Source of the DNA: Rhizobiaceae bacterium | Lineage (GTDB): Bacteria; Pseudomonadota; Alphaproteobacteria; Rhizobiales; Rhizobiaceae | Reading direction: 5' to 3' | NCBI GenBank assembly: GCA_965230715.1 | Contig: CBDDLK010000001.1 | Span: 2,738,656-2,802,655, forward strand | DNA length: 64,000 nt | Part shown: positions 1 to 64,000 of the stretch, in pieces | How the letters are laid out: every line of letters starts with the position of its first letter | Position numbering within the stretch: position 1 is the first letter of the stretch | Made by a program: the position numbers and the translations under genes | Notes under the pieces: generated by a model | Database searches by the model: none | What the model was told of the DNA's origin: nothing | What the model saw: the letters and a program-made list of their open reading frames with translations, nothing else

Positions 1-1619
1 TGATAATGGGCGGAGGCTCAGCAGGATCAACCCTGGCGGCACGTTTGACTGAAGACCCCGGCACCACGGTTTGTCTGCTTGAGGCCGGAGGAAAAGGCGA
101 CGGAATTCTTGTACGGGCGCCCGCGATGGTGGTGGCGATGTTGCCCGGTCACGGAAAGATCAACAACTGGGCGATGAACACCGTTCCCCAACCCGGGTTG
201 AACGGACGCAAGGGTTATCAGCCACGCGGCCGTGCATTGGGCGGTTCGTCTGCGATCAACGCAATGCTTTACGTGCGCGGGCACCGGTCGGATTATGATG
301 ATTGGGCTGATCTGGGAAATGAAGGCTGGGATTGGGACAATGTGTTACCGTATTTCAAGCGTGCTGAAAACAACCAGCATGGCGGTGACGAACATCACGG
401 TGACAGTGGCCCCTTGCAGGTAAGCGATCAGCAAAGTCCGCGCCCCATGAGCCGGGCGTTTGTAGAAGCTGCAACGCTTCTGCAACACCGTGAAGTGAGC
501 GATTTCAACACAGGCGATAACGAGGGAGTTGGTCTTTATCAGGTAACGCAGTTCCATAGCAAGGAAAAGGCTGGTGAGCGCTGTTCGGCTGCGGCGGCTT
601 ATTTGCACCCTGTCATGGAAAGCCGACCCAATCTGACGGTACTCACCAAGGTGCGGGCGGAGAAGGTCCTGTTTGATGGCAAGCGCGCAACGGGCATCAA
701 GTATTTGCAAGGCAAGCAGTCCAAGCAAGTCAAGGCAAAACGCGAAGTGATCTTGTGCGGAGGTAGTTTTGGTACCCCGCAACTCTTGCAGCTCTCGGGC
801 GTGGGGCGGCCCGAAGACATCACTCATCACGGTATCGAGATGGTGCATGAACTGCCTGGCGTGGGCCAAAACCTGCAGGATCACCTGGATTTCATTCTGG
901 CATGGAAATCAAAGGATACCGACAATTTTGGAATCGGAGCTGCCGGGACGATCAATCTGACCAAACATATCCTGAATTGGCGCAAGAACGGATCGGGCAT
1001 GTTGGCGACACCCTTTGCCGAAGGTGCTGCTTTTCTGAAAACCGACAAGGCTCTGAGCCGTCCTGACATTCAGTTGCATTATGTGATCTCGATCGTCGAT
1101 GACCATGCGCGCAAACTGCATCTGGGTTACGGTTTCTCCTGCCATGTCTGTGCGCTGCGTCCTTATTCGCGCGGAGAGGTGTTCCTGCAATCGGGTGACC
1201 CGACTGCGGATCCGGGCATTGATCCAAAGTTTTTGTCCGATCAACGTGATCTGGAAACCATGATCAAGGGCGCAAGAATGACCCGCGAAATACTGATGCA
1301 GGAACCAATGGCCAAGTATCGCCACAAGGAACTGTTCGGCACTGACACCGCCCAAACCGATGCAGATTGGGAGGCTCACATCAGGGCACGAGCGGACACG
1401 ATCTATCACCCGGTTGGTACCTGCAAGATGGGAACCGACGACATGGCAGTGGTTGATCCTTCCCTGAAGGTTCACGGACTTGAGGGATTGCGTGTGGTCG
1501 ATGCATCCATCATGCCTACCCTGATCGGCGGCAACACCAACGCACCGACCATCATGATTGCAGAAAAGGCTGCGGACATGATTCGTCAAGACGCCGGAAT
1601 GGCTCAGGCAGCAGAATAG
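1..1619 (+). CDS. GMC-family FAD oxidoreductase (choline/alcohol dehydrogenase-like), 5' end cut by window edge
   Basis: The frame is open to position 1. It has an N-terminal GGGSAGS dinucleotide fold, the GGSSAINAMLYVRG GMC signature and the C-terminal HPVGTCKMG active-site region. Confidence 0.9.
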   Translation, partial: IMGGGSAGSTLAARLTEDPGTTVCLLEAGGKGDGILVRAPAMVVAMLPGHGKINNWAMNTVPQPGLNGRKGYQPRGRALGGSSAINAMLYVRGHRSDYDDWADLGNEGWDWDNVLPYFKRAENNQHGGDEHHGDSGPLQVSDQQSPRPMSRAFVEAATLLQHREVSDFNTGDNEGVGLYQVTQFHSKEKAGERCSAAAAYLHPVMESRPNLTVLTKVRAEKVLFDGKRATGIKYLQGKQSKQVKAKREVILCGGSFGTPQLLQLSGVGRPEDITHHGIEMVHELPGVGQNLQDHLDFILAWKSKDTDNFGIGAAGTINLTKHILNWRKNGSGMLATPFAEGAAFLKTDKALSRPDIQLHYVISIVDDHARKLHLGYGFSCHVCALRPYSRGEVFLQSGDPTADPGIDPKFLSDQRDLETMIKGARMTREILMQEPMAKYRHKELFGTDTAQTDADWEAHIRARADTIYHPVGTCKMGTDDMAVVDPSLKVHGLEGLRVVDASIMPTLIGGNTNAPTIMIAEKAADMIRQDAGMAQAAE

Positions 1620-1629
1620 GAATTTGGAT

Positions 1630-3246
1630 ATGCTTGGAAAAATGATGGATCAGCCATTGCTGATCTCCGAACTGATCGCCCATGCCGGCAGATATCATGG
1701 CGCGACTGACTTGATATCAATAGAAACATCTGGCGAAGTCGTCACGACAAACTGGGCGGAAGTCGAAGCAAATGCACGGCGACTGGCATCAGCGCTTGCC
1801 AAGCTGGGCCTGTCTGCAGAAGATCGCTGTGCGACCATTGCCTGGAACAACCGCCGACATCTGGAAATTTATTTCGGCGTGGCCGGAGGTGGGTTTGTTT
1901 GCCATACCATCAACCCGCGGCTTCATCCCGAACAGCTGGTTTATATCGTCAACGATGCGATCGACAAGGTTTTGTTCCTTGATCATACCTTCCTGCCTGC
2001 GGCAGCCAAGCTGAAAGAACACTTCAAGACAGTCGAACACATTGTGCTTATGGGCCCCCGCGACGAGGAAGCGGCGGCGACGGTTGACGGTCTGGTGTTT
2101 TATGATGAATTGCTCGAAACCGGTGATCCCGAATTTGAGTGGCCATCCTTCGAAGAAACCCGGGCCTCGTCACTGTGCTACACATCTGGAACAACAGGCA
2201 AACCCAAGGGCGTTCTTTACACCCATCGTTCGACGCTTTTGCACTCAATTGCTGCCAACCAGCCAGACGGTTTTGCCATCTCGGCAAAGGACACCGTGAT
2301 GCCTGTAGTGCCAATGTTTCATGCCAATGCATGGGGAATACCTTACGTCGCAGCAGGGGTCGGGGCTAAACTGGTGTTGCCCGGCCCAGGTCTGGATGGG
2401 GACAACCTTGTGAAACTGATCGACGGGCATCAGGTAACTCTGGCGTTCGGTGTCCCGACGATCTGGATGGGGCTGCTAGCGGCGCTGGAGGATACCGGGT
2501 CAAAGGCTGAAAGTCTGACCCGCACCATTGTCGGCGGCTCCGCGTTACCTCCGTCCATGATCACTGAGTTTCGTGACAAATATGATGTTGAGTTGATCCA
2601 TGCATGGGGGATGACCGAAACCAGCCCCTTGGGAACGCTCAACCAATTGCTGCAAAAGCACGGTGCGCTGAGCGCAGAAGAACAAGCCGAATTGCGGTTG
2701 GGTCAGGGGCGCCCACCCTTTGGTGTCGAGTTGCGCATTGTTGATGAATCCGGCGCAATTCTCCCCAATGACGGCGAAACCCAGGGCGACCTTCAGATTC
2801 GGGGTTACTGGATTGTGGACACATATTTTGGAATGGATTCCAGTGCACTGACCGATGACGGATGGTTTGACACTGGCGATGTGGCCACTATTGACGCCGA
2901 TGGCTACATGATCATTCGTGACCGTTCCAAGGACATCATAAAATCGGGCGGTGAATGGATTTCCACTGTGGAGTTGGAGAACATCGCTATCGGTCATCCA
3001 GCCATAGCCAACGCTGCTGCAATCGCTGCACGGCACAAAAAATGGGCCGAACGACCCATCCTGATCGCGGTAAAGTCCGGCGAAGTCACGGAGGAAGAGT
3101 TGCTTGCGTGTTACGAGGGTAAAATCGCAAGCTGGCAAGTGCCGGACAAAGTAATTTTTGTCGACGAGCTACCTCTCAGCGCAACCGGCAAAGTCGTCAA
3201 AGTGAAGCTGCGTGAAATTTATAGCGACGTGCTTTGGGAGGATTAA
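1630..3246 (+). CDS. AMP-dependent acyl-CoA synthetase (fatty-acid--CoA ligase-like)
   Basis: It carries the YTSGTTGKPKGV AMP-binding motif. The ATG at 1630 follows AGGAA by 7 nt. The track ORF begins at a TTG at 1624. Confidence 0.9.
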   Translation: MLGKMMDQPLLISELIAHAGRYHGATDLISIETSGEVVTTNWAEVEANARRLASALAKLGLSAEDRCATIAWNNRRHLEIYFGVAGGGFVCHTINPRLHPEQLVYIVNDAIDKVLFLDHTFLPAAAKLKEHFKTVEHIVLMGPRDEEAAATVDGLVFYDELLETGDPEFEWPSFEETRASSLCYTSGTTGKPKGVLYTHRSTLLHSIAANQPDGFAISAKDTVMPVVPMFHANAWGIPYVAAGVGAKLVLPGPGLDGDNLVKLIDGHQVTLAFGVPTIWMGLLAALEDTGSKAESLTRTIVGGSALPPSMITEFRDKYDVELIHAWGMTETSPLGTLNQLLQKHGALSAEEQAELRLGQGRPPFGVELRIVDESGAILPNDGETQGDLQIRGYWIVDTYFGMDSSALTDDGWFDTGDVATIDADGYMIIRDRSKDIIKSGGEWISTVELENIAIGHPAIANAAAIAARHKKWAERPILIAVKSGEVTEEELLACYEGKIASWQVPDKVIFVDELPLSATGKVVKVKLREIYSDVLWED

Positions 3247-3250
3247 TCAA

Positions 3251-4990
3251 ATGAAACATGTCAGTGAATTCAACCCCGATCTTCAACATAGCTATGAACA
3301 GGACCTCGCCACGCTTGAAGGCACCAAACACCAGTGGGCGAAAACCCCGGTTTCTGAGCGCATTGAACTGTTGCAAGCGGTAAAGGACGCCTTGATGCCG
3401 GTTGCAGAAGGCTGGGCAACCGCGGCTGCACGCAAAAAACGCATTCCGCACGGGTCTGCGTTGTTGGGAGAAGAATGGATCAGCGGTCCATATGCCGTCA
3501 TGGCGGGCTGCAACGGGCTGATCGAAACGCTTTCTCACATGGAAGGAAAGACTTTCCTGAAGAAGCTTCCGACCCGTGAGCTTGCAAATGGTCAAACGGC
3601 CGTAAAGATCGTCCCGCATTCGATCTGGGACCATCTTTTGCTCTCCGGGGTCAAAGCACATGTCTGGATGCAGCGCGGGGTAAATGCAACCAATTTGGCC
3701 GAAAACGCTGCAACCGCCTATGACATTCCAATCGAAAAACGCATCGGAAAAGTTGCACTTGTCCTTGGTGCCGGAAATATTGCTGCCATTTCACCCCTTG
3801 ACGCATTCCAGAAACTATTTTTGGAAAACCAGGTCGTGCTTTTAAAAATGAACCCGGTGAATGACTACCTCACCGAGTATCTTGAGGCAGCACTGAAACC
3901 GCTGATTGATGCAAATGTGCTTCGGATCCACCGCGGGGACGGTCCCGCCGGGGCGTTTTTGTGCGAACATCCATTGGTGGAAGAAATTCACATCACCGGA
4001 GCGCGCGCAACGCATGACGCCATTGTTTGGGGTACAGGCAAAGAAGGAGAGCGCAACAAAGCCAGCGGAAAACCCAAAAATCCGCGCCCGGTTACCTCTG
4101 AGCTCGGTGCAGTGTGCCCAACAATTGTAGTTCCCGGGCCTTGGTCTGCTGCTGACATCCGCTTTCAGGCAGAGCAGATTGCCACCATGAAACTGCACAA
4201 CTCCGGTTTCAATTGCGTCGCAGTACAATGCCTGATCCTGCCAGAGGGTTGGGACAAGGGTACTGCACTCATGAATGCGTTGGGAAGCGTAATGAAAAAG
4301 TTCGGCAACCGCGAAGCCTATTATCCGGGAGCCGAGGCACGACAGGCAGAGTTTGAAGAACATGCCCAGAACCCCACTTCGTTGCAGCGAGGTGATGGCG
4401 TACCACCCTGTTGCGTGGCAGATATGGAACGCGGCGATACACAGTGGCTGGAACAAAACGAGGTGTTTGCGCCCGCCCTTGGGGTTAAACATCTTGCTTC
4501 ACCTGATCCGGAAACCTTTCTGCGTAGCGCCATCGCATGGGCGAATGACAACCTGTATGGTACGCTGGGCGGTAACATCTTGATCCATCCGGCAACGATC
4601 AGAAAAATAGGTCGCAAACGGTTTGAGGAAATCCTGTCGGAATTCCACTATGGAACGATTGCCATTAACGCTTGGACCGGCCTTGGGTTTCTTCTCGCAC
4701 CAGTACCTTGGGGAGGCTTCGCAGGGGCCACGTTGGAGGACGTGCAGTCAGGGATCGGAACAGTGCACAACACGTTTATGCTCGAAAACACCGAACGTAC
4801 TGTCGTGGAGGCACCTTTCCGACCGTTCCCGAGAAACCTTCTGTCGCTGGGGCTGACGCTGCTGCCAAGGCCGCCCTGGTTCATTACGAACCGGCAACAG
4901 CATCACATTGGAAAACTGCTCACCCAGTTTCAGTACAAACCAAGCTGGTTCAAAATTCCCCGTATTTTCTTGCACGCCCTTTTGGGTTAA
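3251..4990 (+). CDS. aldehyde dehydrogenase superfamily protein, long form with about 100-aa C-terminal extension
   Basis: It has ELGAVCP and NSGFNCVAVQ (catalytic Cys region) in the usual ALDH order. The ATG at 3251 lies 5 nt after the upstream stop. The earlier part of the track ORF overlaps the previous gene. Confidence 0.8.
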   Translation: MKHVSEFNPDLQHSYEQDLATLEGTKHQWAKTPVSERIELLQAVKDALMPVAEGWATAAARKKRIPHGSALLGEEWISGPYAVMAGCNGLIETLSHMEGKTFLKKLPTRELANGQTAVKIVPHSIWDHLLLSGVKAHVWMQRGVNATNLAENAATAYDIPIEKRIGKVALVLGAGNIAAISPLDAFQKLFLENQVVLLKMNPVNDYLTEYLEAALKPLIDANVLRIHRGDGPAGAFLCEHPLVEEIHITGARATHDAIVWGTGKEGERNKASGKPKNPRPVTSELGAVCPTIVVPGPWSAADIRFQAEQIATMKLHNSGFNCVAVQCLILPEGWDKGTALMNALGSVMKKFGNREAYYPGAEARQAEFEEHAQNPTSLQRGDGVPPCCVADMERGDTQWLEQNEVFAPALGVKHLASPDPETFLRSAIAWANDNLYGTLGGNILIHPATIRKIGRKRFEEILSEFHYGTIAINAWTGLGFLLAPVPWGGFAGATLEDVQSGIGTVHNTFMLENTERTVVEAPFRPFPRNLLSLGLTLLPRPPWFITNRQQHHIGKLLTQFQYKPSWFKIPRIFLHALLG

Positions 4991-5019
4991 AGATGCCCTG
5001 AAACTGCATTGGGGCAAGA

Positions 5020-5637
5020 ATGAACATCCAGAAGGACATAAATCCGAAGGCAAGCCGACGGGTTGCGAAGGCTGCGAAACGCGAAGCCAAGAAGCGAGAA
5101 ATTGCACAGAGCGCAATTTCTGCGCTCAAGACCTATGGTTACGCCAAAACCACCCTGCGTGACATTGCCGACCAGTCAGACCTTTCTCTGGGGATGCTTC
5201 ACTATTATTTCGATGACAAAGAGCAGTTGCTGATTTATTGCGTGCGCCTCTACAAAGAGGAATTTGTCGCCAAGATGAATGATGTGTTGACCAGTGCGTC
5301 GTCAACAGACCACCTCGTGCCCGCGTTTACACGCGCGCTAGCGGAAACGATACGCAATGACGCTGATATTCACCGGCTGTGGTATGATATTCGTGGCCAG
5401 GCGATGTTCGACGAGCGTTTCCAGCCGGTCGTAACCGAATTGGAAGGAATGCTGCAGGACCTTCTTCGACCGTTTGCCACTGAACCTTCTCAAGCACACC
5501 ACTATCAGGAGGTGCTCTATGCCCAAGTCGATGGCGTTTTCCGGTTTCTGCTCCAGCGCCGGACTGGCGGTGAAGAGCTCAGCGAAAATGAAATGCAGGA
5601 GATGCTTGCGGCACCGCTAGGTGGCCTTCACCGCTAA
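5020..5637 (+). CDS. TetR-family transcriptional regulator
   Basis: The N-terminal HTH is YGYAKTTLRDIADQSDLSLGMLHYYF. Length is 205 aa. Confidence 0.85.
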   Translation: MNIQKDINPKASRRVAKAAKREAKKREIAQSAISALKTYGYAKTTLRDIADQSDLSLGMLHYYFDDKEQLLIYCVRLYKEEFVAKMNDVLTSASSTDHLVPAFTRALAETIRNDADIHRLWYDIRGQAMFDERFQPVVTELEGMLQDLLRPFATEPSQAHHYQEVLYAQVDGVFRFLLQRRTGGEELSENEMQEMLAAPLGGLHR

Positions 5638-5713
5638 GTATTCCCGGAATTTCCGCAGTGCATGTTTTCAAACAATGTATGAAACAGCGGGTCGGTGAAG
5701 AAAGTCAGGGTAT

Positions 5714-7771
5714 TTACTCAACCGCTGACGAAGTCGACCGGCCATTCAACCAAGCGATGCAAAACCCGGGCAATGCAAGGACAATTGCAATTGCCGCGAG
5801 CGCACCATGTGAAATCCCGAGGGTGCCGCCACCGGGTGCAGCGAGGACAAGACCTCCAACCACCAACGAGCTGCGACCTGCCACAGCGATCATTCCTCTT
5901 CCAAGTGATCCGAACCCGAACAACCACCCTTGCAGCCCGGCGGCAACCAGTGTGATGCCAAACAGTGCGGTTACGAAAACCATGGCGATTTCTGCAACCG
6001 AACCCTGCAGCAGCAATGCTGGGTTGAAAACAAAAAAGAACGGGATGAAGTAGATGATCGTTCCTATGCGCATCGCTTCCAGCCCGGTTTCCATCGGTCC
6101 GGCTTTGGAGATCGAGGCAGCGGCGAATGCAGCCAGCGCTACCGGCGGGGTAATGAAACTGAGCATACCCCAGTAAAGCAGGAACATGTGTACGCTCAAC
6201 GGATCCAGTCCCACCGAAATGAGCGCCGGTGCAAGAATGATCGCCAGGAAGATGTATGCAGCCGTCACGGTCATGCCGATCCCCAGGATAAAACTCGTCA
6301 CGGCACCCATAATGAGCAACATCAGTGGGCTTCCACCAGCCAGAAACACAAGGTCATTGGTAAGGGTTCCGGTCATTCCCGTCGCCTGAAGTGCACCCAC
6401 GATCATTCCTACGGCTGCAAGCAGACCGGCAAGTTCTGCGAGCAATCCTCCGGTTGCGTAAACAAATTTCTTGAAGGTCGCCCATGACATACGATGCGTT
6501 TTGTTGAACTGGTTGATAATCAGCAGCAACGCCGCAGCAAGGAATGGTGCTTGCGCCTCTCGCTTCATGTAAACCAGCAGAAAAATCAGAAGCGCGAATA
6601 CGGCCAGATAATACCATCCCTCTTTGAACACCTGACCAACTTTTGGAAGCTCCTCACGGGGCAGTCCTTTAAGGCCATGATTTGCAGAGTAGGCATCGAT
6701 CTGAACAAACAGCCCGAGATAGTAAAGAAGAGACGGGATTACCGCTGCAGCAGCTATGCTGATATAGGACATGCCCAGAAAGTCCGCCATGACAAACGCG
6801 GTTGCTCCCATGATAGGCGGCATCATGGTACCACCTGTTGAAGCGCAAGCCTCGATTGCCCCGGCGGTCTTGGGGCGAACCCCAATCCGTGTCATTGTAG
6901 GAATGGTAAGGGCACCTGTGGTCAGCACATTGGTAATGGGTCCTCCTGAAATAGAGCCGAACAAACCGGAAGAAAAAATTGCCACTTTTGCCGGACCGCC
7001 ACGAACGTGACCCAAAACCGCAAATGCAAGATCAAGGAAGAAACGGCCACCACCAGTATAAACCAGCGCATTGCCGAAAATCATGAATCCGAAGAACAGA
7101 AGCGCGTACGCCCGGATCGGAATACCCAGCAAGCTTTCTTCGGAAAAGACATGGAATGCCGCCGTGTCAAACAGGGACTGGTTCACGCCGGAAATCACTT
7201 CGGGCATCAGGTGCACATAGACCGGGAAAAACGAAATCAGGGTCGCGATGAAAAAAACCGCCCATCCCCCTGCTCTTCTTCCGGCCTCGAGAATGATGAA
7301 CCAGAACACCAGGGCATACCACTTGCTGTAATCCGGGGCGTTGTATTCCCAACCGTCTTCAAGGATCACAATTCCCAACCAGGCAAACATTATTGTCAGG
7401 CCCAGCACCGCGACGATCAGCGCAATATCGTATAAAGGCACCCGGTCACGGGGCGCGTTTTTTGTCGCCGGCAAGAAGATGAACATCATGGCCGTCATGA
7501 CGCCCACGATCAGATAAAGATACTGGTTTTGCAGCAGGGTATTTCCCAAAACCCATTTGAACAACGGCAACCGGAAGATTTCGTTTATCGCCAACAGGAT
7601 GGAAAACACCGTCCCGCCAAAGGCGATCGCCACCCAATACCGTCCTGGTTGCCGGTAGCGTGCAAGCTCCAGATCATCGACCTCATCGTTCGGTCCCGGG
7701 GTTTGGTGTTCATTCGCGGCTTGTTCGGTCATGCGGGTATCCTCGGTCCAGATGGGTGCCGTGGCATCCAA
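5714..7771 (-). CDS. TRAP transporter fused permease (TAXI-type 4TM/12TM fusion)
   Basis: It is a 685-aa polytopic membrane protein immediately downstream of a TAXI receptor gene. The true start may be the internal Met at 7732. Confidence 0.85.
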   Translation of the reverse strand: MDATAPIWTEDTRMTEQAANEHQTPGPNDEVDDLELARYRQPGRYWVAIAFGGTVFSILLAINEIFRLPLFKWVLGNTLLQNQYLYLIVGVMTAMMFIFLPATKNAPRDRVPLYDIALIVAVLGLTIMFAWLGIVILEDGWEYNAPDYSKWYALVFWFIILEAGRRAGGWAVFFIATLISFFPVYVHLMPEVISGVNQSLFDTAAFHVFSEESLLGIPIRAYALLFFGFMIFGNALVYTGGGRFFLDLAFAVLGHVRGGPAKVAIFSSGLFGSISGGPITNVLTTGALTIPTMTRIGVRPKTAGAIEACASTGGTMMPPIMGATAFVMADFLGMSYISIAAAAVIPSLLYYLGLFVQIDAYSANHGLKGLPREELPKVGQVFKEGWYYLAVFALLIFLLVYMKREAQAPFLAAALLLIINQFNKTHRMSWATFKKFVYATGGLLAELAGLLAAVGMIVGALQATGMTGTLTNDLVFLAGGSPLMLLIMGAVTSFILGIGMTVTAAYIFLAIILAPALISVGLDPLSVHMFLLYWGMLSFITPPVALAAFAAASISKAGPMETGLEAMRIGTIIYFIPFFFVFNPALLLQGSVAEIAMVFVTALFGITLVAAGLQGWLFGFGSLGRGMIAVAGRSSLVVGGLVLAAPGGGTLGISHGALAAIAIVLALPGFCIAWLNGRSTSSAVE

Positions 7772-7792
7772 ATCATGAAGATCAGATGGTTT

Positions 7793-7816
7793 GGGCGACC
7801 CCGAACGGGACCGCCC
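7793..7816 (-). terminator. intercistronic stem-loop between the TAXI receptor and permease genes
   Basis: GGGCGACCCC-gaac-GGGACCGCCC forms 5 bp, a 2x2 internal loop and 3 bp. There is no T-tract on the transcribed strand, so it is more likely an mRNA-processing or stability element than a full terminator. Confidence 0.3.
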
Positions 7817-7853
7817 GCTTTTAGTGGACGTTCAGTCAGACGACTTCACGCGC

Positions 7854-8993
7854 TCACCAGGCTGTGAAAACCGGATCCATTCCAGCAGCCGTCAATGCGT
7901 CAGCACGGGCCTTGATCCAGCCTTCCTTGAAGTCCTCTGCAGGGGATGCCTTGTAGTCCTCCCAAGCTTTCAGGAGCACGTCCTGCCGCGCCAGCATTGC
8001 CTTCTGGTTGGCTTCAGCCTTGTCTGACCACCAGCCAATTTCCTTGAGGTATTTTACCGAACCTTCGTGATAGGGCAGGTAAAAATCTTCCATCTGCTTG
8101 TCCAGCGCCCAACCGTTCATTCCCGGAACCGTATCCTTGTAGCTGTCGAAATTATCGATCATGGCCTTGGTAAATCCATAGACGATCTCTTCATCAACAT
8201 CGGGACGCGTGATCTGGACAGGGAAAACCTGCGCTACGCCCTGCCAACCTTCCTTCGGAATGCCGGGAGCCCCTTCATGATTGCAAACTCCAGGCACATA
8301 CCACGGCACCATCGTCCTCAACCGCTTCCAGCCTTCTTCATTGTCGTGCGGAATCTCGGGGTGGAACACGCCGCGTGGACTTGCTTCCTGCTTGATATTG
8401 AAGGTAGACGTGGACTGGTTGATTGCGACATCTGCGTCTCCGCCGATAATCGCCTCGATTGAAGCAGCAAACCCGCCGACTTCAACAAGTTCAACATCGT
8501 CAACAGTAAGACCGGCGAAGGAAAGATAGGCTTTGGTTGCAGTCTGCAGGGCTGCGGAACCGCGAACCCAGGCCACGCGTTTGCCCTTCACGTCTTCGAT
8601 TTTCTCGATGCCAACATCGGTTGCCGTGGTGAACATCAAACAACCACCCGGACGGCTAAGCAAAACCAGGCGTACCGGCTGTGGTCCCCATTCTTCCTTG
8701 CCGAAGGTGAATACACCTTCCTGCGAATAAACCGCATCTGAGCCCGTTGAAGCGAAATGCGCCTTGCCCGCCTTCAACGGCCCAAGACGAGAGACGTCAT
8801 TTTTACCCGGCAGAACACGGAAGTTCACGCCATACTTCTCTTTCAGCACACTACCAACGGCAACCATCTGATTGTAACCGACACCGCCCGTACTGTAGGC
8901 TGTGGTGACCACTGTATTCGGAAGATTGACTTCTCCGGCGCTTGCCGAACCGGCGATCAGGGCGATCGCCGCTGCTTTGATAAACTGTTTCAT
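7854..8993 (-). CDS. TAXI-family TRAP solute-binding protein
   Basis: The signal peptide is MKQFIKAAAIALIAGSASA. The roughly 380-aa periplasmic protein resembles the TAXI (immunogenic protein) family, and it is adjacent to the fused permease. Confidence 0.85.
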   Translation of the reverse strand: MKQFIKAAAIALIAGSASAGEVNLPNTVVTTAYSTGGVGYNQMVAVGSVLKEKYGVNFRVLPGKNDVSRLGPLKAGKAHFASTGSDAVYSQEGVFTFGKEEWGPQPVRLVLLSRPGGCLMFTTATDVGIEKIEDVKGKRVAWVRGSAALQTATKAYLSFAGLTVDDVELVEVGGFAASIEAIIGGDADVAINQSTSTFNIKQEASPRGVFHPEIPHDNEEGWKRLRTMVPWYVPGVCNHEGAPGIPKEGWQGVAQVFPVQITRPDVDEEIVYGFTKAMIDNFDSYKDTVPGMNGWALDKQMEDFYLPYHEGSVKYLKEIGWWSDKAEANQKAMLARQDVLLKAWEDYKASPAEDFKEGWIKARADALTAAGMDPVFTAW

Positions 8994-9025
8994 GTTCACT
9001 CCTATGTTGTGTTGATGGTGTGCGG

Positions 9026-10273
9026 TCACCAGGTAACCGGCAGTGTGTCCACACGGAAAATGAAACGCTCTTCATCGAACGTGACGTCTTCAAAGGGAAC
9101 CGCTAGCTGCACGTTCGGAAGTCTGCTGAACAGGGCCTCCAGCGCACTTTGGATTTCAGCGCGGGCAATCGGTTGCCCCAGGCATTGGTGCATTCCAAAT
9201 CCGAACGCGACATGACCACGGGCATCGCGATCCAGATCCAGCTTGTCCGGATTGTCCCAGCGCTCCGGGTCCCGGTTGGCCGACGGGTTGAACCCGATGA
9301 TTCCGTCGCCTTTCCTGATGGTCACTCCGCCGATTTCAATATCGGCCAAGGCAACCCGGCGGCGACCGCCTTGGGTGGCATCAACATAACGCAACAGCTC
9401 TTCGGTAGCTGGCTCGATCCGGCTTGGATCATCCGTCAGCTTTTTCATTTCTTCGGGATTGGCCAGCAATGCCCAAAGAGATGCCGAGAGCGTATTTGCT
9501 GTCGTTTCGTGTCCTGCAATAAGCAGCAAACGCGACAGACTGACCATTTCATGATGCGTCATGTGACCCGGAATCATCTGTTGTTGGACCAGCCGCGAAA
9601 GCAAGTCATCCTGAGGATTATCGACCTTGCGCTGCACCAATTCCGGAAGGTAGCGACCGCAGAAATCTTCGGTGACCCGCTCAACTTCATCCATCGGGGA
9701 AAGGTTACTGGTCAAAACGTCCGCGCTTTCCTGGAAATAGTCGTGCTCTTCGTAAGGCACACCTAACAGACCACAAATAACCAGCGTTGGCAGTGGCCAG
9801 CACAAATCCGTAACAAGGTCCGCCTGCTCACCTGATTCTGCTTTCGCGATCATCTTGTCGACCAGGTCTTCGGCAATCGACTTGATCTTGGGCTTCAACT
9901 CATTGACGCGCTTGATGGTGAATTCAGCCGTCAACATGCGCCGCTGCTTGGTATGCTCCGGCGGATCCATGGAGATAATGTTGCGGTATTTACTGCGTCC
10001 GATTGCCTGGCCAGGCGTTTGACCCGGAAAGCCCGGCTTGGAACCGTCCGATGACAGGTTCGGGTTGTTCATCAACGCCTTTACGTCTTCATATCGTGTA
10101 ACAAGCCATGCCTCCTGACCGCTCCAGATACGAACCTTCTTGATCGGCTCTTCTTTTTGCCAATGACGCGAAGCAGGCGGTGGATCAAGCGGATACCCCC
10201 GCTTGGTTGGCCAGAATGGCACATCTTCATGGAAGGGGCAGCCTGCTTGTTCATTCGGTCGCTGGTCGCTCAT
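9026..10273 (-). CDS. cytochrome P450 (class I bacterial type)
   Basis: It has the heme Cys-ligand loop FGFGMHQCLGQ, the I-helix AGHETT and the K-helix EELLR. GGAG lies 7 nt upstream of the ATG at 10273. Confidence 0.92.
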   Translation of the reverse strand: MSDQRPNEQAGCPFHEDVPFWPTKRGYPLDPPPASRHWQKEEPIKKVRIWSGQEAWLVTRYEDVKALMNNPNLSSDGSKPGFPGQTPGQAIGRSKYRNIISMDPPEHTKQRRMLTAEFTIKRVNELKPKIKSIAEDLVDKMIAKAESGEQADLVTDLCWPLPTLVICGLLGVPYEEHDYFQESADVLTSNLSPMDEVERVTEDFCGRYLPELVQRKVDNPQDDLLSRLVQQQMIPGHMTHHEMVSLSRLLLIAGHETTANTLSASLWALLANPEEMKKLTDDPSRIEPATEELLRYVDATQGGRRRVALADIEIGGVTIRKGDGIIGFNPSANRDPERWDNPDKLDLDRDARGHVAFGFGMHQCLGQPIARAEIQSALEALFSRLPNVQLAVPFEDVTFDEERFIFRVDTLPVTW

Positions 10274-10308
10274 TTTGCGCTCCAAATTTAGCTAAGTTAC
10301 AAAACTTC

Positions 10309-10336
10309 TTGAAAACACTTTTATTATTCATATAAA
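10309..10336 (+). promoter_or_regulatory. sigma70-like promoter for the SDR-esterase unit
   Basis: TTGAAA, 16 nt, TATAAA, about 50 nt upstream of the ATG at 10385. Confidence 0.35.
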
Positions 10337-10384
10337 TGACAGTCAAGGAATATGTTTCACCTCAAGGTTTGATAGGCGATTGAA

Positions 10385-11239
10385 ATGAGAAACTTCGAAA
10401 ACAAGGTGGCTGTTGTCACTGGCGGCGCGGCAGGAATAGGTCTGGCGGTTGGCCGCGAACTAGCTAATGCAGGCTGCCTTGTCACTTTAATGGATTTTCG
10501 TCTTGAACCTTTGGAAGCAGCGCAAAAGGCATTAAACGACGAGGGAACAAAGGTAGATATTGCTCATCTCGATGTCGCAGACAAAAAGCATGTGGATCAG
10601 GCTGCCGAGAAAATCGGCGAAAAATTTGGTCGTATCGATATATTGGTAAACAATGCAGGTGTGTCGCTCAGGAGCAAGAAAATCGAGGAAGTTACCGAAG
10701 ACGACTGGAATTGGCTGTTAGGCGTTAACGTGTTGGGTATCATGAACTGCTCAAATGCATTTTTGCCGTATATGCGCGTGTCCGGTGAGGGTGGTCATAT
10801 TGTCAATGTTTCTTCTTTTAGCGGTTTTCGGGTCAATGCTGCGCGAAAGACAACCGCGTATGCCGCTTCCAAATATGCCGCCGTTGCCATATCTGAAGCC
10901 CAGGAGCAGGAACTTGCGGACGAGGGAATAGGCGTTTCGCTGGTGGCTCCTGCTGCTGTAAACACCGATATCTACCGCAGTTGGTTCTACAAGGATGAAG
11001 TTGATGGGCAGGACACGACAAACCTGATACCCGACGCACCAGACGACATCGCCAATGGTTACGATCCGTCACGGATTGGCCGTCAGATTGTGCACGCGAT
11101 AGAGAACAACCAGTTTTATGTTTTCACCCACCCGCACACCAGGGACTGGGCACAAGAACGGATGGACCGGATAATGCGCGCGTTCGACGATACGGATGCA
11201 TTTGACACGCTCGAACAGCAACGCATGGCAGAGGGTTGA
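10385..11239 (+). CDS. short-chain dehydrogenase/reductase (SDR)
   Basis: It has TGGAAGIG cofactor and YAASKYA catalytic motifs. Confidence 0.88.
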   Translation: MRNFENKVAVVTGGAAGIGLAVGRELANAGCLVTLMDFRLEPLEAAQKALNDEGTKVDIAHLDVADKKHVDQAAEKIGEKFGRIDILVNNAGVSLRSKKIEEVTEDDWNWLLGVNVLGIMNCSNAFLPYMRVSGEGGHIVNVSSFSGFRVNAARKTTAYAASKYAAVAISEAQEQELADEGIGVSLVAPAAVNTDIYRSWFYKDEVDGQDTTNLIPDAPDDIANGYDPSRIGRQIVHAIENNQFYVFTHPHTRDWAQERMDRIMRAFDDTDAFDTLEQQRMAEG

Positions 11240-11244
11240 GGGAC

Positions 11245-12156
11245 ATGAACGCAACCCCGAATACCGCGTTTGAAGTCAAGGTCACCCGAGACATCAACTA
11301 TGGACACTCCGGCATAAACTACGGTGACGCGTCGAAAGAACCCCAATCGCGCGCCATGCACATGGACGCCTATCACCCTGAGGACGGCGCTTCCTGCACT
11401 TTGAGGCCAGCCATCGTGTTGGCGTTTGGAGGGGCTTTTCATACCGGTTCGAAAGAGCGGGATTTCCACGAAGAATGGGTCGACGGGGTACATCACTGCA
11501 CAACCCCCATTGCCGAGTATTGCCATTGGCTGGCAAGTCTGGGGTATGTGTGTTTCTCGGTGGATTACCGAAAGATGTCGGAAGACCCCGACCCAGGCAC
11601 CACTCCGGTTCTTCAGGACCGGGGAGCAATGTCGCGTTCCGCGATTGATCGTGTTCGTTCCCGCGAAGGTCTGCCGGTCCTGACGGACGAGCAGGTGGCT
11701 GACGGCTTTGAGGCTGCTGCCGATGACCTCGATATGGCCATTAGATACGTCCATGACAATGCAACCCAATTCGGCATTGATCCGCAACGGATTGCCGCCG
11801 GCGGGTTTTCCGCTGGTGGAACATCCGCCCTTTATGCGGTATTCGGACATGGCGCACCCGCCAAGGCGGTACTAACCATTTCGGGACGGTTGGAAGAACC
11901 CGACATCGACCACTACGTCGGTAAAGACGTAAATATCGCCCCTTCGATATTGCAGGTGGTCGGCTCCGACGATTTTGACTATGTCGTCCATCTGAATGGC
12001 ATCATGGCTGAAAAATTCAAGCAAACCGGCATGGACGCCAGTGTTGCAGAAGTGATCGGCGGCAGGCACTTCTTTCAGAGAACGGCGCCGCTAGCCGGGC
12101 GAGATGGCAGAACTGTTTCCGACGCTGTTCAAGCATTCTTTGACAGCAAGCTTTAG
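11245..12156 (+). CDS. alpha/beta hydrolase (carboxylesterase/lipase-like)
   Basis: It has a GGFSAGG nucleophile elbow and an FGGAF oxyanion region. The ATG at 11245 is preferred over the TTG at 11236. Confidence 0.75.
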   Translation: MNATPNTAFEVKVTRDINYGHSGINYGDASKEPQSRAMHMDAYHPEDGASCTLRPAIVLAFGGAFHTGSKERDFHEEWVDGVHHCTTPIAEYCHWLASLGYVCFSVDYRKMSEDPDPGTTPVLQDRGAMSRSAIDRVRSREGLPVLTDEQVADGFEAAADDLDMAIRYVHDNATQFGIDPQRIAAGGFSAGGTSALYAVFGHGAPAKAVLTISGRLEEPDIDHYVGKDVNIAPSILQVVGSDDFDYVVHLNGIMAEKFKQTGMDASVAEVIGGRHFFQRTAPLAGRDGRTVSDAVQAFFDSKL

Positions 12157-12187
12157 AGAAAAAAGGGGCGCGAAACATTCGCGCCCC
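12157..12187 (-). terminator. intrinsic terminator after the ferredoxin-reductase gene (hairpin shared with the convergent esterase gene)
   Basis: A perfect 10-bp stem GGGGCGCGAA-aca-TTCGCGCCCC (12165-12187) is followed on the minus strand by TTTTTTCTCT. Confidence 0.75.
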
Positions 12188-12230
12188 AGTGGATGGCCCA
12201 AGCAGGGAGGATGCAAACCGGGCCGGGTAA

Positions 12231-13475
12231 TTACACAAGTCCCAGAACCTCAAGGATCGGCGCTTCGCGGTCTTTCAGTCTCTCCACATCAACCCTTTCG
12301 TTCAATGGCAAGGCTCGACGGCACGCCATAAATTCCTTGGCACCGTTAAATACATCGGAAGCCAAAATCCGCCCATCCTTCAGGTAATAGACACTGAACG
12401 GCACTTTTCCGAACTCACCGCGAACGACCATCTGGTCATAACCCTCCGACAAGCCTACCATCTGCAACTTGACCCCGAATTGATCGGTCCAGAACCATGG
12501 CAGCGCTTTATAGGTTTCGTCTTCACCCAGCATCGCCATCGCGGCGATGCGAGCCTGGTCGGTGGCATTTTGAACCGACTCAAGCCGAAGGTGACACTTA
12601 TAGATTGGGTTGAAATGGCGGGTACAATCTCCGGCGGCAAAAATGTTCGGATCGCTCGTGCGACATGCCTCGTCGACTACAATTCCATTGTCGCATTCAA
12701 GTCCCGCATTTGCCGCCAGTTCGTCGTTGACCTCGACACCAATTCCCACAACCACAATATCTGCGCCAAGCTCAACATCGTCACAGGTCACGCTAACCAC
12801 GGAGCTTTCTCCGTTCAGGGAAGTGACGGACACGCCGGTTCTGATATCGACTCCGTTCTCACGGTGCAATTGTGCGTAGTACTCTGACAATTCCGCAGGC
12901 ATGATTCTCGGCATCAGTCGCGAAGCACTTTCCAGCACCACCACTTCCTTGCCCAGTTTGCGTGCGGCAGCAGCCATTTCCAAACCGATAAACCCTCCGC
13001 CGATAACCACGACCCGCTCGCTCCCGGAGAGCCTTTCGCGGATTGCATCTGCGTCGGCAAGCCCACGCAGACAATACACACCATCCAGATGTGATCCAGG
13101 AACCGAAAGCTGCCGCGCCCGTGTACCGGTAGCCAAAAGCAATTTGTCGTAGGAAAGCGTTCTGCCATCCGAAAGCTTCAACTTGCGGCCTTGGCGGTCC
13201 AACGATGTCGCGTGCGTGTCTGACAGCAACTCAATGTTCTGCTCATCAAAGAAACCCTCCGGCCGCAATGCCAGTCGCTCCATGTTCATGTCGCCAACCA
13301 GATACTGCTTGGACAATGGCGGACGCTGGTATGGCAGGTGCCCCTCGCCGTTTACCAGGACAATGCGCCCCGAGAAGCCGCGTCTTCTAAGGGTATCGGC
13401 AGCTTGGACACCGCATTGTCCTGCACCGACGATAACAATGTTGTCGGTAGCAGGCTTGCTGTTAGTTTCTTTCAT
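12231..13475 (-). CDS. FAD-dependent NAD(P)H:ferredoxin reductase (putidaredoxin-reductase-like)
   Basis: It has two Rossmann motifs, VIVGAGQCG and VVIGGGFIGLE. Length is 414 aa. Confidence 0.9.
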   Translation of the reverse strand: MKETNSKPATDNIVIVGAGQCGVQAADTLRRRGFSGRIVLVNGEGHLPYQRPPLSKQYLVGDMNMERLALRPEGFFDEQNIELLSDTHATSLDRQGRKLKLSDGRTLSYDKLLLATGTRARQLSVPGSHLDGVYCLRGLADADAIRERLSGSERVVVIGGGFIGLEMAAAARKLGKEVVVLESASRLMPRIMPAELSEYYAQLHRENGVDIRTGVSVTSLNGESSVVSVTCDDVELGADIVVVGIGVEVNDELAANAGLECDNGIVVDEACRTSDPNIFAAGDCTRHFNPIYKCHLRLESVQNATDQARIAAMAMLGEDETYKALPWFWTDQFGVKLQMVGLSEGYDQMVVRGEFGKVPFSVYYLKDGRILASDVFNGAKEFMACRRALPLNERVDVERLKDREAPILEVLGLV

Positions 13476-13502
13476 GATCTTGTCCGGGATTTCAGGTTTT
13501 AA

Positions 13503-13697
13503 TCAATCCACGATCGAGATGACAACAGCCGGACACAGCTCGATTGCCAACTCGATGTCTTTTCGTGCGGACTCTGGCGGATTCTCATTCAGCACCACAA
13601 CCACGCCATCCTCATCCCTTTGATCAAAGATTTCCGGGGCGGCCAGAACACATTGCCCGGCACCACAACATTTGGATTCATCGATTTCAATCTTCAT
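13503..13697 (-). CDS. small single-cluster ferredoxin
   Basis: The 64-aa product is MKIEIDESKCCGAGQCVLAAP...CPAVVISIVD. AAGGAG lies 7 nt upstream of the ATG at 13697. Confidence 0.85.
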   Translation of the reverse strand: MKIEIDESKCCGAGQCVLAAPEIFDQRDEDGVVVVLNENPPESARKDIELAIELCPAVVISIVD

Positions 13698-14097
13698 TTT
13701 TATTCTCCTTGTGTGCATCCATCTCGGACAATCGAACAGTTCGATCGATTTTTATACACTCTTACAAAGCTAACTTGTTTACTATTGTTTCATCAAGGCT
13801 GATGCATCAAGGCGATCCAACCCTTTATCATTCATCCACCGTATTCCATCTTCAACATTTTCACGACCTCACAACCACACAGACAATGAAATCCGCTTCG
13901 CGCCATTATTACCGAAGCTACACAAATTTTCTATAATTATCTTTTTTATTTACTTTTGTTACAAAGATATTATTCTAATAGCAAGCCCATAGAAGGCCGA
14001 GGCAAAACAAGGTCCGCAAGAAAACAGCCAGAAGGTGCAATCCGGCTTTCGTGACGGGCACATGACATTACTCATTCCCCGTGAACGGAGAACAAAG

Positions 14098-15288
14098 ATG
14101 AATGCCCATGCTCCTGCGACCCAACCAACTGACCCGGAACTGCGCGATACGTTCATCAATGGCATGAGCCACGCCGCTTGCACCGTAAACATTATCACAA
14201 CAGACGGGCCTGCCGGGAAAGGCGGCGTAACGGTCTCGGCAATGTCTTCGGTTAGCGCTGACACTCCAAAGCCAACGCTGCTGGTTTGCGTTCATCATTT
14301 GTCTCCTGTCGCAGAACAGATCAAGGTCAACGGTTGTTTCGTGGTAAACGTTCTGCGCGACGATCAGGCCTATATTTCTGATACCTTCGCAGGCCGGTTC
14401 AAAGACCAGGTAACGGACAAGTTTGACTGCACCGAATGGACCAACATGTCGTCGGGCGCCCCCCGGGTTGTCGACCCTTTGGTTGGTTTCGACTGCAAAG
14501 TCGTTTCCGCAGAGCAGGTCGGAACCCATTACGTTTTTTTCGGTGAAGTTCAGGACATTTTCATCTCAGGTCGCGGGTCTCCATTGATTTATGCCAACCG
14601 GGCTTATGGTTCTGCGAACCGAATCGAGCCAGTCAACTCCATTGGTGACGGGCGGCAAGAAGCCGATCGCAAACTGTCCATCGGATGTTTCCACTCTTTT
14701 GGACCATTTGTCGTTCCAGAAATCATCCACGGCCTTACAAAAGCCGATGCAAACCTTTCAATATCTGTCGTGGAAGGCGATCAGCGCCGCCTGCAGGAAG
14801 CGTTATTGTCAGGCGAATGTGAAGTAGGCCTGATGTATGAAGACGAGATGCCCGAAGAAATTGGTTACGACATTATGGCCCGGCTTGAACTGTATGTTCT
14901 TCTTGCCGAAAACGACCCATTGACCAAAAATGAGAGCATCGGGCCGGAAGACCTGGCAGACCGTCCATTGATCTATCTTCAGGGACTGCCTACCGATGCT
15001 TTCCTCGCAGATGTTCAAGCCACTTGTGGCCGGGATCCCAAGATCGCATACAGACCAAGATCCCTGGAAATGGCGCGCTCGATGGTAGGACATGGTTTGG
15101 GATACACAGTGTTGGCTACGAAGCCGGCCTCTGCCATGACTTATGACGGCAAGGCACTGACCTCGCGTACCTATGCAGGTAACAACGGCTCGATGAACAT
15201 TGTCCTTGCCGTTTTGAAAGACGCAGACCTGTCCCCCGCTGCGCAACAATTCCACAAGTTCTGCAGGACGTTCTTTGATTTGGACTGA
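14098..15288 (+). CDS. fusion protein: NADH:flavin reductase-like domain + LysR-type effector-binding domain, no HTH
   Basis: The N-terminal half has LRDTFINGMSHAACTVNIITT and GVTVSAMSSVS...LLVCV (HpaC-like). The C-terminal half has LSIGCFHSFGPFVVPEIIHGL and GHGLGYTVLA (LTTR co-inducer domain). GGAG lies before the ATG at 14098. Confidence 0.8.
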   Translation: MNAHAPATQPTDPELRDTFINGMSHAACTVNIITTDGPAGKGGVTVSAMSSVSADTPKPTLLVCVHHLSPVAEQIKVNGCFVVNVLRDDQAYISDTFAGRFKDQVTDKFDCTEWTNMSSGAPRVVDPLVGFDCKVVSAEQVGTHYVFFGEVQDIFISGRGSPLIYANRAYGSANRIEPVNSIGDGRQEADRKLSIGCFHSFGPFVVPEIIHGLTKADANLSISVVEGDQRRLQEALLSGECEVGLMYEDEMPEEIGYDIMARLELYVLLAENDPLTKNESIGPEDLADRPLIYLQGLPTDAFLADVQATCGRDPKIAYRPRSLEMARSMVGHGLGYTVLATKPASAMTYDGKALTSRTYAGNNGSMNIVLAVLKDADLSPAAQQFHKFCRTFFDLD

Positions 15289-15327
15289 GGGTCGCCGCAC
15301 CTGCCGATGAGCTAACCCGGAAACAAA

Positions 15328-16971
15328 TCAGATCAAGAAAACGGATCGTTCCGGCATGGTGGTGTTTGCAATGATTTTGTCATGCAGCATGGTTGCGGAA
15401 GGGACAGCTTCGTTAAGCGTGAAATCAGCACAAGCTTCAATAATGTCAGGTCGACTATGGGCATTTTTGCCTTGGGCCATCCTTTGCCAGGTCGCCGCGA
15501 ACCAAACCCATCCACTAAGCATGACGTAGTTATGCGCGGCAAACCCGACATCATCCATCTGGCGCACCCGGGCTGTCGCATCGCGCCACAAACCCAACAG
15601 GTGTTCAACTAGCCTGTCGTCCCCGGCATGTTGCAGGACATGGGTTTCGAAGGCAGATGCATAATCTGTTGCAGAAATCTTCAACAGCCGTCCGGCGACC
15701 CCCATCGACAGCACACCGTTCGTACCTTCAAAAATCGACAAAATCCTCGCGTCACGCGTGATCTGCTCGGTCTGTGTTTCCCGGCAATACCCGTAACCTC
15801 CGTGCGTTTGCACACCCAGATATGAAGCCTCTTGCGCCGCTTCCGTACAATAAACCTTAAGCATGGGGGTCAGGAATTCCAGTGCCGGATTGGCCGGATC
15901 CAATTGCAGCGTGACAGCTGCATCATATACCATAGCCCGACATCCAAGCGCCAGCGAGTACATTCGCAACAACATGCGCTGAACGTCCCGGTGCCCGGCA
16001 ATCGTGTCGTTCGCCCCCAGTTCCGATTGCGGCCTTCCCTGCTTTCGGTCCTGAACATAAGCCCATGCGCGCTGGCGTGCGGTCTCTGCCAGCCCAACCC
16101 CACCAAGTGCAACATCCATCCGTTCGGAATTCATCATGGTGAACATGTTCTTGAGACCTTCGCCGACATTTCCAACCAATGATGCAGTGGCACCTTCCAA
16201 TGCGACCTGGCAGGTCGGAGAACCATGCAGGCCCATTTTCTCTTCAATGGCTGTGACCGCAACCTTGTTGCGGCTTCCGTCGGGATTGACTGACGTACAA
16301 ACAAAAAGGGACAGGCCTCCCATGCCCGATGGGGCCCCCTCGGTCCGAGCCAGTACGAGATGAACAATATTCTCCGTAAGGTCGTGATCTGCGGCTGTGA
16401 TGAAACACTTGTTACCAGTCAGCGACCAGGTGCCATCTTCATTGGAGACGGCCTTTGTTGAAACCCGCGCCAAATCTGATCCGGCACCGGGTTCGGTCAA
16501 GCACATGGTCGACAACCATTCGCCGGACACCAACTTGGGCAAACAGGCCTGCTTTTGTTCATCGGTACCATGCGAGTGCAAGGTTTTAATACATCCTTGT
16601 GGAAGCGTTAGAATGGTGGCAATGCCAAGACAAGCACTGGACAACATTTCTGCCTGCACACGTCCCAACACGAAAGGCAAATCTTGCCCTCCAAATTCAA
16701 CTGGCGCTGTGATTGAAGGCCACCCTGCTTCAACATATCCATCGTAGAATGCACGAAACCCTTCAGGCAGTTTCACGCGACCGCCAACCATTTGTGCACC
16801 CGGATCATCGGCCAACGTGTCCAATGGCGCGAGAACGTTGCCAATATAGCGGCCCATCATTTCGACCACTTCGGCAGACAGTTCGCTATCCCAATCGGGC
16901 AAGCGATCGACGCCCGCCCCGAATTTTAAGGCAAACAGTATATCCTCGACGGGGGCAGAATAGTTGACCAT
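15328..16971 (-). CDS. acyl-CoA dehydrogenase, long (547 aa) form with N-terminal extension domain
   Basis: It has the CLTEPGAGSDL and GGYGY ACAD motifs. Confidence 0.88.
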   Translation of the reverse strand: MVNYSAPVEDILFALKFGAGVDRLPDWDSELSAEVVEMMGRYIGNVLAPLDTLADDPGAQMVGGRVKLPEGFRAFYDGYVEAGWPSITAPVEFGGQDLPFVLGRVQAEMLSSACLGIATILTLPQGCIKTLHSHGTDEQKQACLPKLVSGEWLSTMCLTEPGAGSDLARVSTKAVSNEDGTWSLTGNKCFITAADHDLTENIVHLVLARTEGAPSGMGGLSLFVCTSVNPDGSRNKVAVTAIEEKMGLHGSPTCQVALEGATASLVGNVGEGLKNMFTMMNSERMDVALGGVGLAETARQRAWAYVQDRKQGRPQSELGANDTIAGHRDVQRMLLRMYSLALGCRAMVYDAAVTLQLDPANPALEFLTPMLKVYCTEAAQEASYLGVQTHGGYGYCRETQTEQITRDARILSIFEGTNGVLSMGVAGRLLKISATDYASAFETHVLQHAGDDRLVEHLLGLWRDATARVRQMDDVGFAAHNYVMLSGWVWFAATWQRMAQGKNAHSRPDIIEACADFTLNEAVPSATMLHDKIIANTTMPERSVFLI

Positions 16972-16986
16972 GGGGATACCGTGAAG

Positions 16987-17661
16987 CTATTCGGTTGGAA
17001 TCGGAGCTTCGCCAAAGAATGACTTGGGATAGTAATTCCGAAAATCCTCGTCGATGCGACTGAACGGCAGTTCGCTCCAGTAGCCATGGTCCTTGAGGTA
17101 TTCCATCCGGGTATTATTATCTGAGTCATACTCCTGGAGAATGGCATGGTTCCGACCGTCGAATTCTGTCGGTGCGACACCGGTTTTGTCACACAGCTCC
17201 TTGTTAAAAGCCGGCACAGCCTTGACCCACTTGCCTTCCAGATACATTACCGCGTAACCATGATGCAGAAACACCGTTTTGCCTGCCATGGCCCGTTCGA
17301 CCTTGGGTGAGGTAAAGTGGTTGATCACATCGCTAAGGCCGATCACGGCTGGAATTCCAGCCGCTCGTGCAGTCGCAACCAAAAGGGATGCTTTGGGAAT
17401 GCAGAACGCAGACCCCTTTGCGATGACGTCGCTCGCGACATAGATGTCCGGGGTCATTCGAATGCCGAAAATGTCATAACGGAACTCATCGCGAATTGCA
17501 TAGAACAACCGGATGGCCTTCTTGATTTCATTGGTTTCGTCATCGATCACGCGTTCGACAAATGCCTGTACAGACGGTGTTTCGAAATCAAAAAACCGCG
17601 TGGGAGCCAGGTTTTCAACACTGGGTTCAGGATCACCGTAAGGCGTGAATATCATTGTCAT
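16987..17661 (-). CDS. transglutaminase-like (Cys-His-Asp fold) protein
   Basis: GSAFCIPKASLL and HHGYAVMYLEGKW match the transglutaminase-core Cys and His regions. The start at MTMIF abuts the upstream stop. Confidence 0.65.
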   Translation of the reverse strand: MTMIFTPYGDPEPSVENLAPTRFFDFETPSVQAFVERVIDDETNEIKKAIRLFYAIRDEFRYDIFGIRMTPDIYVASDVIAKGSAFCIPKASLLVATARAAGIPAVIGLSDVINHFTSPKVERAMAGKTVFLHHGYAVMYLEGKWVKAVPAFNKELCDKTGVAPTEFDGRNHAILQEYDSDNNTRMEYLKDHGYWSELPFSRIDEDFRNYYPKSFFGEAPIPTE

Positions 17662-18887
17662 GTCCTCTCGTTTGACGGGCGTTGCGAGACTTCGATTACC
17701 ATCGCGAATCCGGAGTCCCCGGCGGCACATCCATTGTAAAGACCAAGACCGCCACCGCGCGCGACCAGTTCTTCAATCAGTTCGATAATGACACGCGTTC
17801 CGGTGGGGCCTTGTGGATGGCCAAAAACCAGCGAGCAACCATAGTTGTTCATTTTCATCACGTCGAACCCAGTCTCACGGGCAAAAACGATGTCATTGAC
17901 GACAAATGGATTGTGAGACTTTACTGCATCAATGTCTGTAATCTGCAACCCTGCCCGCTGTAGGGCAGTCTTGGTTGCCGGTACAGGCGCAAACGGCATG
18001 AACCCTCGCTCTGCCCTGCCCTGTGCATATGAAAGAATACGTATACGAATGTTCGAATCGGCCGAAATTTCGCGAGCCTTGTCAGAACTTGCAACTATCA
18101 TTGATGCGTTGCCATCGGCAGGGTGTGTCTGGCCGGCAAAAGTAACCGTACCTCCCGGTGTTGCTGGCTTGAGCCGGTCGAGATCGTCGCGCGAAGGGTT
18201 GTGCACACCCACATCGCCGTCGATTGTTTCGATAACCTTGGCCAGCTTGGCGTCTGGCGCTCCAAATGGCAGGGTCATGTAACGCCGCTGAAACGCCCGA
18301 TCGTTTGCAAGTGCCTCGCCATATTGCTGGTATCGGCGCATAACAACATCATGCTGTTCCGACGTTTCAATTCCCCATTTTTCTGCACAGTTTTCAGCTG
18401 TTTGCACCACCGGTTCGCGCAAATGCGGCGCATCTGAGAAATTATCAATGTAAAAAGCTTCTGTTTGTGGAATACCACCCGGCCCACCGTCTCCGGCGTA
18501 GGTAATGAATGCGCCGTTGGAGGCCCGGTCGCATGTGACTACCAACGATGTCAGCGCGACACCCTCATTCACCTCGGTTGCTGAAAACGCAATCGCCCGC
18601 GGTCCGGTCTGGCACGCCTGCACCACCGTTGGGCCAGGAACATTATCAACCCCGATCATCGACATGACCCAAGGCGCACCCCAGAACGAGCGCCATTGAG
18701 GCACCGTCACACCAAGGGTTGAATGATCGAACAGGTCCGGCGCGATGCCGCGCGTATCAAGCTCGTTCTTTGCAACATGGGCAGCAAATTTCATTGAATG
18801 CAAATGTGCAAATGCACCCTGCCATTTCACGAACGGCGTAGACCAGTAACCACGAAACGGTATTTCCACGTTTTCAAGCATGGTCAT
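17658..18887 (-). CDS. thiolase-family protein
   Basis: It has VVQACQTG (nucleophile Cys), VFGHPQGPTG (His) and NGCAAGD (C-terminal Cys). Its ATG overlaps the stop of the upstream ligase gene (ATGA). Confidence 0.8.
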   Translation of the reverse strand: MTMLENVEIPFRGYWSTPFVKWQGAFAHLHSMKFAAHVAKNELDTRGIAPDLFDHSTLGVTVPQWRSFWGAPWVMSMIGVDNVPGPTVVQACQTGPRAIAFSATEVNEGVALTSLVVTCDRASNGAFITYAGDGGPGGIPQTEAFYIDNFSDAPHLREPVVQTAENCAEKWGIETSEQHDVVMRRYQQYGEALANDRAFQRRYMTLPFGAPDAKLAKVIETIDGDVGVHNPSRDDLDRLKPATPGGTVTFAGQTHPADGNASMIVASSDKAREISADSNIRIRILSYAQGRAERGFMPFAPVPATKTALQRAGLQITDIDAVKSHNPFVVNDIVFARETGFDVMKMNNYGCSLVFGHPQGPTGTRVIIELIEELVARGGGLGLYNGCAAGDSGFAMVIEVSQRPSNERT

Positions 18888-20716
18888 TGGACTTTCAAAT
18901 CAATAACAGGAGCATTGCCGGTTCCACCATAAAGTTGGTCGACGATGGCGGCTCGGTTATCCAGAACCGCTCTTTGATTAATGTACCCTTTGTCAGTAAT
19001 TTCGCTTCTGTCGACAGAAGGTGGTGTTTCGAGCAACACCGCACGGGCAATCCGGCGCGAACCGCCGCCAGCCGATTTGTTGTGCCTCAACAATCCGTCC
19101 CGAATCGCATTGACAACCAGAGGATCGGTCAGCACCAAACTTGTATCTGTTTCAGACGACCGGGCCTGACAGGCCTCAAGTTTTGGAAATATCAGCGCGG
19201 AAATGTCGTTTTGATTATGCCCGGCAATGACAACATCAGATATCAATTCCGGGCAAGTTGAAATCAGGTCGACCCGCAATTCACCAACATTCACCCATGT
19301 GCCTGACAACAGCTTGAAATTCTCTCCGATCCGCCCGTCGAACAGGATGCCCCTGTTGACATCATCGGCGTCAACCAGTTTGCCGGCATCGCCAATTTTC
19401 AGGAACCCCTCTTCGTCAAACATGTCGCCGGTCAACTCTGGCTGTCCCCAATAACCGGGGGTCACAGAAGGCGCTTTGGCGCGAAGTTCCAATTTGCCGC
19501 CAGTGTCCTTGATAAACTTGATTTCGGCACCTGGCGGCGGCAAACCGATATTGCCTGCATGATGGTTCTCAAAGTAGACTGCGGTGACAACCGGACCGGT
19601 TTCCGTGCTGCCCCAAAGCCCAACGATAGGCACCTCTCGTCCCTTGACCCGAAGTGCGATCTCCTTCAGCGCGGTCCAAATTGGCTCGGGCAGGGCCGCG
19701 CCTGCATACCCAATCAGCTCGACATTCTCGAACAACGCCTGCTGCAATTGCGGGTCATCCTTCATCTCACCGAGAAGTGCATCGAACCCGCGTGGTACGT
19801 TGAAATAGACCGATGGCCGAGTTGCCTTGATTGCCTCAACCGTCCCCTGGATCGCCCCAGGCATCGGCCTGCCCTTGTCGATTGTCAGTGTTCCACCTTG
19901 GTAGATCGCCATATTGAAGTTCTGGTTGCCACCAAATGTGTGGTTCCAAGGCAACCAATCCACCATCTGCAATGGCTTGTCTTTTAGAACGGGCCAAATC
20001 TGACGGAGGGCCTGCTGATTTGAGCACATCATCCGGTGGGTGTTTATTACCCCCTTTGGGTTTCCGGTAGACCCTGAGGTGAACAGGATTTTGGCAACGC
20101 CATCCGGGTCAATTTCCGGCAACATCCGTTCAGACTTGCTACCTGTTGCCAGCAGTTCATCCCAACCCAATACCCCGCTTTCCCCTGCGGTCATGGAAAC
20201 CAACTGAATGCCTTCCCAATTAAGGTTTTCGACCGCCCTTGAGTGCTCACGAACGTCATCGAAAACGACAATCGAAGGGTTGAGCAATCCAAGAACATAT
20301 TTCAGTTTTGCGTGATCTGAAGATTTCAGCGAATAGGCTGATGAAACAGGTGCAACCGGGACCCCGGCGGCGTAGCATCCAAGGACAAGCTGTGCCATTT
20401 TCGCTGAATTGTCAGACAACAACGCTACCGGGCGCTCTGCAGTCGCCCCCATTTCAAGCATGGAACGGGCAATAAGGCGGGCAGTGCCTGCAACCTCGCC
20501 ATAGGTAGCAATGCTTTGACTGCCATCTGTCTCCAGTTCAACATAAAGCGGTTTGTCCGGGTTTGCCTGCGCATGGTGCCACAACGCTTCTGTTATGGAG
20601 CCACGATAGGTCTGCAACGGGACATTGCAAACAATTTTGAAATCCTCTTCGCCCAAGTCCACGCGCGAGCAGGAGACATCACCGAAAGGCGTACAACATT
20701 CGCTGTTGGTTTCCAT
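18884..20716 (-). CDS. AMP-dependent CoA ligase, feruloyl-CoA-synthase-like (610 aa)
   Basis: It has the FTSGSTGNPKGV motif. The N-terminal region VAPVSSAYSLKSSDHAKLKYVLGLLNPSIVVF resembles Fcs-type ligases as I remember them. Confidence 0.8.
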   Translation of the reverse strand: METNSECCTPFGDVSCSRVDLGEEDFKIVCNVPLQTYRGSITEALWHHAQANPDKPLYVELETDGSQSIATYGEVAGTARLIARSMLEMGATAERPVALLSDNSAKMAQLVLGCYAAGVPVAPVSSAYSLKSSDHAKLKYVLGLLNPSIVVFDDVREHSRAVENLNWEGIQLVSMTAGESGVLGWDELLATGSKSERMLPEIDPDGVAKILFTSGSTGNPKGVINTHRMMCSNQQALRQIWPVLKDKPLQMVDWLPWNHTFGGNQNFNMAIYQGGTLTIDKGRPMPGAIQGTVEAIKATRPSVYFNVPRGFDALLGEMKDDPQLQQALFENVELIGYAGAALPEPIWTALKEIALRVKGREVPIVGLWGSTETGPVVTAVYFENHHAGNIGLPPPGAEIKFIKDTGGKLELRAKAPSVTPGYWGQPELTGDMFDEEGFLKIGDAGKLVDADDVNRGILFDGRIGENFKLLSGTWVNVGELRVDLISTCPELISDVVIAGHNQNDISALIFPKLEACQARSSETDTSLVLTDPLVVNAIRDGLLRHNKSAGGGSRRIARAVLLETPPSVDRSEITDKGYINQRAVLDNRAAIVDQLYGGTGNAPVIDLKVQ

Positions 20717-20758
20717 TGCTAGATCCGGTTCAGTTTTTTTGGTGCTTCATTTTTGCGG

Positions 20759-21550
20759 TTAATCCTTCTTAACACGCGGTGCCCGTCCGCTCAGAAACTC
20801 TTCCAACAGGTTTTGCGCATCCTCGCTGGTATGGGCGAGGCCTGCCATCAGGGACTCGGTGAGAAACCCGCCTTCGGACGGCATGTCATACATTCGGGGC
20901 AAAGCATGAATAATTGCAAAGTTCGACAACCCTGCATTCCCGGCAACCTTTTCAGCGAGTTCCAGCGCCTTTGCTTCCGAACCGCCCGCTTCCACCAGGT
21001 GATGTGACAGCCCGAGGTCAAAACCGCGTTTGGCATCAAAGACATTTCCCGTCAGCATCATCTCGGCCATTCGCCCTGCCCCTATAATATTGGCAACCCG
21101 AACGGAGGCACCACCACCTACGTAAATCCCCCGAACCGCCTCGGGCAGAGCGAAAAAGCAACTGTCATCGGACACCCGTACATGCGTCGACGTTGCAATT
21201 TCCAACCCGCCCCCGATTACTGCGCCCTTCATGGCACTGATGACCGGGACACGCGAAAACTGTATTTTTTCCAGTACACGGTGCCAAAGCCGTGAATGGT
21301 ACATCGTTTCAGAAGCCGTCCTTTTGCGATGTTCAGTCAGGTCGAGACCCGCGCAAAAATGTTCCCCATCAGCGGTCAGAACAACTGAACCGACATCTTC
21401 TGGCAGTTCATCAAAGAACCGCTCAAAATGCAAAATTGTGGCATCGTTCACGGCATTGCGTTTCGCCGGTCTGCTGAAGCGCAGTATGGCAATGTTGTCC
21501 TGTCGTTCTTCGACGAGCCCGGATTCACCCGGCATGGGGGTATAAGACAT
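20759..21550 (-). CDS. enoyl-CoA hydratase/isomerase (crotonase) family
   Basis: It has FCAGLDL and GAVIGGGLEIA oxyanion-hole segments. Confidence 0.88.
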   Translation of the reverse strand: MSYTPMPGESGLVEERQDNIAILRFSRPAKRNAVNDATILHFERFFDELPEDVGSVVLTADGEHFCAGLDLTEHRKRTASETMYHSRLWHRVLEKIQFSRVPVISAMKGAVIGGGLEIATSTHVRVSDDSCFFALPEAVRGIYVGGGASVRVANIIGAGRMAEMMLTGNVFDAKRGFDLGLSHHLVEAGGSEAKALELAEKVAGNAGLSNFAIIHALPRMYDMPSEGGFLTESLMAGLAHTSEDAQNLLEEFLSGRAPRVKKD

Positions 21551-21625
21551 CTAAGGTTCCGTATAAGTTTGTTTCGCTGCCCGGAACCCTACATCAAAAT
21601 CCCGGGCGACGCGCAAGGCGAATGT

Positions 21626-22687
21626 TCAGTTTCCTGCCTTCGCCTTTTCCAACTTTTTCTCGTTGAACGACGGTGTGCGGCCCTTCTGTGCAACAATACC
21701 TGCGCCACCCTCGTAGATTTCAAGGGTTTTCGATTTTGGTCGAAATGCATCATTGTTCAGCCACAACCGAAGCAGGTGGCGACGTTCGTCAGGGTCATCA
21801 TGGTCAACAAATGCTGTGCGGGAATGCACATGGTTGAGGTTGTTTACCCACTGGATTTGGCCGGGCTGGGTCATGAACTCAAACATGTATGTCGGGTCAT
21901 TTTGGTAGTCCCACAACAGTTCCACACATTCTTCCTCGAACCCCTCCAACGGCTCGCCCAGTTCTCGTTGACCCATCTCAATGAATGTCTTGATCCAACG
22001 TGAGCTGATTTTGCCGTCAGTGTCCGAGAAAACTGGAATTTTGTATGGGGTAACAGGATCATCGCCAGGCCCTTCTTCGCCACGGCGGTGGTAGTGGAAA
22101 CCCTGGTAAAGTCGCTCCAATACATCCGGACGGTTCTTCAGCAAGGCGTTGTGAACCGACGCCATGCTGGTCAGTTGGCTCAAACCACCTTCCTTGGCAC
22201 CCTTGATGCAGCACAATGACAGGATATCGCAATAGTCAGTATGCGGATTGAGCTTGTCCGAATTTCGATAGGCACGGGCGTGTGGATCGTTTTCAACTTT
22301 TGTAGCATCACGGACATGTCCAAGACGTTCGCCCATGACAGATTGAACAAGGCCGTTTCCCAGCGTTGTTCCCATCCCCCAATAGGCGCGCTCAACGTCC
22401 TCCTGCGACCAGCGGTCTACCGGTAATCCGGACATGATCAGGAACCCACGGCCATGTTGAAGTTCGTCCCAAACCTTTTTCATGGTTTGCTTGAGCTTTG
22501 GACAATCGAAATCCTCGGCTTCGACCTCATCCAGTCCTTTGCCCTCGGCATCCATTTTCCTGTTGAAGGCTTCAAGTTCGGCGATCTCGTCCGCCGAAAG
22601 CTCGATTGTGTAGTCAGCGGGAACCAGTTTGGCAGGTAACCAGGCCTCGGCTCCCTCGATCGGTTTGATATCTGTGGCAAGAGTCAT
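21626..22687 (-). CDS. TauD/TfdA-family Fe(II)/2-oxoglutarate dioxygenase
   Basis: It has an HxD iron motif (LNPHTDYCD) and a distal His (NHVHSRTAF). Length is 353 aa. Its ATG overlaps the upstream stop (ATGA). Confidence 0.75.
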   Translation of the reverse strand: MTLATDIKPIEGAEAWLPAKLVPADYTIELSADEIAELEAFNRKMDAEGKGLDEVEAEDFDCPKLKQTMKKVWDELQHGRGFLIMSGLPVDRWSQEDVERAYWGMGTTLGNGLVQSVMGERLGHVRDATKVENDPHARAYRNSDKLNPHTDYCDILSLCCIKGAKEGGLSQLTSMASVHNALLKNRPDVLERLYQGFHYHRRGEEGPGDDPVTPYKIPVFSDTDGKISSRWIKTFIEMGQRELGEPLEGFEEECVELLWDYQNDPTYMFEFMTQPGQIQWVNNLNHVHSRTAFVDHDDPDERRHLLRLWLNNDAFRPKSKTLEIYEGGAGIVAQKGRTPSFNEKKLEKAKAGN

Positions 22688-23355
22688 GTCGTTTCTTCTC
22701 CAAATGCACGGTTAATAACGGGGACTTGCTCCGGCACAATCGTGGTTTTACCGGTGAACCCCAACTCCTGCACGCGCTGGCAAAGCACATGCAGTCCCTC
22801 CAGGTCTTCGAGAGGACGATACGGCTCATCGAACAACATGATCCCCCGAATGGATGCTGCGCTGGCTGTTCGGGCACGGGCATAACGAAGCCCTTCCCAA
22901 CTGCGACCACAGCGCGCGTAAATCGAATAATCTTTGCCGCCAAAGAAAATGCCAACAAGGTTGGCTCGTGTCTCGACAATATCGAAAACGTTCTCCACGG
23001 CTTGTGGTCGCTCAACAATAGCGATCACGGGCATGTCCGGCATGATGTCAGCAAACATGTCCAGCTCGACACGGGTGTCAAAGCGGGGAATGCAAATACT
23101 GTCTGGCTTCATATCGCTTTCAGCGATCATGATCATGTCTTTCAGGCCATCCAGCGTGTTCAATCCGTTAATGCGAACACAATGATTGAAGTCACCATGG
23201 CGCTTGGAAATGAATTCGCGAACCAGTTCGCGCCCTGCTTCCTTGTCGTCAACGGTATCCTCAAGGTCGACCATGACCATGTCGGCCCCACAGGAAATGG
23301 CGGCCGCGAATTTTTCGCGGCTCGCCCCCATAACAATGATCGAACTTCGGATCAT
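22684..23355 (-). CDS. HpcH/HpaI aldolase / citrate-lyase beta (CitE)-like protein, short form
   Basis: RSSIIVMGAS...ADMVMVDLEDTV, AIVERPQAV and FGGKDY follow the order of CitE/acyl-CoA-lyase motifs. At about 223 aa it lacks the usual C-terminal part. The ATG at 23355 overlaps the dctP-type stop. Confidence 0.7.
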   Translation of the reverse strand: MIRSSIIVMGASREKFAAAISCGADMVMVDLEDTVDDKEAGRELVREFISKRHGDFNHCVRINGLNTLDGLKDMIMIAESDMKPDSICIPRFDTRVELDMFADIMPDMPVIAIVERPQAVENVFDIVETRANLVGIFFGGKDYSIYARCGRSWEGLRYARARTASAASIRGIMLFDEPYRPLEDLEGLHVLCQRVQELGFTGKTTIVPEQVPVINRAFGEETT

Positions 23356-24467
23356 CAAAGCTTCTCCGGATCCACTTTAGAGTAGATTTCATCCTGAAGT
23401 GCCTTGATGAAAGCGGCGCGTTCACCACCGGTTTCCTCGGTGATTTTGCTCCACTTCTTTTCAAGTTCGAAATAGGTTTCGATCAGGGCTTCAGGGTTTT
23501 CAACACCGCGCTTCTTGGCCCGCTCGATGATCTGCGGCAAAGCTTTGGCACGATAGCTTTCCAAGGCAGTGTCAAAATCGGCACCACCTGCTTCGAACGT
23601 GACACCGGCTTCCTTGGCCAGACCAATCGCAACCTGATCCTGGGCGTCATAACCGTCAACAATACCCCGATAGCTTGACCTTGCGAGCGAATTTACAATT
23701 CCCTGACGGTTTTCAGCGGAAACACTGTCCCAGCTGTCACGATTCATGAAAAGGTAAGACATGACCCGCGTAATTCCCATTGGGGTATCAACCACATGCT
23801 TGACTGTGTCGAACAGGCTGAAGCTCTTGAGCCAGGCAACCGGTCCAAACGTACAATCAATCTGGCCCCGCTGCAGACCCTCAACCAACTCACCCGATGT
23901 CATCTTGACAGGTGTCATTTGCAAATGCTTGGCCCAGCCACCAGTAGCGCCCGACGAACGGACCTTGACCCCTTTGAGGTCAGCGACAGTCTTGTAGGGC
24001 TCGGTGCACATCATGCGAAACGCAGAAGTAACGGTGCTTCCAAGATAAACCAGATTGTGCTTGCGGAAATCTTCAAGACAGCCCGGACAGTTCAAAAGCA
24101 CGGTTTCCTCGGTAGCGCCCAAAATGGCCAGCGGATTGTCTCCGAAGTACTGCAACTCGTTGATGGTTGCGACGACCGGGATAGAGTTGGTCACAAAGCT
24201 GGGTACCGTAGCCGATGCATCAGCCATGCCGCGACCTGTCGATGCCAGAGCCTCGCGGGCCGGAAACAGGGCGCCACCGGAAACCAGTTTCCACGCAACC
24301 TCTCCGTTGGTGTTCTTTTCGATGTCTTCAAAAAGCGTCGGAAGGATAATGGTGTTGATCAGGTGTTTGGGCCCGACCCAGCTACCATAAGTGAATTCAT
24401 CGGCATTCGCGGCAACTGGCGATATCATCGCCGCGACCGCCAGACCAGTCAGGAATTGTTTGAACAT
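23355..24467 (-). CDS. TRAP transporter substrate-binding protein (DctP family)
   Basis: It has the signal peptide MFKQFLTGLAVAAMISPVAANA, is 370 aa, and lies next to the DctM and DctQ genes. Confidence 0.88.
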   Translation of the reverse strand: MFKQFLTGLAVAAMISPVAANADEFTYGSWVGPKHLINTIILPTLFEDIEKNTNGEVAWKLVSGGALFPAREALASTGRGMADASATVPSFVTNSIPVVATINELQYFGDNPLAILGATEETVLLNCPGCLEDFRKHNLVYLGSTVTSAFRMMCTEPYKTVADLKGVKVRSSGATGGWAKHLQMTPVKMTSGELVEGLQRGQIDCTFGPVAWLKSFSLFDTVKHVVDTPMGITRVMSYLFMNRDSWDSVSAENRQGIVNSLARSSYRGIVDGYDAQDQVAIGLAKEAGVTFEAGGADFDTALESYRAKALPQIIERAKKRGVENPEALIETYFELEKKWSKITEETGGERAAFIKALQDEIYSKVDPEKL

Positions 24468-24500
24468 TTGTAACCTCCTATTGGATGGATTTGTGCCGCC

Positions 24501-25805
24501 TTACATCAGGCTTGGCAGGTAAAGAGACAGTGCGGGAAAGGCGATGAGAAGCGCCACTACCACAGCCTCACAGCCGAGGAACCACCAGATTCCGCGGAAG
24601 ATTTCGTTGAGTTTTACATCGTCACCCGTCACCGAGTTGATGACGTAGACATTAAAGCCGACCGGCGGCGTCAACAGACCGATTTCCAGGTACTTGACCA
24701 CGATGATACCGAACCAGATCAGGTCCAAGTCCAATCGTTCATAAATCGGCAGCAAAATGGGAAGCGTGATAAGCATCAACCCCAAGGGGTCCAGAAACAT
24801 GCCCAGGATGATGAAGATGACCGAGGTTGCCAGAACCAGCCAAATCAGGTTTCCCGAATAGCCTTCCATGATATCCGCCAGGAAAAAGGGAACCCCGCTC
24901 ATCGTCAAAAAGATTGTGAGAAGGACCGCACCGATCGCTACAAAGAAAAGACGGGAGGTTGAATGGAGCGCATCTTCGAAGGCGTTTAACATGCTGGACC
25001 AACTGAACTTGCCCTGGACGATTGTGATGACGATAGCCATGAATGCGCCGAATGCCGCTGCTTCGGTCGGCGTGACAAAACCCGAATAGATGCCGCCAAT
25101 GATTGCAAGTATCAGAAGGAAGATTGGCCAGACCTCCTTTGCCGACTGTATCTTCTCTTCCCGCGTGAAAGCCTCCACAGATGCAGGTGCAAGCTCTGGG
25201 TTCATGCTGCAACGTGTGATCAACATGGCCGCATAGACGAAGGCCGTCAGCAAGCCGGGAATGATCCCTGCAATCAACAACTTGCTGATCGAAACTTCAG
25301 CGAACACGCCGTAGAGCACCAGAAGAATACTGGGAGGGATCAGGGAACCCAAGGTGCCCGAAGCGGCGACAACACTTGTGGCCAACGACTTGTCGTATCC
25401 ACGTTTCAGCATCTCGGGAACGGCAAGTCGGCCCATTGCCGCTGCCGTTGCCATGGAAGAGCCTGACGCTGCTGCAAAGCCGGCACAGGCAAAATTCGTC
25501 GCGACGGCCAAGCCACCTGGCAACCAGCTGAGCCAAATGCGCGCCATATTGAACAGCGCTCCACTGATCCCTGAATTATGCGCTATCGCCCCCATAAGGA
25601 TAAACATCGGGATCGCTGAAAGGCTCCAATGCGCTGTAAAACTGAACGGAATGGTCTCCAAGGTACCGAAAGCCACCTTGAAGTTCTTGAGGAACATGAT
25701 CCCCGCGATTGACGTAAGCCCAAGCGAGATGGCAATCGGAACGCGAGCAGCAAGAAGCAGGATGGCGATGCCAACGCCGGTGAAACCAATTGCAAGATCT
25801 GACAT
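24501..25805 (-). CDS. TRAP transporter large permease (DctM family)
   Basis: It is a polytopic protein of about 434 aa. The start at MSDLAIG shares one nucleotide with the DctQ stop (TGATG). The longer track ORF is an upstream read-through. Confidence 0.9.
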   Translation of the reverse strand: MSDLAIGFTGVGIAILLLAARVPIAISLGLTSIAGIMFLKNFKVAFGTLETIPFSFTAHWSLSAIPMFILMGAIAHNSGISGALFNMARIWLSWLPGGLAVATNFACAGFAAASGSSMATAAAMGRLAVPEMLKRGYDKSLATSVVAASGTLGSLIPPSILLVLYGVFAEVSISKLLIAGIIPGLLTAFVYAAMLITRCSMNPELAPASVEAFTREEKIQSAKEVWPIFLLILAIIGGIYSGFVTPTEAAAFGAFMAIVITIVQGKFSWSSMLNAFEDALHSTSRLFFVAIGAVLLTIFLTMSGVPFFLADIMEGYSGNLIWLVLATSVIFIILGMFLDPLGLMLITLPILLPIYERLDLDLIWFGIIVVKYLEIGLLTPPVGFNVYVINSVTGDDVKLNEIFRGIWWFLGCEAVVVALLIAFPALSLYLPSLM

Positions 25806-26311
25806 CAGCCCGCCTCCCCGTAATTTTGCCCCAGAAGGGACTTCAGGTCTTTGCGCATTTTTGCCAATGTAACAAAGATAAACAGGAAAGACGCAAACGG
25901 CAGGCACCAACGGCTTGGCCAGACTTCAATGAACGTTACCGCCGCTTCCCAACTCTCCCGATACCCGGTGTTCTCAATCGCGCTCATGGTCGAGGCCCAG
26001 CAGAAAACAACCAGAAATATCAACGTCAGCAACCCGGCAAACAGATCAAAGCCTGCCATATTCTTGCGCTCGAGGTTTTGGGTAAATACCTCTACGATCA
26101 AGTGCCCTTCCTTGCGTGTCACATAAGCCAAGGGAAGAAACACAACGCCAACCATGTAGTATGCAGAGACTATCTCGGTGGTGCCATCAATTGGGGCATT
26201 GAATACATTTCTCGCCACGACATCGACGACAATGTGGATCATCATCAGGGAGAGCATGATCAACCCGATTTTATCACCAATGCGCTCCAGCGTTTTCAGG
26301 AAAAAATCCAT
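25805..26311 (-). CDS. TRAP transporter small permease (DctQ family)
   Basis: It is a 168-aa, 4-TM protein and the first gene of the Q-M-P order. Confidence 0.88.
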   Translation of the reverse strand: MDFFLKTLERIGDKIGLIMLSLMMIHIVVDVVARNVFNAPIDGTTEIVSAYYMVGVVFLPLAYVTRKEGHLIVEVFTQNLERKNMAGFDLFAGLLTLIFLVVFCWASTMSAIENTGYRESWEAAVTFIEVWPSRWCLPFASFLFIFVTLAKMRKDLKSLLGQNYGEAG

Positions 26312-26335
26312 CTCTACCTGCCTTCATATGCCCAC

Positions 26336-26357
26336 ATTATATTTGTAAAGTTACAAA
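26336..26357. promoter_or_regulatory. -10 box plus perfect palindromic operator in front of the TRAP operon
   Basis: The minus strand reads TTTGTAA-CT-TTACAAA directly followed by TATAAT, 24 nt upstream of the dctQ-type ATG. It lies in the divergent region shared with the MarR gene. Confidence 0.5.
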
Positions 26358-26728
26358 GGTATTTAAGTCAACCTTTTTGCGGCACTTAACGAAATTTTTC
26401 TCATTTCCGACCTTGGACCCACTCCCGAAACAGCGAACTGTCCTGCTAGCGGCAGTGTTTTTTATTGATATTTTTCAGTATGATACGCAATCGTACGGAT
26501 TGCAGGGCGATTCTCTGTCAGAATTCTTGTATTGGATGAAACTGAGCCAACCATTCGGAATTGGTCAGTTTTTGCGGAACAAAAATTTTCAGACTTTCAT
26601 CGCAATTTTTGCTGTCAGCTCAAGGAAAAATCAAGCCAAAGCAAAACCTAGTTAACTTTCGAAAGTAGACCTTGGCTGTTTGGGCTTATGACGTTAAAGA
26701 TAATGCTGAAATCAGGCGAGGTAACTAA

Positions 26729-27271
26729 GTGAACAGCGGCGAAGAACTTAGACACAACACCGTTAACCGACGAGAATTGTTAAACGATGGAACTGACGAA
26801 GCGTTTCGACAGTTCGTACACGATGCGCTGGCGTTTTCTGTCAGACTGCTTGCAATTCGCGATGGATACGGCAAATTGATGGGGATCACCGGACCCCAAT
26901 ATACAATTCTTATCAGTATCGCCCATCTGGGTCGTCACGGACCTGTCAGCGTTTCGAAGATCTCCAATCATCTGCATCTTAGCGGGTCGTTTGTGACGAG
27001 CGAGACAAAGAAAATGGAGAATGAAAACCTGATACGCAAAGTCAGCAATTCCGGCGACAAACGACGGGTTGATCTTGAGATCACCGACGACGGGTGGCGA
27101 AGGCTTGCGGATCTGTCTTCGATTCAGGCGGAAGTAAACGACGTTCACTTCGGGCCGCTTACGCGCAAAACCTTCCGCCAGTTGCGGGAAATCCTGCCGG
27201 AACTGGTAGACAGCACTGACGAAGCTCTTTCGCTTCTCAATCACCTGAAAAATACAAACCGCCGCGCCTGA
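26729..27271 (+). CDS. MarR-family transcriptional regulator
   Basis: The winged-HTH region is GPQYTILISIAHLGRHGPVSVSKISNHLHLSGSFVTSETKKMENENLIRK. It has a GTG start. Confidence 0.85.
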   Translation: MNSGEELRHNTVNRRELLNDGTDEAFRQFVHDALAFSVRLLAIRDGYGKLMGITGPQYTILISIAHLGRHGPVSVSKISNHLHLSGSFVTSETKKMENENLIRKVSNSGDKRRVDLEITDDGWRRLADLSSIQAEVNDVHFGPLTRKTFRQLREILPELVDSTDEALSLLNHLKNTNRRA

Positions 27272-27291
27272 TGAACCTTGTTTGGAACTGA

Positions 27292-28476
27292 TCAGGCGAA
27301 CAGGTTTCTGATTTCAGAACGTTCGACGGTAATTGGCCTGACCGTAGGTGGCGTATTGCGGCTGCGCCCGACAAAGCGGGGAACACCATCTGATATTACC
27401 GCGCCAATGGCGCATGGGTCACCATTCTTCATTGCCTTCAATGCAGTGGGCTGGGTGCCACCTTCAGGGGCATCAATCAAAACGACATCCGCTGCCTTTC
27501 CAACTTGCAGGATACCACTGTCCAACCCGTAAGTGCGGGCGACATTGCCGGTTGCAGCGGCAATCATGGTTTCCATGTCAAAGTCGGCAAGCGAGGCGAT
27601 CTGCGTCATGGTATAGATCATTCCAAGGGGCATGATCCCGCTACCGGTGGGTGTGTCTGTCGCGATCAGAAACCGGTCCATTGCATCATGTTTCTTTGCC
27701 ATTTCGGCGCACAAGATTGTTGTACGGAGATTTCCGGCGGTACAGACCTGCATGGCAATTCGGGTATCACGTGCAACGGGTTCAAAATACTTGTCGTCCA
27801 TCGCGACAGGACCGCCATTGATATGAAATGACACATGTGGATTAATGGCCATCAAATCTTCGCCGGTGATCGGAAACGAACCTGGAATAGACGCTCCGCC
27901 GGTGTGCAGCGTTGTTGTCATTCCCGCTTTTCTGGCGAGATTGACCAACGCAACATAGTCTTGCGCCGCAGAAACCGCGCCAAATCCGGCTTTTGCGAGC
28001 CATACCCCGTCCTTGCTGATTTCTTCCAGGTCGGCAAGCTGCAAACCAGGTTCAAGGATAATGGAACCGGCATGGACCCGCATTCCGCCCGGTCTGTAAG
28101 TCTCAAAGCATTTGCGCGCAGCCACAGCAAGCGCTTTGACGCCCTGTATGTCGCTCGGTCGCCCGGGCACGTGAACCTCTGAAGCGGTGATTGATGTTGT
28201 TGTCCCGCCGTGGAGGTAACTGGTCAGATATCCAACTGTGTTTTGGCGCGGCGTGAAATCCCCGAACGTAATATGTACGTGACTGTCGATCAGGCCAGGA
28301 ATCGCTGTTGCGCCATTTGCATCAATTACGACATCGCAACCATCAAGCTCGTTGGCGGGAACATCCCCGATCGCGGTGATCTTCCCATTTTCGCAGATAA
28401 TCGTCTCCCCGTCGACCACGGGAGAGGTAAGATCTCCGGATACAATCGTCTGCAAATTGCGAACACCAACGCGCAT
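27292..28476 (-). CDS. metal-dependent amidohydrolase (enamidase / cyclic-amidase-like)
   Basis: It has an N-terminal beta-sandwich followed by GLIDSHVHITFGD (HxH metal site). Length is 394 aa. Confidence 0.8.
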   Translation of the reverse strand: MRVGVRNLQTIVSGDLTSPVVDGETIICENGKITAIGDVPANELDGCDVVIDANGATAIPGLIDSHVHITFGDFTPRQNTVGYLTSYLHGGTTTSITASEVHVPGRPSDIQGVKALAVAARKCFETYRPGGMRVHAGSIILEPGLQLADLEEISKDGVWLAKAGFGAVSAAQDYVALVNLARKAGMTTTLHTGGASIPGSFPITGEDLMAINPHVSFHINGGPVAMDDKYFEPVARDTRIAMQVCTAGNLRTTILCAEMAKKHDAMDRFLIATDTPTGSGIMPLGMIYTMTQIASLADFDMETMIAAATGNVARTYGLDSGILQVGKAADVVLIDAPEGGTQPTALKAMKNGDPCAIGAVISDGVPRFVGRSRNTPPTVRPITVERSEIRNLFA

Positions 28477-28512
28477 GGGGCTGCTCCACTTACTTTCGGG
28501 CCGGTCTTTGAC

Positions 28513-29091
28513 TCAGACCAATCCGTCTTCCTTCTTGGCTTCGCCTAGCGAAAGACCACCGCAACGTTCGTTCAAACGGCCACGGTTCGCCAGAACGCAA
28601 ATGACCGCGATTTCATCGGGCAAAGGCGCGTCGTGAAGCGTAATGCTCATCGCATCATAGTGAGACCTAACATACAAGGCATCCTTGTATGCGAGCGGAA
28701 TATCAATCGTCGCGCCGGGTTGTGCCCGTTTCGTGGCCGAAGAAACCCAAGCTTTGCCGCCACCGACAATCTCACGCATTACATTGCCATAAACCGTGGT
28801 CAACAGGGCAACCGCATGGTCCTGTTCTCCGTTTATCCCGACAACCCCACCCTTGCCGTAACTTTGCACTTCGTATGGAGCCAGCGCATCCTTTGCCATA
28901 TTGGTTATTCGGGTGCAAAGCTCCCGGCTCGCCTCATAATAGGGGGAAATGTCTTCGACATACCTGCCAGCGAATTCATTTTTTATGATCGCGACAACCG
29001 CTACCTTGCGCAACGGGACATCAGCTTCGATACCTGCCTCGGAAAATGTCTCCTCGACATAAGTGTTGATTCTGCGGATTTGCAATTGCAT
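28513..29091 (-). CDS. amino-acid-synthesis family protein (DUF1185 / AA_synth)
   Basis: The 192-aa product begins MQLQIRRINTYVEETFSEAGIEADVPLRKVAVVAIIKNEFAGRY. Size and N-terminus match the AA_synth family as I remember it. Confidence 0.65.
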   Translation of the reverse strand: MQLQIRRINTYVEETFSEAGIEADVPLRKVAVVAIIKNEFAGRYVEDISPYYEASRELCTRITNMAKDALAPYEVQSYGKGGVVGINGEQDHAVALLTTVYGNVMREIVGGGKAWVSSATKRAQPGATIDIPLAYKDALYVRSHYDAMSITLHDAPLPDEIAVICVLANRGRLNERCGGLSLGEAKKEDGLV

Positions 29092-29126
29092 TTTTGTCTA
29101 TCCTTTTGTTTCCAGCGTCAGACAGC

Positions 29127-30614
29127 TTACTCGGCTGCCACTTTGTTCTTGACTGCAAACGCGGTGTCATTGCCATTCAGCAAATTGGTTACCAACTGCT
29201 CCGGCCCGTCCCAATCATAGGTACGGAAACTGTGTCCGGCTGTCACGAATTGCGCCCCGGCATAGAACATTTCATACTGGACATGACGGCTTGCAAACTC
29301 GGACCCAACGGCATCCCAGGCAAGTTTGAGGAATTTCATCCTCTCATATGCCCCTTCACCATCGCGCGCGGAAACCTGCATGTCGTCGAGGTATTTTGCC
29401 ACTTCGGGATGCGCCAGATCCGGTGCGGAACTGGGCAGCATGATCAGTCCGCCACCGGCCAGCTCTCTGATTTCATTAATAAATTTCGGGTACAAGTCCT
29501 GTGTGTAAACCTGTGCAGTATACAACAGGTTCCGGTCAACGACATAGTAGTCGCCCTGCATGGTGCCTTTCGCCTCCATTCCCCAGAGCATTCCTTCGGC
29601 AGCAGATATTTCCGCCGCCATGCGACCAAGCTTCTCGCGCACAGCGGGAATGTTGATGGTTCCGATTGTCTCGGTAACGCGCCGGGCCACTCCCAACAGA
29701 AACTTCATTTTAACAACCCAACGCGCCTGGGACTGGTAGTTCTGCATGATATGTCCGGGGGTCGCATGAAACTGCTTCATGCACATGGACGTGTCCTTGA
29801 AAAGAAACACCCGGTCCCACGGCACTTTCACGTCTTCAAAGTATATAACTGCGTCATTCTCATCAAAGCGGTATGACAGCGGGTTGTCGAACTCGGATAC
29901 GGCGCTTTTCTCGTAAGACTTGCGCGAAATGATTTTGATGCCCTTGGCGTCCAGCGGCATCGCGAAAGAGATCGCAAACTTTTCTTCGCCCTGTTGCAAG
30001 GGTTGCAGGTTGGCGACAAAAATCTCCTCAGCCATGATCGCCGAGGTTCCCAGCATCTTTGCCCCGCGGACGGTCACTCCCTCGCTGTCTTCATCGACAA
30101 TATGCATTGTAAGGTCTTCACCATCCTGTTCACCCCAAGCCTTGGATCGGTCTGCCTGTGGGTTGATGATAACGTAAGTCAGGAAGATGTCGTTGTCCCG
30201 GGCATATTCATAATACCCCTGATAGGCTTTGGCGTACTGCTCGCCATGTTCGCGGAACACATCGATATTCATCAACTGGCCGGAAATCGCCGATGCCAGA
30301 TGGTCCGGCGAACGTCCCATCCATCCACCATTGAGTTCAGCCCAAGCGGTAATGGCCTCGCGGCGCCCCACCAGTTCTTCGTACGATTTGGCTTGCTGCC
30401 ATGCCTTGTTAGCACGACGCCCATTGCCAATGTCATACGTCATCATCTCCAGGTTTTCAGGGGCTGCCTGAAAATCATACATCGATGCCGTAGACAGGCA
30501 GCTGTTGCGAAACGCTGGATGATCGGCGACCCGAGTGATCAGTTGGCCGTCTAGAAAGACTTCCCGATCCTTGTCGAGTGATTTCAGATGGTCCGAACCG
30601 TTTTTAACTGTCAT
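29127..30614 (-). CDS. HpaB-family two-component flavin-dependent monooxygenase, oxygenase subunit
   Basis: The N-terminus HLKSLDKDREVFLDGQLITRVADHPAF and the GRSPDH motif are typical of 4-hydroxyphenylacetate 3-hydroxylase-type oxygenases. GGAGGG lies before the ATG at 30614. Confidence 0.85.
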   Translation of the reverse strand: MTVKNGSDHLKSLDKDREVFLDGQLITRVADHPAFRNSCLSTASMYDFQAAPENLEMMTYDIGNGRRANKAWQQAKSYEELVGRREAITAWAELNGGWMGRSPDHLASAISGQLMNIDVFREHGEQYAKAYQGYYEYARDNDIFLTYVIINPQADRSKAWGEQDGEDLTMHIVDEDSEGVTVRGAKMLGTSAIMAEEIFVANLQPLQQGEEKFAISFAMPLDAKGIKIISRKSYEKSAVSEFDNPLSYRFDENDAVIYFEDVKVPWDRVFLFKDTSMCMKQFHATPGHIMQNYQSQARWVVKMKFLLGVARRVTETIGTINIPAVREKLGRMAAEISAAEGMLWGMEAKGTMQGDYYVVDRNLLYTAQVYTQDLYPKFINEIRELAGGGLIMLPSSAPDLAHPEVAKYLDDMQVSARDGEGAYERMKFLKLAWDAVGSEFASRHVQYEMFYAGAQFVTAGHSFRTYDWDGPEQLVTNLLNGNDTAFAVKNKVAAE

Positions 30615-30909
30615 TGTTCCCTCCGGGATTTTTGTTGATCCATAGCGCTGAGTTGCCCCTGGGTTTAAACAGGCACATGCTGCTGCGATGGTAGAAACTT
30701 GCAAACTTGCCGATAACCGGCCCGCCGTTGTGGAGATTATCCGGCTTGTCTCGCTTTGGAACGAAGCCGGTGAGCGGTCGTTTTTTCAACCGTTCTCCGA
30801 ACCAGGGAGAATACATCGCTTCGTCGTGCGTTGCACCACCATACACACGGCGCAAAGACGGCGGTTTTGTTACCGATGTGTCAAGTTGGTGTATTTCTTG
30901 CGGCCTCAT
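30604..30909 (-). CDS. hypothetical 101-aa basic protein, first gene of the HpaB-type operon
   Basis: GGAGAG lies 4 nt upstream of the ATG at 30909. G+C and codon choice resemble neighbouring genes, while the DNA upstream of 30909 turns AT-rich. Its stop overlaps the oxygenase start by 11 nt. I recognise no domain. Confidence 0.35.
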   Translation of the reverse strand: MRPQEIHQLDTSVTKPPSLRRVYGGATHDEAMYSPWFGERLKKRPLTGFVPKRDKPDNLHNGGPVIGKFASFYHRSSMCLFKPRGNSALWINKNPGGNNDS

Positions 30910-31220
30910 TCAGCTCTCCGCTGGATTTTTTTATCTATTTATTTTACCTTTGTTACTTAGTCAATATAGCAATTTTTTTAAAACACCATCAACAACATAA
31001 AGGCATTTACCTCAACATGCACTTTAATCACTATATTTCAAAATGTTAGCAATCGTTTCGCAAAATTTTCCGGATTCGATTGGCTTCAAAAAATGGTTCG
31101 TCAGCGAAATAATGTGCTGGGGTTTGAGGGTTTTCCCTTCCAAGGAGAATCGAGTTTGCTTAGGTTTTTTTGTGCTTTGCAATCATGAAACAAAACATCT
31201 CACCGGAATAACCCGAACCC

Positions 31221-32633
31221 ATGAACGTTCTGCTTGAATCCATTCGCAGCGACAAGACGGCTGGCACTGTTCTGGCTGGCGCCTGTATGATGTCCGCAAT
31301 TTCACAGGCTGTGCAAATTCCGTCCATCTTAATCGCCACTTGCGTAGTTCTTTTCGTGTTTTTCGCGCTCGTTTGGCAATCGCTTCAGCTATTCCCGAGA
31401 ATCCTGCTATTCCTTCCGCTCCTGTTAATCGTGCTACTCCACGTGACAGGAAAATACGATCAGGCACTTGTGTTGAGTGCCCTTGAACGTGGCACATTTC
31501 TTTCGCTGTTTGTTGTGACGCTCAGTTTGATACGTGTCGTAGCCCTTAGTTCGCCATATGTCAGATATTGCGGACAATTGATTGTGCACCAACCGCCGGG
31601 CCGACGCTATTTCGTTCTGTCATTCGGAGCGCATCTGTTCGGAATATTGTTGAACTTTGCGGCGCTTTCACTTCTTGGCAGCATGGTGCGTTCATCGACT
31701 GCTGTCGAGCCGGGCAACGATCAGCACAGAATTGCCATGATACGCCGCAAACGAATGTCCCTTGCGGTGATCCGGGGCTTTGCGACGATAGCAACATGGT
31801 CTCCCCTGTCTGCATTTCTCGCGGTTCTGATTTCACTTGTGCCAGGAACAAGCCTTGTGGATGTGATACCGCCCGGTTTGGCGATATTTGTAGCCTTCAT
31901 TATGCTGGGTTGGGTCTTCGACAGATTCTCCTATCCTCGGCGAAACCTCCCTGACACCGAGACTGCATTTCGTGAAACCGCACTTGCATTTTTGGGTTTA
32001 TTGGGGATCGTCATAGCCTTTGTCGCAGCTGCCGGAGCACTTTCACAGCTTACCGGAATGACGATTGTGAACAGCCTGCTTTTTGTCGTCCCCCTGGCAT
32101 CAATCGGATGGGTCTACATCCAATGTGCTGGCGAAAAGGAAACCGCAACTGCCTCGCGCGTATGGTACCGTGTCACAAACGAGTTCCCCCCCGCATTGAC
32201 AGAACTAAAGGCTGAAGCCACGATGTTTTTTTCCTATGGAATGCTGGGAACCTTGATCCTGCCATTCTTGCGCCCTGAAGAATGGGGGGCGTTTTTTGCG
32301 GCGGCACAAATTACCCAGACCCACATCCTGATTGCAGCGTTCTGGGTCATTGTGGCCATGGCCCAATTGGGCGTAAATCCATTGCTTACTGTTCTGGTGA
32401 TCGCTTCGGTGGTTCCCCAAATCACAAGCCCGGTAGTCGATGGGGTACTGCTACTCATCGCCATACAGTTTGGGTGGTGCACTTGCATTGTCTTCAGCCC
32501 CTATACCGCGGCATCGCGGATACTGGGATCGGCGACGGGTGTCCCGCATCGCACTATGTGTCTGAGATGGAATCTCGGCTTTACGCTCACATGGATCGGA
32601 CTTGCCAGCCTGACGCTCGTTATCGCGTCCTGA
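31221..32633 (+). CDS. polytopic membrane protein of unknown family (470 aa)
   Basis: It has at least 10 hydrophobic segments. I recognise no motif. Confidence 0.6.
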   Translation: MNVLLESIRSDKTAGTVLAGACMMSAISQAVQIPSILIATCVVLFVFFALVWQSLQLFPRILLFLPLLLIVLLHVTGKYDQALVLSALERGTFLSLFVVTLSLIRVVALSSPYVRYCGQLIVHQPPGRRYFVLSFGAHLFGILLNFAALSLLGSMVRSSTAVEPGNDQHRIAMIRRKRMSLAVIRGFATIATWSPLSAFLAVLISLVPGTSLVDVIPPGLAIFVAFIMLGWVFDRFSYPRRNLPDTETAFRETALAFLGLLGIVIAFVAAAGALSQLTGMTIVNSLLFVVPLASIGWVYIQCAGEKETATASRVWYRVTNEFPPALTELKAEATMFFSYGMLGTLILPFLRPEEWGAFFAAAQITQTHILIAAFWVIVAMAQLGVNPLLTVLVIASVVPQITSPVVDGVLLLIAIQFGWCTCIVFSPYTAASRILGSATGVPHRTMCLRWNLGFTLTWIGLASLTLVIAS

Positions 32634-32716
32634 GCAACTCCAGCACCAAACCGGCTGGTTTTGCGACGATCATCTTTCCTGTTTACTTCGATTGCCAGGT
32701 GAAGCGGAAGTCAGAT

Positions 32717-33637
32717 TTACAAGTTCGTTCGTGCCAATGCAATTGCTACAGGGATCGCAATGACGGAAATTGCGGTTTGCAAGGAAATGATATTTGCCAT
32801 CAGCGGCGCATCACCGCCCATTTGCCTTGCCAGTGGAAAGCTGGCTGGAGATGTTGGGCAGGTTGCAAAAATCACCGCTATCACCGTTATCTCAGGTGTC
32901 AGAGCAAACAACCGGCAAGCCAAAAACGCTGCCATCGGAAAAACCACCATCTTCGAGATGGTTGATATAAGGAGCGGTTGGAAATGCGCGTTGAAGCTGG
33001 TGAAACGCAAATTCGCACCAATCACCAACAACAAGGTGGGTAAGGTTGCCCGGCCAATCAGTTCAGTGAATTGAAAAACAACAATATCCCGAGAAATCCC
33101 AAACCGGCTGAATGCCATCCCGGCAGCGATTGAAAGAATGATTGGATTGCGCACCAAATCGAGAAGCAGTTTGCGCTTTCCAGCCTCTTTGTTGAGCATC
33201 ACGCCCATCATGACAACGGCCACTACATTCGACAGTGGAACAAGCGCTGCAGTTGCCACTGTTCCAATCGAGGTTCCGGTGATCCCGAACAATTGCCCGG
33301 TTACGGCAAGCCCGATGAAAGTATTGTGCCGTCCTGCACCCTGAATGATTGACGTCAGGGAGGGGTTGGACTGCCCAGCAAGTTTCCCTACGGAATACGC
33401 CAGGATCATTGCCGCGAAGTAGGCAAGTATCAGGGATATCGAGTAACGGAGAATGTTCGGATCGCTGAGGTCGAGTTTTGATGTTTCTGTAAACAGGAAC
33501 GCCGGAAAGAGCACCCAGTATGAAATTTTGTTGATGCCTGTCCAAACCTCTACATCCCTGACCACTGTCAGTTGGATGATTTTTCCAAGGATGATCACAA
33601 GAAAAATGGGTAGGACCAACAGGATCAACGCTGCCAT
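32717..33637 (-). CDS. auxin-efflux-carrier (AEC) family transporter
   Basis: The N-terminus MAALILLVLPIFLVIILGKI and a layout of about 10 TM segments are typical of the AEC family. Confidence 0.75.
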   Translation of the reverse strand: MAALILLVLPIFLVIILGKIIQLTVVRDVEVWTGINKISYWVLFPAFLFTETSKLDLSDPNILRYSISLILAYFAAMILAYSVGKLAGQSNPSLTSIIQGAGRHNTFIGLAVTGQLFGITGTSIGTVATAALVPLSNVVAVVMMGVMLNKEAGKRKLLLDLVRNPIILSIAAGMAFSRFGISRDIVVFQFTELIGRATLPTLLLVIGANLRFTSFNAHFQPLLISTISKMVVFPMAAFLACRLFALTPEITVIAVIFATCPTSPASFPLARQMGGDAPLMANIISLQTAISVIAIPVAIALARTNL

Positions 33638-33945
33638 GTTTTCTTGATCTCCAAATGCAAAGGCCTGTTTTGCCTGTGAATGCCGCACTCAAACAGTGCT
33701 TTGTGCAGGTGTGTGGCAACGCGCTCTGACGGGACCACAAGGCCGCGAACATTTGCGGCAGCGTTGCGCTTCCGGGAACCTCATAACACCTGCTTTGGAA
33801 ATTCGCCAATTGCGATTTCTTCCAAGCCAGCAAAGTCATCTTCACCAGCCCAGTCGTTTTTCTTCCAGGCAGTAAACTCATACTTCTGCCACATCAATCC
33901 AGAAGACAATCGCAACTTTCAAATGCACAACCAACTTTTCCACAT

Positions 33946-34806
33946 CTACCGGTCATGCACAAACATTGCAGCGACAATGGCTTCCGGTGCGTCTTCTTGA
34001 ACCAGATGGCCAGCGTCAGGAACTACGGTCATTTGTCCACCGGTTATCATCCGGGCCAGTTTTTGCCCACGCTCCAGGGGAATCCATTCGTCTTTTGCCC
34101 CCCAAAGCAAAGTAACGGGACATTCCAGCGGCGCATATTGGTTCTGTATCTCGTCGGTAAATTTTTGGTCCATTTGTGCAATCTGGCGGTAGAATGCTGG
34201 TTGACCCACCTCTCCCTGCCAGGGTGCCATGTAAACCTCCAGCGCTTCGCTGGATAGTTGTTTGTAGGCAGCGCCTTGCAGATAGGCGCGTAAAAGCGCG
34301 TCATGAGCATAGGCCGGGAGCCCTGCAAAAGCGGCCTTATGGAGTCTGACATGAGTGACAAATGGAGACCCCCAGGGGGCGATTGCAACGGGATCGAAGA
34401 TCGTTAGCCGTTTGTATCGCAGATCGTTCAGGTAATAGGCACGCAAGGCGGTTGCGCCCCCAAAGTCATGGCACAGGATCTCCGGCCGGTCCAAACCCCA
34501 ATGGTTGACCAAAGCGGTCAGAAGACCATTCTGAACCGCAAGGGAGACATCCTGCCCCTCACGTTTGTCAGACAGGCCGTAGCCGATCAGGTCAAAGTAG
34601 TAGACTGTCCATCTTTGTGCCAGCAGCGGCGCAATCCGGCGCCAGACCTGCGATGAGAACGGTGTTCCATGTATCAATACCAAGGGATCACCACACCCCA
34701 TCTTGCCCCAAGCGACTGATTGGCTGTTATGAATATAGCGTTCGGGCAAGGCGAGCATGGTGATTTTCCTGTTGTGCCGCACTTCAAAAAACGGTCGTTT
34801 GTTCAA
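33946..34806 (-). CDS. alpha/beta hydrolase with Asp nucleophile (haloacid/fluoroacetate dehalogenase or epoxide-hydrolase-like)
   Basis: It has an HGTPFSS oxyanion motif and CHDFGG where serine hydrolases carry GxSxG. The start may be the internal Met at 34758. Confidence 0.7.
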   Translation of the reverse strand: MNKRPFFEVRHNRKITMLALPERYIHNSQSVAWGKMGCGDPLVLIHGTPFSSQVWRRIAPLLAQRWTVYYFDLIGYGLSDKREGQDVSLAVQNGLLTALVNHWGLDRPEILCHDFGGATALRAYYLNDLRYKRLTIFDPVAIAPWGSPFVTHVRLHKAAFAGLPAYAHDALLRAYLQGAAYKQLSSEALEVYMAPWQGEVGQPAFYRQIAQMDQKFTDEIQNQYAPLECPVTLLWGAKDEWIPLERGQKLARMITGGQMTVVPDAGHLVQEDAPEAIVAAMFVHDR

Positions 34807-34823
34807 GCCAGTCTGAACAAACG

Positions 34824-35390
34824 TCAGCCTGCCAATGCGGGGATGATCTCCGATGTGTTCCGAACATCGGCATAGCTCGCGGCGAGAGGGGCCATAATGG
34901 CAGCATGAACCATTACGGATGGCACGTTGGTTCCATCGTAGGAAACATTTGCAGCAGCACAGGCGTCCTTGGCCAAAGTCACCTTGAAACCCAAATCAAC
35001 ACCGCCACGAACGGTCGCGTCGACGCACATCTGGCTCATCGCGCCACACATGACCAAATGTTCGATCTTTCCTTCGCGCAAAAGCTCTTCGAGACCTGTG
35101 CCGACGAAACTGTTCGGCCTGGTCTTTTCGACTATTTTTTCACCGGCCTTGGGTGCAACACTGTCATGGAGTTCGGCACCCGGAGTTCCAGGGTGAAAGA
35201 ACGGTGCTGCGTCTGATGCCATGACGTGTTTGACGTGAATGATTTTTACGTCATGTTCCCGGGCAGCTTCCAACAGGCTTGCAGCCTGTTCTGTTGCCGC
35301 ATCCATGTCAGGCAGTGCCATCTTGCTTTCCGGGAAGCTTGGGAAATAGTCGTTTTGAATATCGATCAAGATCAGGGCTGTATGTGTCAC
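34824..35390 (-). CDS. isochorismatase-family cysteine hydrolase
   Basis: It has LILIDIQNDYF and the catalytic Cys region VMCGAMSQMCVDATVR. Confidence 0.85.
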   Translation of the reverse strand: MTHTALILIDIQNDYFPSFPESKMALPDMDAATEQAASLLEAAREHDVKIIHVKHVMASDAAPFFHPGTPGAELHDSVAPKAGEKIVEKTRPNSFVGTGLEELLREGKIEHLVMCGAMSQMCVDATVRGGVDLGFKVTLAKDACAAANVSYDGTNVPSVMVHAAIMAPLAASYADVRNTSEIIPALAG

Positions 35391-35466
35391 GTTATCCTCA
35401 TGTCAAAATTGGTGGTGTGGTCCTGCTGTGTTTACAGCGGATCATCTCGCGGATAAATTGGCGAAT

Positions 35467-36399
35467 ATGACAAACTCTTTGCCATATACGCCAAACGTTG
35501 CAATCATTGCCTATGAGGGCGTTCAGCAATCCGCATTGCATGGGTTGGGCGAAATGTTCGACGTTGCCAACAGGCATGTTGAAGAAAATGCCGGGCGAAA
35601 GATCAACCACCAAATCCTTAAACCATCCGAACTCGAAGAAGCTTACGGGCTGGACGCGATCGTTTTGCCGCCGAACCTTTCAGGTGCCAGGGGCGAACAG
35701 GATAAAGACCTGCATAAATGGCTCCGGCGTCAGCACCTTGCGGGGGCAATCATGTGTTCTGCATGTGCAGGCAGCTACTGGTTAGGTCATGCCGGCATTC
35801 TGGATGGACGACCGGCAACCACCCATTGGGCACTTGAAACAGATTTCAGATCGACTTTTCCCGAAGTGAACCTTCATCCCGAGCACATTCTGCTGGACGA
35901 CAATGATGTTGTGAGCGCAGGCGGGGTGATGGCCTGGGTGGATTTGGGGGTTCACCTCGTCGGCCGCTGGCTTGGCCCGCGGGTGGTTTCGCGGCTTTGC
36001 CGCCAGATGTTGATTGATCCGGCAGGTCGGGAGCAACAAACCTATCGCAGTTTTCAACCCGACATGACCCACAAGGATGACGCAATTCGCGCATTGCAGG
36101 TCTGGATGGAAGGAAATGCAGGCACCGACTTGTCGGTTAGCGAGTTGGCGCGCCAGGCACGGCTTTCCGAACGGTCCTTGCAACGCAGGTTTTCAAACAG
36201 CACGGGCCTATCGGTGAACCGGTATGTGCAGGAACTCAGGGTCGAAAAAGCCAAGGGTTTGCTGGAGTTGACCAACCTGCCGGTAAACGAGATCTGCTGG
36301 CAAGTCGGCTATCATGATGTCTCCGCTTTCAGTCGGGTTTTCAAGTCACTCTCCAACATCAGCCCCGGTGAATACCGTCACCGTTTCAAACTCGGGTGA
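35467..36399 (+). CDS. GlxA-family regulator (DJ-1/PfpI domain + AraC HTH)
   Basis: It has the nucleophile-elbow-like IMCSACAGSYWL and the C-terminal AraC HTH QVGYHDVSAFSRVFK. Confidence 0.85.
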   Translation: MTNSLPYTPNVAIIAYEGVQQSALHGLGEMFDVANRHVEENAGRKINHQILKPSELEEAYGLDAIVLPPNLSGARGEQDKDLHKWLRRQHLAGAIMCSACAGSYWLGHAGILDGRPATTHWALETDFRSTFPEVNLHPEHILLDDNDVVSAGGVMAWVDLGVHLVGRWLGPRVVSRLCRQMLIDPAGREQQTYRSFQPDMTHKDDAIRALQVWMEGNAGTDLSVSELARQARLSERSLQRRFSNSTGLSVNRYVQELRVEKAKGLLELTNLPVNEICWQVGYHDVSAFSRVFKSLSNISPGEYRHRFKLG

Positions 36400-36556
36400 G
36401 GTCTGGCGGCCCCCCTCGATGGGGAAAAATGGGGCGGAAGCACAATCCCGATTGAGAGATTGCCCGATAATTGCTCCGCTCAAAAGCGGATGAAAATTTT
36501 ATCGCCTTGGGACGCAATCCGGTCCAATTATTTTGGGAGAAGGACAGCCGAAAACG

Positions 36557-37410
36557 CTAGGCTCCAGACTCAATCATTACCAGAATGCGACGAGTGTTGC
36601 CAGTGCTACCGCTGACAGGAAGTTTCTGGCGAGTTTGTCATATCGGGTTGCGATGCGGCGAAAATCTTTCAGTGCGCAAAATGCATTTTCAATCAGATGA
36701 CGGTCTTTGTAGCGGGTTTTGTCATACTGGATTTCCCGTTTTCGGTTTGATCTGCCGGGAATGACGGGAACAATGCCCGCTTCGCGGCATCGTTTGCGCA
36801 GGGAATTTGCATCATACCCTTTGTCACCAAGCAGATAACTTGCGCCTTTCAGTCCTGCTATCAGGCGAGGTGCAACCGGGCTGTCCGCTTCGTTGCCTCG
36901 TGTGAGTATGAACGCAAACGGTCTACCTATAACGTCCGTAAGGGCATGGATTTTGGTGGTTTGACCGCCCCGCGACGGGCCAATCGCCTGGTTCTTCGCC
37001 CCCCTTTACCGCCATGGGCAGAACGGTGGGCTTTCACATAAGTACTATCAATTGCCGTGCTTTTGGTCACTGCGCCAGAATTGGCAAGCACTTCCAGGAG
37101 TTCAATCCAGAACCGTTTGTAAGACCAACGGTTGAACCGGTTATAGACTGTCGTTGCGGGGCCGTATTCAGATGGGCAATCACACCAGCGACAACCCACT
37201 TTCAGAACATGGATGATGCCGGAAATCACGCGCCGGTCATCAACCCTGTGCGCACCTCCTTTGTGGCGTGGTAAAAGCGGCTCGATCAAAGCCCATTGTT
37301 CATCAGAAAGCCAAAACAAATGCGACATCAATGCCTCCAAATCGTTGTTTTGGAGACTTGAATCTGATTTGCTAAATCAAATCAACCCGCTCAATGGGTT
37401 TGGACCCTAG
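36557..37410 (-). mobile_element. IS5-family (IS427-group-like) insertion sequence, apparently intact
   Basis: The 854-bp unit has imperfect terminal inverted repeats, CTAGGCTCCAGACTCAATCA and the reverse complement CTAGGGTCCAAACCCATTGA (about 15/20). The outer CTAG may be a 4-bp target duplication. It contains two overlapping transposase frames. Confidence 0.85.
36577..37328 (-). CDS. IS5/IS427-group transposase made by programmed -1 frameshift (orfA 36927-37328, orfB 36577-36999)
   Basis: orfA begins MSHLFWLSDEQWALIEPLLP...RVDDRRVISGIIHVLKVGCRWCDCP. The -1 frame has no ATG but encodes the DDE part (IGPSRGGQTTKIHALTD...GDKGYDANSLR...RHLIENAFCALKDFRRIATRYDK). The slippery A-AAG-GGG-GG site is at 36999-37008. 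Confidence 0.85.
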
Positions 37411-37585
37411 GTGTTGAGAACACCCGATGTAATTCTGATGAGATCAACAAATGCCTATAGGCATCTGCAGGCCCATCTATCCTGCCGGGGAGTTGCGAAG
37501 CGACGGCAAGTTGCGATGCCCATGAAGCAGCCCCATTTGTAACAAAATCTTCGACTGCGCGTTGTATCGCATTGGTCATCGCCAA
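37411..37585 (-). pseudogene. small ORF interrupted by the IS insertion
   Basis: ORF 37391-37585 runs straight across the IS terminus at 37410. The first 58 codons are native and the rest is IS sequence. Confidence 0.4.
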
Positions 37586-37950
37586 CTCCTGTAGGTTTCA
37601 TATGATATCTGGAATAGAGAACGGATTGCCAAAATCAGGGGAACAAAAAATAGTATAATGCATATCATGTGATACATATAATCTCCGGGATATACATATG
37701 TTGGACTCCATCGAAAAATAATAAAAAATAAGCAAAATACAGCAACACAGGAAGCATTTATAAATATCACAAAATTCCTCCTAAAGAAAAAAAACGAAGC
37801 AATACCAGTGTATATAAGTATTGTAATTAAAAAAAATTCTTGGTCATGCCAAGCTGTGACTAAAGTTCCTAAGCTAGCAAAAAAGTTACCTACTAGCGTG
37901 AACCAGAGATGATTTTCGTCAAACATCAGCATTCTGTTAATCACACACAT
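37576..37950 (-). CDS. AT-rich 124-aa four-TM membrane protein, unknown function
   Basis: It has four hydrophobic segments. G+C is roughly one third by eye, against about one half in flanking DNA. Confidence 0.5.
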   Translation of the reverse strand: MCVINRMLMFDENHLWFTLVGNFFASLGTLVTAWHDQEFFLITILIYTGIASFFFFRRNFVIFINASCVAVFCLFFIIFRWSPTYVYPGDYMYHMICIILFFVPLILAIRSLFQISYETYRSWR

Positions 37951-38229
37951 TCTCCATTTGGTTCACATTTATCTGCAAACCAATGTGCCATCGCAGAACG
38001 CGCAAAAACAGTCTTTCCAAAGAAGAAAAAGAAAAATCAAAACAGTCGGGAGAAACGACCACAATCCGCCCCACATTTCACGGCCCGTTTAAGGACGAAC
38101 CAACCACATTCAGATTACTACCCAACATGGCAGCAGGCAGGTGTCAACACATTGCGCTGAGTTCATGCAGTGTTGCAAGCAAAGGGCGAAGCTCATCCAG
38201 AGCTGATGTCAGTCTCACGCAGAGCCGCC

Positions 38230-39375
38230 TTACAGCACTGCCTCAAATAATGCCCTTGTGTTCTCCGGTGTCATTTCAACCGGATTTCCGCCGGTGCTCG
38301 GATCGCGAAGCGCGGCTTCGGTCAACGCATCCAGGTCGGGATTTTCAACACCAAGCCCAGTCAGGGTTTTTGGTATCGACATTGATTGATTAAGTTCATC
38401 TACATAGGCGCAAAAGCCTTCAAATCCGCCATCGATGCCCAAGTATGCAGACACTGATGAAAACCGTTCCCGTATGGCGGCGGAATTGAATTGTAGAACT
38501 GCCGGCATACAAACCGCGTTGGTTGTTCCATGATGGGTGTGATGGACAGCCCCGATCGGGTGGCTAAGGGCGTGAATTGCCCCCAAACCTTTCTGGAAGG
38601 CTGTCGCGCCCATGGCCGCAGCTGACATCATGTTTGCGCGTGCTTCTATGTCAGTTCCATCAGCATATGCACGGGGAAGAAATTCCTTGACCAGCCGCAT
38701 CCCTTCCAAGGCAATGCCCTGGCTCATCGGATGATAATGTGGGCTGGAATAGGCTTCCACGCAATGGGCAAATGCATCCAGTCCGGTCCCTGCCGTGATG
38801 AATTTTGGCATTCCCACTGTCAGCTCCGGATCGCAAATCACCACAGACGGAAGCATCTTCGGGTGGAAGATGATCTTTTTCTCATTACTTTGTGAGTTGG
38901 TGATAACTGAAGCGCGGCCAACTTCGGACCCGGTTCCAGCGGTTGTCGGCACAGCGACGATCGGCGCAATTATGTCGGGATTTGCTCGTGTCCACCAATC
39001 GCCAATATCTTCAAAATCCCATAGCGAACGGATTTGACCCGCCATGAAAGCAATGACTTTTGCCAGGTCCAGTCCGGAGCCTCCGCCAAATGCGATGACC
39101 CCATCGTAGTCACCGTCTTTAAACGCCCGAACACCTTCACTGGCATTCTTGTCCGTCGGATTTGGATCGACCTCGCAGAACATTCCCCGACCAAAACCTG
39201 CCTGCTCGATCAGATCAAGCGTGGTTTTTGTGATATCCATGTCCGCCAAACCTTTGTCGGTTACAAGCAGTGGCTTGCTGATACCTGCCGATTGACATGC
39301 TTCGGCAATCTCCGTGATGCGACCTGCGCCGAAACGCATGGAGGTGGGGTATGACCAGTTTCCAATTAATGTCAT
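38230..39375 (-). CDS. iron-containing (group III) alcohol dehydrogenase
   Basis: It has the GGGSGLD nucleotide motif and the His cluster AIHALSHPIGAVHHTHHG. Its ATG overlaps the ALDH stop (TAATG). Confidence 0.9.
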   Translation of the reverse strand: MTLIGNWSYPTSMRFGAGRITEIAEACQSAGISKPLLVTDKGLADMDITKTTLDLIEQAGFGRGMFCEVDPNPTDKNASEGVRAFKDGDYDGVIAFGGGSGLDLAKVIAFMAGQIRSLWDFEDIGDWWTRANPDIIAPIVAVPTTAGTGSEVGRASVITNSQSNEKKIIFHPKMLPSVVICDPELTVGMPKFITAGTGLDAFAHCVEAYSSPHYHPMSQGIALEGMRLVKEFLPRAYADGTDIEARANMMSAAAMGATAFQKGLGAIHALSHPIGAVHHTHHGTTNAVCMPAVLQFNSAAIRERFSSVSAYLGIDGGFEGFCAYVDELNQSMSIPKTLTGLGVENPDLDALTEAALRDPSTGGNPVEMTPENTRALFEAVL

Positions 39376-40757
39376 TACTGTTTGGCTTTCTTCATATGAT
39401 ATGATTTAGGACGCGTGAGGTTATGGTAACCAATGACAGACAAGCCGCCGCCGCGACCTGTATCCTTGCAACCGGTCCAGCAAAGGGCCGGATCAAGATA
39501 GTCACACCGGTTCATGAAAACGGTACCGGTTTCGATGGAATCGGCAATTTTTTCTGCCCGTGTTATATCTCTCGTCCATAACGAAGCGGTAAGCCCGAAG
39601 TCGCTGTCATTCATCAGCGAAATGGCCTCGTCATCGTCTTTGACCGGCATGATACCGACAACCGGCCCGAAACTCTCCTCTCGCATAACGCGCATGTCAT
39701 GGCTAACATTGGTGAGAATTTGGGGTGTGAGATAAGCGCCGCCATCATCTTCATCAAATTTTGAGATATGGGCTACCGCACCCGCTTCCACCGCTTCGTT
39801 GATTTGGCTCCTGACTTCATTCGCAAAACGTACGTGAGCCATAGGCCCAAGAGTGGTATCAGGATCAAGAGGATTACCGAGTTTATATCCTTCTACGATC
39901 TTGACCGCTTTCTTTACAAATTCATCGAACAGGGATTGGACGACATAAATTCGTTCAATTCCGCAACAACATTGGCCGGAGTTAAACATCGCACCATCGA
40001 TCAACGTGTCGACTGCCGCATCAAGATCGGCGTCTTCCAGGACATAACCCGGGTCTTTTCCGCCAAGCTCCAGGCCAACACCGGTAAACGTTCCGGCAGC
40101 AGCCCGCTCGATCGCTTTTCCGCCCCCGACCGAACCGGTGAAATTGATGAAATCGAACAAACCTTCCGCGATAAGCGTTTCTGTTACATCATGATCAAGA
40201 AAAACATTCTGAAACACTTCTCTTGGAACGCCAGCCGAATGAAAGGCATCAACCATTCGTTCACCAGCAAGCAGGGTCTGGGAGGAGTGTTTCAAAAGCA
40301 CTGTGTTACCCGCGATCAATGCAGGTGCCACTGTGTTTATTGCTGTCATGAAAGGGTAGTTCCATGGTGCGATGACCAGCACTACGCCATGCGGCACACG
40401 TTTAATGTATCTCTTGAAGTTATCATCATCAGATATTTCAATCGGAGCCAAAGCCTCATCAGCGATCTCAGCCATATGGCTTGCTCGTTCATTAAATCCG
40501 CCAAATTCACCGCCATAACGGACCGGTCGCCCCATTTGTTTTGCAAGTTCAGGAACAATTTCGACGTCGAGTTTTCCGACAGCAGCCACTCCTGCCATAA
40601 CAAGGTCAATGCGTTCTTGAAGAGGACGTGCTGCCCATGCAGCTTGTGCACTTCTTAATTCGGCAACAACCGAAGCGCCCGTTTGGTAGTGAACCGTTTC
40701 GCGTTCAGCGAAGTTTGAACCGTCAATCGGCGAAACGCATTGTATTACTTTGGTCAT
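39375..40757 (-). CDS. NAD(P)-dependent aldehyde dehydrogenase
   Basis: It has ELGGKDP and FNSGQCCCGIER (catalytic Cys). Confidence 0.9.
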   Translation of the reverse strand: MTKVIQCVSPIDGSNFAERETVHYQTGASVVAELRSAQAAWAARPLQERIDLVMAGVAAVGKLDVEIVPELAKQMGRPVRYGGEFGGFNERASHMAEIADEALAPIEISDDDNFKRYIKRVPHGVVLVIAPWNYPFMTAINTVAPALIAGNTVLLKHSSQTLLAGERMVDAFHSAGVPREVFQNVFLDHDVTETLIAEGLFDFINFTGSVGGGKAIERAAAGTFTGVGLELGGKDPGYVLEDADLDAAVDTLIDGAMFNSGQCCCGIERIYVVQSLFDEFVKKAVKIVEGYKLGNPLDPDTTLGPMAHVRFANEVRSQINEAVEAGAVAHISKFDEDDGGAYLTPQILTNVSHDMRVMREESFGPVVGIMPVKDDDEAISLMNDSDFGLTASLWTRDITRAEKIADSIETGTVFMNRCDYLDPALCWTGCKDTGRGGGLSVIGYHNLTRPKSYHMKKAKQ

Positions 40758-40771
40758 TCTTCTTTTTCCAA

Positions 40772-42136
40772 TTACGCTTTCTCAAACCCGCGCGCTAATT
40801 CATAATCTGTCACAATGCGATCAAACTCTTCCTGTTCCCATTCAGCACAACGATAATAGTGATCAACCACATCGTCTCCAAAGGCGGTTCGCAACATATT
40901 GGACTCCTTCAGTTTCACCATTGCATCCCGAAGGTTGCCGGGAATCTGTTTGATTTTCATAGCCTGATAGGCATCTCCCTCAAACGGACCTTGAAGCTCA
41001 AGCTTTTCTTCAATGCCGGCTATTCCGGCGGCCAATTGCGCAGCCATGGCCAAGTACGGATTGATATCCGACCCCCCGACACGGCATTCGACCCGTATGG
41101 CTTTGGTTCCGCCCCCACAGAGGCGAAAGCTTGCTGTGCGATTGTCAATCGACCACATAATACCGGTTGGGGCGAACGTCCCTTTCTGAAAACGCTTGTA
41201 GCTATTCACATACGGGGCCAGAAAAATGGTCGTATCTGCGGCATACTTAAGCAGTCCCGCCAGATACTGGCGCATGATGTCAGACATGCCGAGTTTATCA
41301 GTTTTGTCGAAAAAGGCCGAACTTCCATCCTTCCAAAGAGACTGATGAATATGGGAAGAAGAGCCGACTTTTTCGTGATGCCACTTTGGGAGAAAAGTTG
41401 CAGAATGGCCGTTTTGCCAGGCTATTTCCTTGACCGCATGTTTGGCTATGGTGTGATGATCAGCACAATTCAGTGGGGCATCATATTTGATGTTTAATTC
41501 CTCCTGCCCGGCTTCGGCTTCTCCTTTGGAATTTTCTACCGGAATACCCGCCGCAAAAAGGTGATTGCGGATTGGCCGCATCACATGCTCTTCCTTGGTG
41601 GTTTGCAGAATGTGGTAGTCTTCGTTATAGCCACTGATGGGCTTGAGGTTCCGATAACCTTCTTTACGAAGCTCTTCGAGACTCTTCTCAAAAAGAAAGA
41701 ACTCCAGTTCAGTTGCCATTGCTGCTTCAAAGCCAAGTTCTTTCAGGCGCTGAATCTGGCGCTTCAATACCTGCCGGGGAGAATGCGCCACAGGTTCATG
41801 GGTGTGATGATCAAGAACATCACACAAAACCATTGCGGTGCCCTCGAGCCAGGGAACAGGGCGTAACGTTTCCAGATCCGGCTTCATGATATAGTCGCCA
41901 TATCCGGATTCCCAACTGGTCGAGGCATAACCGTCCGGGGTTGCCATCTCCAGATCTGTCGCAAGCAGGTAGTTACAGCAGTGGGTTTCTTCCCACGCGC
42001 TGTCAACAAAATGCTGGGCGACAAATCGCTTGCCCATCAAACGGCCTTGCATATCAACAATGCAGACCAAAATTGTATCGATCTCTCCATCGCTGACAAG
42101 TGATTTCAGTTTTTCAAAGGGTAATGTGCTCGCCAT
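40772..42136 (-). CDS. glutamine-synthetase-like gamma-glutamyl-amine synthetase (PuuA/GlnA-paralogue type)
   Basis: It has GS catalytic-domain features (NSKGEAEAGQEELN, SSSHIHQSLW, NSYKRF, NRTASFRL). The ATG is at 42136. Confidence 0.85.
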   Translation of the reverse strand: MASTLPFEKLKSLVSDGEIDTILVCIVDMQGRLMGKRFVAQHFVDSAWEETHCCNYLLATDLEMATPDGYASTSWESGYGDYIMKPDLETLRPVPWLEGTAMVLCDVLDHHTHEPVAHSPRQVLKRQIQRLKELGFEAAMATELEFFLFEKSLEELRKEGYRNLKPISGYNEDYHILQTTKEEHVMRPIRNHLFAAGIPVENSKGEAEAGQEELNIKYDAPLNCADHHTIAKHAVKEIAWQNGHSATFLPKWHHEKVGSSSHIHQSLWKDGSSAFFDKTDKLGMSDIMRQYLAGLLKYAADTTIFLAPYVNSYKRFQKGTFAPTGIMWSIDNRTASFRLCGGGTKAIRVECRVGGSDINPYLAMAAQLAAGIAGIEEKLELQGPFEGDAYQAMKIKQIPGNLRDAMVKLKESNMLRTAFGDDVVDHYYRCAEWEQEEFDRIVTDYELARGFEKA

Positions 42137-42157
42137 GAATTCTCTTCTTTTCCAGCA

Positions 42158-42187
42158 AAAGAGGCAGTGCTGCTGCACTGCCTCTTT
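42158..42187 (-). terminator. perfect 13-bp stem-loop between the dctP-type and GS-like genes (attenuator or mRNA-stability element)
   Basis: The sequence is AAAGAGGCAGTGC-tgct-GCACTGCCTCTTT. No T-run follows on the transcribed strand. Confidence 0.5.
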
Positions 42188-42201
42188 CAGTCAACAACTG
42201 A

Positions 42202-43236
42202 TTATCCGTAACGATAGGGTCGGCCCGCTTTAATCATATCAGCATTGTATTTCTTAAAGATGTCTACGACCCTGCGTTTCACATCAGACTCTGCGGCGAT
42301 CTCTTCCCAGAAAACCTGGGCAGCGTCTTCGACCTGCTTCCATTCCTCATCAGGTATTGAGGTTAGTTCCATCTTGGTACCATTGACCCGCAAGGCTGCT
42401 TCCCCTCCCCAGTACCACCACTGACGATAGTAATGAGACTGATCGCAACAAACCCTGAAGAGAGTCTGCAAATCTTCCGGCAGTTCATTCCAACGGTCCA
42501 TATTTGCGAAGAATGACCCCGCCCAAGCGCCGGAAATGTTGTTGGTGAGGAAGTAGTTTGTAACATCTGCCCAGCCAACGGTGTAATCTTCGGTAATGCC
42601 AGACCAGGCTATTCCATCAAGTTCACCGGTTTGGACCGCAACTTCAATATCCTCCCAGGGCAATGTAACCGGCACGACACCAAACTGTGTCAGGAAGCGG
42701 CCAGCCGTCGGGAAAGTAAAGACGCGCTTGCCTTTTAGGTCAGCAAGACTACGGATCGGATCTTTCGTGGCGAAGTGACATGGGTCCCACGAACCGGCAG
42801 AAACATGCTTCACGCCGACTTTGGAATATTCTTCGTCCCAGATCTCATTAAGCCCGTACTGGTTAAACAAGACCGGCACGTCGAGAGAATAACGGGAACC
42901 AAACGGAAAATAACCGCCAAACACGGTAACTTCCGTTGGCGATGCCATTGAATCGTCATCCGATTGCACCGCGTCAATGGTACCTCTTTGCATTGCTTGA
43001 AACAGTTCACCCGTAGGCACAAGCTGATCGCCGAAAAACAGCTCAATTTGCATTCTGTCGCCTGCAATTTTGTTGAACATTTCGACAGCAGGTGTAACAA
43101 CATGCGCCGCCAGTGAAGCGCCTGCATAGGTCTGCATTCGCCATTTGATTGTTGATTGCGCTATCGCTGGTGTCGCTAAAGCTGCTGCTGGAGCAGCGAC
43201 AGCTGCCCCCTTAATAAACGTACGTCTTGTGGTCAT
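42202..43236 (-). CDS. TRAP substrate-binding protein, Tat-signal subfamily (mannitol/chloroaromatic-type DctP)
   Basis: The twin-arginine signal is MTTRRTFIKGAAVAAPAAALATPAIA. Length is 344 aa. Confidence 0.88.
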   Translation of the reverse strand: MTTRRTFIKGAAVAAPAAALATPAIAQSTIKWRMQTYAGASLAAHVVTPAVEMFNKIAGDRMQIELFFGDQLVPTGELFQAMQRGTIDAVQSDDDSMASPTEVTVFGGYFPFGSRYSLDVPVLFNQYGLNEIWDEEYSKVGVKHVSAGSWDPCHFATKDPIRSLADLKGKRVFTFPTAGRFLTQFGVVPVTLPWEDIEVAVQTGELDGIAWSGITEDYTVGWADVTNYFLTNNISGAWAGSFFANMDRWNELPEDLQTLFRVCCDQSHYYRQWWYWGGEAALRVNGTKMELTSIPDEEWKQVEDAAQVFWEEIAAESDVKRRVVDIFKKYNADMIKAGRPYRYG

Positions 43237-43304
43237 GATAACCTCCCTTGGTTGGACTCCGTTTTAAGTTTGGTTGGAAAACCTCCATTGCTTCCAAGTC
43301 ATTT

Positions 43305-44627
43305 TCATCTCCCATAAACATACTCCGGCAACCAAAGTGCTATCTGCGGAAATGCCATTATGAGAATTAGTGCAAGTATCATCACGCCTACAAATGGCAT
43401 TATTGATACGTATATGTCTTTGAGTGAGATTTGTGGCGGCGCCATTGCCCGCATCAGAAACAAGTTATACCCGAATGGGGGGGTCATGTAGGCGATCTGC
43501 GTTGTGATCGTATAAAGTACACCGTACCAAATGAGATCAAAACCGAGCAACTTCACAAGTGGAACATAAAGCGGCGCAACAATCACCAGCATCGCAGTAT
43601 CATCCAGAAATGTACCCATTAGAATAAACGACAATTGCATCAGGATGAGGATCATCCACGGATCAAGTCCGAGCTGCTCTGTAAAGAGGTTGTCAATCGC
43701 ACGAACAGCGCCCAAGCCGTCAAATACCGCCCCAAATCCGAGTGCAGCGAGTATGATCCACATGAACATGCATGAAATAGCCAACGTCTGGCGAACCGAA
43801 ACCTCAAAAACCGAACGGGTCATCCTGCCCTTTACTATGGCCGCAACAAAAGCAGCCATCGCGCCAATCGCAGAGCTCTCAACCAGGGATGTCCAGCCAT
43901 TCACAAACGGCACCATCATCGCCGCAAAAATTATAAACGGAAGCAGGCCGGCTCTTAACATGCGCAGTTTTTCGGAAAATGGCACGTTACGTTCTTCATC
44001 GTCCAGGGCAGGACCAAGCTGTGGCTGTATCTTGCATCGTATATAGATGTAGAGGATAAACATTGCTGCCATCATCAAACCGGGAACAATTCCTGCAAGC
44101 CAGAGTTGTCCCACCGGCTGGCGGGCAATCATGGCATATAGAACGAGCACAACCGATGGCGGAACCAGTATCCCCAGAGATGAACCAGCCTGAATGACAC
44201 CGGTCACCATGATCTTGTCATATCCTCGGCGCAGAAGTTCCGGCAGCGCTATCGTTGCTCCGATTGCCATGCCTGCCACCGACAAACCATTCATTGCCGA
44301 GATAAGAACCATCAAGCCAATGGTCCCAATCGCCAGACCGCCATTAACCGGGCCCATCCAGACGTGAAACATTCGGTAAAGATCATCGGCCAGCTTGGAT
44401 TCTGATAGTATGTAGCCCATGAATATAAACATCGGCAGCGTAAGCAGCGGATACCACTTCATCAACTTCATGGCTGCTGAAAACGGGATGTCTGCTCCAC
44501 CTGTTCCCCACAGGGAAATCGCAAAAATCGCACCGATTGCACCAATAGCGCCAAATACTCGTTGACCGGTAAAGAGCATGAGCATCATCGTCGCAAACAT
44601 GAAAATGGCGATCATTTCCTGGGACAT
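43305..44627 (-). CDS. TRAP transporter large permease (DctM family)
   Basis: It is a 440-aa polytopic protein that overlaps the DctQ gene by 16 nt. Confidence 0.9.
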   Translation of the reverse strand: MSQEMIAIFMFATMMLMLFTGQRVFGAIGAIGAIFAISLWGTGGADIPFSAAMKLMKWYPLLTLPMFIFMGYILSESKLADDLYRMFHVWMGPVNGGLAIGTIGLMVLISAMNGLSVAGMAIGATIALPELLRRGYDKIMVTGVIQAGSSLGILVPPSVVLVLYAMIARQPVGQLWLAGIVPGLMMAAMFILYIYIRCKIQPQLGPALDDEERNVPFSEKLRMLRAGLLPFIIFAAMMVPFVNGWTSLVESSAIGAMAAFVAAIVKGRMTRSVFEVSVRQTLAISCMFMWIILAALGFGAVFDGLGAVRAIDNLFTEQLGLDPWMILILMQLSFILMGTFLDDTAMLVIVAPLYVPLVKLLGFDLIWYGVLYTITTQIAYMTPPFGYNLFLMRAMAPPQISLKDIYVSIMPFVGVMILALILIMAFPQIALWLPEYVYGR

Positions 44628-45193
44628 TGCAACTCTACTCCCCTGATTTTCGCCATGTCTTTAATCAGCTCTGAAATCGCCTGAAGCAACATCAGGAAGA
44701 TACCGAGACACATAATCAATTTGACCGGCCACAAGTACGGTCGCCAAGCTGTCGGACTTCGTTCAAGGCGTCCAACGCTGTCAGAGCCGGACAGCAAATT
44801 AGCGAAGAAGCCGTATGTATCTCCCTTGAAATGCCCAAGCGAGTAGGCCAGGGAGTTCAAGCCGCCATGCAACAATACGCCCAGGTAAAAAAGCAAGAAC
44901 AACACCGTTAGCGCGTCAATTTGGGCTTTGCGATGGGTCGTCCACTCCGCATAGAACAAGTCCATTCGTACGCTCGAACCAAGTTGCATGGAATAGGGAC
45001 CACCCATTATGTAGTAGGTCACCAACGCAAATTGAGCAATTTCCAGAGTCCAAAGTGAAGGGTTGAAAAAAGTTTTCGAAACAGAAGACCAGATCAGAAT
45101 GCCCACCATCACGAATATCCCGTACATCATGATGCGGCCAATACGGTAATTCACAGCATCAACTGCATGAACATATTTGGCAGCCAGGCTCAT
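44612..45193 (-). CDS. TRAP transporter small permease (DctQ family)
   Basis: It is a 193-aa, 4-TM protein. Confidence 0.85.
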   Translation of the reverse strand: MSLAAKYVHAVDAVNYRIGRIMMYGIFVMVGILIWSSVSKTFFNPSLWTLEIAQFALVTYYIMGGPYSMQLGSSVRMDLFYAEWTTHRKAQIDALTVLFLLFYLGVLLHGGLNSLAYSLGHFKGDTYGFFANLLSGSDSVGRLERSPTAWRPYLWPVKLIMCLGIFLMLLQAISELIKDMAKIRGVELQCPRK

Positions 45194-46002
45194 GCGTGCT
45201 TCCCCAGTTTTTGTTGCGTGGAGAGGAGCGTCTGAAGTGAGGTCGAGATTAGTCCGGCAAGCATTTCTGCCATTTTCTGACAGGCAACCTCTGTTTCAAT
45301 CAGATCATTTCGGATTTCAATCATGACATTTGGGATTGCGTTTTCCAGGCCGTGTTTTTTCAACGTATGTGTAACACCATGCTCTGGTCCGTATGGTTCA
45401 TTTCTTTTCACCACATGATTTGTAAATTCCCGGCATGACATCATCATCGCCTCTGCCAAGGCTGCATCCTGGTCGTGTAAAACCCCAATTTCAACATCAC
45501 GGGAGATGCCGTTATAGACCGGTGTAAAACTGTGAATGGTAATCAGGGCGCTACTTCTGGCGGCGGCTTTTTCAAGACAATCCTGAAAAGGCTCGTAAAT
45601 ATTTTGAATTCTGAAAATACGATCGTCGTTCCCAAGATTCAGATTGCCCGGGATATCATAAATCTCGCTCCTGGCCGGCATGGCATCATGCGCTTCAGGG
45701 GGGCGATTGCAGTCATAAACAAGCCTGGAGACTTTCCCCAATACACATTGCGCATTCAGAATTTCCGAAAGTTCGGTTGCAACATGCGCTGCACCGGGGT
45801 CCCAGGCAATGTGGCTTTCAAGCAAGGACTGAGAAAGCCCAAGGCCTTCAAATTCAGGAGGAATAAAATTCGAGGCATGTTCACAGACGATCAAGATTGG
45901 ACTGTCTCCATCCCGACTACGGAATTCAACTGCTTCAAAAGCACCATCTGCAGATACCATTTCCATAACTCCGGAACAGGCCTCCTTACCCATAATGTAC
46001 AT
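45190..46002 (-). CDS. N-formylglutamate amidohydrolase (FGase)-family hydrolase
   Basis: PILIVCEHASNFIP, VYDCNR and ITIHSFTP follow the FGase-family motif order. The start could be 46002, 45993 or 45966. Confidence 0.75.
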   Translation of the reverse strand: MYIMGKEACSGVMEMVSADGAFEAVEFRSRDGDSPILIVCEHASNFIPPEFEGLGLSQSLLESHIAWDPGAAHVATELSEILNAQCVLGKVSRLVYDCNRPPEAHDAMPARSEIYDIPGNLNLGNDDRIFRIQNIYEPFQDCLEKAAARSSALITIHSFTPVYNGISRDVEIGVLHDQDAALAEAMMMSCREFTNHVVKRNEPYGPEHGVTHTLKKHGLENAIPNVMIEIRNDLIETEVACQKMAEMLAGLISTSLQTLLSTQQKLGKHA

Positions 46003-46007
46003 TTTTC

Positions 46008-46046
46008 TTCAAAAGAGTTGCAATTGTCAATATATCTTCTTTTGAA
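46008..46046. promoter_or_regulatory. inverted repeat in the FGase/RpiR divergent region (candidate operator)
   Basis: TTCAAAAGA (46008-46016) and TCTTTTGAA (46038-46046) are perfect 9-bp arms. They flank a 21-nt spacer containing CAATTG. Confidence 0.3.
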
Positions 46047-46094
46047 ACTTGGAACACTTTCCTCTAAGGGTAAGGAAACTTCGGGAGGCAGTTT

Positions 46095-46958
46095 TTGTCA
46101 GAGATCACAATCGCAGAGCGGCTTCGATTCAGAAACGATGAGCTTACACGTTCTGAGCGACAACTGGCTGATATCATTCTGAAGAATTATCCTGCCTCCG
46201 GCCTTGGAACGATCACCACTCTTGCGGCAAGCGCAGGCGTTTCGACGCCAACGGTTGCCCGGCTCGTTCAGAAACTGGGATTTTCCGGATTCCCGGATTT
46301 TCAGGCTGGGCTTCGAAAAGAACTGAACGAGAAAATTTCCGGTCCGATCAACAAACGGAATGTGTGGGCGAACAACGTACCTGACGGCCACATCATGAAT
46401 CGCTTCACAGATGCGGTGATTGACAATATTCGCCAGACGCTCGGTGAAGTTGATACCGAAACATTTGAACGAGCGTGCGATTTAATTGGTGACAGAGCGC
46501 GTTGTGTATTTGTGGTCGGAGGCAGAATTACCAGAACTTTGGCCGATCATTTCTTCTTGCACGCACAAGTAATCAGGCCAGATGTTACCCACATCAATTC
46601 CAACTCCAACGCCTGGCCCCATTATTTGTTGGACATCAAGGAAGGTGATGTCGTTGTCATATTCGACATTCGCCGTTATGAAAACAGCACGTTGCGCCTG
46701 GCCGAATTCGCAAATGAAAAGAAGGCGGAGATCATTCTTTTTACAGATCAATGGCAATCACCGGTCGCTACAATCGCAAAAGTTGTCTTCAGCAATCGGA
46801 TAGCGGTTCCCTCCGCTTGGGATTCTCTTGTCACCGCCATGCTGCTTACAGAAATTATCATTGCGGATGTTCAGGAACGGATTTGGGGAACTACCCGCGA
46901 GCGTATGGAAGAACTAGAGGATATGTTCGACCGCACCAAGTTTTTCAGGAAGTTTTGA
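46095..46958 (+). CDS. RpiR/MurR-family regulator (HTH + SIS domain)
   Basis: It has an N-terminal HTH (GTITTLAASAGVSTPTVARLVQKLGF) and a C-terminal SIS-like domain. The TTG start lies 6 nt after GGGAGG. Confidence 0.85.
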   Translation: MSEITIAERLRFRNDELTRSERQLADIILKNYPASGLGTITTLAASAGVSTPTVARLVQKLGFSGFPDFQAGLRKELNEKISGPINKRNVWANNVPDGHIMNRFTDAVIDNIRQTLGEVDTETFERACDLIGDRARCVFVVGGRITRTLADHFFLHAQVIRPDVTHINSNSNAWPHYLLDIKEGDVVVIFDIRRYENSTLRLAEFANEKKAEIILFTDQWQSPVATIAKVVFSNRIAVPSAWDSLVTAMLLTEIIIADVQERIWGTTRERMEELEDMFDRTKFFRKF

Positions 46959-47390
46959 TTTTATGCAGAGGTCCGGGCGTGCTCTGACAAGTGATCATTC
47001 TGGCGGCGATGATCTGTTATGTCAGATTGGCATTTCTACAATTCAAGTTTGGTCCGTTGAAAGAAACATCATTCGCCGCAAGACGACTGGTTCCACAAAC
47101 CAAGTCCCTGAAACCAAAAAGACTTCAGGCAGACTGAACTAATGCGGTTGAGTAAAAACGTTGTTCTGACTATATTGAGCCAGGGTGCAGAGGCATGGAT
47201 ACCCGGACATCGATCCGCGAGGGAACGCCGCCCCTCCTGCACTCTTTTATACATGCGCCCGGAATTTCCAGAGTGCTACAACGATGCCCTCAGCAAGCAC
47301 TTCTGCGTTAGAGCCCAACTGAAAATTAAGTTGAGTGATTTCAGTGGTTTGTGATTCCATGAATTTGTTTACGATTCTTGGAGAGCCACA

Positions 47391-47588
47391 TTGCCCTGGA
47401 ATGAAATCACCCGGCCGGACTATGACAGGCGTTTTCTTCGTTATGCAAGCGATTGTACCGATACAGAATGGAATCTGATTGCACCTTTTTTGATACGTGG
47501 CTCAAAAGTTGGTCGTCCCCGCACCCATTCAATGCGGCATGTCGGAAACGTAACTTCTTCATATGAATTCTCTCCTAAATCATTGTGA
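47391..47588 (+). pseudogene. N-terminal remnant of an IS5-like transposase
   Basis: PWNEITRPDYDRRFLRYASDCTDTEWNLIAPFLIRGSKVGRPRT matches the conserved N-terminus of IS5-type transposases. Similarity is lost after about 50 codons and there is no DDE domain. Confidence 0.7.
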
Positions 47589-47926
47589 GAAAATTCTGCT
47601 TTCAAATCCATCTGAATAATGGGGGGATCAGAGGTACATAGCACATGTTACTTGTTTGAAGCAAAAATTGTTCGAAGGCGACAGACGAAGACTATCCTTC
47701 GAAGACGCAGAAGGAAAACTCCGGCGCATTTCCGGAAGGCCTTTCAATAGCCTGCCAATCAGCTCGGATCAGTACGGATCATTCCGGTACGCAAGAACAA
47801 TTCAGTCGGGAACACAGTTTCTGGCCCTTATTGGGCAATAAGCTTATGAAGCTTCGCGAAATACCTGAAAAAACCAGTGCTGCCTGAATTCGGAGATCCC
47901 GGGCGAGCAAGGCGAAGCCTTATGTC

Positions 47927-48601
47927 TCAAGTGCTTTGCGAAGCCCTTTGGGGGTCTTCTCCGGGTATGAGTTGCTCGCGGAATCGTGACAGGTAGCCGG
48001 CAATATGATCCTTGACATCGATACTCTCGGGCAAGATCAATAATTGATACATCGTTCCGAACATAAAGGAACTGTGCTGCAAGGCAAGCTGTCTGGCATC
48101 CACGTCCGACCGCAAATCGCCATCTTCAAGAGCCTCTTTCAACCACTTTGTCAAAGTGTCCTGTTGCAGTTTGAGCGTTGTCGTCATCCCATCACCGGAG
48201 TTGGTTCCGCTCCGGACTCGCTGAAATCGCAACAATTGTCCCACGCGATATTCGTCTGTGTCGCGTAACATGAAGTCTTCCCAAGCCTGAATACCTGAAA
48301 GGTATGCGTCTAGCCCACGCTTACCCCTTGTTGCCTTGTTAATTGTTGCCGCCCAGTCCTTCTGAAAACGTCGAAGCAATTCCTGGACAAGGTTCTCTTT
48401 GGACCCAAAACGGTAACTGGCCAAGCCCCGACTGTATCCGGCGAGCTCACCCACCTCTTTGAGGGTCATACCGTCAACGCCCTTTTCCAGAACCAACTTC
48501 GTCGCAGCCTTGAACATTGCGGCGTCGGATGTGGCAGTGCGCTCGGCCTGTGTACGTCTCGGTCGCTTGTTGGTGTTACTGTTCGCAGGCGTCATATTCA
48601 T
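47927..48601 (-). CDS. TetR-family transcriptional regulator
   Basis: The HTH is MTLKEVGELAGYSRGLASYRFGSKENL. Confidence 0.85.
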   Translation of the reverse strand: MNMTPANSNTNKRPRRTQAERTATSDAAMFKAATKLVLEKGVDGMTLKEVGELAGYSRGLASYRFGSKENLVQELLRRFQKDWAATINKATRGKRGLDAYLSGIQAWEDFMLRDTDEYRVGQLLRFQRVRSGTNSGDGMTTTLKLQQDTLTKWLKEALEDGDLRSDVDARQLALQHSSFMFGTMYQLLILPESIDVKDHIAGYLSRFREQLIPGEDPQRASQST

Positions 48602-48801
48602 TTTCTTCCATTCAGGTTACAACACACCACAGTTTCTTGTGTGCTGCAATCAAGTGCTTGAGTTGCACAACGTTACTCCGGTTCCGCGGGTCTCTTCTCC
48701 CACTGAACTACCTGGCTGCGATGCCCTGGTTTTTGAATGCCTACCCAATGGAGCTAGGTTGGCCAATAACAAACTTTTTCCATCGATGGCGACAACGCCG
48801 C

Positions 48802-48900
48802 TCAGACAGCTCTTTCGTCTCTCAGCAAGCCGAAATCGCTTTCAACATATCCCAATTCGGACAGAACTTCGTCGGTATGTTGCCCAGGCTTCGGTGGCGG
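48802..48900 (-). pseudogene. C-terminal remnant of a family III (CaiB/BaiF) CoA-transferase
   Basis: PPPKPGQHTDEVLSELGYVESDFGLLRDERAV-stop matches the characteristic C-terminal tail of this family. Nothing upstream of it is CaiB-like. Confidence 0.6.
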
Positions 48901-49282
48901 CGACGATGGCCCACAGCACTTCAGTCTCGGATGGATCATCACGCTCCGCTTCGGCCAGAATGGCGGGGGGAATGACGACAGACGGATGCCCAAAAGCACG
49001 CGCGTTTACATCGTCGAGATCGAGCACATGGCCCAGAGCGCCATGGATCAGAGCCGCATCCGCCTGATGTGCACGACGACCCAGATCGATGAGCGCGCAC
49101 CTGTAGTCCCCGTTGGGTATCGCTGACAATGTCTTGGCCGCCAAAGGTTCACGCGAACCGGCAATCGTCACAGAGAGATAATCCAGCAGGGCATGGCGAG
49201 CATGTTCCAGGCTTCGCGCGATCGCCTTGCCCGCATATATATCAAAGGCCAGTGCAGCCAGATATTTAGAAAAGGTCAACAT
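48842..49282 (-). pseudogene. N-terminal fragment of an MmgE/PrpD-family protein
   Basis: HARHALLDYLSVTIAGS...LIHGALGHVLDLDDVNARAFGHPSVVIPPAILAEAE matches the first 125 or so residues of 450-aa PrpD-family proteins. The frame then runs into the CoA-transferase remnant out of frame. Confidence 0.7.
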
Positions 49283-51044
49283 CGGTATCCATCACCGTTG
49301 CCGCACCAGCTTCGATAGCAATTGCATGGGCCTCAGCACGTGGAAATAAACGAGTCAGATAGAAACGTGCAGTATGCAGCTTTGCCTTGGCAAAGGCTTT
49401 ATCTTCGCAGGACAACGAAGCGACGGCCATGCGCACCCAAAGATAAGCAAAAACCGAATACCCGGTTAGCTGCAAGAAGTCGTTGGACGCACTGCCCACT
49501 TCGGCCGGGTCCTTTTGTATGCGTGGATTAAGGGAAACCAATGCAGCGCGCATCAAATCAGTTGCGCGTTCAAGCGGTTCGGCAAAATCCTGCGTTTCAG
49601 CATGGCATTTGGCGATTTCGGCCATTCCATCGATCTTGGCCAGCAGGGCATTGATGGCTGTGCCGTCGTCCATCGGCACCTTGCGGCCCAACAGATCCAT
49701 ACCTTGAATACCGTTCGCTCCCTCCCAGATCTGGTAGATCCGGGTGTCACGCACAAACTGTTCAATTCCGTGCTCTCGAATATAACCGTGCCCGCCGAAC
49801 ACCTGCTGAGCCAGAGTTGTGGCCTCAAAACCGGTATCGGTGATAAAAGCCTTCACCACGGGGGTCAGCAGATCCACCAACGCCTGACACTCGGCACGTT
49901 TTTCCGCGTCAGGATGCGCCCCAGCAAAGTCAATTTGCTGACCTATCCATGTCACCAGCGCCCGACTGGCTTCGGTGATGGATTTCATGTGCAAAAGCAT
50001 ACGGCGCACATCCGGGTGTACGATGATCGGATCCGCCGGACCATCAGGATTGGCCACACCGCGCACAGATCGTCCTTGCAACCGTTCCTGCGCATAGGCC
50101 AAGGCACCCTGATAGGCCCCTTCGGCCCCGGCGAGCCCACTCAACCCGGTCCCCACACGCGCACCGTTCATCATGGTGAACATGGTCTGCAATCCGCGAT
50201 GCGGCTGACCGATCATCTCACCAACGGCTCCGTCAAAATTCAACACGCAGGTCGCAGAGCCAGTCTGCCCCATTTTGTGTTCGATGGCGCCGCAATTGAC
50301 ATTGTTGTGCTCGCCCACTGTCCCGTCGTCATCGTTGATACGGTTTCGCGGCACAACGAACATGCTAATGCCTTTGACTCCGTCGGGGGCATCAGGCAAC
50401 CGGGCCAGAACCATATGCACGATATTGTCCGACAGGTCATGTTGACCTCCGGTTATAAATATCTTTTGACCGGTGATGGCATAGGTTCCATCGCCCAAAG
50501 GTTCAGCTCGCGTTCGCAGCATACCCAAATCCGAACCGCAATGCGCCTCGGTCAGACACATGGTGCCAGTCCAGTTTCCGGCTACCATCGACGGCAGGAA
50601 TTTTTTCTGAAGTTCGGGTGTGCCCCATTTTGTCAGCACATTGACAGTGCCCGAACTGAGATTTGGATAAGTGGAAAATGCAGCGTTCGACGAAATCATC
50701 ATCTCTTTAACAGCGAGACCCATCGACGGCGGCAGGCCCTGCCCACCGAACTCTTCTTTTGCCGCCAGCCCCGGCCAGCCGCCCTCGATATACGCTTTAT
50801 AGGCTTCTTTGAACCCATCAGGTGTGGTGACTTCGCCATTTTCAAACCGGCAACCCTGTTCATGGGCAGACAGGCGAATTGGGTCCATCACTTCTTCGGC
50901 CAGCTTGGCTGCCGCTTGCAGAATCTGATCATACAGTTCCGGCGTTGCGTCTTGCCAACGCTCGATCTGGGATAGCTCGACCCCGTCAAAAACATCGTAG
51001 TAACAGAACCTCATATCGTCCTGACGGGCGCGGTATTCGACCAT
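49266..51044 (-). CDS. acyl-CoA dehydrogenase, long form with C-terminal extension (about 592 aa)
   Basis: It has an MVEYRARQDDMRF-type N-terminus, CLTEAHCGSDL and GGHGYIRE. Confidence 0.9.
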   Translation of the reverse strand: MVEYRARQDDMRFCYYDVFDGVELSQIERWQDATPELYDQILQAAAKLAEEVMDPIRLSAHEQGCRFENGEVTTPDGFKEAYKAYIEGGWPGLAAKEEFGGQGLPPSMGLAVKEMMISSNAAFSTYPNLSSGTVNVLTKWGTPELQKKFLPSMVAGNWTGTMCLTEAHCGSDLGMLRTRAEPLGDGTYAITGQKIFITGGQHDLSDNIVHMVLARLPDAPDGVKGISMFVVPRNRINDDDGTVGEHNNVNCGAIEHKMGQTGSATCVLNFDGAVGEMIGQPHRGLQTMFTMMNGARVGTGLSGLAGAEGAYQGALAYAQERLQGRSVRGVANPDGPADPIIVHPDVRRMLLHMKSITEASRALVTWIGQQIDFAGAHPDAEKRAECQALVDLLTPVVKAFITDTGFEATTLAQQVFGGHGYIREHGIEQFVRDTRIYQIWEGANGIQGMDLLGRKVPMDDGTAINALLAKIDGMAEIAKCHAETQDFAEPLERATDLMRAALVSLNPRIQKDPAEVGSASNDFLQLTGYSVFAYLWVRMAVASLSCEDKAFAKAKLHTARFYLTRLFPRAEAHAIAIEAGAATVMDTDVDLF

Positions 51045-51088
51045 CCAGGTCACTCCTCCGAAATCTACCAGTCGCAACCTAGATCAGT

Positions 51089-51111
51089 AACTTGCTTTAC
51101 ACAAGTAAGTT
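51089..51111. promoter_or_regulatory. inverted repeat in the divergent ACAD promoter region (candidate TetR operator)
   Basis: AACTTGCTT-tacac-AAGTAAGTT also reads as ACTTG-N7-CAAGT. A related box occurs at 61150-61170. Confidence 0.4.
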
Positions 51112-51155
51112 TGCAACAATCGCACCGTATACGGATGAAATTTGGAGGAGCCCAC

Positions 51156-52322
51156 ATGATTCGGCGTCACATCTATGAAGAAGAACACGAGATGTTCCGC
51201 GAAGGTGTCCGGCGTTGGGTAGAAGACAACGTTCAACCCAAGTCTTTGGAATGGGCTGAAAAGGGTTGCGTGGATCGCGAGACCTGGCGCGCCGCCGGGT
51301 CGCAAGGATTTCTGTGCATGTGGGCACCCGAGGAATTTGGCGGCGCAGGCGTCGACGATTTTCGCTTCGATATGGTGCTTCAGGAAGAATTCACCAAACA
51401 TGATTCCGGCTTTTTCATACACCTGCACAACAGGATCGCAGGACCCTATGTGCGCCGGTTCGGAACTGACGATCAAAAGGCTCGGTTCTTACCCGGCATG
51501 GTTTCAGGTGATGTGATCACCGCTATTGCGTTAACGGAACCGGATGCAGGCTCGGACCTTGCGGGCATGAAGAGCTTTGCCGATGAACGGGACGATCATT
51601 GGGTTCTGAACGGCTCAAAAACCTATATCTCAAACGGCATTCTGTCGGATTTGATCATCGTGGCAGCGCGCACGTCCAGAGAAAAACGCGGGCAGGTAGG
51701 CCTGTTCCTGGTGGAACGCGACATGAAAGGATTCCGGCGCGGCCGAAACCTGGAAAAGATGGGACTACATGGTCAAGACACGGCCGAACTTTTCTTTGAC
51801 GATGTGGTCATCCCGAAAGAAAACGTTCTGGGCGACCCGACCCAAGGCTTCAAATACGTCATGCGCGGTCTGGCCGAGGAACGGCTGGTGGGGGCGCTCA
51901 AATACATCTCACGCGCTGAACGCGCCTTTGACATCACGATGGATTACATCCAGGAACGCAAAGCCTTTGGTCAGCCGATTGGCACCTTTCAGAACTCGCG
52001 CTTCACAATGGCCGATCTACGGACCAAGCTGAACGCGACCTGGGCCTTTGTCGATCATTGCGCGCGTGATCACTTGGCTGGAGAGCTTTCGGCGGAAATG
52101 GCCGCACAGATCAAGCTTATGACTTCCGAGGTTGAATGGGAAACTGTCGATGCCTGCCTGCAGTTGCATGGTGGTGCCGGCTACATGCAAGAATATGAAA
52201 TATGCCGGCTGTTCCAGGACGCCCGTATCTCGCGGATCTACGCCGGATCATCGGAAATAATGAAAGAGATAATCGGTCGCAACCTTGGGTTGGACGACCG
52301 TAAAGTGGCAGGAAAAAAATGA
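51156..52322 (+). CDS. acyl-CoA dehydrogenase (388 aa)
   Basis: It has ALTEPDAGSDL and GGAGYMQEY. GGAGGAG lies 5 nt before the ATG at 51156. Confidence 0.9.
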   Translation: MIRRHIYEEEHEMFREGVRRWVEDNVQPKSLEWAEKGCVDRETWRAAGSQGFLCMWAPEEFGGAGVDDFRFDMVLQEEFTKHDSGFFIHLHNRIAGPYVRRFGTDDQKARFLPGMVSGDVITAIALTEPDAGSDLAGMKSFADERDDHWVLNGSKTYISNGILSDLIIVAARTSREKRGQVGLFLVERDMKGFRRGRNLEKMGLHGQDTAELFFDDVVIPKENVLGDPTQGFKYVMRGLAEERLVGALKYISRAERAFDITMDYIQERKAFGQPIGTFQNSRFTMADLRTKLNATWAFVDHCARDHLAGELSAEMAAQIKLMTSEVEWETVDACLQLHGGAGYMQEYEICRLFQDARISRIYAGSSEIMKEIIGRNLGLDDRKVAGKK

Positions 52323-52830
52323 CCACGCCCGAAGAATTTGACTATATCGTGATAGGCGCCGGTTCAGCGGGCGCCACTTTGGCCAATCCAATGAAGAAAG
52401 TACTTCTGCTGGAGGCCGGCCTGAGGATTGTAATCCCTGGCTGCATGTGCCAGCGGGGATCAGCCGGGTTCTGGGCAATCCGAAAGTGGCCTGGCAGTTC
52501 CTTTCAGAACCCGAGGCAGGTATGAAGGGCCGCAAGGTCTATCACCCCCGCGGCCGGGCGCTTGGCGGAATATCAGCAATCAACAATATGGCCTATATCC
52601 GTGGCCACGCCTCCGATTATGATGACTGGCATCCGGCGTGCAACGTCGGTTGGGCTTGGGACGATGTCCTGCCCTATTGCCGCAAATCTGAAGGCAACCG
52701 TGAGTTTTCCAACGAGCATCATTCGGACAGCGGCGAGCTTGGCGTCACCCGTGCTGCGTTGGAGCATCCGGCCTCTCGCGCCTTTTTGGACGCGGTAATC
52801 GCCGCAGGCCTCCCGGCAAGGTTCACTCGC
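52319..52830 (+). pseudogene. frameshifted and 3'-truncated GMC oxidoreductase
   Basis: DYIVIGAGSAGATLAN...VLLLEAG is in one frame and PEDCNPWLHVPAGISRVLGNPKV...GRALGGISAINNMAYIRG continues in another, with the shift near 52417-52422. Similarity ends after about 170 residues of a family that is about 540 aa long. Confidence 0.8.
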
Positions 52831-52835
52831 GTGGG

Positions 52836-52898
52836 CCGAAACTGGGTAAGCACACCGACGAAGAACTTGCACAAGCGGGCTTTCAGACGCTCAAATAA
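52836..52898 (+). pseudogene. C-terminal remnant of a second family III CoA-transferase
   Basis: PKLGKHTDEELAQAGFQTLK-stop matches the CaiB-type tail. It is fused directly to the truncated GMC fragment. Confidence 0.5.
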
Positions 52899-52943
52899 AG
52901 GCCCTGCTGGGCTAATGCCGAACCAACATACAGGAGCAGGGAC

Positions 52944-53726
52944 ATGGAAGCATTCAAAACTATCGTCTACCGCGAAGACAGCGGGACCGCCCGGATCACT
53001 CTTAATCGACCAAAACAGCTCAATTCACTGAACGAACTCATGCGGCAGGAACTGCTTAACGCCCTGCGGTACGCGACCCTGTCCGCCGCGGTGCACGTGA
53101 TCGTTCTGGATGCAGCGGGTAACTCCTTTTGCGCCGGGGCGGACCTGCGCGAAGTGCCGCCTGAAGGGCAATGGGTTGAAGACCGTATCAACGCGGAATT
53201 CAAACCCTTTCTCATGGCCATCGAAAACGCGCCCAAACCGGTCATCGCTTCGGTGCGAGGGGCCGCTGCAGGCATCGGCGGGGCACTGATGATGGTCTGC
53301 GACCTCGCGGTGATGAGCGAAAATGCATATATCTATCAAGCGTTTTCCGCAATCGGGCTAATCCCCGACGGCGGAGCGAGCTGGCACCTTGCAAGAGCAC
53401 TTGGACCCAAAAAAGCCTATGAGGTCATTATGACAGGTGAGCGGATATATGCACAGGATTGCTTGGGCTATGGCCTTGTGAACCGTGTGGTCCCCGATGA
53501 TCAGTTGGAAGCGACAACAGAGGACCTGGTCAAGATACTTCTTTCCAAAGCACCTCTGTCAGCACGCTACACGAAAGAGGCGATACGCCGGGGCGCGACA
53601 CTGACTCTCTCTGAAGCGGTTTCACTTGAGGCGCAACTTCAGAATATTCCTCGGAGCAGTGCGGATTTCATCGAAGGTAAGACGGCGTTTCTGGAAAAAC
53701 GAAAACCTGTATGGTCAGGAAAATGA
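52944..53726 (+). CDS. enoyl-CoA hydratase/isomerase family
   Basis: It has FCAGADL and GAAAGIGGALMM segments. Confidence 0.88.
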   Translation: MEAFKTIVYREDSGTARITLNRPKQLNSLNELMRQELLNALRYATLSAAVHVIVLDAAGNSFCAGADLREVPPEGQWVEDRINAEFKPFLMAIENAPKPVIASVRGAAAGIGGALMMVCDLAVMSENAYIYQAFSAIGLIPDGGASWHLARALGPKKAYEVIMTGERIYAQDCLGYGLVNRVVPDDQLEATTEDLVKILLSKAPLSARYTKEAIRRGATLTLSEAVSLEAQLQNIPRSSADFIEGKTAFLEKRKPVWSGK

Positions 53727-53772
53727 TTTGCTAACCATACAAGTTCCAGGAAGAGCTGCGAGCCAAGCGCTA

Positions 53773-55326
53773 TCAGACAAGCTTGTTCTTGCTGCCTTCC
53801 CAGTAGATATCGCGTAGTAAGCGCTTAATCAGTTTGCCATTATTGTGCCGCGGAAGCGCTTCCTTAAAGTCTATGCTGCGTGGGCATTTGAGTTTGCTCA
53901 AATTCTCTTGGCAATACAGTATCAGTTCCTGTTCCAACGCGAACCCTGCTTCTGCCCAAGCTTCGGGTTGGATAACGGCCTTGACCTCTTCACCAAACTC
54001 TTCGTTGGGCACCCCAAAAACAGCAGCATCCGCCACCTTTGAATGCGTCGCCAAAAGGTTTTCGATTTCTTGAGGATAGATGTTGACGCCCCCTGAAACG
54101 ATCATGTTCGCCTTGCGATCGGTCAGAAACAAAAATCCTCTTTCGTTGACGTAACCTACGTCACCCATCGTCGACCATCCCTCTTTGGTCCGGGAGGCTT
54201 GGGTCTTTTCTGGGTCGTTGTGGTATTCGAAAATCGGCGCATTGGCGAAATAGATATCGCCAGCATTTTCCTCGCCAGGTGGCAGAACTTGCCCGTCTTC
54301 ATCCAAAATCCTGATTTCACCAAAAACAGCTCGACCGACAGTTCCCTTGTTCTCCAACCATTCCTCGCAGTTACAAACTGTGTGACCGCTGCCTTCGCTG
54401 CCACTGTAATATTCATAGAGAACCGGTCCCCACCAATCGATCATTGCCATTTTCACTGCCTTTGGGCATGGGGCCGCAGCATGAATGGCGCATCGCACGC
54501 TGGACAAATCGTAGCGTTCACGCACCGCGTCAGGCAAGCGCAGCAATCGGCTGAACATGGTCGGTACAAATTGGGCATGAGTCACTTTGTATTGCTCAAT
54601 CAGTCTAAGCGTCTCTTCGGAGTCGTATTTCTCCATGAGAATCACGGTTCCACCCAAACGCATGACGCCCAAACTGAAACGCAAAGGCGCTGCATGATAA
54701 AGAGGTGCCGTGTTGAGATAGATTGAGTCTGACGCCATGCAATAGCATTCCTGCATCAGCCCGACCAATCGAGGCGGCTCGTCAAAGGACGTACCGTCGT
54801 AGTCGGTTTTAATCCCCTTCGGGCGCCCAGTGGTGCCGGACGAATACAGCATATCGATCCCGCCGCTCTGATCCGCTATCGGCGACTTGGGAAGAGAACA
54901 AACCTGCGCTTCCCAAGCGTCTACGGACGTCGTTTCTTCATCGACAACGAACAGGTGAGTACAGTTTTCGACTTGGTCGAACACTGATTTTGCCACATCT
55001 GCCAGAGCGGCCGACGCTATAAGAACTTTGGCCCCGCTGTCGTAGGTAATAAACTCGGCTTCAGACGGTGTTAGATGGGTACTCATCGTTGTAAAGATCA
55101 ACCCTGCTCGCATGGCGCCAAAACAAATCTCCGGAAGGCGTGGCGAGTTGTGCATCAAAAGAGCGATGTGATCGCCACTTTTTAGCTCGAGATTCCGGAA
55201 CAAATGTGCTGCTTGATTCGACCGCTCTTCGAGCAGCCGATAAGTGACTGTTTCACCCGACCCCGCCATGACATAGGCGGGTTTGTCCGGGGTGCGCCTA
55301 GCATGATGATAGGGGTGCAGATTCAC
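53773..55326 (-). CDS. AMP-dependent acyl-CoA ligase
   Basis: It has the YSSGTTGRPKGI motif. Length is 517 aa. Confidence 0.9.
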   Translation of the reverse strand: MNLHPYHHARRTPDKPAYVMAGSGETVTYRLLEERSNQAAHLFRNLELKSGDHIALLMHNSPRLPEICFGAMRAGLIFTTMSTHLTPSEAEFITYDSGAKVLIASAALADVAKSVFDQVENCTHLFVVDEETTSVDAWEAQVCSLPKSPIADQSGGIDMLYSSGTTGRPKGIKTDYDGTSFDEPPRLVGLMQECYCMASDSIYLNTAPLYHAAPLRFSLGVMRLGGTVILMEKYDSEETLRLIEQYKVTHAQFVPTMFSRLLRLPDAVRERYDLSSVRCAIHAAAPCPKAVKMAMIDWWGPVLYEYYSGSEGSGHTVCNCEEWLENKGTVGRAVFGEIRILDEDGQVLPPGEENAGDIYFANAPIFEYHNDPEKTQASRTKEGWSTMGDVGYVNERGFLFLTDRKANMIVSGGVNIYPQEIENLLATHSKVADAAVFGVPNEEFGEEVKAVIQPEAWAEAGFALEQELILYCQENLSKLKCPRSIDFKEALPRHNNGKLIKRLLRDIYWEGSKNKLV

Positions 55327-55361
55327 CGTCCGCTCCCTCCCAAACTCCGTGCATCTACCGG

Positions 55362-56159
55362 TTATTGGCCAGAAAAACTAGGTTTGCGCTTTTCCATGAT
55401 GGCGCGAATCGCTTCCTGGTGATCGTCCAGCTGTTGCAGAACCCCTTGCATGACGGCGGCCATATCCAGGCTATCCTTCAGCCCGGTCCGTTGTGCCGCC
55501 AACATCAGCTGTTTGCCTTTTCGAACGGCCATTGGCGGATTGGCGACGACCTTGGCCGCCAACGCCTGGGCCGCATCAATCAGCGCTTCGGGCTCGACCA
55601 CATCGCTGACCAACCCCCAATCCAGGGCTTTCTCAGCCGAGATGCCATCTGCCGTGTACAGCATCTCTGCGGCCCGCGCATAACCAACAACACGCGGCAG
55701 GAACCAGGTGCCGCCATCGCCGGGAATGATCCCGACACGCAGAAAGCTTTCGGCAAAGACCGCGCGGGTCGACGCGATCCGCATGTCGCACATCGTCGCC
55801 AGATCGTTCCCGGCTCCGATGGCCGGGCCGTTTACCGCAGCAATCATCGGCACGCTGAGCCCCTCCATTGCCAAGGGGATCTTTTGAATTCCTTCAGCGT
55901 ACCAACGTTCGATCTGCGTCGGCGTCATGCCGTCGCGCGCGGTCATGTTACTGATCTCTTGCAGGTTGCCGCCCGATGAAAACGCTCTGCCGGCTCCGGT
56001 CACAATGGCGCAACTGATATTGCTGTCGGCTTCAATGTCGGCCAGAGCTTCAAGCAAACCAGAAACCACGTCTTCTGACAATGCGTTTCTGGTGTCATCA
56101 CGATTCAGGGTTATCGTGGCGACACGTTCGGATTTCTCGAGCAACACGGGATTGGTCAT
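55362..56159 (-). CDS. enoyl-CoA hydratase/isomerase family
   Basis: It has crotonase segments AFSSGGNL and GPAIGAGNDLA. Confidence 0.88.
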   Translation of the reverse strand: MTNPVLLEKSERVATITLNRDDTRNALSEDVVSGLLEALADIEADSNISCAIVTGAGRAFSSGGNLQEISNMTARDGMTPTQIERWYAEGIQKIPLAMEGLSVPMIAAVNGPAIGAGNDLATMCDMRIASTRAVFAESFLRVGIIPGDGGTWFLPRVVGYARAAEMLYTADGISAEKALDWGLVSDVVEPEALIDAAQALAAKVVANPPMAVRKGKQLMLAAQRTGLKDSLDMAAVMQGVLQQLDDHQEAIRAIMEKRKPSFSGQ

Positions 56160-56170
56160 GTCTTGTCCTT

Positions 56171-57169
56171 TTATCTAGAGACGTGGGGCCAGAGGCCGGT
56201 GGGCGGTGAAGCGGCGATTGTGCGTCCCAGATGGATTGCCCATTCCGACGCTGATCCATACTCATCCTGCCACTGCCACAATCGCCGGGTATAGCGACCA
56301 AGAACGTACTCCCGGGTGAACCCCATTGCACCGTGCGCCTGATGTGAGGCCGCAGCCACCCGTGTGGCGGCCTCGCCGCAACGGATCTTAGCCACCGCAA
56401 TGTCGCCCTGACAACCTTCGCCAAAGACCGGATCGGTGGCCATCGCATCAGCCATAAGGTCAACCGCGGCCGAACAGGCCGCCGTTTCACCAGCTATATC
56501 TGACAAGTGGTGCTGAATCGCCTGGAATTTCGCAAGAGGACGCCCGAATTGCTCCCGATCCTGCGTATAGTGTAACGTCAGGTCAAGAATGGCCTGCATG
56601 GCACCTGCCATGTATGCCGCGCGCGCGGCGGCGCCGATCGCCCGCCAGGAGGTGGCATTGTACGCGGTCGGCGCGCGCGCTTCGTCAAGCACCTCACAAA
56701 GAGACAGATCAACCTCTCCGAGCCGATCTTCAGCCTGGGCTATCTCTGTAATGGCGGCCTCTGGAATAGCAAGTAATTCCACCTTGTCCGCATCCAACCG
56801 AACAGCCTGACGGCAAATCCCTGCGAATGGGAGTTGGCCAGTCCCTGTAAGCACGCCGATCGGCCCTTCGGGCATCGCCATGCCGGCGGCAGACAAGACT
56901 GCCCCAGCAATGATTGTTTCACCCAGCGGCAAAGGCAGTGCGAAGCGCCCCGCCAATGTCAGCAAGGGTAAGGCATCCGCGAGAGAGGCCTCAGCGCCGC
57001 CTTGCGTCTCCGCACAGCAAAGGCGCGTGTATCCGTTTTCTTCCAAAGACCCCCACAGCGCTTGCGTTTGATCGTCATCCGCATCGGCGGCATCAATCAC
57101 ATCCAAGGGCGCGTCCTGCAAGATGCGCTCAAGCATGTCTTGTATCATTTCCAGATCATAACGGTCCAT
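56171..57169 (-). CDS. acyl-CoA dehydrogenase-like protein, short (332 aa) partner subunit
   Basis: The ACAD C-terminal helical domain is conserved (REQFGRPLAKFQAIQHHL, HGAMGFTREY). The N-terminal and middle domains are shortened or degenerate. Its ATG overlaps the upstream ACAD stop. Confidence 0.8.
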   Translation of the reverse strand: MDRYDLEMIQDMLERILQDAPLDVIDAADADDDQTQALWGSLEENGYTRLCCAETQGGAEASLADALPLLTLAGRFALPLPLGETIIAGAVLSAAGMAMPEGPIGVLTGTGQLPFAGICRQAVRLDADKVELLAIPEAAITEIAQAEDRLGEVDLSLCEVLDEARAPTAYNATSWRAIGAAARAAYMAGAMQAILDLTLHYTQDREQFGRPLAKFQAIQHHLSDIAGETAACSAAVDLMADAMATDPVFGEGCQGDIAVAKIRCGEAATRVAAASHQAHGAMGFTREYVLGRYTRRLWQWQDEYGSASEWAIHLGRTIAASPPTGLWPHVSR

Positions 57170-58317
57170 CAGCGCATCCCCAACTCGCGGGCAATGATAC
57201 CACGCAGGATTTCGGTCGTTCCGCCTCGCAGCGTGTTCGACGGTAAGGTCAGGATCGCATCGCGTAGCAATCGTGAGAACCCCTCGGGCAGTTCGCTGGT
57301 AGCTACCCCGGACAGAATGGACCTGAGCCTGTGAAGAACATCCGCTTCGGCTCGATTCCCAATCTCTTTGACCAACGCGGCTTCGGTTGCTGGGTTGTCA
57401 CCGGACTGCAGCCGCTGCGTGATACCCAAAGACATGCGACGCAGGACACGCAGATTTGCGATGATCCCACCAAGCTCGGCGGCGCGTCGATCATCAATAT
57501 TAGCAACGATCGTGGGAAGTGCAGCGTCCAGAACGGCCAGTGTGGTTAAAAACCGTTCGGGGCCCGACCGCTCCAACGTCAACTCTCCCATGCATTGCGC
57601 CCAACCGTTGCCTGCCTGCCCCAACAGAGCTTCTTCGGGTAACGCAACTTCCTCAAAAACGGTTTCGTTGAAATGCGGAGTTCCACCCAAATCCTCGATT
57701 CCAGATATGTGCACGCCCGGCAAGGACAGATCGACCAGAAACTGTGAGAGACCGACCTGACGGTTACGCCCCTCGGTCGGTGAGGTGCGGGCCAGAACGA
57801 TCATGTAGTTGCTGAAATGGGCGCCCGTCGACCAGATCTTACGCCCAGACAGACACCAACCCGCTGCCGTTCGCTTAGCAGAGGTTTTGACCGCTGCCAG
57901 ATCCGATCCCGCCTGTGGCTCGCTCATGCCAATGGCGGTAAAACACTCTCCCTTGGCAATGCGCGGCAGGATATCCCGTTTTTGTTGCTCGGTGCCAAAG
58001 CGCAGGATTTGCGACCCTGTTTGGCGGTCGGCAATCCAATGCGCTGCCACCGGTGCGCCCGCTGCCAGCACTTCTTCTGTCACAATATAACGGTGCAGGA
58101 CGGGGCGCTCCGCGCCGCCATATTGCTTTGGCCAGGTCATCCCCAACCAGCCGCGCGCTCCCATTTTCTGACTGAACTCTGGCGAAGCCGCAGAAACCCA
58201 GCAATCTGCCGAGGGTGTAAAACCGCCCTCGCGCCGCTCCTGATCCAGAAACTCGCGCACCTCAGCGCGCAGATTTAAGCAGGCTTCGTCGAAATCTACC
58301 TTTGGAAACCGAAACAT
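57169..58317 (-). CDS. acyl-CoA dehydrogenase (382 aa), partner of the downstream short ACAD
   Basis: It has GMSEPQAGSDL and the typical ACAD length. Confidence 0.9.
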   Translation of the reverse strand: MFRFPKVDFDEACLNLRAEVREFLDQERREGGFTPSADCWVSAASPEFSQKMGARGWLGMTWPKQYGGAERPVLHRYIVTEEVLAAGAPVAAHWIADRQTGSQILRFGTEQQKRDILPRIAKGECFTAIGMSEPQAGSDLAAVKTSAKRTAAGWCLSGRKIWSTGAHFSNYMIVLARTSPTEGRNRQVGLSQFLVDLSLPGVHISGIEDLGGTPHFNETVFEEVALPEEALLGQAGNGWAQCMGELTLERSGPERFLTTLAVLDAALPTIVANIDDRRAAELGGIIANLRVLRRMSLGITQRLQSGDNPATEAALVKEIGNRAEADVLHRLRSILSGVATSELPEGFSRLLRDAILTLPSNTLRGGTTEILRGIIARELGMR

Positions 58318-58323
58318 GAGAGG

Positions 58324-59106
58324 TCAGGTACCCGTCCAATTGGGAGAACGTTTCTCGGCAAAGGCCCGCGCACCTTCTTTGGCGTCGTTCGAGTTAAAAA
58401 CAGGATCTCGGTAGGCCTCTTGCCGGTCGAACATCTCTCCTGTTGGCCAATCCCGACTTTCCATAACGATTTCCTTGGCAGTCAGAATCGAAAGCGGTGC
58501 ATTTGCTGTGATCCGACGCGCCATCGCCTTGGCGGCCTTGAGCGCAGTGCCGTCATCGACCACTTCGTTGATCAGGCCAAGTTCATAGGCGCGATCCGAC
58601 CCCATCATATCACCGGTAAGCGCCAGTTCCATGGCAACGCGTTGTGGCATTTGGCGTGGCAGGCGCATCAGCCCCCCGCCCACGGCGGCCAAACCGCGTT
58701 TAACTTCGGGCAGACCGAACTTGGCGCCCTTTGCCGCTACGATCATGTCACATGCCAAGGCTGCTTCGAAACCGCCCGCCAGCGCATAGCCTTCAACCGC
58801 GGCGATAATCGGTTTTTTCGGAGGCTTGATGGTTAAGCCTAGAAATCCACGTCCCGGTATACTTGGGCGCTCGCCGTCCAGGAATTTTTTCAGATCCATG
58901 CCTGCGCAGAAAGTATTGTTCGCACCGGTAATAATCGCAACGCGCAGTTCTGGCGTTGCGTCCAAACGATCAAGCGCGTCCGCAATAATCTGCGACGCAG
59001 CCAAGGTGGCTGCGTTGCGGGCTTCAGGCCGGTCGAGTGTCAGGACAAGAATGCCGTCTTCTTCGGTGACCACTACGTCGGGTTTTTCCAATATTCTTTC
59101 CTCCAC
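58324..59106 (-). CDS. enoyl-CoA hydratase/isomerase family
   Basis: It has FCAGMDL and GYALAGGFEAA segments. Confidence 0.88.
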   Translation of the reverse strand: MEERILEKPDVVVTEEDGILVLTLDRPEARNAATLAASQIIADALDRLDATPELRVAIITGANNTFCAGMDLKKFLDGERPSIPGRGFLGLTIKPPKKPIIAAVEGYALAGGFEAALACDMIVAAKGAKFGLPEVKRGLAAVGGGLMRLPRQMPQRVAMELALTGDMMGSDRAYELGLINEVVDDGTALKAAKAMARRITANAPLSILTAKEIVMESRDWPTGEMFDRQEAYRDPVFNSNDAKEGARAFAEKRSPNWTGT

Positions 59107-59121
59107 TGAGCCGAGAAAACG

Positions 59122-59886
59122 TTACCGGGGAGCCATGCGGATCGCCCCATCGATCCGGATAGTTTCGCCGTTCATGTAACCATTTTCGAGAAGATGGGTT
59201 GCAAGCGAGGCAAATTCGCCCGGATCGCCCAGCCGGGCCGGATTCGGAACAGTACGTGCCAAAGATTGACGCACCTCTTCGTTCAGACGTGCCAGCAGCG
59301 GCGTGTCAAAGATACCCGGCGCAATGGTGTTGACGCGTATATTCTTCGAAGCCAAATCTCGGGCCGCAACGATGGTCATGCCCACGACACCGGCTTTTGA
59401 GGATGAATAAGGGATTTGGCCAATTTGACCTTCAAAAGCCGCAACAGAAGCGGTCATGACAACAGCACCCCGATCACCATCCAAAGGCTCATTCTTGGCC
59501 ATTGCGGCTGCAGAAAGGCGCAGCACATTAAAAGACCCGATCAAGTTTGTGTTGATCACCCGAGTGTAACCTTCAAGCGACCCAGGAGAGCCATCCTTTT
59601 CCAGGATACGCACAGCGCCGCCGTGTCCTGCGCAGTGAATTGTCGCGCGCAGCGGACCGCGGGCACTGGCCGCCTCAACAGCGGCCTGCATCTGCTCGGG
59701 ATTGGTGACATCTGCAGCAACAAATTGCACGGCCGCGCCAAGCTGCTCTGCGATCTCAGCACCATTCGAGCTTTCCAAGTCAACAATAGTGACCTGCGCG
59801 CCCTTGGCGAGCAGCTCTTTTACACAAGAAAGGCCTAGGCCCGAGGCTCCACCGGTGACAAGTGTGGATGCGTTTTCAAGTTTCAT
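59122..59886 (-). CDS. SDR, type II 3-hydroxyacyl-CoA dehydrogenase-like
   Basis: It has TGGASGLG and YSSSKAG, and overall resembles HSD17B10/FadB2-type enzymes. Confidence 0.8.
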   Translation of the reverse strand: MKLENASTLVTGGASGLGLSCVKELLAKGAQVTIVDLESSNGAEIAEQLGAAVQFVAADVTNPEQMQAAVEAASARGPLRATIHCAGHGGAVRILEKDGSPGSLEGYTRVINTNLIGSFNVLRLSAAAMAKNEPLDGDRGAVVMTASVAAFEGQIGQIPYSSSKAGVVGMTIVAARDLASKNIRVNTIAPGIFDTPLLARLNEEVRQSLARTVPNPARLGDPGEFASLATHLLENGYMNGETIRIDGAIRMAPR

Positions 59887-59907
59887 TTCAGCACCTTGCT
59901 TAATTAA

Positions 59908-61104
59908 TTAGTAACGTTCAATGATTGTGGCATTGGCCATGCCGCCAGCTTCGCACATCGTCTGCAAGCCATAGCGCTGATTGTTGCGCTCCATCGCGTT
60001 CAACATCGTCGCCATTAGGCGGACGCCGGATGCCCCCAATGGGTGTCCCAAAGCAATCGCACCACCCGCCGGGTTCAGTTTTTCTGGATCAGAGTCCAGA
60101 TCACGCTGCCAGGCAAGAGGAACAGAAGCAAACGCTTCGTTGACTTCGTGGTGGTCGATGTCGTTGATATTCATCCCGGTCTTTTTCAACAGCCGCTTTG
60201 TCACCGGGATTGGGGCAGTCAGCATTTTGATCGGATCGTCCGCCATCACGTCAAATCCGGCAAACCTGGCGCGCGGCGTCAGGTTCAATGCATTTGCGCG
60301 CTCTTCACTCATGATGAGTGCCATCGCGGCACCATCCGTCAATTGTGAAGAGTTGCCAGCCGTGACGCTCCATTCTATCTCAGGGAAGCGTTCTTTTGTA
60401 ACGTCGTCGTTGAAAGCCGTCCGCAAGTTAGCCAGGCCATCTGCCGTGGTACCAGCACGAATAGTCTCATCGTCGGTTACGGTATGACCGCCATCTTCGG
60501 TATCAACAGTGATGGGCACAATTTCGCTATTGAAGTGCCCTGCCTCGCGGAGTTCTGCCGCCAAGGAGTGCGACCGAGCCGCGTATTCGTCCATTTGGCG
60601 ACGCGAGATGCCCCAACGCGCCGCGATTAATTCGGCCCCGACACCCTGGCTAGTGAAACCGGGCGCATAGCGGGCGTTGGCCGAGGAGCCCATTGGGTCT
60701 TTACCCATACGCGCCGAACCCATGGGCACACGGCTCATCGATTCAATGCCGCCCGCCAAGACGATGTCTTGCATCCCCGACATCACGCTGGCCGCTGCAA
60801 AATGCACCGCCTGCTGTGCGGAACCGCATTTGCGGTCGATTGTTACCGAAGGAACACTTTCTGGGTAACCAGCTCCCAACCATGCCATGCGGCCCGGCGA
60901 ATAAGCTTGCTCACCGCCCTGGCTGACGCAACCGACAATCACATCTGCAACGGATTCTGGATCCAGATCATTGCGATCGACAATTCCTGTGATGACCTGC
61001 CGCAGAAGCTCGACTGGATGCAATGACTCAAAACACCCACCACCGCCCGTTTTTCCCCGCCCCATGGGCGATCGAACGATGTCTACGATAACCGCATTTT
61101 GCAT
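59908..61104 (-). CDS. acetyl-CoA C-acyltransferase (degradative thiolase)
   Basis: It has IVDIVRSPMGRGK, TIDRKCGSAQQA (nucleophile Cys), GHPLGASG and CEAGGMA. Confidence 0.9.
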   Translation of the reverse strand: MQNAVIVDIVRSPMGRGKTGGGGCFESLHPVELLRQVITGIVDRNDLDPESVADVIVGCVSQGGEQAYSPGRMAWLGAGYPESVPSVTIDRKCGSAQQAVHFAAASVMSGMQDIVLAGGIESMSRVPMGSARMGKDPMGSSANARYAPGFTSQGVGAELIAARWGISRRQMDEYAARSHSLAAELREAGHFNSEIVPITVDTEDGGHTVTDDETIRAGTTADGLANLRTAFNDDVTKERFPEIEWSVTAGNSSQLTDGAAMALIMSEERANALNLTPRARFAGFDVMADDPIKMLTAPIPVTKRLLKKTGMNINDIDHHEVNEAFASVPLAWQRDLDSDPEKLNPAGGAIALGHPLGASGVRLMATMLNAMERNNQRYGLQTMCEAGGMANATIIERY

Positions 61105-61149
61105 TTCAGTTCTCCCGAATTCAGCAGTTTCGAGAATAGTGGCATTAAT

Positions 61150-61170
61150 ACTTGTTCAACGCAAGCAAGT
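61150..61170. promoter_or_regulatory. inverted repeat upstream of the thiolase-led operon (candidate TetR operator)
   Basis: ACTTGTT-caacgc-AAGCAAGT has one arm (AACTTGCTT on the other strand) identical to the arm at 51089-51097. Confidence 0.35.
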
Positions 61171-61279
61171 TTTAGGATGTGAAAATACTCTGCTTTCAAC
61201 CGCCTGAGGAGAAACCGGGCCGGTAAATATCACTTGGAGGAAACAATGCGATCTGTCACCAACTCAAACGTTAAGCTCC

Positions 61280-61675
61280 TTGCCCCGCCCAGCCCGAGGT
61301 CTTTTGCTTTACCTGTGCCTTGTCACAACCTTCAGCATCAACTTCACTTTGAGAAAGCGCGGTGTGGAAACCAAAATCCTGATCAATCCGGATAGTCAGA
61401 CCTCAACAGATGCAACCCTTGTCACGAACATAGCCAAGGCCCGGCATTACTACCTTGAGATCAAGAAGGGAAAAACCTTCGAAGACATCGCTCTTGCAGA
61501 AGGCACGTCAAAACGCCGGATCCAGCACATCGCAAGTTATGCATTCCTGTCGCCTTTACAAATCAAACGCATTGTAAAAGGAAAACAACCCGTCAATCTG
61601 ACCTCCCAGTGGCTGAAAGAAAACGCCCTGCCAACTTCATGGCAAGAACAAGAAACCATCTTCCGGGCACTCTAG
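61280..61675 (+). pseudogene. C-terminal remnant of a serine-recombinase (resolvase-family) protein
   Basis: RKRGVETKILI...AKARHYY...FEDIALAEGTSKRRIQHIASYAFLSPLQIKRIVKGKQPVNLT...LPTSWQEQETIF resembles the conserved C-terminal module of alphaproteobacterial recombinase-family proteins. No catalytic N-terminal domain is present. Confidence 0.55.
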
Positions 61676-61901
61676 TGCGAAAACTGTAACCAACAGCATA
61701 TTGTGTCGGAAACTCAGTACAATCTGCCCTAGCTGCCAACACCGCAAACCCAAACTGTCTCCGGCAAATCAACAAACAGAGACGCATACGCTAAAATTGC
61801 AGCAATTGCGGCAGATAAGCCGTCTCTGCAAAACGCCGGATCCGCCAAACGCCCGAAATCAAAAGACATTCAGCCAACAAACATCGCCACACAAAAACAA
61901 G

Positions 61902-61976
61902 GAAAGTGAGTGGCTGGGGTGGTAGGATTCGAACCTACGGTACACGATACCAAAAACCGTTGCCTTACCACTTGGC
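61902..61976 (-). tRNA. tRNA-Gln(UUG): tRNA-Gln (anticodon UUG), CCA encoded
   Basis: I folded the cloverleaf by hand. The acceptor stem is TGGGGTG/CACCCCA, the D arm GCC...GGC, the anticodon stem ACGGT/ATCGT with loop TT-TTG-GT, and the T arm GTAGG-TTCGAAT-CCTAC. The discriminator is G followed by CCA, for 75 nt in total. Confidence 0.9.
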
Positions 61977-61988
61977 TACACCCCAACG

Positions 61989-62017
61989 GTGGCGGTTTCT
62001 ATACCCGCTCTCACCAA
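61989..62017 (-). promoter_or_regulatory. sigma70-like promoter of the tRNA-Gln gene
   Basis: The minus strand reads TTGCAG, 17 nt, TATAGA. The -10 box ends 12 nt before the mature 5' end. Confidence 0.45.
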
Positions 62018-62141
62018 ACCCTGCAAGCATTGGTTTTCAAATTTGTAACGGTTTTTGGGCCGCACCTTGTGGAACCGGTTTCTTGCCGTTAAACAGACTT
62101 GTTCATCCCGCCCTTGCGGGTTCTGCCGACAGGAGAAAACA

Positions 62142-62984
62142 ATGCAGTTCGAAGGTACCTCTTCCTATGTTGCCGCTGATGACCTTACCGTTGCGGTGAA
62201 CGCCGCCATTGCGTTGGAGCGGCCTTTGCTGGTCAAGGGTGAACCGGGCACAGGGAAGACCGAACTTGCCAAACAGGTTGCTTCATCGCTTGGGCTGGAA
62301 CTGATTGAATGGCATGTCAAGTCAACCACAAAAGCCCAGCAGGGCCTTTATGAGTATGACGCGGTTTCGCGCCTTCGCGACAGCCAGTTGGGCGATGAGC
62401 GGGTGCATGATGTAAAGAACTACATTCGCAAGGGAAAATTGTGGGAAGCTTTTGAAGCCGACAAAAAGGTCGTGTTGCTGATCGACGAAATCGACAAGGC
62501 CGACATCGAGTTTCCCAATGACTTGCTGCAGGAACTTGATCGCATGGAGTTTCATGTCTACGAGACAAATGAAACAGTCAAGGCGGCGCAGCGCCCTATT
62601 GTGATCATTACCTCAAACAATGAAAAAGAACTGCCGGACGCCTTTCTGCGCCGCTGTTTTTTCCATTATATCAAGTTTCCCGAGGCAGAGGTGTTGCAAC
62701 AGATCGTTGATGTACATTACCCGGGAATCAAGCAATCGCTGGTTCGCGAAGCGCTGACACAGTTTTATGAATTGCGCGACACGCCCGGCCTGAAAAAGAA
62801 ACCGTCAACCTCGGAGGCGCTTGACTGGATCCGTCTGCTGGTCGCCGATGACGTGGATGCAGCAGACCTGCGCGGCAGTGCGACCGACGCCCTTCCCCGC
62901 CTGCACGGTGCCTTGTTGAAAAACGAGCAGGATGTTCATTTGTTGCAGCGGTTGGCTTTCATGGCAAAGCAACAGGGCCGTTAG
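62142..62984 (+). CDS. MoxR-family AAA+ ATPase
   Basis: It has Walker A GEPGTGKT and Walker B VVLLIDEIDK. AGGAG lies 6 nt before the ATG at 62142. Confidence 0.88.
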   Translation: MQFEGTSSYVAADDLTVAVNAAIALERPLLVKGEPGTGKTELAKQVASSLGLELIEWHVKSTTKAQQGLYEYDAVSRLRDSQLGDERVHDVKNYIRKGKLWEAFEADKKVVLLIDEIDKADIEFPNDLLQELDRMEFHVYETNETVKAAQRPIVIITSNNEKELPDAFLRRCFFHYIKFPEAEVLQQIVDVHYPGIKQSLVREALTQFYELRDTPGLKKKPSTSEALDWIRLLVADDVDAADLRGSATDALPRLHGALLKNEQDVHLLQRLAFMAKQQGR

Positions 62985-63017
62985 GCACCGGGAAGTATTC
63001 TTTGAGTTTCAAATGAT

Positions 63018-63046
63018 TTGACGTGCCTGTTGTGTGGGCCTATATC
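63018..63046 (+). promoter_or_regulatory. sigma70-like promoter of metA
   Basis: TTGACG, 17 nt, TATATC. The predicted start site lies just 5' of the pseudoknot element. Confidence 0.5.
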
Positions 63047-63057
63047 TGGGCCTCATC

Positions 63058-63110
63058 CGTGGTGATTTAGCCAAATTGCAACCACGTTAAACAACTCGCT
63101 AAAGAGGAAG
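63058..63110 (+). promoter_or_regulatory. SAM-II-type (metA motif) riboswitch candidate, H-type pseudoknot abutting the RBS
   Basis: P1 pairs CGTGGT (63058-63063) with ACCACG (63081-63086). Loop TTTAGC (63066-63071) pairs perfectly with the 3' GCTAAA (63098-63103), which runs into AGAGGAAG and the ATG at 63116. Confidence 0.6.
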
Positions 63111-63115
63111 CTGAC

Positions 63116-64000
63116 ATGCCGATACGCATCCCGGACGGGTTGCCTGCCCGCAAAACGCTAGACGCCGAAGGCGTAAGTATTCTGAAAGAAACCGACGCCA
63201 ACCGTCAGGACATCCGTCCGCTACAAATTGGGCTGCTGAATCTGATGCCCAACAAAATCCGGACCGAAACGCAAATTGCCAGACTGATCGGGGCAACCCC
63301 ATTGCAAGTCGAACTGACGCTTGTTCGCGTTGAAAGTCATACCTCAAAAAACACTTCTGCTGACCATCTGATCGATTTTTACAATACCTGGCTGGAAATC
63401 AGGGACCGAAAATTTGACGGGTTCATTATCACTGGCGCACCAATTGAAACCCTGCCCTTTGAAGAAGTCGGTTATTGGAAGGAACTCACCGATATATTGG
63501 ACTGGACCACAACACATGTGCATTCCAGCTTTTTCATTTGCTGGGGCGCAATGGCGGCGGCAGGACACTTCCACGGCATTCCCAAATACAATCTGGAGCA
63601 AAAAGCATTTGGAGTTTACCGACACCGGAACCTGTGCCCTACCTCTCCTTATCTGAGCGGTTTTTCTGACGATTTTCAGATCCCCGTGTCGCGCTGGACC
63701 GAAGTACGTAGCGCTGACATTCGAAAAGTGGATGGTTTGGAAATCCTCATGGAATCAGACATTACCGGCCCATGCCTGTTTCATGAGAAGAAGGGGAACC
63801 GGCTCTATATATTCAATCATATTGAATATGATTCTTCTTCTCTGGCAGAGGAATATGATCGCGACATCAGTCAGGGAACGAAGATAGAAGTTCCCCACAA
63901 TTATTATCCGTCAGACAACCCGAATCTGCCTCCGCAAAACCGCTGGCGCTCTCATGCCCATTTGTTGTTTGGCAACTGGATCAACCAGACCTATCAAACC
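63116..64000 (+). CDS. metA: homoserine O-acyltransferase MetA (succinyl/acetyl), 3' end cut by window edge
   Basis: The frame is open from the ATG at 63116 to the window end, so it is absent from the ORF track. It has [26 protein letters not shown] and the catalytic Cys region [12 protein letters not shown]. Confidence 0.9.

Follow-up and report, generated by a model that had tools for sequence, protein, structure and literature searches.

The gene described here lies on the forward strand at positions 14098 to 15288 of the window, a term that we use for the whole 64-kb stretch of DNA that was analysed. The ORF list, the sequence and the Pfam matches define a gene of 396 codons and a stop codon (ATG at 14098, stop at 15286-15288) that encodes, in this order, a Flavin_Reduct domain, a linker and a LysR-type effector-binding domain; we refer to it as the fusion gene. 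A protein identical to its 396-residue product is present in the NCBI and ENA assemblies. The start codon is preceded at a distance of 7 nt by a Shine-Dalgarno-like GGAG read from the sequence (14087-14090, forward strand), and the N-termini of aligned homologues are consistent with translation from this ATG. The nearest upstream in-frame stop codon (13990-13992) is located 35 codons 5' of the ATG; a preliminary description of this DNA had counted 21 codons before the stop, a figure that is instead the distance to GTG 14035, the farthest possible start of the ORF. Because only 35 (or 21) codons are available, the winged helix-turn-helix (HTH) of about 60 amino acids and the linker helix of a LysR-type transcriptional regulator (LTTR) cannot be accommodated upstream.

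The intergenic region in front of the fusion gene (13719-14097; 379 bp, 41% GC) separates it from a divergently oriented ferredoxin gene and presumably serves as its promoter region. It contains no HTH-coding remnant, and an HMM of the LTTR N-terminus run against the six reading frames of the whole 64-kb window likewise yielded no match. A promoter and terminator scan gave signals at background level only. A single 7-bp palindrome is found at position 13731 upstream of the fusion gene, and it is absent from the upstream regions of the hpaB and marR genes of the window that are described below.

Pfam recognises exactly two domains in the fusion protein. The first is a Flavin_Reduct domain of the HpaC/RutF/CobR-type NAD(P)H:flavin reductases (PF01613; residues 23-172, positions 14164-14613, forward strand), matched over profile positions 1-151 of 153 (E-value 5.1e-28; score 98.5 bits, family threshold 27). 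The second is a LysR-type effector-binding domain (EBD) with the periplasmic-binding-protein fold (PF03466; residues 187-392, positions 14656-15273, forward strand), matched over profile positions 2-207 of 209 (E-value 2e-30; score 106.2 bits, family threshold 28). Between them lies a flexible interdomain linker (residues 167-178, positions 14596-14631, forward strand) that is variable in alignments and has pLDDT values below 50 in both AlphaFold models that we computed. The HTH_1 family (PF00126) has no match in the protein, so that the profile search agrees with the preliminary description, in which flavin-reductase and LysR-type effector domains had been read from the letters together with the absence of an HTH.

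Searches with the NCBIfam models ranked RutF and HpaC best for the N-terminal half and various LTTRs for the C-terminal half, all of them below the equivalog cut-offs (130.4 versus 254.75 bits for the RutF model TIGR03615; 108 versus 205.95 bits for the HpaC model TIGR02296), while NF045919 matches the protein at residues 23-173 only. We take S/T-x-x-P-P and G-D-H-type motifs to be the signatures of class I HpaC-like flavin reductases. The histidine of the latter (H144, within a G-T-H motif) is invariant in the 139 family members that we aligned, and the SxxPP motif is interrupted in the fusion protein by two one-residue insertions (S53-A-D-T-P-K-P59) when it is aligned to CobR. The fusion protein is a member of the PF01613 family that carries a PF03466 domain; it is neither an LTTR nor an equivalog of HpaC or RutF.

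Two AlphaFold runs, based on 117 and 139 sequences, predicted both domains with pLDDT values above 90 and a disordered linker between them (pTM 0.61 and 0.63). Neither run gave confident packing of the two domains against each other in the monomer and, since no confident interdomain contact is predicted, nothing in these models favours autoinhibition. We found no solved structure that covers both halves of the protein. The best solved relative of the N-terminal domain is CobR, a flavin reductase that has been studied by experiment (PDB 3cb0; 31-40% identical, E-value 9e-27), followed by TftC, PheA2, HpaC and C1, the reductase domain of the last being detectable as a homologue with an E-value of 1.9e-5 and through the model NF045919. 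The single-domain class I reductases HpaC, RutF, TftC, PheA2 and CobR (PDB 3cb0/4ira) resemble the N-terminal domain in fold and profile over its entire length of about 150 amino acids; they share with it the conserved histidine of the GDH-type motif and the HpaB-family gene that is adjacent in many genomes. Unlike these proteins of 150-190 amino acids, to which nothing is appended, the fusion protein continues into a C-terminal domain.

This C-terminal domain aligns to residues 85-296 of the LTTR 3fzv. Its match begins at about LTTR residue 85-90; hence, the fusion protein lacks the winged HTH as well as almost the entire linker helix and cannot be regarded as a DNA-binding LTTR. Foldseek identified HinK (6m5f), 3fzv and 2ql3 as the best matches; normalised to the target, the TM-scores are 0.62-0.68 when the chain is full-length (HinK/3fzv) and 0.88 for 2ql3, which consists of the EBD only. 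These closest solved LTTRs, HinK/PA0218 (6m5f, 3fzv) from P. aeruginosa and 2ql3 from Rhodococcus, are 27-30% identical to the C-terminal domain and superimpose with RMSD values of 2.0-2.5 Å over domain alignments of about 200 columns. The complete two-lobe fold is retained, and Foldseek also matches it to the ligand-bound LTTR domains of BenM, QuiR, RipR and ItcR. In HinK, imidazole-4-acetate is bound between the two lobes (PMC8231116).

The same architecture is widespread. The best 120 matches in a search of 5.8 billion proteins all carry both Pfam domains, most of them in proteins of 386-400 amino acids that are 54-72% identical to the fusion protein, and when each GTDB species was represented by a single genome, a relative was encoded in at least 274 of the genomes scanned. 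The carriers belong mostly to the Paracoccaceae and other Rhodobacterales; further members occur in Rhodospirillales, Puniceispirillum, Labrys and the gammaproteobacterial Arenicellales. Falsiruegeria mediterranea, Tabrizicola soli, Labrys spp. and Neptunicoccus are among the carriers that can be cultivated. When representatives at 50% identity were searched exhaustively with HMMER, 120 clusters reached an E-value of 1e-30 or better, about 30 of which are full-length two-domain proteins with an identity of only 34-50%. Since an architecture of about 390 amino acids recurs in at least 274 species-representative genomes, it is real and conserved and not an artefact.

None of the 139 aligned family members contains an HTH; orthologues in which an alternative upstream start adds an HTH had been named in the preliminary description as a finding that would count against its reading. 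Two long database homologues (P0044 and P0062) bear non-conserved N-terminal extensions that look like miscalled starts. In one locus (L057) the fusion gene is split by a frameshift. Stand-alone proteins of 160-230 amino acids with up to about 58% identity to the N-terminal domain exist as well, some of which may be contig fragments. NCBI names the members of the family either "LysR substrate-binding domain-containing protein" or "flavin reductase". Searches of the literature for this architecture found no paper and no characterised member, in agreement with the preliminary description.

In the window, the fusion gene is monocistronic, lying divergent to a set of genes for a 4Fe-4S ferredoxin, a ferredoxin reductase and a P450 and convergent with an acyl-CoA dehydrogenase gene; several ACAD-fold genes of the window are taken as true acyl-CoA dehydrogenases from their beta-oxidation context only. 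The only HpaB-family oxygenase gene of the window (29127-30704, reverse strand; HpaB_N and HpaB domains) is located 13.8 kb from the fusion gene on the opposite strand. A second Flavin_Reduct-type gene is not present in the 64 kb, nor did the window ORFs that were scanned include a reductase of another flavin-reductase class; the earlier observation that the sole HpaB gene has no reductase beside it is borne out. A gene for a MarR-family regulator (26729-27271, forward strand; Pfam MarR) is found nearer to the fusion gene, and a CoA-dependent beta-oxidation-like operon and a TRAP transporter are situated between the fusion gene and this HpaB/MarR pair.

The closest relatives of the fusion gene (65-72% identical at the protein level; loci L001, L002, L081, L083 and L084) present a more compact arrangement. 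In all five loci examined the gene order is hpaB-marR-fusion, with hpaB genes of 494-498 codons and marR genes of 180-187 codons, and in two of them (L081 and L084) the marR stop codon overlaps the start of the fusion gene by 4 bp. Genes for a UbiD/UbiX-like decarboxylase, a cupin and an amidase lie upstream of this operon. The HpaB protein of the window is 54% identical over 495 amino acids to the HpaB protein that heads the operon of L081, and its scores do not reach the cut-offs that NCBIfam sets for true 4-HPA hydroxylases; the MarR protein of the window is 46% identical to that of L081 (E-value 2e-47). Judged by these similarities, the hpaB and marR genes of the window are the orthologues of the clade's operon genes, moved 11-15 kb away from the fusion gene.

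We then considered the gene neighbourhoods of the fusion gene more broadly by calling ORFs in 80 fetched loci, clustering them and annotating the cluster representatives with Pfam; the ORF calls are crude, and some contigs are truncated. An HpaB-family gene was present 0-5.5 kb upstream of the fusion gene in 32 of 79 loci, in 28 of them on the same strand, and by these crude ORF calls the two genes are often immediately adjacent or overlapping. Elsewhere in these loci of about 20 kb, which served as an internal control, not a single HpaB gene was detected among the 79. Thirty of the 32 neighbouring HpaB proteins form one tight orthogroup, and just five loci contain another stand-alone Flavin_Reduct gene at a distance of up to 10 kb. 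The association of the fusion gene with HpaB-family genes goes far beyond what chance would produce. The co-occurrence of the architecture with HpaB genes that the preliminary description had suggested as a check is found upstream of the fusion gene in 32 of 79 loci, and it is not universal, 15 loci having only a Rieske oxygenase gene upstream and about 30 loci, notably those from Arenicellales, having no recognisable oxygenase partner at all. Among the 47 loci devoid of HpaB, 114 neighbouring ORFs and 20 hand-picked ones contained no recurrent family that could represent a luciferase-like or ACAD-like partner.

Other genes recur around the fusion gene. A GbcA-like, alpha-only Rieske oxygenase is encoded directly upstream on the same strand in about 22 loci, including the 15 without HpaB; genes for RidA and a DUF1028 protein follow directly downstream in about 26-34 loci; and an M20 deacylase, a TMADH/OYE-like flavoprotein and an amino-acid-type ABC transporter are further recurrent companions. 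We considered whether the cluster of HpaB, Rieske, fusion, RidA and DUF1028 genes represents one of the homarine and trigonelline operons, for which HomA supplies flavin, and rejected this because HomA comprises about 700 nt and HomB about 1,700 nt, and because LysR, RidA and DUF1028 do not feature in the homarine paper; the systems differ. Five more divergent members of the family were found in mixed contexts. One of them (42% identity) has an adjacent HpaB gene in a divergently adjacent HpaB and OYE context, a second has genes for an Acyl-CoA_dh_2 protein and a luciferase-like protein within 7 kb, a third (L090) is located near genes for a P450, a 4Fe-4S ferredoxin and a Rieske protein, and the remaining two have no obvious partner nearby.

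In 24 loci, a gene for a full-length LTTR is positioned on the same strand within 2.4 kb of the fusion gene, and the number rises to 27 when a distance of 10 kb is considered. No other LTTR effector domain in these loci comes near that of this neighbouring LTTR as a paralogue of the fusion protein's C-terminal domain (HMM E-values of 1e-37 to 1e-47, compared with about 1e-8 for the other LTTRs encoded there). The signature motifs at the pocket positions differ between the neighbouring LTTR and the fusion protein, and the idea of a binding pocket common to both was set aside. A full-length LTTR paralogous to the C-terminal domain is encoded neither in the window nor in the clade to which the window belongs.

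Taken together, we consider it about an even bet (a probability of roughly 0.5) that the fusion protein provides the reductase of a two-component monooxygenase, in most cases one of the HpaB type, and has a built-in, metabolite-responsive regulatory domain derived from a LysR-type protein. According to this reading, the cytoplasmic two-domain protein would generate free reduced flavin with its N-terminal half for a flavin-dependent oxygenase. In the window, this partner would probably be the HpaB-family monooxygenase encoded at 29127-30704, which in the closest relatives is co-transcribed with the reductase as hpaB-marR-fusion. The C-terminal half, a LysR effector domain that has lost its DNA-binding part, most probably acts as a small-molecule-responsive and possibly oligomerising regulatory module. 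Flavin reduction would be raised, or released, only when a pathway metabolite is bound to this domain, and futile oxidation of NAD(P)H and formation of H2O2 would thereby be reduced. We infer the identity of the partner and the reductase activity, the latter from homology, from the conserved motifs and from operons in which the oxygenase would otherwise have no reductase; above all the gating, which we regard as plausible, is proposed on the basis of the intact ligand-binding fold, the faster and pocket-centred divergence of the C-terminal domain, and the analogy with C1.

C1 is the reductase of the p-hydroxyphenylacetate 3-hydroxylase (HPAH) of Acinetobacter baumannii (PDB 5zc2). It is a flavin reductase stimulated by the effector HPA and possesses a MarR-like C-terminal domain derived from a transcription factor (PMC11618861). 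The reductase of the P. putida HPAH and NmoB, which belongs to nitrilotriacetate monooxygenase, share with C1 the combination of a Flavin_Reduct domain and a MarR/NadR-like C-terminal domain. As in C1, an N-terminal Flavin_Reduct domain is connected in the fusion protein by a flexible loop to a sensor-derived C-terminal domain that no longer binds DNA, and like C1 it would serve as the reductase for a two-component flavin monooxygenase. The Pfam assignments set the fusion protein apart from the C1/NmoB-type architecture, as its C-terminal domain is LysR_substrate and not MarR. Whereas the C-terminal domain of C1 is MarR/NadR-like, all-helical and about 125 amino acids long, that of the fusion protein is a LysR-type two-lobe alpha/beta domain of about 205 amino acids; because the folds differ, the sensor must have been recruited independently in the two cases. 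The partner of C1 is the ACAD-fold protein C2, whereas that of the fusion protein would have the HpaB fold, and gating has been demonstrated for C1, whereas for the fusion protein it is proposed. The mechanism would consequently be of a known kind, and what may be new is a different, independently recruited sensor domain.

Several observations count against our preferred reading. In the window, the fusion gene forms a transcription unit of its own, far from hpaB and beside a self-sufficient P450 set; about 47 of the 79 loci have no HpaB gene nearby; the scores for the NCBIfam RutF and HpaC models fall below the cut-offs; and a search for an operator common to the fusion, hpaB and marR genes found none, the sequences shared by their upstream regions being 9-10-mers at the level expected by chance.

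The pattern of conservation within the family bears directly on the role of the C-terminal domain. All 19 columns that are invariant in the alignment of 139 sequences fall within residues 23-170, that is in the reductase half, and none is found in the sensor half. In the close set, the mean pairwise identity is 75% for the N-terminal domains and 58% for the C-terminal domains; in the distant set, the two values drop to 53% and 29%, an asymmetry of the kind that would be expected for a constant catalyst combined with a diversifying sensor. Four motifs in the C-terminal domain (GCFH199, E226-GDQRR, T341-KPAS and Y349-DG), whose location in the pocket was deduced by offset from the alignment to 3fzv, are fixed in the close subfamily and variable in distant members. 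For the invariance of these motifs within the close subfamily, despite differing neighbouring genes, a ligand shared by all members or a structural function is no worse an explanation than an effector specific to each pathway. One can also envisage a constitutive flavin reductase whose LysR-type domain has no effector and provides a scaffold for a dimer or tetramer, or a docking surface, for instance for the oxygenase. The absence of predicted contacts between the domains is in line with such a role, and LTTR effector domains are natural dimerisation modules, just as HpaC-class reductases are obligate dimers. We nevertheless judge this explanation unlikely. The C-terminal domain retains its full two-lobe ligand-binding fold, C1 provides a precedent for the allosteric use of an appended regulator domain, and a domain that served purely as a scaffold would hardly be expected to diversify at its pocket positions, as seen in the distant members, next to a catalytic half that does not change.

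The full-length paralogous LTTR encoded close to the fusion gene in many loci raises the question of whether the fusion protein is primarily a regulator. It would then be an HTH-less LysR paralogue that forms mixed oligomers with the neighbouring LTTR, or acts on the MarR protein, and its flavin domain would report the redox or flavin status of the cell so as to modulate transcription of the catabolic operon. We consider this improbable, since the window and its entire clade lack such an LTTR, since it is the catalytic half and not the LysR half of the protein that is most conserved, and since the fusion protein is devoid of the LTTR linker helix, which mediates part of the oligomerisation of LTTRs. 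Moreover, the fusion gene is the only Flavin_Reduct gene found with HpaB in these loci, and if it did not encode a true reductase, the oxygenase would be left without one.

A role of the fusion protein as electron donor to iron-sulfur-dependent oxygenases (an alpha-only Rieske enzyme, or a P450 via a ferredoxin) in place of a flavin-dependent monooxygenase would suit the GbcA-like genes directly upstream, beside which our non-exhaustive annotation recognised no FNR- or GR-type reductase, and the proximity of a P450 and a 4Fe-4S ferredoxin in L090 and in the window, but it is very doubtful given that the window encodes a ferredoxin reductase of its own (12231-13475), that HpaB is also present in many of the Rieske loci, and that we are not aware of any HpaC-class reductase that donates electrons to a Rieske or P450 system.

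Returning to the reading of the fusion protein as a metabolite-responsive reductase component, we can outline a more specific version of it, which we offer tentatively. The C-terminal domain might bind the substrate of the oxygenase or an intermediate of the pathway and thereby switch on flavin reduction. This would constitute a second, independent capture of a sensor domain, convergent with the MarR-type domain of C1; together with the paralogous LTTR that is paired with it in many loci, it could allow transcription and enzyme activity to be controlled in parallel, and the reductase might possibly feed Rieske oxygenases as well.

Reduced flavin in free form is a waste of reducing power and a source of H2O2. 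The way in which two-component monooxygenases avoid uncoupled oxidation of NAD(P)H has been worked out in detail for little more than a single enzyme, the C1 reductase of HPAH. If our proposal is correct, the fusion family would be a second, widespread solution that relies on another sensor fold, itself very well understood. The post-translational gating of flavin supply would then be a general strategy that has evolved convergently, and the fusion protein would represent a naturally occurring LysR effector domain that functions independently of DNA and could be of use for studying the allostery of LTTRs and for developing ligand-switchable redox enzymes and biosensors. It would also aid the assignment of functions in the catabolic gene clusters (HpaB, Rieske, RidA, DUF1028, M20) of abundant marine Rhodobacterales, SAR116 and Arenicellales.

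In the window, the fusion gene is separated from the genes for its presumed partners, the flavin-dependent oxygenase HpaB and a MarR regulator, by a long operon on the minus strand (15328-25910), whose products comprise a 547-aa acyl-CoA dehydrogenase, a transglutaminase-like protein, a thiolase, an AMP-ligase, an enoyl-CoA hydratase, a TauD-family dioxygenase, an HpcH/HpaI aldolase and the TRAP components DctP and DctM. Beyond this operon, the minus-strand segment 27292-30704 encodes HpaB, followed by an AA_synth protein (PF06684) and an amidohydrolase, whereas in related genomes UbiD/UbiX, cupin and amidase genes lie upstream of the orthologous HpaB. Both the window HpaB and that ortholog miss the NCBIfam cut-off for a true 4-HPA 3-hydroxylase. 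Just upstream of hpaB, and divergent from it, lies a 470-aa open reading frame (31221-32633, plus strand) that matches no Pfam family at E <= 0.001.

On its other side, the fusion gene is divergent from a complete class I P450 system (9026-13718). Its components, all encoded on the minus strand, are the P450 itself (9026-10285), a GR-type ferredoxin reductase (12231-13475) and a 4Fe-4S single-cluster ferredoxin (13503-13718); SDR and alpha/beta hydrolase genes are placed among them on the plus strand. The fusion likewise adjoins a P450, a ferredoxin of the same type and a Rieske gene at L090, the locus of a distant family member.

Among the loci of other genomes that carry a relative of the fusion, a conserved but uncharacterised catabolic cluster recurs (L034, L039, L058, L061, L065, L067, L074, L079 and others). 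Relative to the fusion gene, it extends from roughly -6 kb to +2.5 kb, and it combines an amino-acid-type ABC transporter, HpaB, RidA, DUF1028, an M20 deacylase, an LTTR and the fusion. This cluster is distinct both from the homarine (hom) operon described in the literature and from the trigonelline TgnA/TgnB system with which the homarine paper compares that operon.

A dedicated full-length LTTR adjoins the fusion on the same strand at 24 loci (e.g., L074:8919-9851, L065:8934-9866, L044:12315-13253 and L051:13418-14350). The effector domain of this regulator is the nearest paralog of the C-terminal domain of the fusion (E 1e-37 to 1e-47), and the two differ in their pocket-position motifs.

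Two copies of the fusion gene, approximately 1 Mb apart, are present in one Arenicellales genome (L010 and L020, both on contig OY282380.1); no obvious oxygenase gene neighbors either copy. At L057 (9911-11155), a frameshift breaks the fusion gene into two open reading frames (9911-10309 and 10313-11155), so that this copy is a pseudogene unless the frameshift stems from an error in the assembly.

Immediately 5' of the fusion gene, a GbcA-like, alpha-subunit-only Rieske oxygenase gene, ending near locus position ~10000, is present at L003, L016, L025, L037, L043, L047, L049, L051, L062, L070, L072, L075, L077 and L078. Since these loci contain neither HpaB nor any recognisable FNR- or GR-type reductase, a Rieske enzyme may be served here by a reductase of the HpaC type.

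Follow-up and report, generated by a model that had tools for sequence, protein, structure and literature searches.

The three minus-strand genes that lie between positions 30614 and 27292 of the window (the whole 64-kb stretch of DNA analyzed here) are, judged by gene spacing, co-transcribed, and together with a convergent MarR-family regulator gene they form a compact module (Table 1). We give about as much credence as doubt to the idea that this module works under MarR control as a self-contained cassette for the catabolism of a small N-heterocyclic carboxylate, in which O2-dependent hydroxylation would be followed by hydrolytic ring opening and by processing of the product by a DUF1185 protein. 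The genes lie in the order HpaB, AA_synth, amidohydrolase with gaps of 35 and 36 nt, as the first-pass annotation described them, and profile searches matched HpaB_N/HpaB, AA_synth and Amidohydro_1 as it had foreseen. GGAGG precedes the ATG of the HpaB-family gene, and a purine run that resembles a ribosome binding site precedes each of the two downstream genes. The MarR gene converges on the trio, with 20 nt separating the stop codons, and is transcribed divergently from dctQ.

Table 1. Features of the trio locus and its surroundings (window positions)
Feature	Position	Strand	Remarks
HpaB-family oxygenase gene	30614..29127	-	495 aa; Pfam HpaB_N 2e-86, HpaB 2e-53
AA_synth/DUF1185 gene	29091..28513	-	192 aa; PF06684 2.4e-62
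Enamidase-family (clade II) metallo-amidohydrolase gene	28476..27292	-	394 aa; Amidohydro_1 match, DSHVH motif
MarR-family regulator gene	26729..27271	+	PF01047 9.8e-10, PF12802 9.1e-09
Promoter-like site upstream of trio	30963..30992	-	TTGATG, 18-nt spacer, TG, TATATT; consensus match only
13-mer AGTAACAAAGGTA	30945..30957	-	6 nt downstream of predicted -10; candidate MarR operator half-site
101-codon ORF	30604..30909	-	Inside ~340-nt leader; probably not a gene
Palindrome TTTGTAAAGTTACAAA	26342..26361	+	Overlaps second 13-mer copy, 31 nt upstream of dctQ start; candidate operator
DctQ, DctM, DctP TRAP transporter	23355..26311	-	Heads separate CoA-dependent operon beyond MarR gene
Flavin_Reduct + LysR-substrate-domain fusion	14035..15288	+	Candidate flavin donor

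The number of promoter-like sites of the kind found upstream of the trio is not above that in shuffles of the region. The pattern AGTWACAAAGGTA, which was derived from the two 13-mer sites, occurs only at these two places in the 64-kb window (0.03 expected), and a two-region shuffle test of the 13-mer gave p ~0.1. The strict pattern was not found upstream of HpaB in the orthologous loci, where loose resemblances are present in two (L081 and L001); since the strict pattern is missing there and p is ~0.1, a MarR operator conserved across orthologous loci was not adopted and stays a lead. MarR orthologues (41–64% identity) flank HpaB in many loci. The ORF in the leader was rejected as a fourth gene because it has no Pfam or NCBIfam match and tblastn found it in none of the related loci, and a riboswitch or leader RNA was set aside because no Rfam family matched, with E values up to 1 allowed, in the region upstream of the oxygenase. 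The HpaB gene of L081 begins 154 nt after a divergent gene. The neighboring TRAP transporter, through which uptake was originally suggested, belongs to a separate operon that is not conserved beside the trio in related loci, and its DctP has weak PDB matches. A functional link to the trio is possible, and the 13-mer common to both promoter regions keeps co-regulation possible.

The first gene of the trio is predicted to encode the oxygenase component of a two-component flavin monooxygenase of the HpaB family (group D), as the first reading of the sequence had it; both domains are present over the full length (PF11794, 2.1e-86; PF03241, 1.7e-53). Its best PDB matches are 4-hydroxyphenylacetate 3-monooxygenases, with HpaB entries down to E 2.5e-78 and 4-hydroxybutyryl-CoA dehydratase at just 1.3e-25. 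Its best NCBIfam models, HpaB-1 and HpaB-2, are both under the equivalog cut-off (TIGR02309, 297.1 bits against 480.2; TIGR02310, 274.9 bits against 885.2). In crystal structures of 4-hydroxyphenylacetate 3-monooxygenase the phenol is bound by Arg113, Tyr117, and His155 (E. coli numbering). The arginine is kept here (Arg101), but the tyrosine and histidine are swapped, with His105 at position 117 and Tyr147 at position 155, and at each of these two positions 81 of 82 relatives share the state of the window protein. It belongs to a distinct HpaB subfamily with Arg101-His105-Tyr147. The description of the oxygenase as an orphan holds: it is encoded by the sole HpaB_N gene in the 3.15-Mb genome, and no HpaC-type flavin reductase gene adjoins the trio in the window neighborhood, whereas related loci often do have one. 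Of the four Flavin_Reduct genes in the genome, the closest is 14 kb from the trio. Reductases linked to HpaB in other loci match the LysR-domain fusion and a reductase encoded on its own (C1:1465682-1466116) equally, at ~30%, so naming one partner was dropped; the two seem equally plausible flavin donors, and the fusion favored at first is no better a candidate than the stand-alone protein elsewhere in the genome.

The amidohydrolase aligns gaplessly over residues 5–381 to enamidase (Ena, PDB 2VUN; E 2.1e-93, 41% identity) and has the HxH, His, His, Asp metal ligands (His66, His68, His191, His218, and Asp274). However, the window protein (Lys162) and 25/25 clade-II sequences have Lys at a position where Ena and 26/26 clade-I (Mo-cluster) sequences have Glu; Ena Glu164 is presumably, by superfamily analogy, a metal-bridging ligand. 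Gln replaces the first HxH His in half of clade II, in which His68, Lys162, His191, His218, and Asp274 are invariant. In the tree Ena joins clade I, of the Mo-cluster type, and the window protein falls in clade II (99 support, FastTree only). No Mo-hydroxylase, 506-aa or 313-aa protein gene neighbors the window amidohydrolase gene, and the 506-aa and 313-aa genes are absent from the genome. The homology to enamidase is thus stronger than the label "enamidase-like" conveys, but the protein belongs to a distinct paralogous clade and is not an orthologue of true enamidase. We propose that the window protein is a ring-opening hydrolase, whose chemistry may differ from that of enamidase because of the Lys for Glu and, in half of the clade, the Gln for the first His.

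DUF1185 is a structural-genomics family with structures solved in 2010, whose function has been missing since then; its label "amino acid synthesis" is a misnomer. The window protein matches PF06684 at 209.9 bits over model positions 1–175, the full length of the model, in keeping with its original assignment, and it matches solved structures 2qtp (2.8e-42) and 3byq (1e-28). Its family has a hexameric chorismate-mutase-like fold, and we propose it as a helper for the ring-opened product. The His of a P-L-(G/A)-H-K-D motif, present in 47 of 50 sequences, is replaced by Tyr in the window protein and L081 and by Phe in one Cohnella copy, and the loss of this near-invariant residue in the window protein counts against the proposed cassette. 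This His is probably equivalent to His144 of BB2672, which is solvent-exposed and "strictly conserved" (PMC2954203). BB2672 was considered as a member of a Bordetella trio cluster and rejected, as the AA_synth protein of the Bordetella-like locus L007 is a different protein (E 1.9e-19). Of 35 enamidase-family loci in 401 genomes, 25 have a DUF1185 gene no more than 10 kb away. DUF1185 genes lie in Mo-hydroxylase clusters and in trigonelline-like clusters, too; they are also found beside genes for a luciferase-like monooxygenase, a flavin reductase, an alpha/beta hydrolase and an ALDH, an arrangement that resembles the trigonelline genes. In trigonelline catabolism the DUF1185 homologue TgnF is reported to stimulate the oxidation of succinate semialdehyde (cited in PMC7913881). 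These two observations run counter to the statement in the first-pass annotation that DUF1185 has no assigned role in any such pathway. About half of the loci that pair HpaB with enamidase lack AA_synth, which must be dispensable or replaceable there; this also weakens the case for the cassette.

In 17 of 80 related loci the HpaB homologue has an enamidase homologue beside it, a recurrence that argues that the association is not due to chance, and L081 has the identical HpaB-AA_synth-amidohydrolase order and a convergent MarR gene (ORFs in related high-GC loci were called with conservation weighting against shadow ORFs). The module occurs in four bacterial phyla, with Alpha-, Beta-, and Gammaproteobacteria, Actinomycetota, and Bacillota named among its hosts. 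The enamidase-linked HpaBs fall, except for a divergent Cohnella copy, in one 34-row clade (98/97 support), and linkage to HpaB holds for 22 of the 25 enamidase homologues in clade II; many members of the HpaB clade have no nearby hydrolase, a point against the proposed function. The smallest unit is HpaB plus amidohydrolase (L083), which argues that two enzymes suffice to arrive at a central metabolite. In sister HpaB clades the neighbors are C-N hydrolases of other kinds (amidase-signature, HyuA/HyuB, isochorismatase), in some cases with a UbiD decarboxylase as well; the closest PDB entry to the latter is 6h6v (E 2e-74), which we take to be a furan-dicarboxylate decarboxylase. Two cultured isolates, Falsochrobactrum shanghaiense HN4 and Cohnella sp. 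WGS1546, have an SSADH-type gene inside the trio cluster, with TIGR01780 scores of 655 bits (over the cut-off) and 637.6 bits (just under it), respectively; that only these two trio clusters have one again counts against our interpretation. The Cohnella cluster also holds its own DctPQM and NadA. The transporters linked to the module (HAAT ABC, TctC, TAXI-TRAP, and DctP-TRAP) are organic-anion types; the closest solved structures to the ABC binding protein are generic HAAT amino-acid binders, which give no substrate hint. Nicotinate-type Mo-hydroxylase clusters have a back end of enamidase and DUF1185 (with MarR and HAAT-type ABC transport), and in one case (L086) a clade-II enamidase adjoins Mo-hydroxylases. 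Two findings had been named in advance as fatal to the pathway idea, a trio confined to this genome and close homologues with assigned, unrelated substrates; the trio recurs as above, and searches of NCBIfam, PDB and the literature found no close homologue with an assigned substrate. The literature search found no paper on the trio or on gene-level pyrrole-2-carboxylate catabolism, and nothing useful on the Ruegeria pomeroyi SPO0826 neighborhood.

In the proposed pathway a free flavin reductase encoded elsewhere would supply reduced flavin, and the HpaB-type oxygenase would use it with O2 to hydroxylate a ring carbon adjoining the ring nitrogen. Because a ring of the pyrrole or pyridone type is weakly aromatic, the product would settle as a cyclic enamide or lactam. 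The clade-II metallohydrolase, by its homology to enamidase, could then open the lactam with release of ammonia through an enamine, and gene context suggests that the DUF1185 hexamer would help the product, an unstable enamine or beta-formyl/imino acid, to turn more rapidly into a stable semialdehyde or 2-oxo acid, most likely succinate semialdehyde or 2-oxoglutarate, which would enter central metabolism. The sequence of hydroxylation, tautomerization and hydrolytic opening put forward in the first-pass annotation thus gains support at the level of context, from trio conservation, the C-N hydrolases of sister clades and the back end of the Mo-clusters. Pyrrole carboxylates are attractive candidate substrates. 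Pyrrole-2-carboxylate monooxygenase has been known as an enzyme since the 1990s and, to our knowledge, has no assigned gene. A more specific extension, which we consider doubtful, is that the trio supplies the genes so far missing for the catabolism of pyrrole carboxylates, with HpaB hydroxylating the pyrrole ring, the new Lys-type enamidase branch opening the pyrrolinone tautomer and DUF1185 making succinate semialdehyde or 2-oxoglutarate from the enamine, imino or beta-formyl acid so formed, a role that it would likewise have in nicotinate and trigonelline catabolism.

The back end common to the trio loci and the Mo-hydroxylase clusters (enamidase family, DUF1185, MarR-family regulator, HAAT ABC transport) would also suit an O2-dependent variant of the nicotinate (6-oxo-tetrahydronicotinate) route, in which HpaB replaces Mo-hydroxylase and ring reductase and DUF1185 decarboxylates a formyl-dicarboxylate; a pyridone or dihydroxypyridine carboxylate would be an example of such a six-membered, nicotinate-type ring. 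The clade-II gene beside Mo-hydroxylases in L086 and NadA in the Cohnella cluster point the same way, but we judge this variant unlikely: a monooxygenase alone cannot turn an aromatic pyridine into the reduced ring that enamidase requires, and the module has no conserved reductase; clade II is cleanly apart from the clade with true enamidase; the 506-aa and 313-aa partners of the Mo-type clusters are absent from the genome; and the SSADH-type partner indicates a C4 and not a C5 product. An ordinary phenolic-acid hydroxylase of the 4-hydroxyphenylacetate type with functionally unrelated neighbors, as the best PDB and NCBIfam matches and the many clade members that lack a nearby hydrolase might suggest, is very improbable, given scores far under both equivalog cut-offs, the swap of the two phenol-contacting residues of E. 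coli HpaB (Tyr and His), the lack of meta-cleavage genes, and the short intergenic gaps and recurrent hydrolase co-location across phyla, which argue for a functional unit.

It is also conceivable that HpaB makes a dihydroxypyridine and that the enamidase-like protein is an O2- and Fe-dependent ring-cleaving dioxygenase. The precedent is KpiC, a PF01979 protein whose closest characterized relative is enamidase (28% identity) and which reportedly acts after a flavin monooxygenase, adding two oxygen atoms to 3,4-dihydroxypyridine (PMC7356986). The departure of the clade-II metal site from that of true enamidase is in line with such a role, and an enamidase-related amidohydrolase that acts as a dioxygenase counts in itself against hydrolytic opening (PMC7356986). 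Yet the binuclear-type ligand set is complete in clade II and the window protein is collinear with a proven hydrolase at 41% identity (KpiC was compared by published description), a KpiB-like hydrolase is not a conserved partner, and the SSADH and DUF1185 contexts better fit hydrolytic enamine chemistry, so that we consider a hydroxypyridine route of this type quite improbable.

If the N-heterocycle cassette is what we propose, it would represent widespread O2-dependent ring opening with only two or three enzymes, in which an interchangeable hydroxylating front end (HpaB, Mo-hydroxylase plus reductase, or possibly Rieske) feeds a common back end of enamidase and DUF1185. DUF1185/AA_synth would gain a concrete biochemical context, the "enamidase" annotation would split into two clades by a single metal-site residue (Glu or Lys) and clade-II proteins should no longer be annotated as nicotinate enzymes, and genes might be assigned to the orphan activity pyrrole-2-carboxylate monooxygenase.

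Compared with HpaB/HpaC of E. coli and Thermus thermophilus, the oxygenase has the same fold, domain pair and conserved Arg, but it differs in its sub-equivalog scores and Tyr/His swap and in having neither an adjacent reductase nor a homoprotocatechuate pathway. Ena (EC 3.5.2.18) of Eubacterium barkeri nicotinate fermentation converts 6-oxo-1,4,5,6-tetrahydronicotinate to 2-formylglutarate and ammonia. The amidohydrolase resembles it in full-length gapless alignment and in the conserved HxH, two further His and Asp, and DUF1185 genes follow or accompany Ena's proteobacterial relatives; it differs in its clade, in Lys for Glu and in having an HpaB neighbor instead of Mo-hydroxylase and ring reductase, and therefore 6-oxo-1,4,5,6-tetrahydronicotinate is not to be assumed as its substrate. 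The proteobacterial Mo-hydroxylase clusters hold an FAD subunit, a Fer2-MoCo subunit, 506-aa and 313-aa (PRK04334-type) proteins, tandem AA_synth, MarR and enamidase. They share back-end families with the trio loci, but their front end is wholly unlike, they have two tandem DUF1185 paralogues where the trio has one, their MarR is of another subfamily (no cross-match), and their 506-aa and 313-aa genes are missing here.

The pyrrole-2-carboxylate monooxygenase of Rhodococcus reportedly consists of a flavin reductase and an oxygenase of ~54 kDa, and its product is said to tautomerize to 5-oxo-pyrroline-2-carboxylate, a cyclic enamide. This chemistry would suit the trio, and ~54 kDa fits a 495-aa protein; we know of no gene sequence linked to the enzyme, and none was found in the literature, so the likeness is by description only. 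This two-component enzyme from Rhodococcus sp. is that of Becker, Schrader and Andreesen 1997 (reference 51 in PMC6165268). Trigonelline-like clusters differ from the trio in their luciferase-like monooxygenase and alpha/beta hydrolase. Ring cleavage in the Acinetobacter baylyi pathway is said to be oxidative and not hydrolytic. The tgnA-F genes of strain ADP1 (Perchat et al. 2018, as cited in PMC7913881) encode a two-component flavin oxygenase, a nitrogen-releasing hydrolase, SSADH and TgnF, the DUF1185 protein that assists the succinate-semialdehyde dehydrogenase step. Similar clusters are present among the genomes examined. In the 4-hydroxypyridine catabolism of Arthrobacter sp. IN13, KpiA is reportedly a flavoprotein of one component. 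The dioxygenase KpiC has only 28% identity to enamidase and the Kpi system has no DUF1185 protein, but there too the ring is opened by a PF01979 protein related to enamidase, which acts after a flavin monooxygenase (PMC7356986).

The three minus-strand genes of the trio lie exactly where the first-pass annotation placed them, separated as it stated by gaps of 35 and 36 nt, and each product matches its expected Pfam family. The longest open reading frame for the oxygenase extends to 30704. A leader of ~340 nt separates the oxygenase gene from the upstream promoter-like site; an Rfam search of this leader gave no match, and a 101-codon ORF within it was rejected as a gene because a homologue is absent from every related locus fetched from other genomes (loci with L-numbers below). 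Divergent from the trio promoter is a 470-aa ORF (window 31221-32633), which has no Pfam or NCBIfam match and which all the related loci lack. The MarR and amidohydrolase genes converge with just 20 nt between their stop codons (window 27272-27291), and a search of this gap gave no terminator-like site, so the two transcripts may overlap.

Features of the trio and its surroundings in the window
Feature	Window coordinates	Strand	Description
HpaB-family oxygenase	30614..29127	-	495 aa from ATG behind GGAGG; Pfam HpaB_N and HpaB
AA_synth/DUF1185 protein	29091..28513	-	192 aa; Pfam AA_synth
Amidohydrolase	28476..27292	-	394 aa; Pfam Amidohydro_1
MarR gene	26729..27271	+	Convergent with amidohydrolase gene, divergent from dctQ
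Promoter-like site upstream of trio	30992-30963	-	Sequence match only
TRAP-headed operon, separate			DctQMP, CitE-like lyase, TauD-like dioxygenase, crotonase, ligase, thiolase, transglutaminase-like protein, acyl-CoA dehydrogenase
AGTWACAAAGGTA, copy one			6 nt downstream of the trio's predicted -10
AGTWACAAAGGTA, copy two			Within palindrome TTTGTAAAGTTACAAA, 31 nt upstream of dctQ

It is possible that the trio is co-regulated with the TRAP/CoA operon. The 64-kb window has exactly two copies of the 13-mer AGTWACAAAGGTA, although the pattern was derived from these same two sites and has a two-region shuffle p of ~0.1; it was not recovered when looked for in the other loci. The window TauD-like protein (21626-22687) is 34% identical to the product of a TauD gene that sits between the enamidase-like and AA_synth genes of the Bordetella-like trio cluster L007, and the transglutaminase-like protein (16987-17730) is 47-52% identical to the products of genes near HpaBs of sister clades (L025 and L039); these similarities may be faint links between the operon and the trio.

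The amidohydrolase aligns without gaps (residues 5-381, E 2.1e-93, 41% identity) with Ena, the enamidase of the Eubacterium barkeri nicotinate pathway (PDB 2VUN), which bears out the likeness to enamide hydrolases proposed earlier. Among 401 genomes sampled evenly across the window's class (a sample that includes related genomes, so that counts are descriptive and not statistical), enamidase-family genes are present at 35 loci in 32 genomes, and their identities to the window protein fall into two groups, 52-62% and 35-42%. The family tree (FastTree only) splits into clade I, 26 sequences with Ena as sister, and clade II, 25 sequences that include the window amidohydrolase. A single alignment column sorts the clades perfectly, with Glu in Ena and 26 of 26 clade I members and Lys in 25 of 25 in clade II; by likeness to other amidohydrolases this residue is presumed to be a metal-bridging ligand. 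Among the 25 clade II sequences, 13 have Gln for the first His of the HxH motif, which the window protein retains. To judge from its sequence, the window amidohydrolase is a paralogue, not an orthologue, of enamidase. Most clade I genes with enough flanking DNA have as neighbors an XDH-type Mo-hydroxylase, a 506-aa protein that matched no family and a 313-aa PRK04334-type protein, along with one or two AA_synth genes and a MarR gene (Mo-type clusters). In clade II, 22 of 25 genes are linked to HpaB, and the other three adjoin a Rieske oxygenase, Mo-hydroxylases, or a flavoprotein plus ferredoxin reductase. At one locus (L085:7550-13057, G309) the clade II enamidase and AA_synth are near-identical to those of Kiloniellales locus L001, and a LigXa-like Rieske oxygenase, a multicopper oxidase and a methyltransferase stand in place of HpaB.

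The association was surveyed from the oxygenase side in 80 loci with HpaB relatives (40-72% identity; one genome per species, genes called within this analysis), where many contigs are short and neighbor counts are lower bounds. The HpaB-enamidase pairing recurs: an enamidase homologue (49-68% identity) lies inside at least 17 of the 80 loci, and at least nine of these 17 also have AA_synth. Locus L081 has the window arrangement exactly, convergent MarR included, and L083 has HpaB and the amidohydrolase alone. A MarR orthologue (41-64% identity) commonly adjoins HpaB, and a small flavin reductase sometimes does. In a maximum-likelihood tree all enamidase-linked HpaBs, bar a divergent Cohnella copy, fall in one 34-row clade (support 98/97) that covers Alpha-, Beta- and Gammaproteobacteria and Acidimicrobiales. 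None of the three trio genes was found in the three genomes of the window's own order that were sampled, so the distribution is patchy. A literature search found nothing published on this trio, and none of the close homologues checked has an assigned function, let alone the unrelated assigned substrates that the first-pass annotation had named as the finding that would count against it.

The trio clusters of both cultured carriers include an SSADH-type dehydrogenase. In Falsochrobactrum shanghaiense HN4 (L047), AA_synth, enamidase-like, SSADH (TIGR01780, 655 bits vs a cut-off of 646), reductase, HpaB, amidase and ABC transport genes lie on one strand, with a divergent MarR gene upstream. The Cohnella sp. 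WGS1546 cluster (L077) comprises enamidase-like, DUF4286, AA_synth, sigma-54 activator, DctPQM, reductase, HpaB, second AA_synth, FAD synthetase, ALDH (637.6 bits, slightly below the SSADH cut-off) and NadA genes; the FAD synthetase and quinolinate synthase (NadA) genes lie at L077:12088-15527, and the cluster is under the sigma-54 activator and adjoins rpoN. Elsewhere in the window genome, unlinked to the trio, is an SSADH with 66% identity to the L047 enzyme. Trio-linked uptake systems vary by locus (HAAT ABC, TctC, TAXI-TRAP, DctP-TRAP), and all are typical of organic anions.

The window DUF1185 protein matches structural-genomics entries 2qtp and 3byq; the authors of these structures could suggest only "amino-acid metabolism" (PMC2954203), and the earlier reading gave the family no role in pathways of this kind. 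That no longer holds, as 25 of the 35 enamidase-family loci have AA_synth no more than 10 kb away (several exceptions are on contigs of a few kb); DUF1185 is a pathway partner of enamidase-family genes. Its identity to the window copy follows the enamidase split (46-69% in clade II loci, 39-45% in Mo-type loci). Twenty AA_synth loci away from any enamidase gene were also examined. Nine are clusters that encode the 506-aa protein, the 313-aa protein or both, mostly with a Mo-hydroxylase too, and in four of the nine (L134, L135, L138, L130) HyuA and/or HyuB, of the ATP-dependent lactamase type, take the enamidase's place. Seven have an aldehyde dehydrogenase, accompanied in six by a luciferase-like monooxygenase in a recurrent cluster (L122:1471-7301, L125, L126, L127, L132, L137), and four are in other contexts. 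In L122, the sole annotated copy of the luciferase-type cluster, a 308-aa flavin reductase and an alpha/beta hydrolase are present as well, and the cluster resembles the trigonelline (tgn) gene set, whose DUF1185 protein TgnF reportedly stimulates succinate-semialdehyde oxidation by TgnE (PMC7913881). By analogy, the thread common to these contexts would be the opening of an N-heterocyclic carboxylate ring, with the resulting enamine or formyl-dicarboxylate then having to be converted to a semialdehyde.

Mo-hydroxylase (nicotinate-type) loci usually have two tandem AA_synth paralogues (L088:8750-9915, L092:8878-10043 and many others) with different motifs (GELEHAAAIL/PLGHKD vs GELEHG-ALW/PVTHIN), which suggests that the pair may form a hetero-oligomer; HpaB-type clusters have one copy. 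In the window copy (DIPLAYKD, 28513-29091) and in L081, its nearest relative, Tyr replaces an AA_synth His that 47 of 50 relatives keep; one Cohnella copy has Phe at this position. The window copy also reads GEQDH where the motif is GE-x-EH.

The oxygenase is the sole HpaB_N gene of the 3.15-Mb genome. Its best matches among solved structures are 4-hydroxyphenylacetate hydroxylases (E 2.5e-78), as would be expected of an unrelated phenol hydroxylase, but it scores far under both NCBIfam equivalog cut-offs. Arg113, Tyr117 and His155 of E. coli HpaB constitute the phenol-binding triad seen in published structures; in alignment with that protein (PDB 6qyh), Arg113 is retained as Arg101, but Tyr117 is replaced by His105 and His155 by Tyr147. 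The swapped pair is nearly invariant across 82 relatives, down to 40% identity, and so marks a subfamily; a phenol hydroxylase is very improbable. Other clades of this subfamily are flanked by a Cupin_7 protein, an amidase-signature enzyme, DUF2848, HyuA/HyuB (oxoprolinase-type lactamases), an isochorismatase-family protein and a polysaccharide-deacetylase-like protein, and some loci hold a UbiD decarboxylase and a UbiX-like flavoprotein; the nearest PDB entries to this UbiD are 6h6v/6h6x (E 2e-74), which are entries for the furan-2,5-dicarboxylate decarboxylase HmfF. Across the whole subfamily, then, the neighbors are C-N hydrolases whose folds are unrelated and, at some loci, a heteroaromatic-acid decarboxylase, as N-heteroaromatic-acid hydroxylation by these enzymes would predict. 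The sister clades thus have conserved modules of their own (L052, L057, L080, L068, L070, L073, L034, L045, L051), which are of two types, one with MarR, HpaB, reductase, Cupin_7 and amidase-signature enzyme, with or without DUF2848, UbiD and UbiX-like flavoprotein, and the other with HyuA/HyuB and isochorismatase.

In the proposed pathway the oxygenase, with reduced flavin from a free reductase, would hydroxylate an N-heterocyclic carboxylate of weak aromaticity at the carbon beside its ring nitrogen; the product would settle as a cyclic enamide or lactam, whose ring the clade II hydrolase would open, freeing ammonia; and DUF1185 might speed the tautomerisation, hydrolysis or decarboxylation that turns the labile product into succinate semialdehyde or 2-oxoglutarate. 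Every catalytic step here is inferred, and the chances that the three-step reading is right as a whole are about even. That the amidohydrolase is a KpiC-like dioxygenase (PMC7356986) is quite unlikely. A six-membered, nicotinate-type substrate would be in keeping with the Mo-type clusters, which, like the trio loci, hold enamidase-family, AA_synth and MarR genes, but no ring reductase was found as a conserved member of the module and two enzymes are enough in some genomes, so a five-membered ring fits better than pyridine, and the six-membered ring is unlikely. A five-membered ring is also favored because hydroxypyrroles are in practice pyrrolinones, and pyrrole-2- and pyrrole-3-carboxylate are candidate substrates; Rhodococcus reportedly offers a biochemical precedent in its two-component pyrrole-2-carboxylate monooxygenase. 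The trio would be a variation on enamidase-based ring opening, not a new kind of system.
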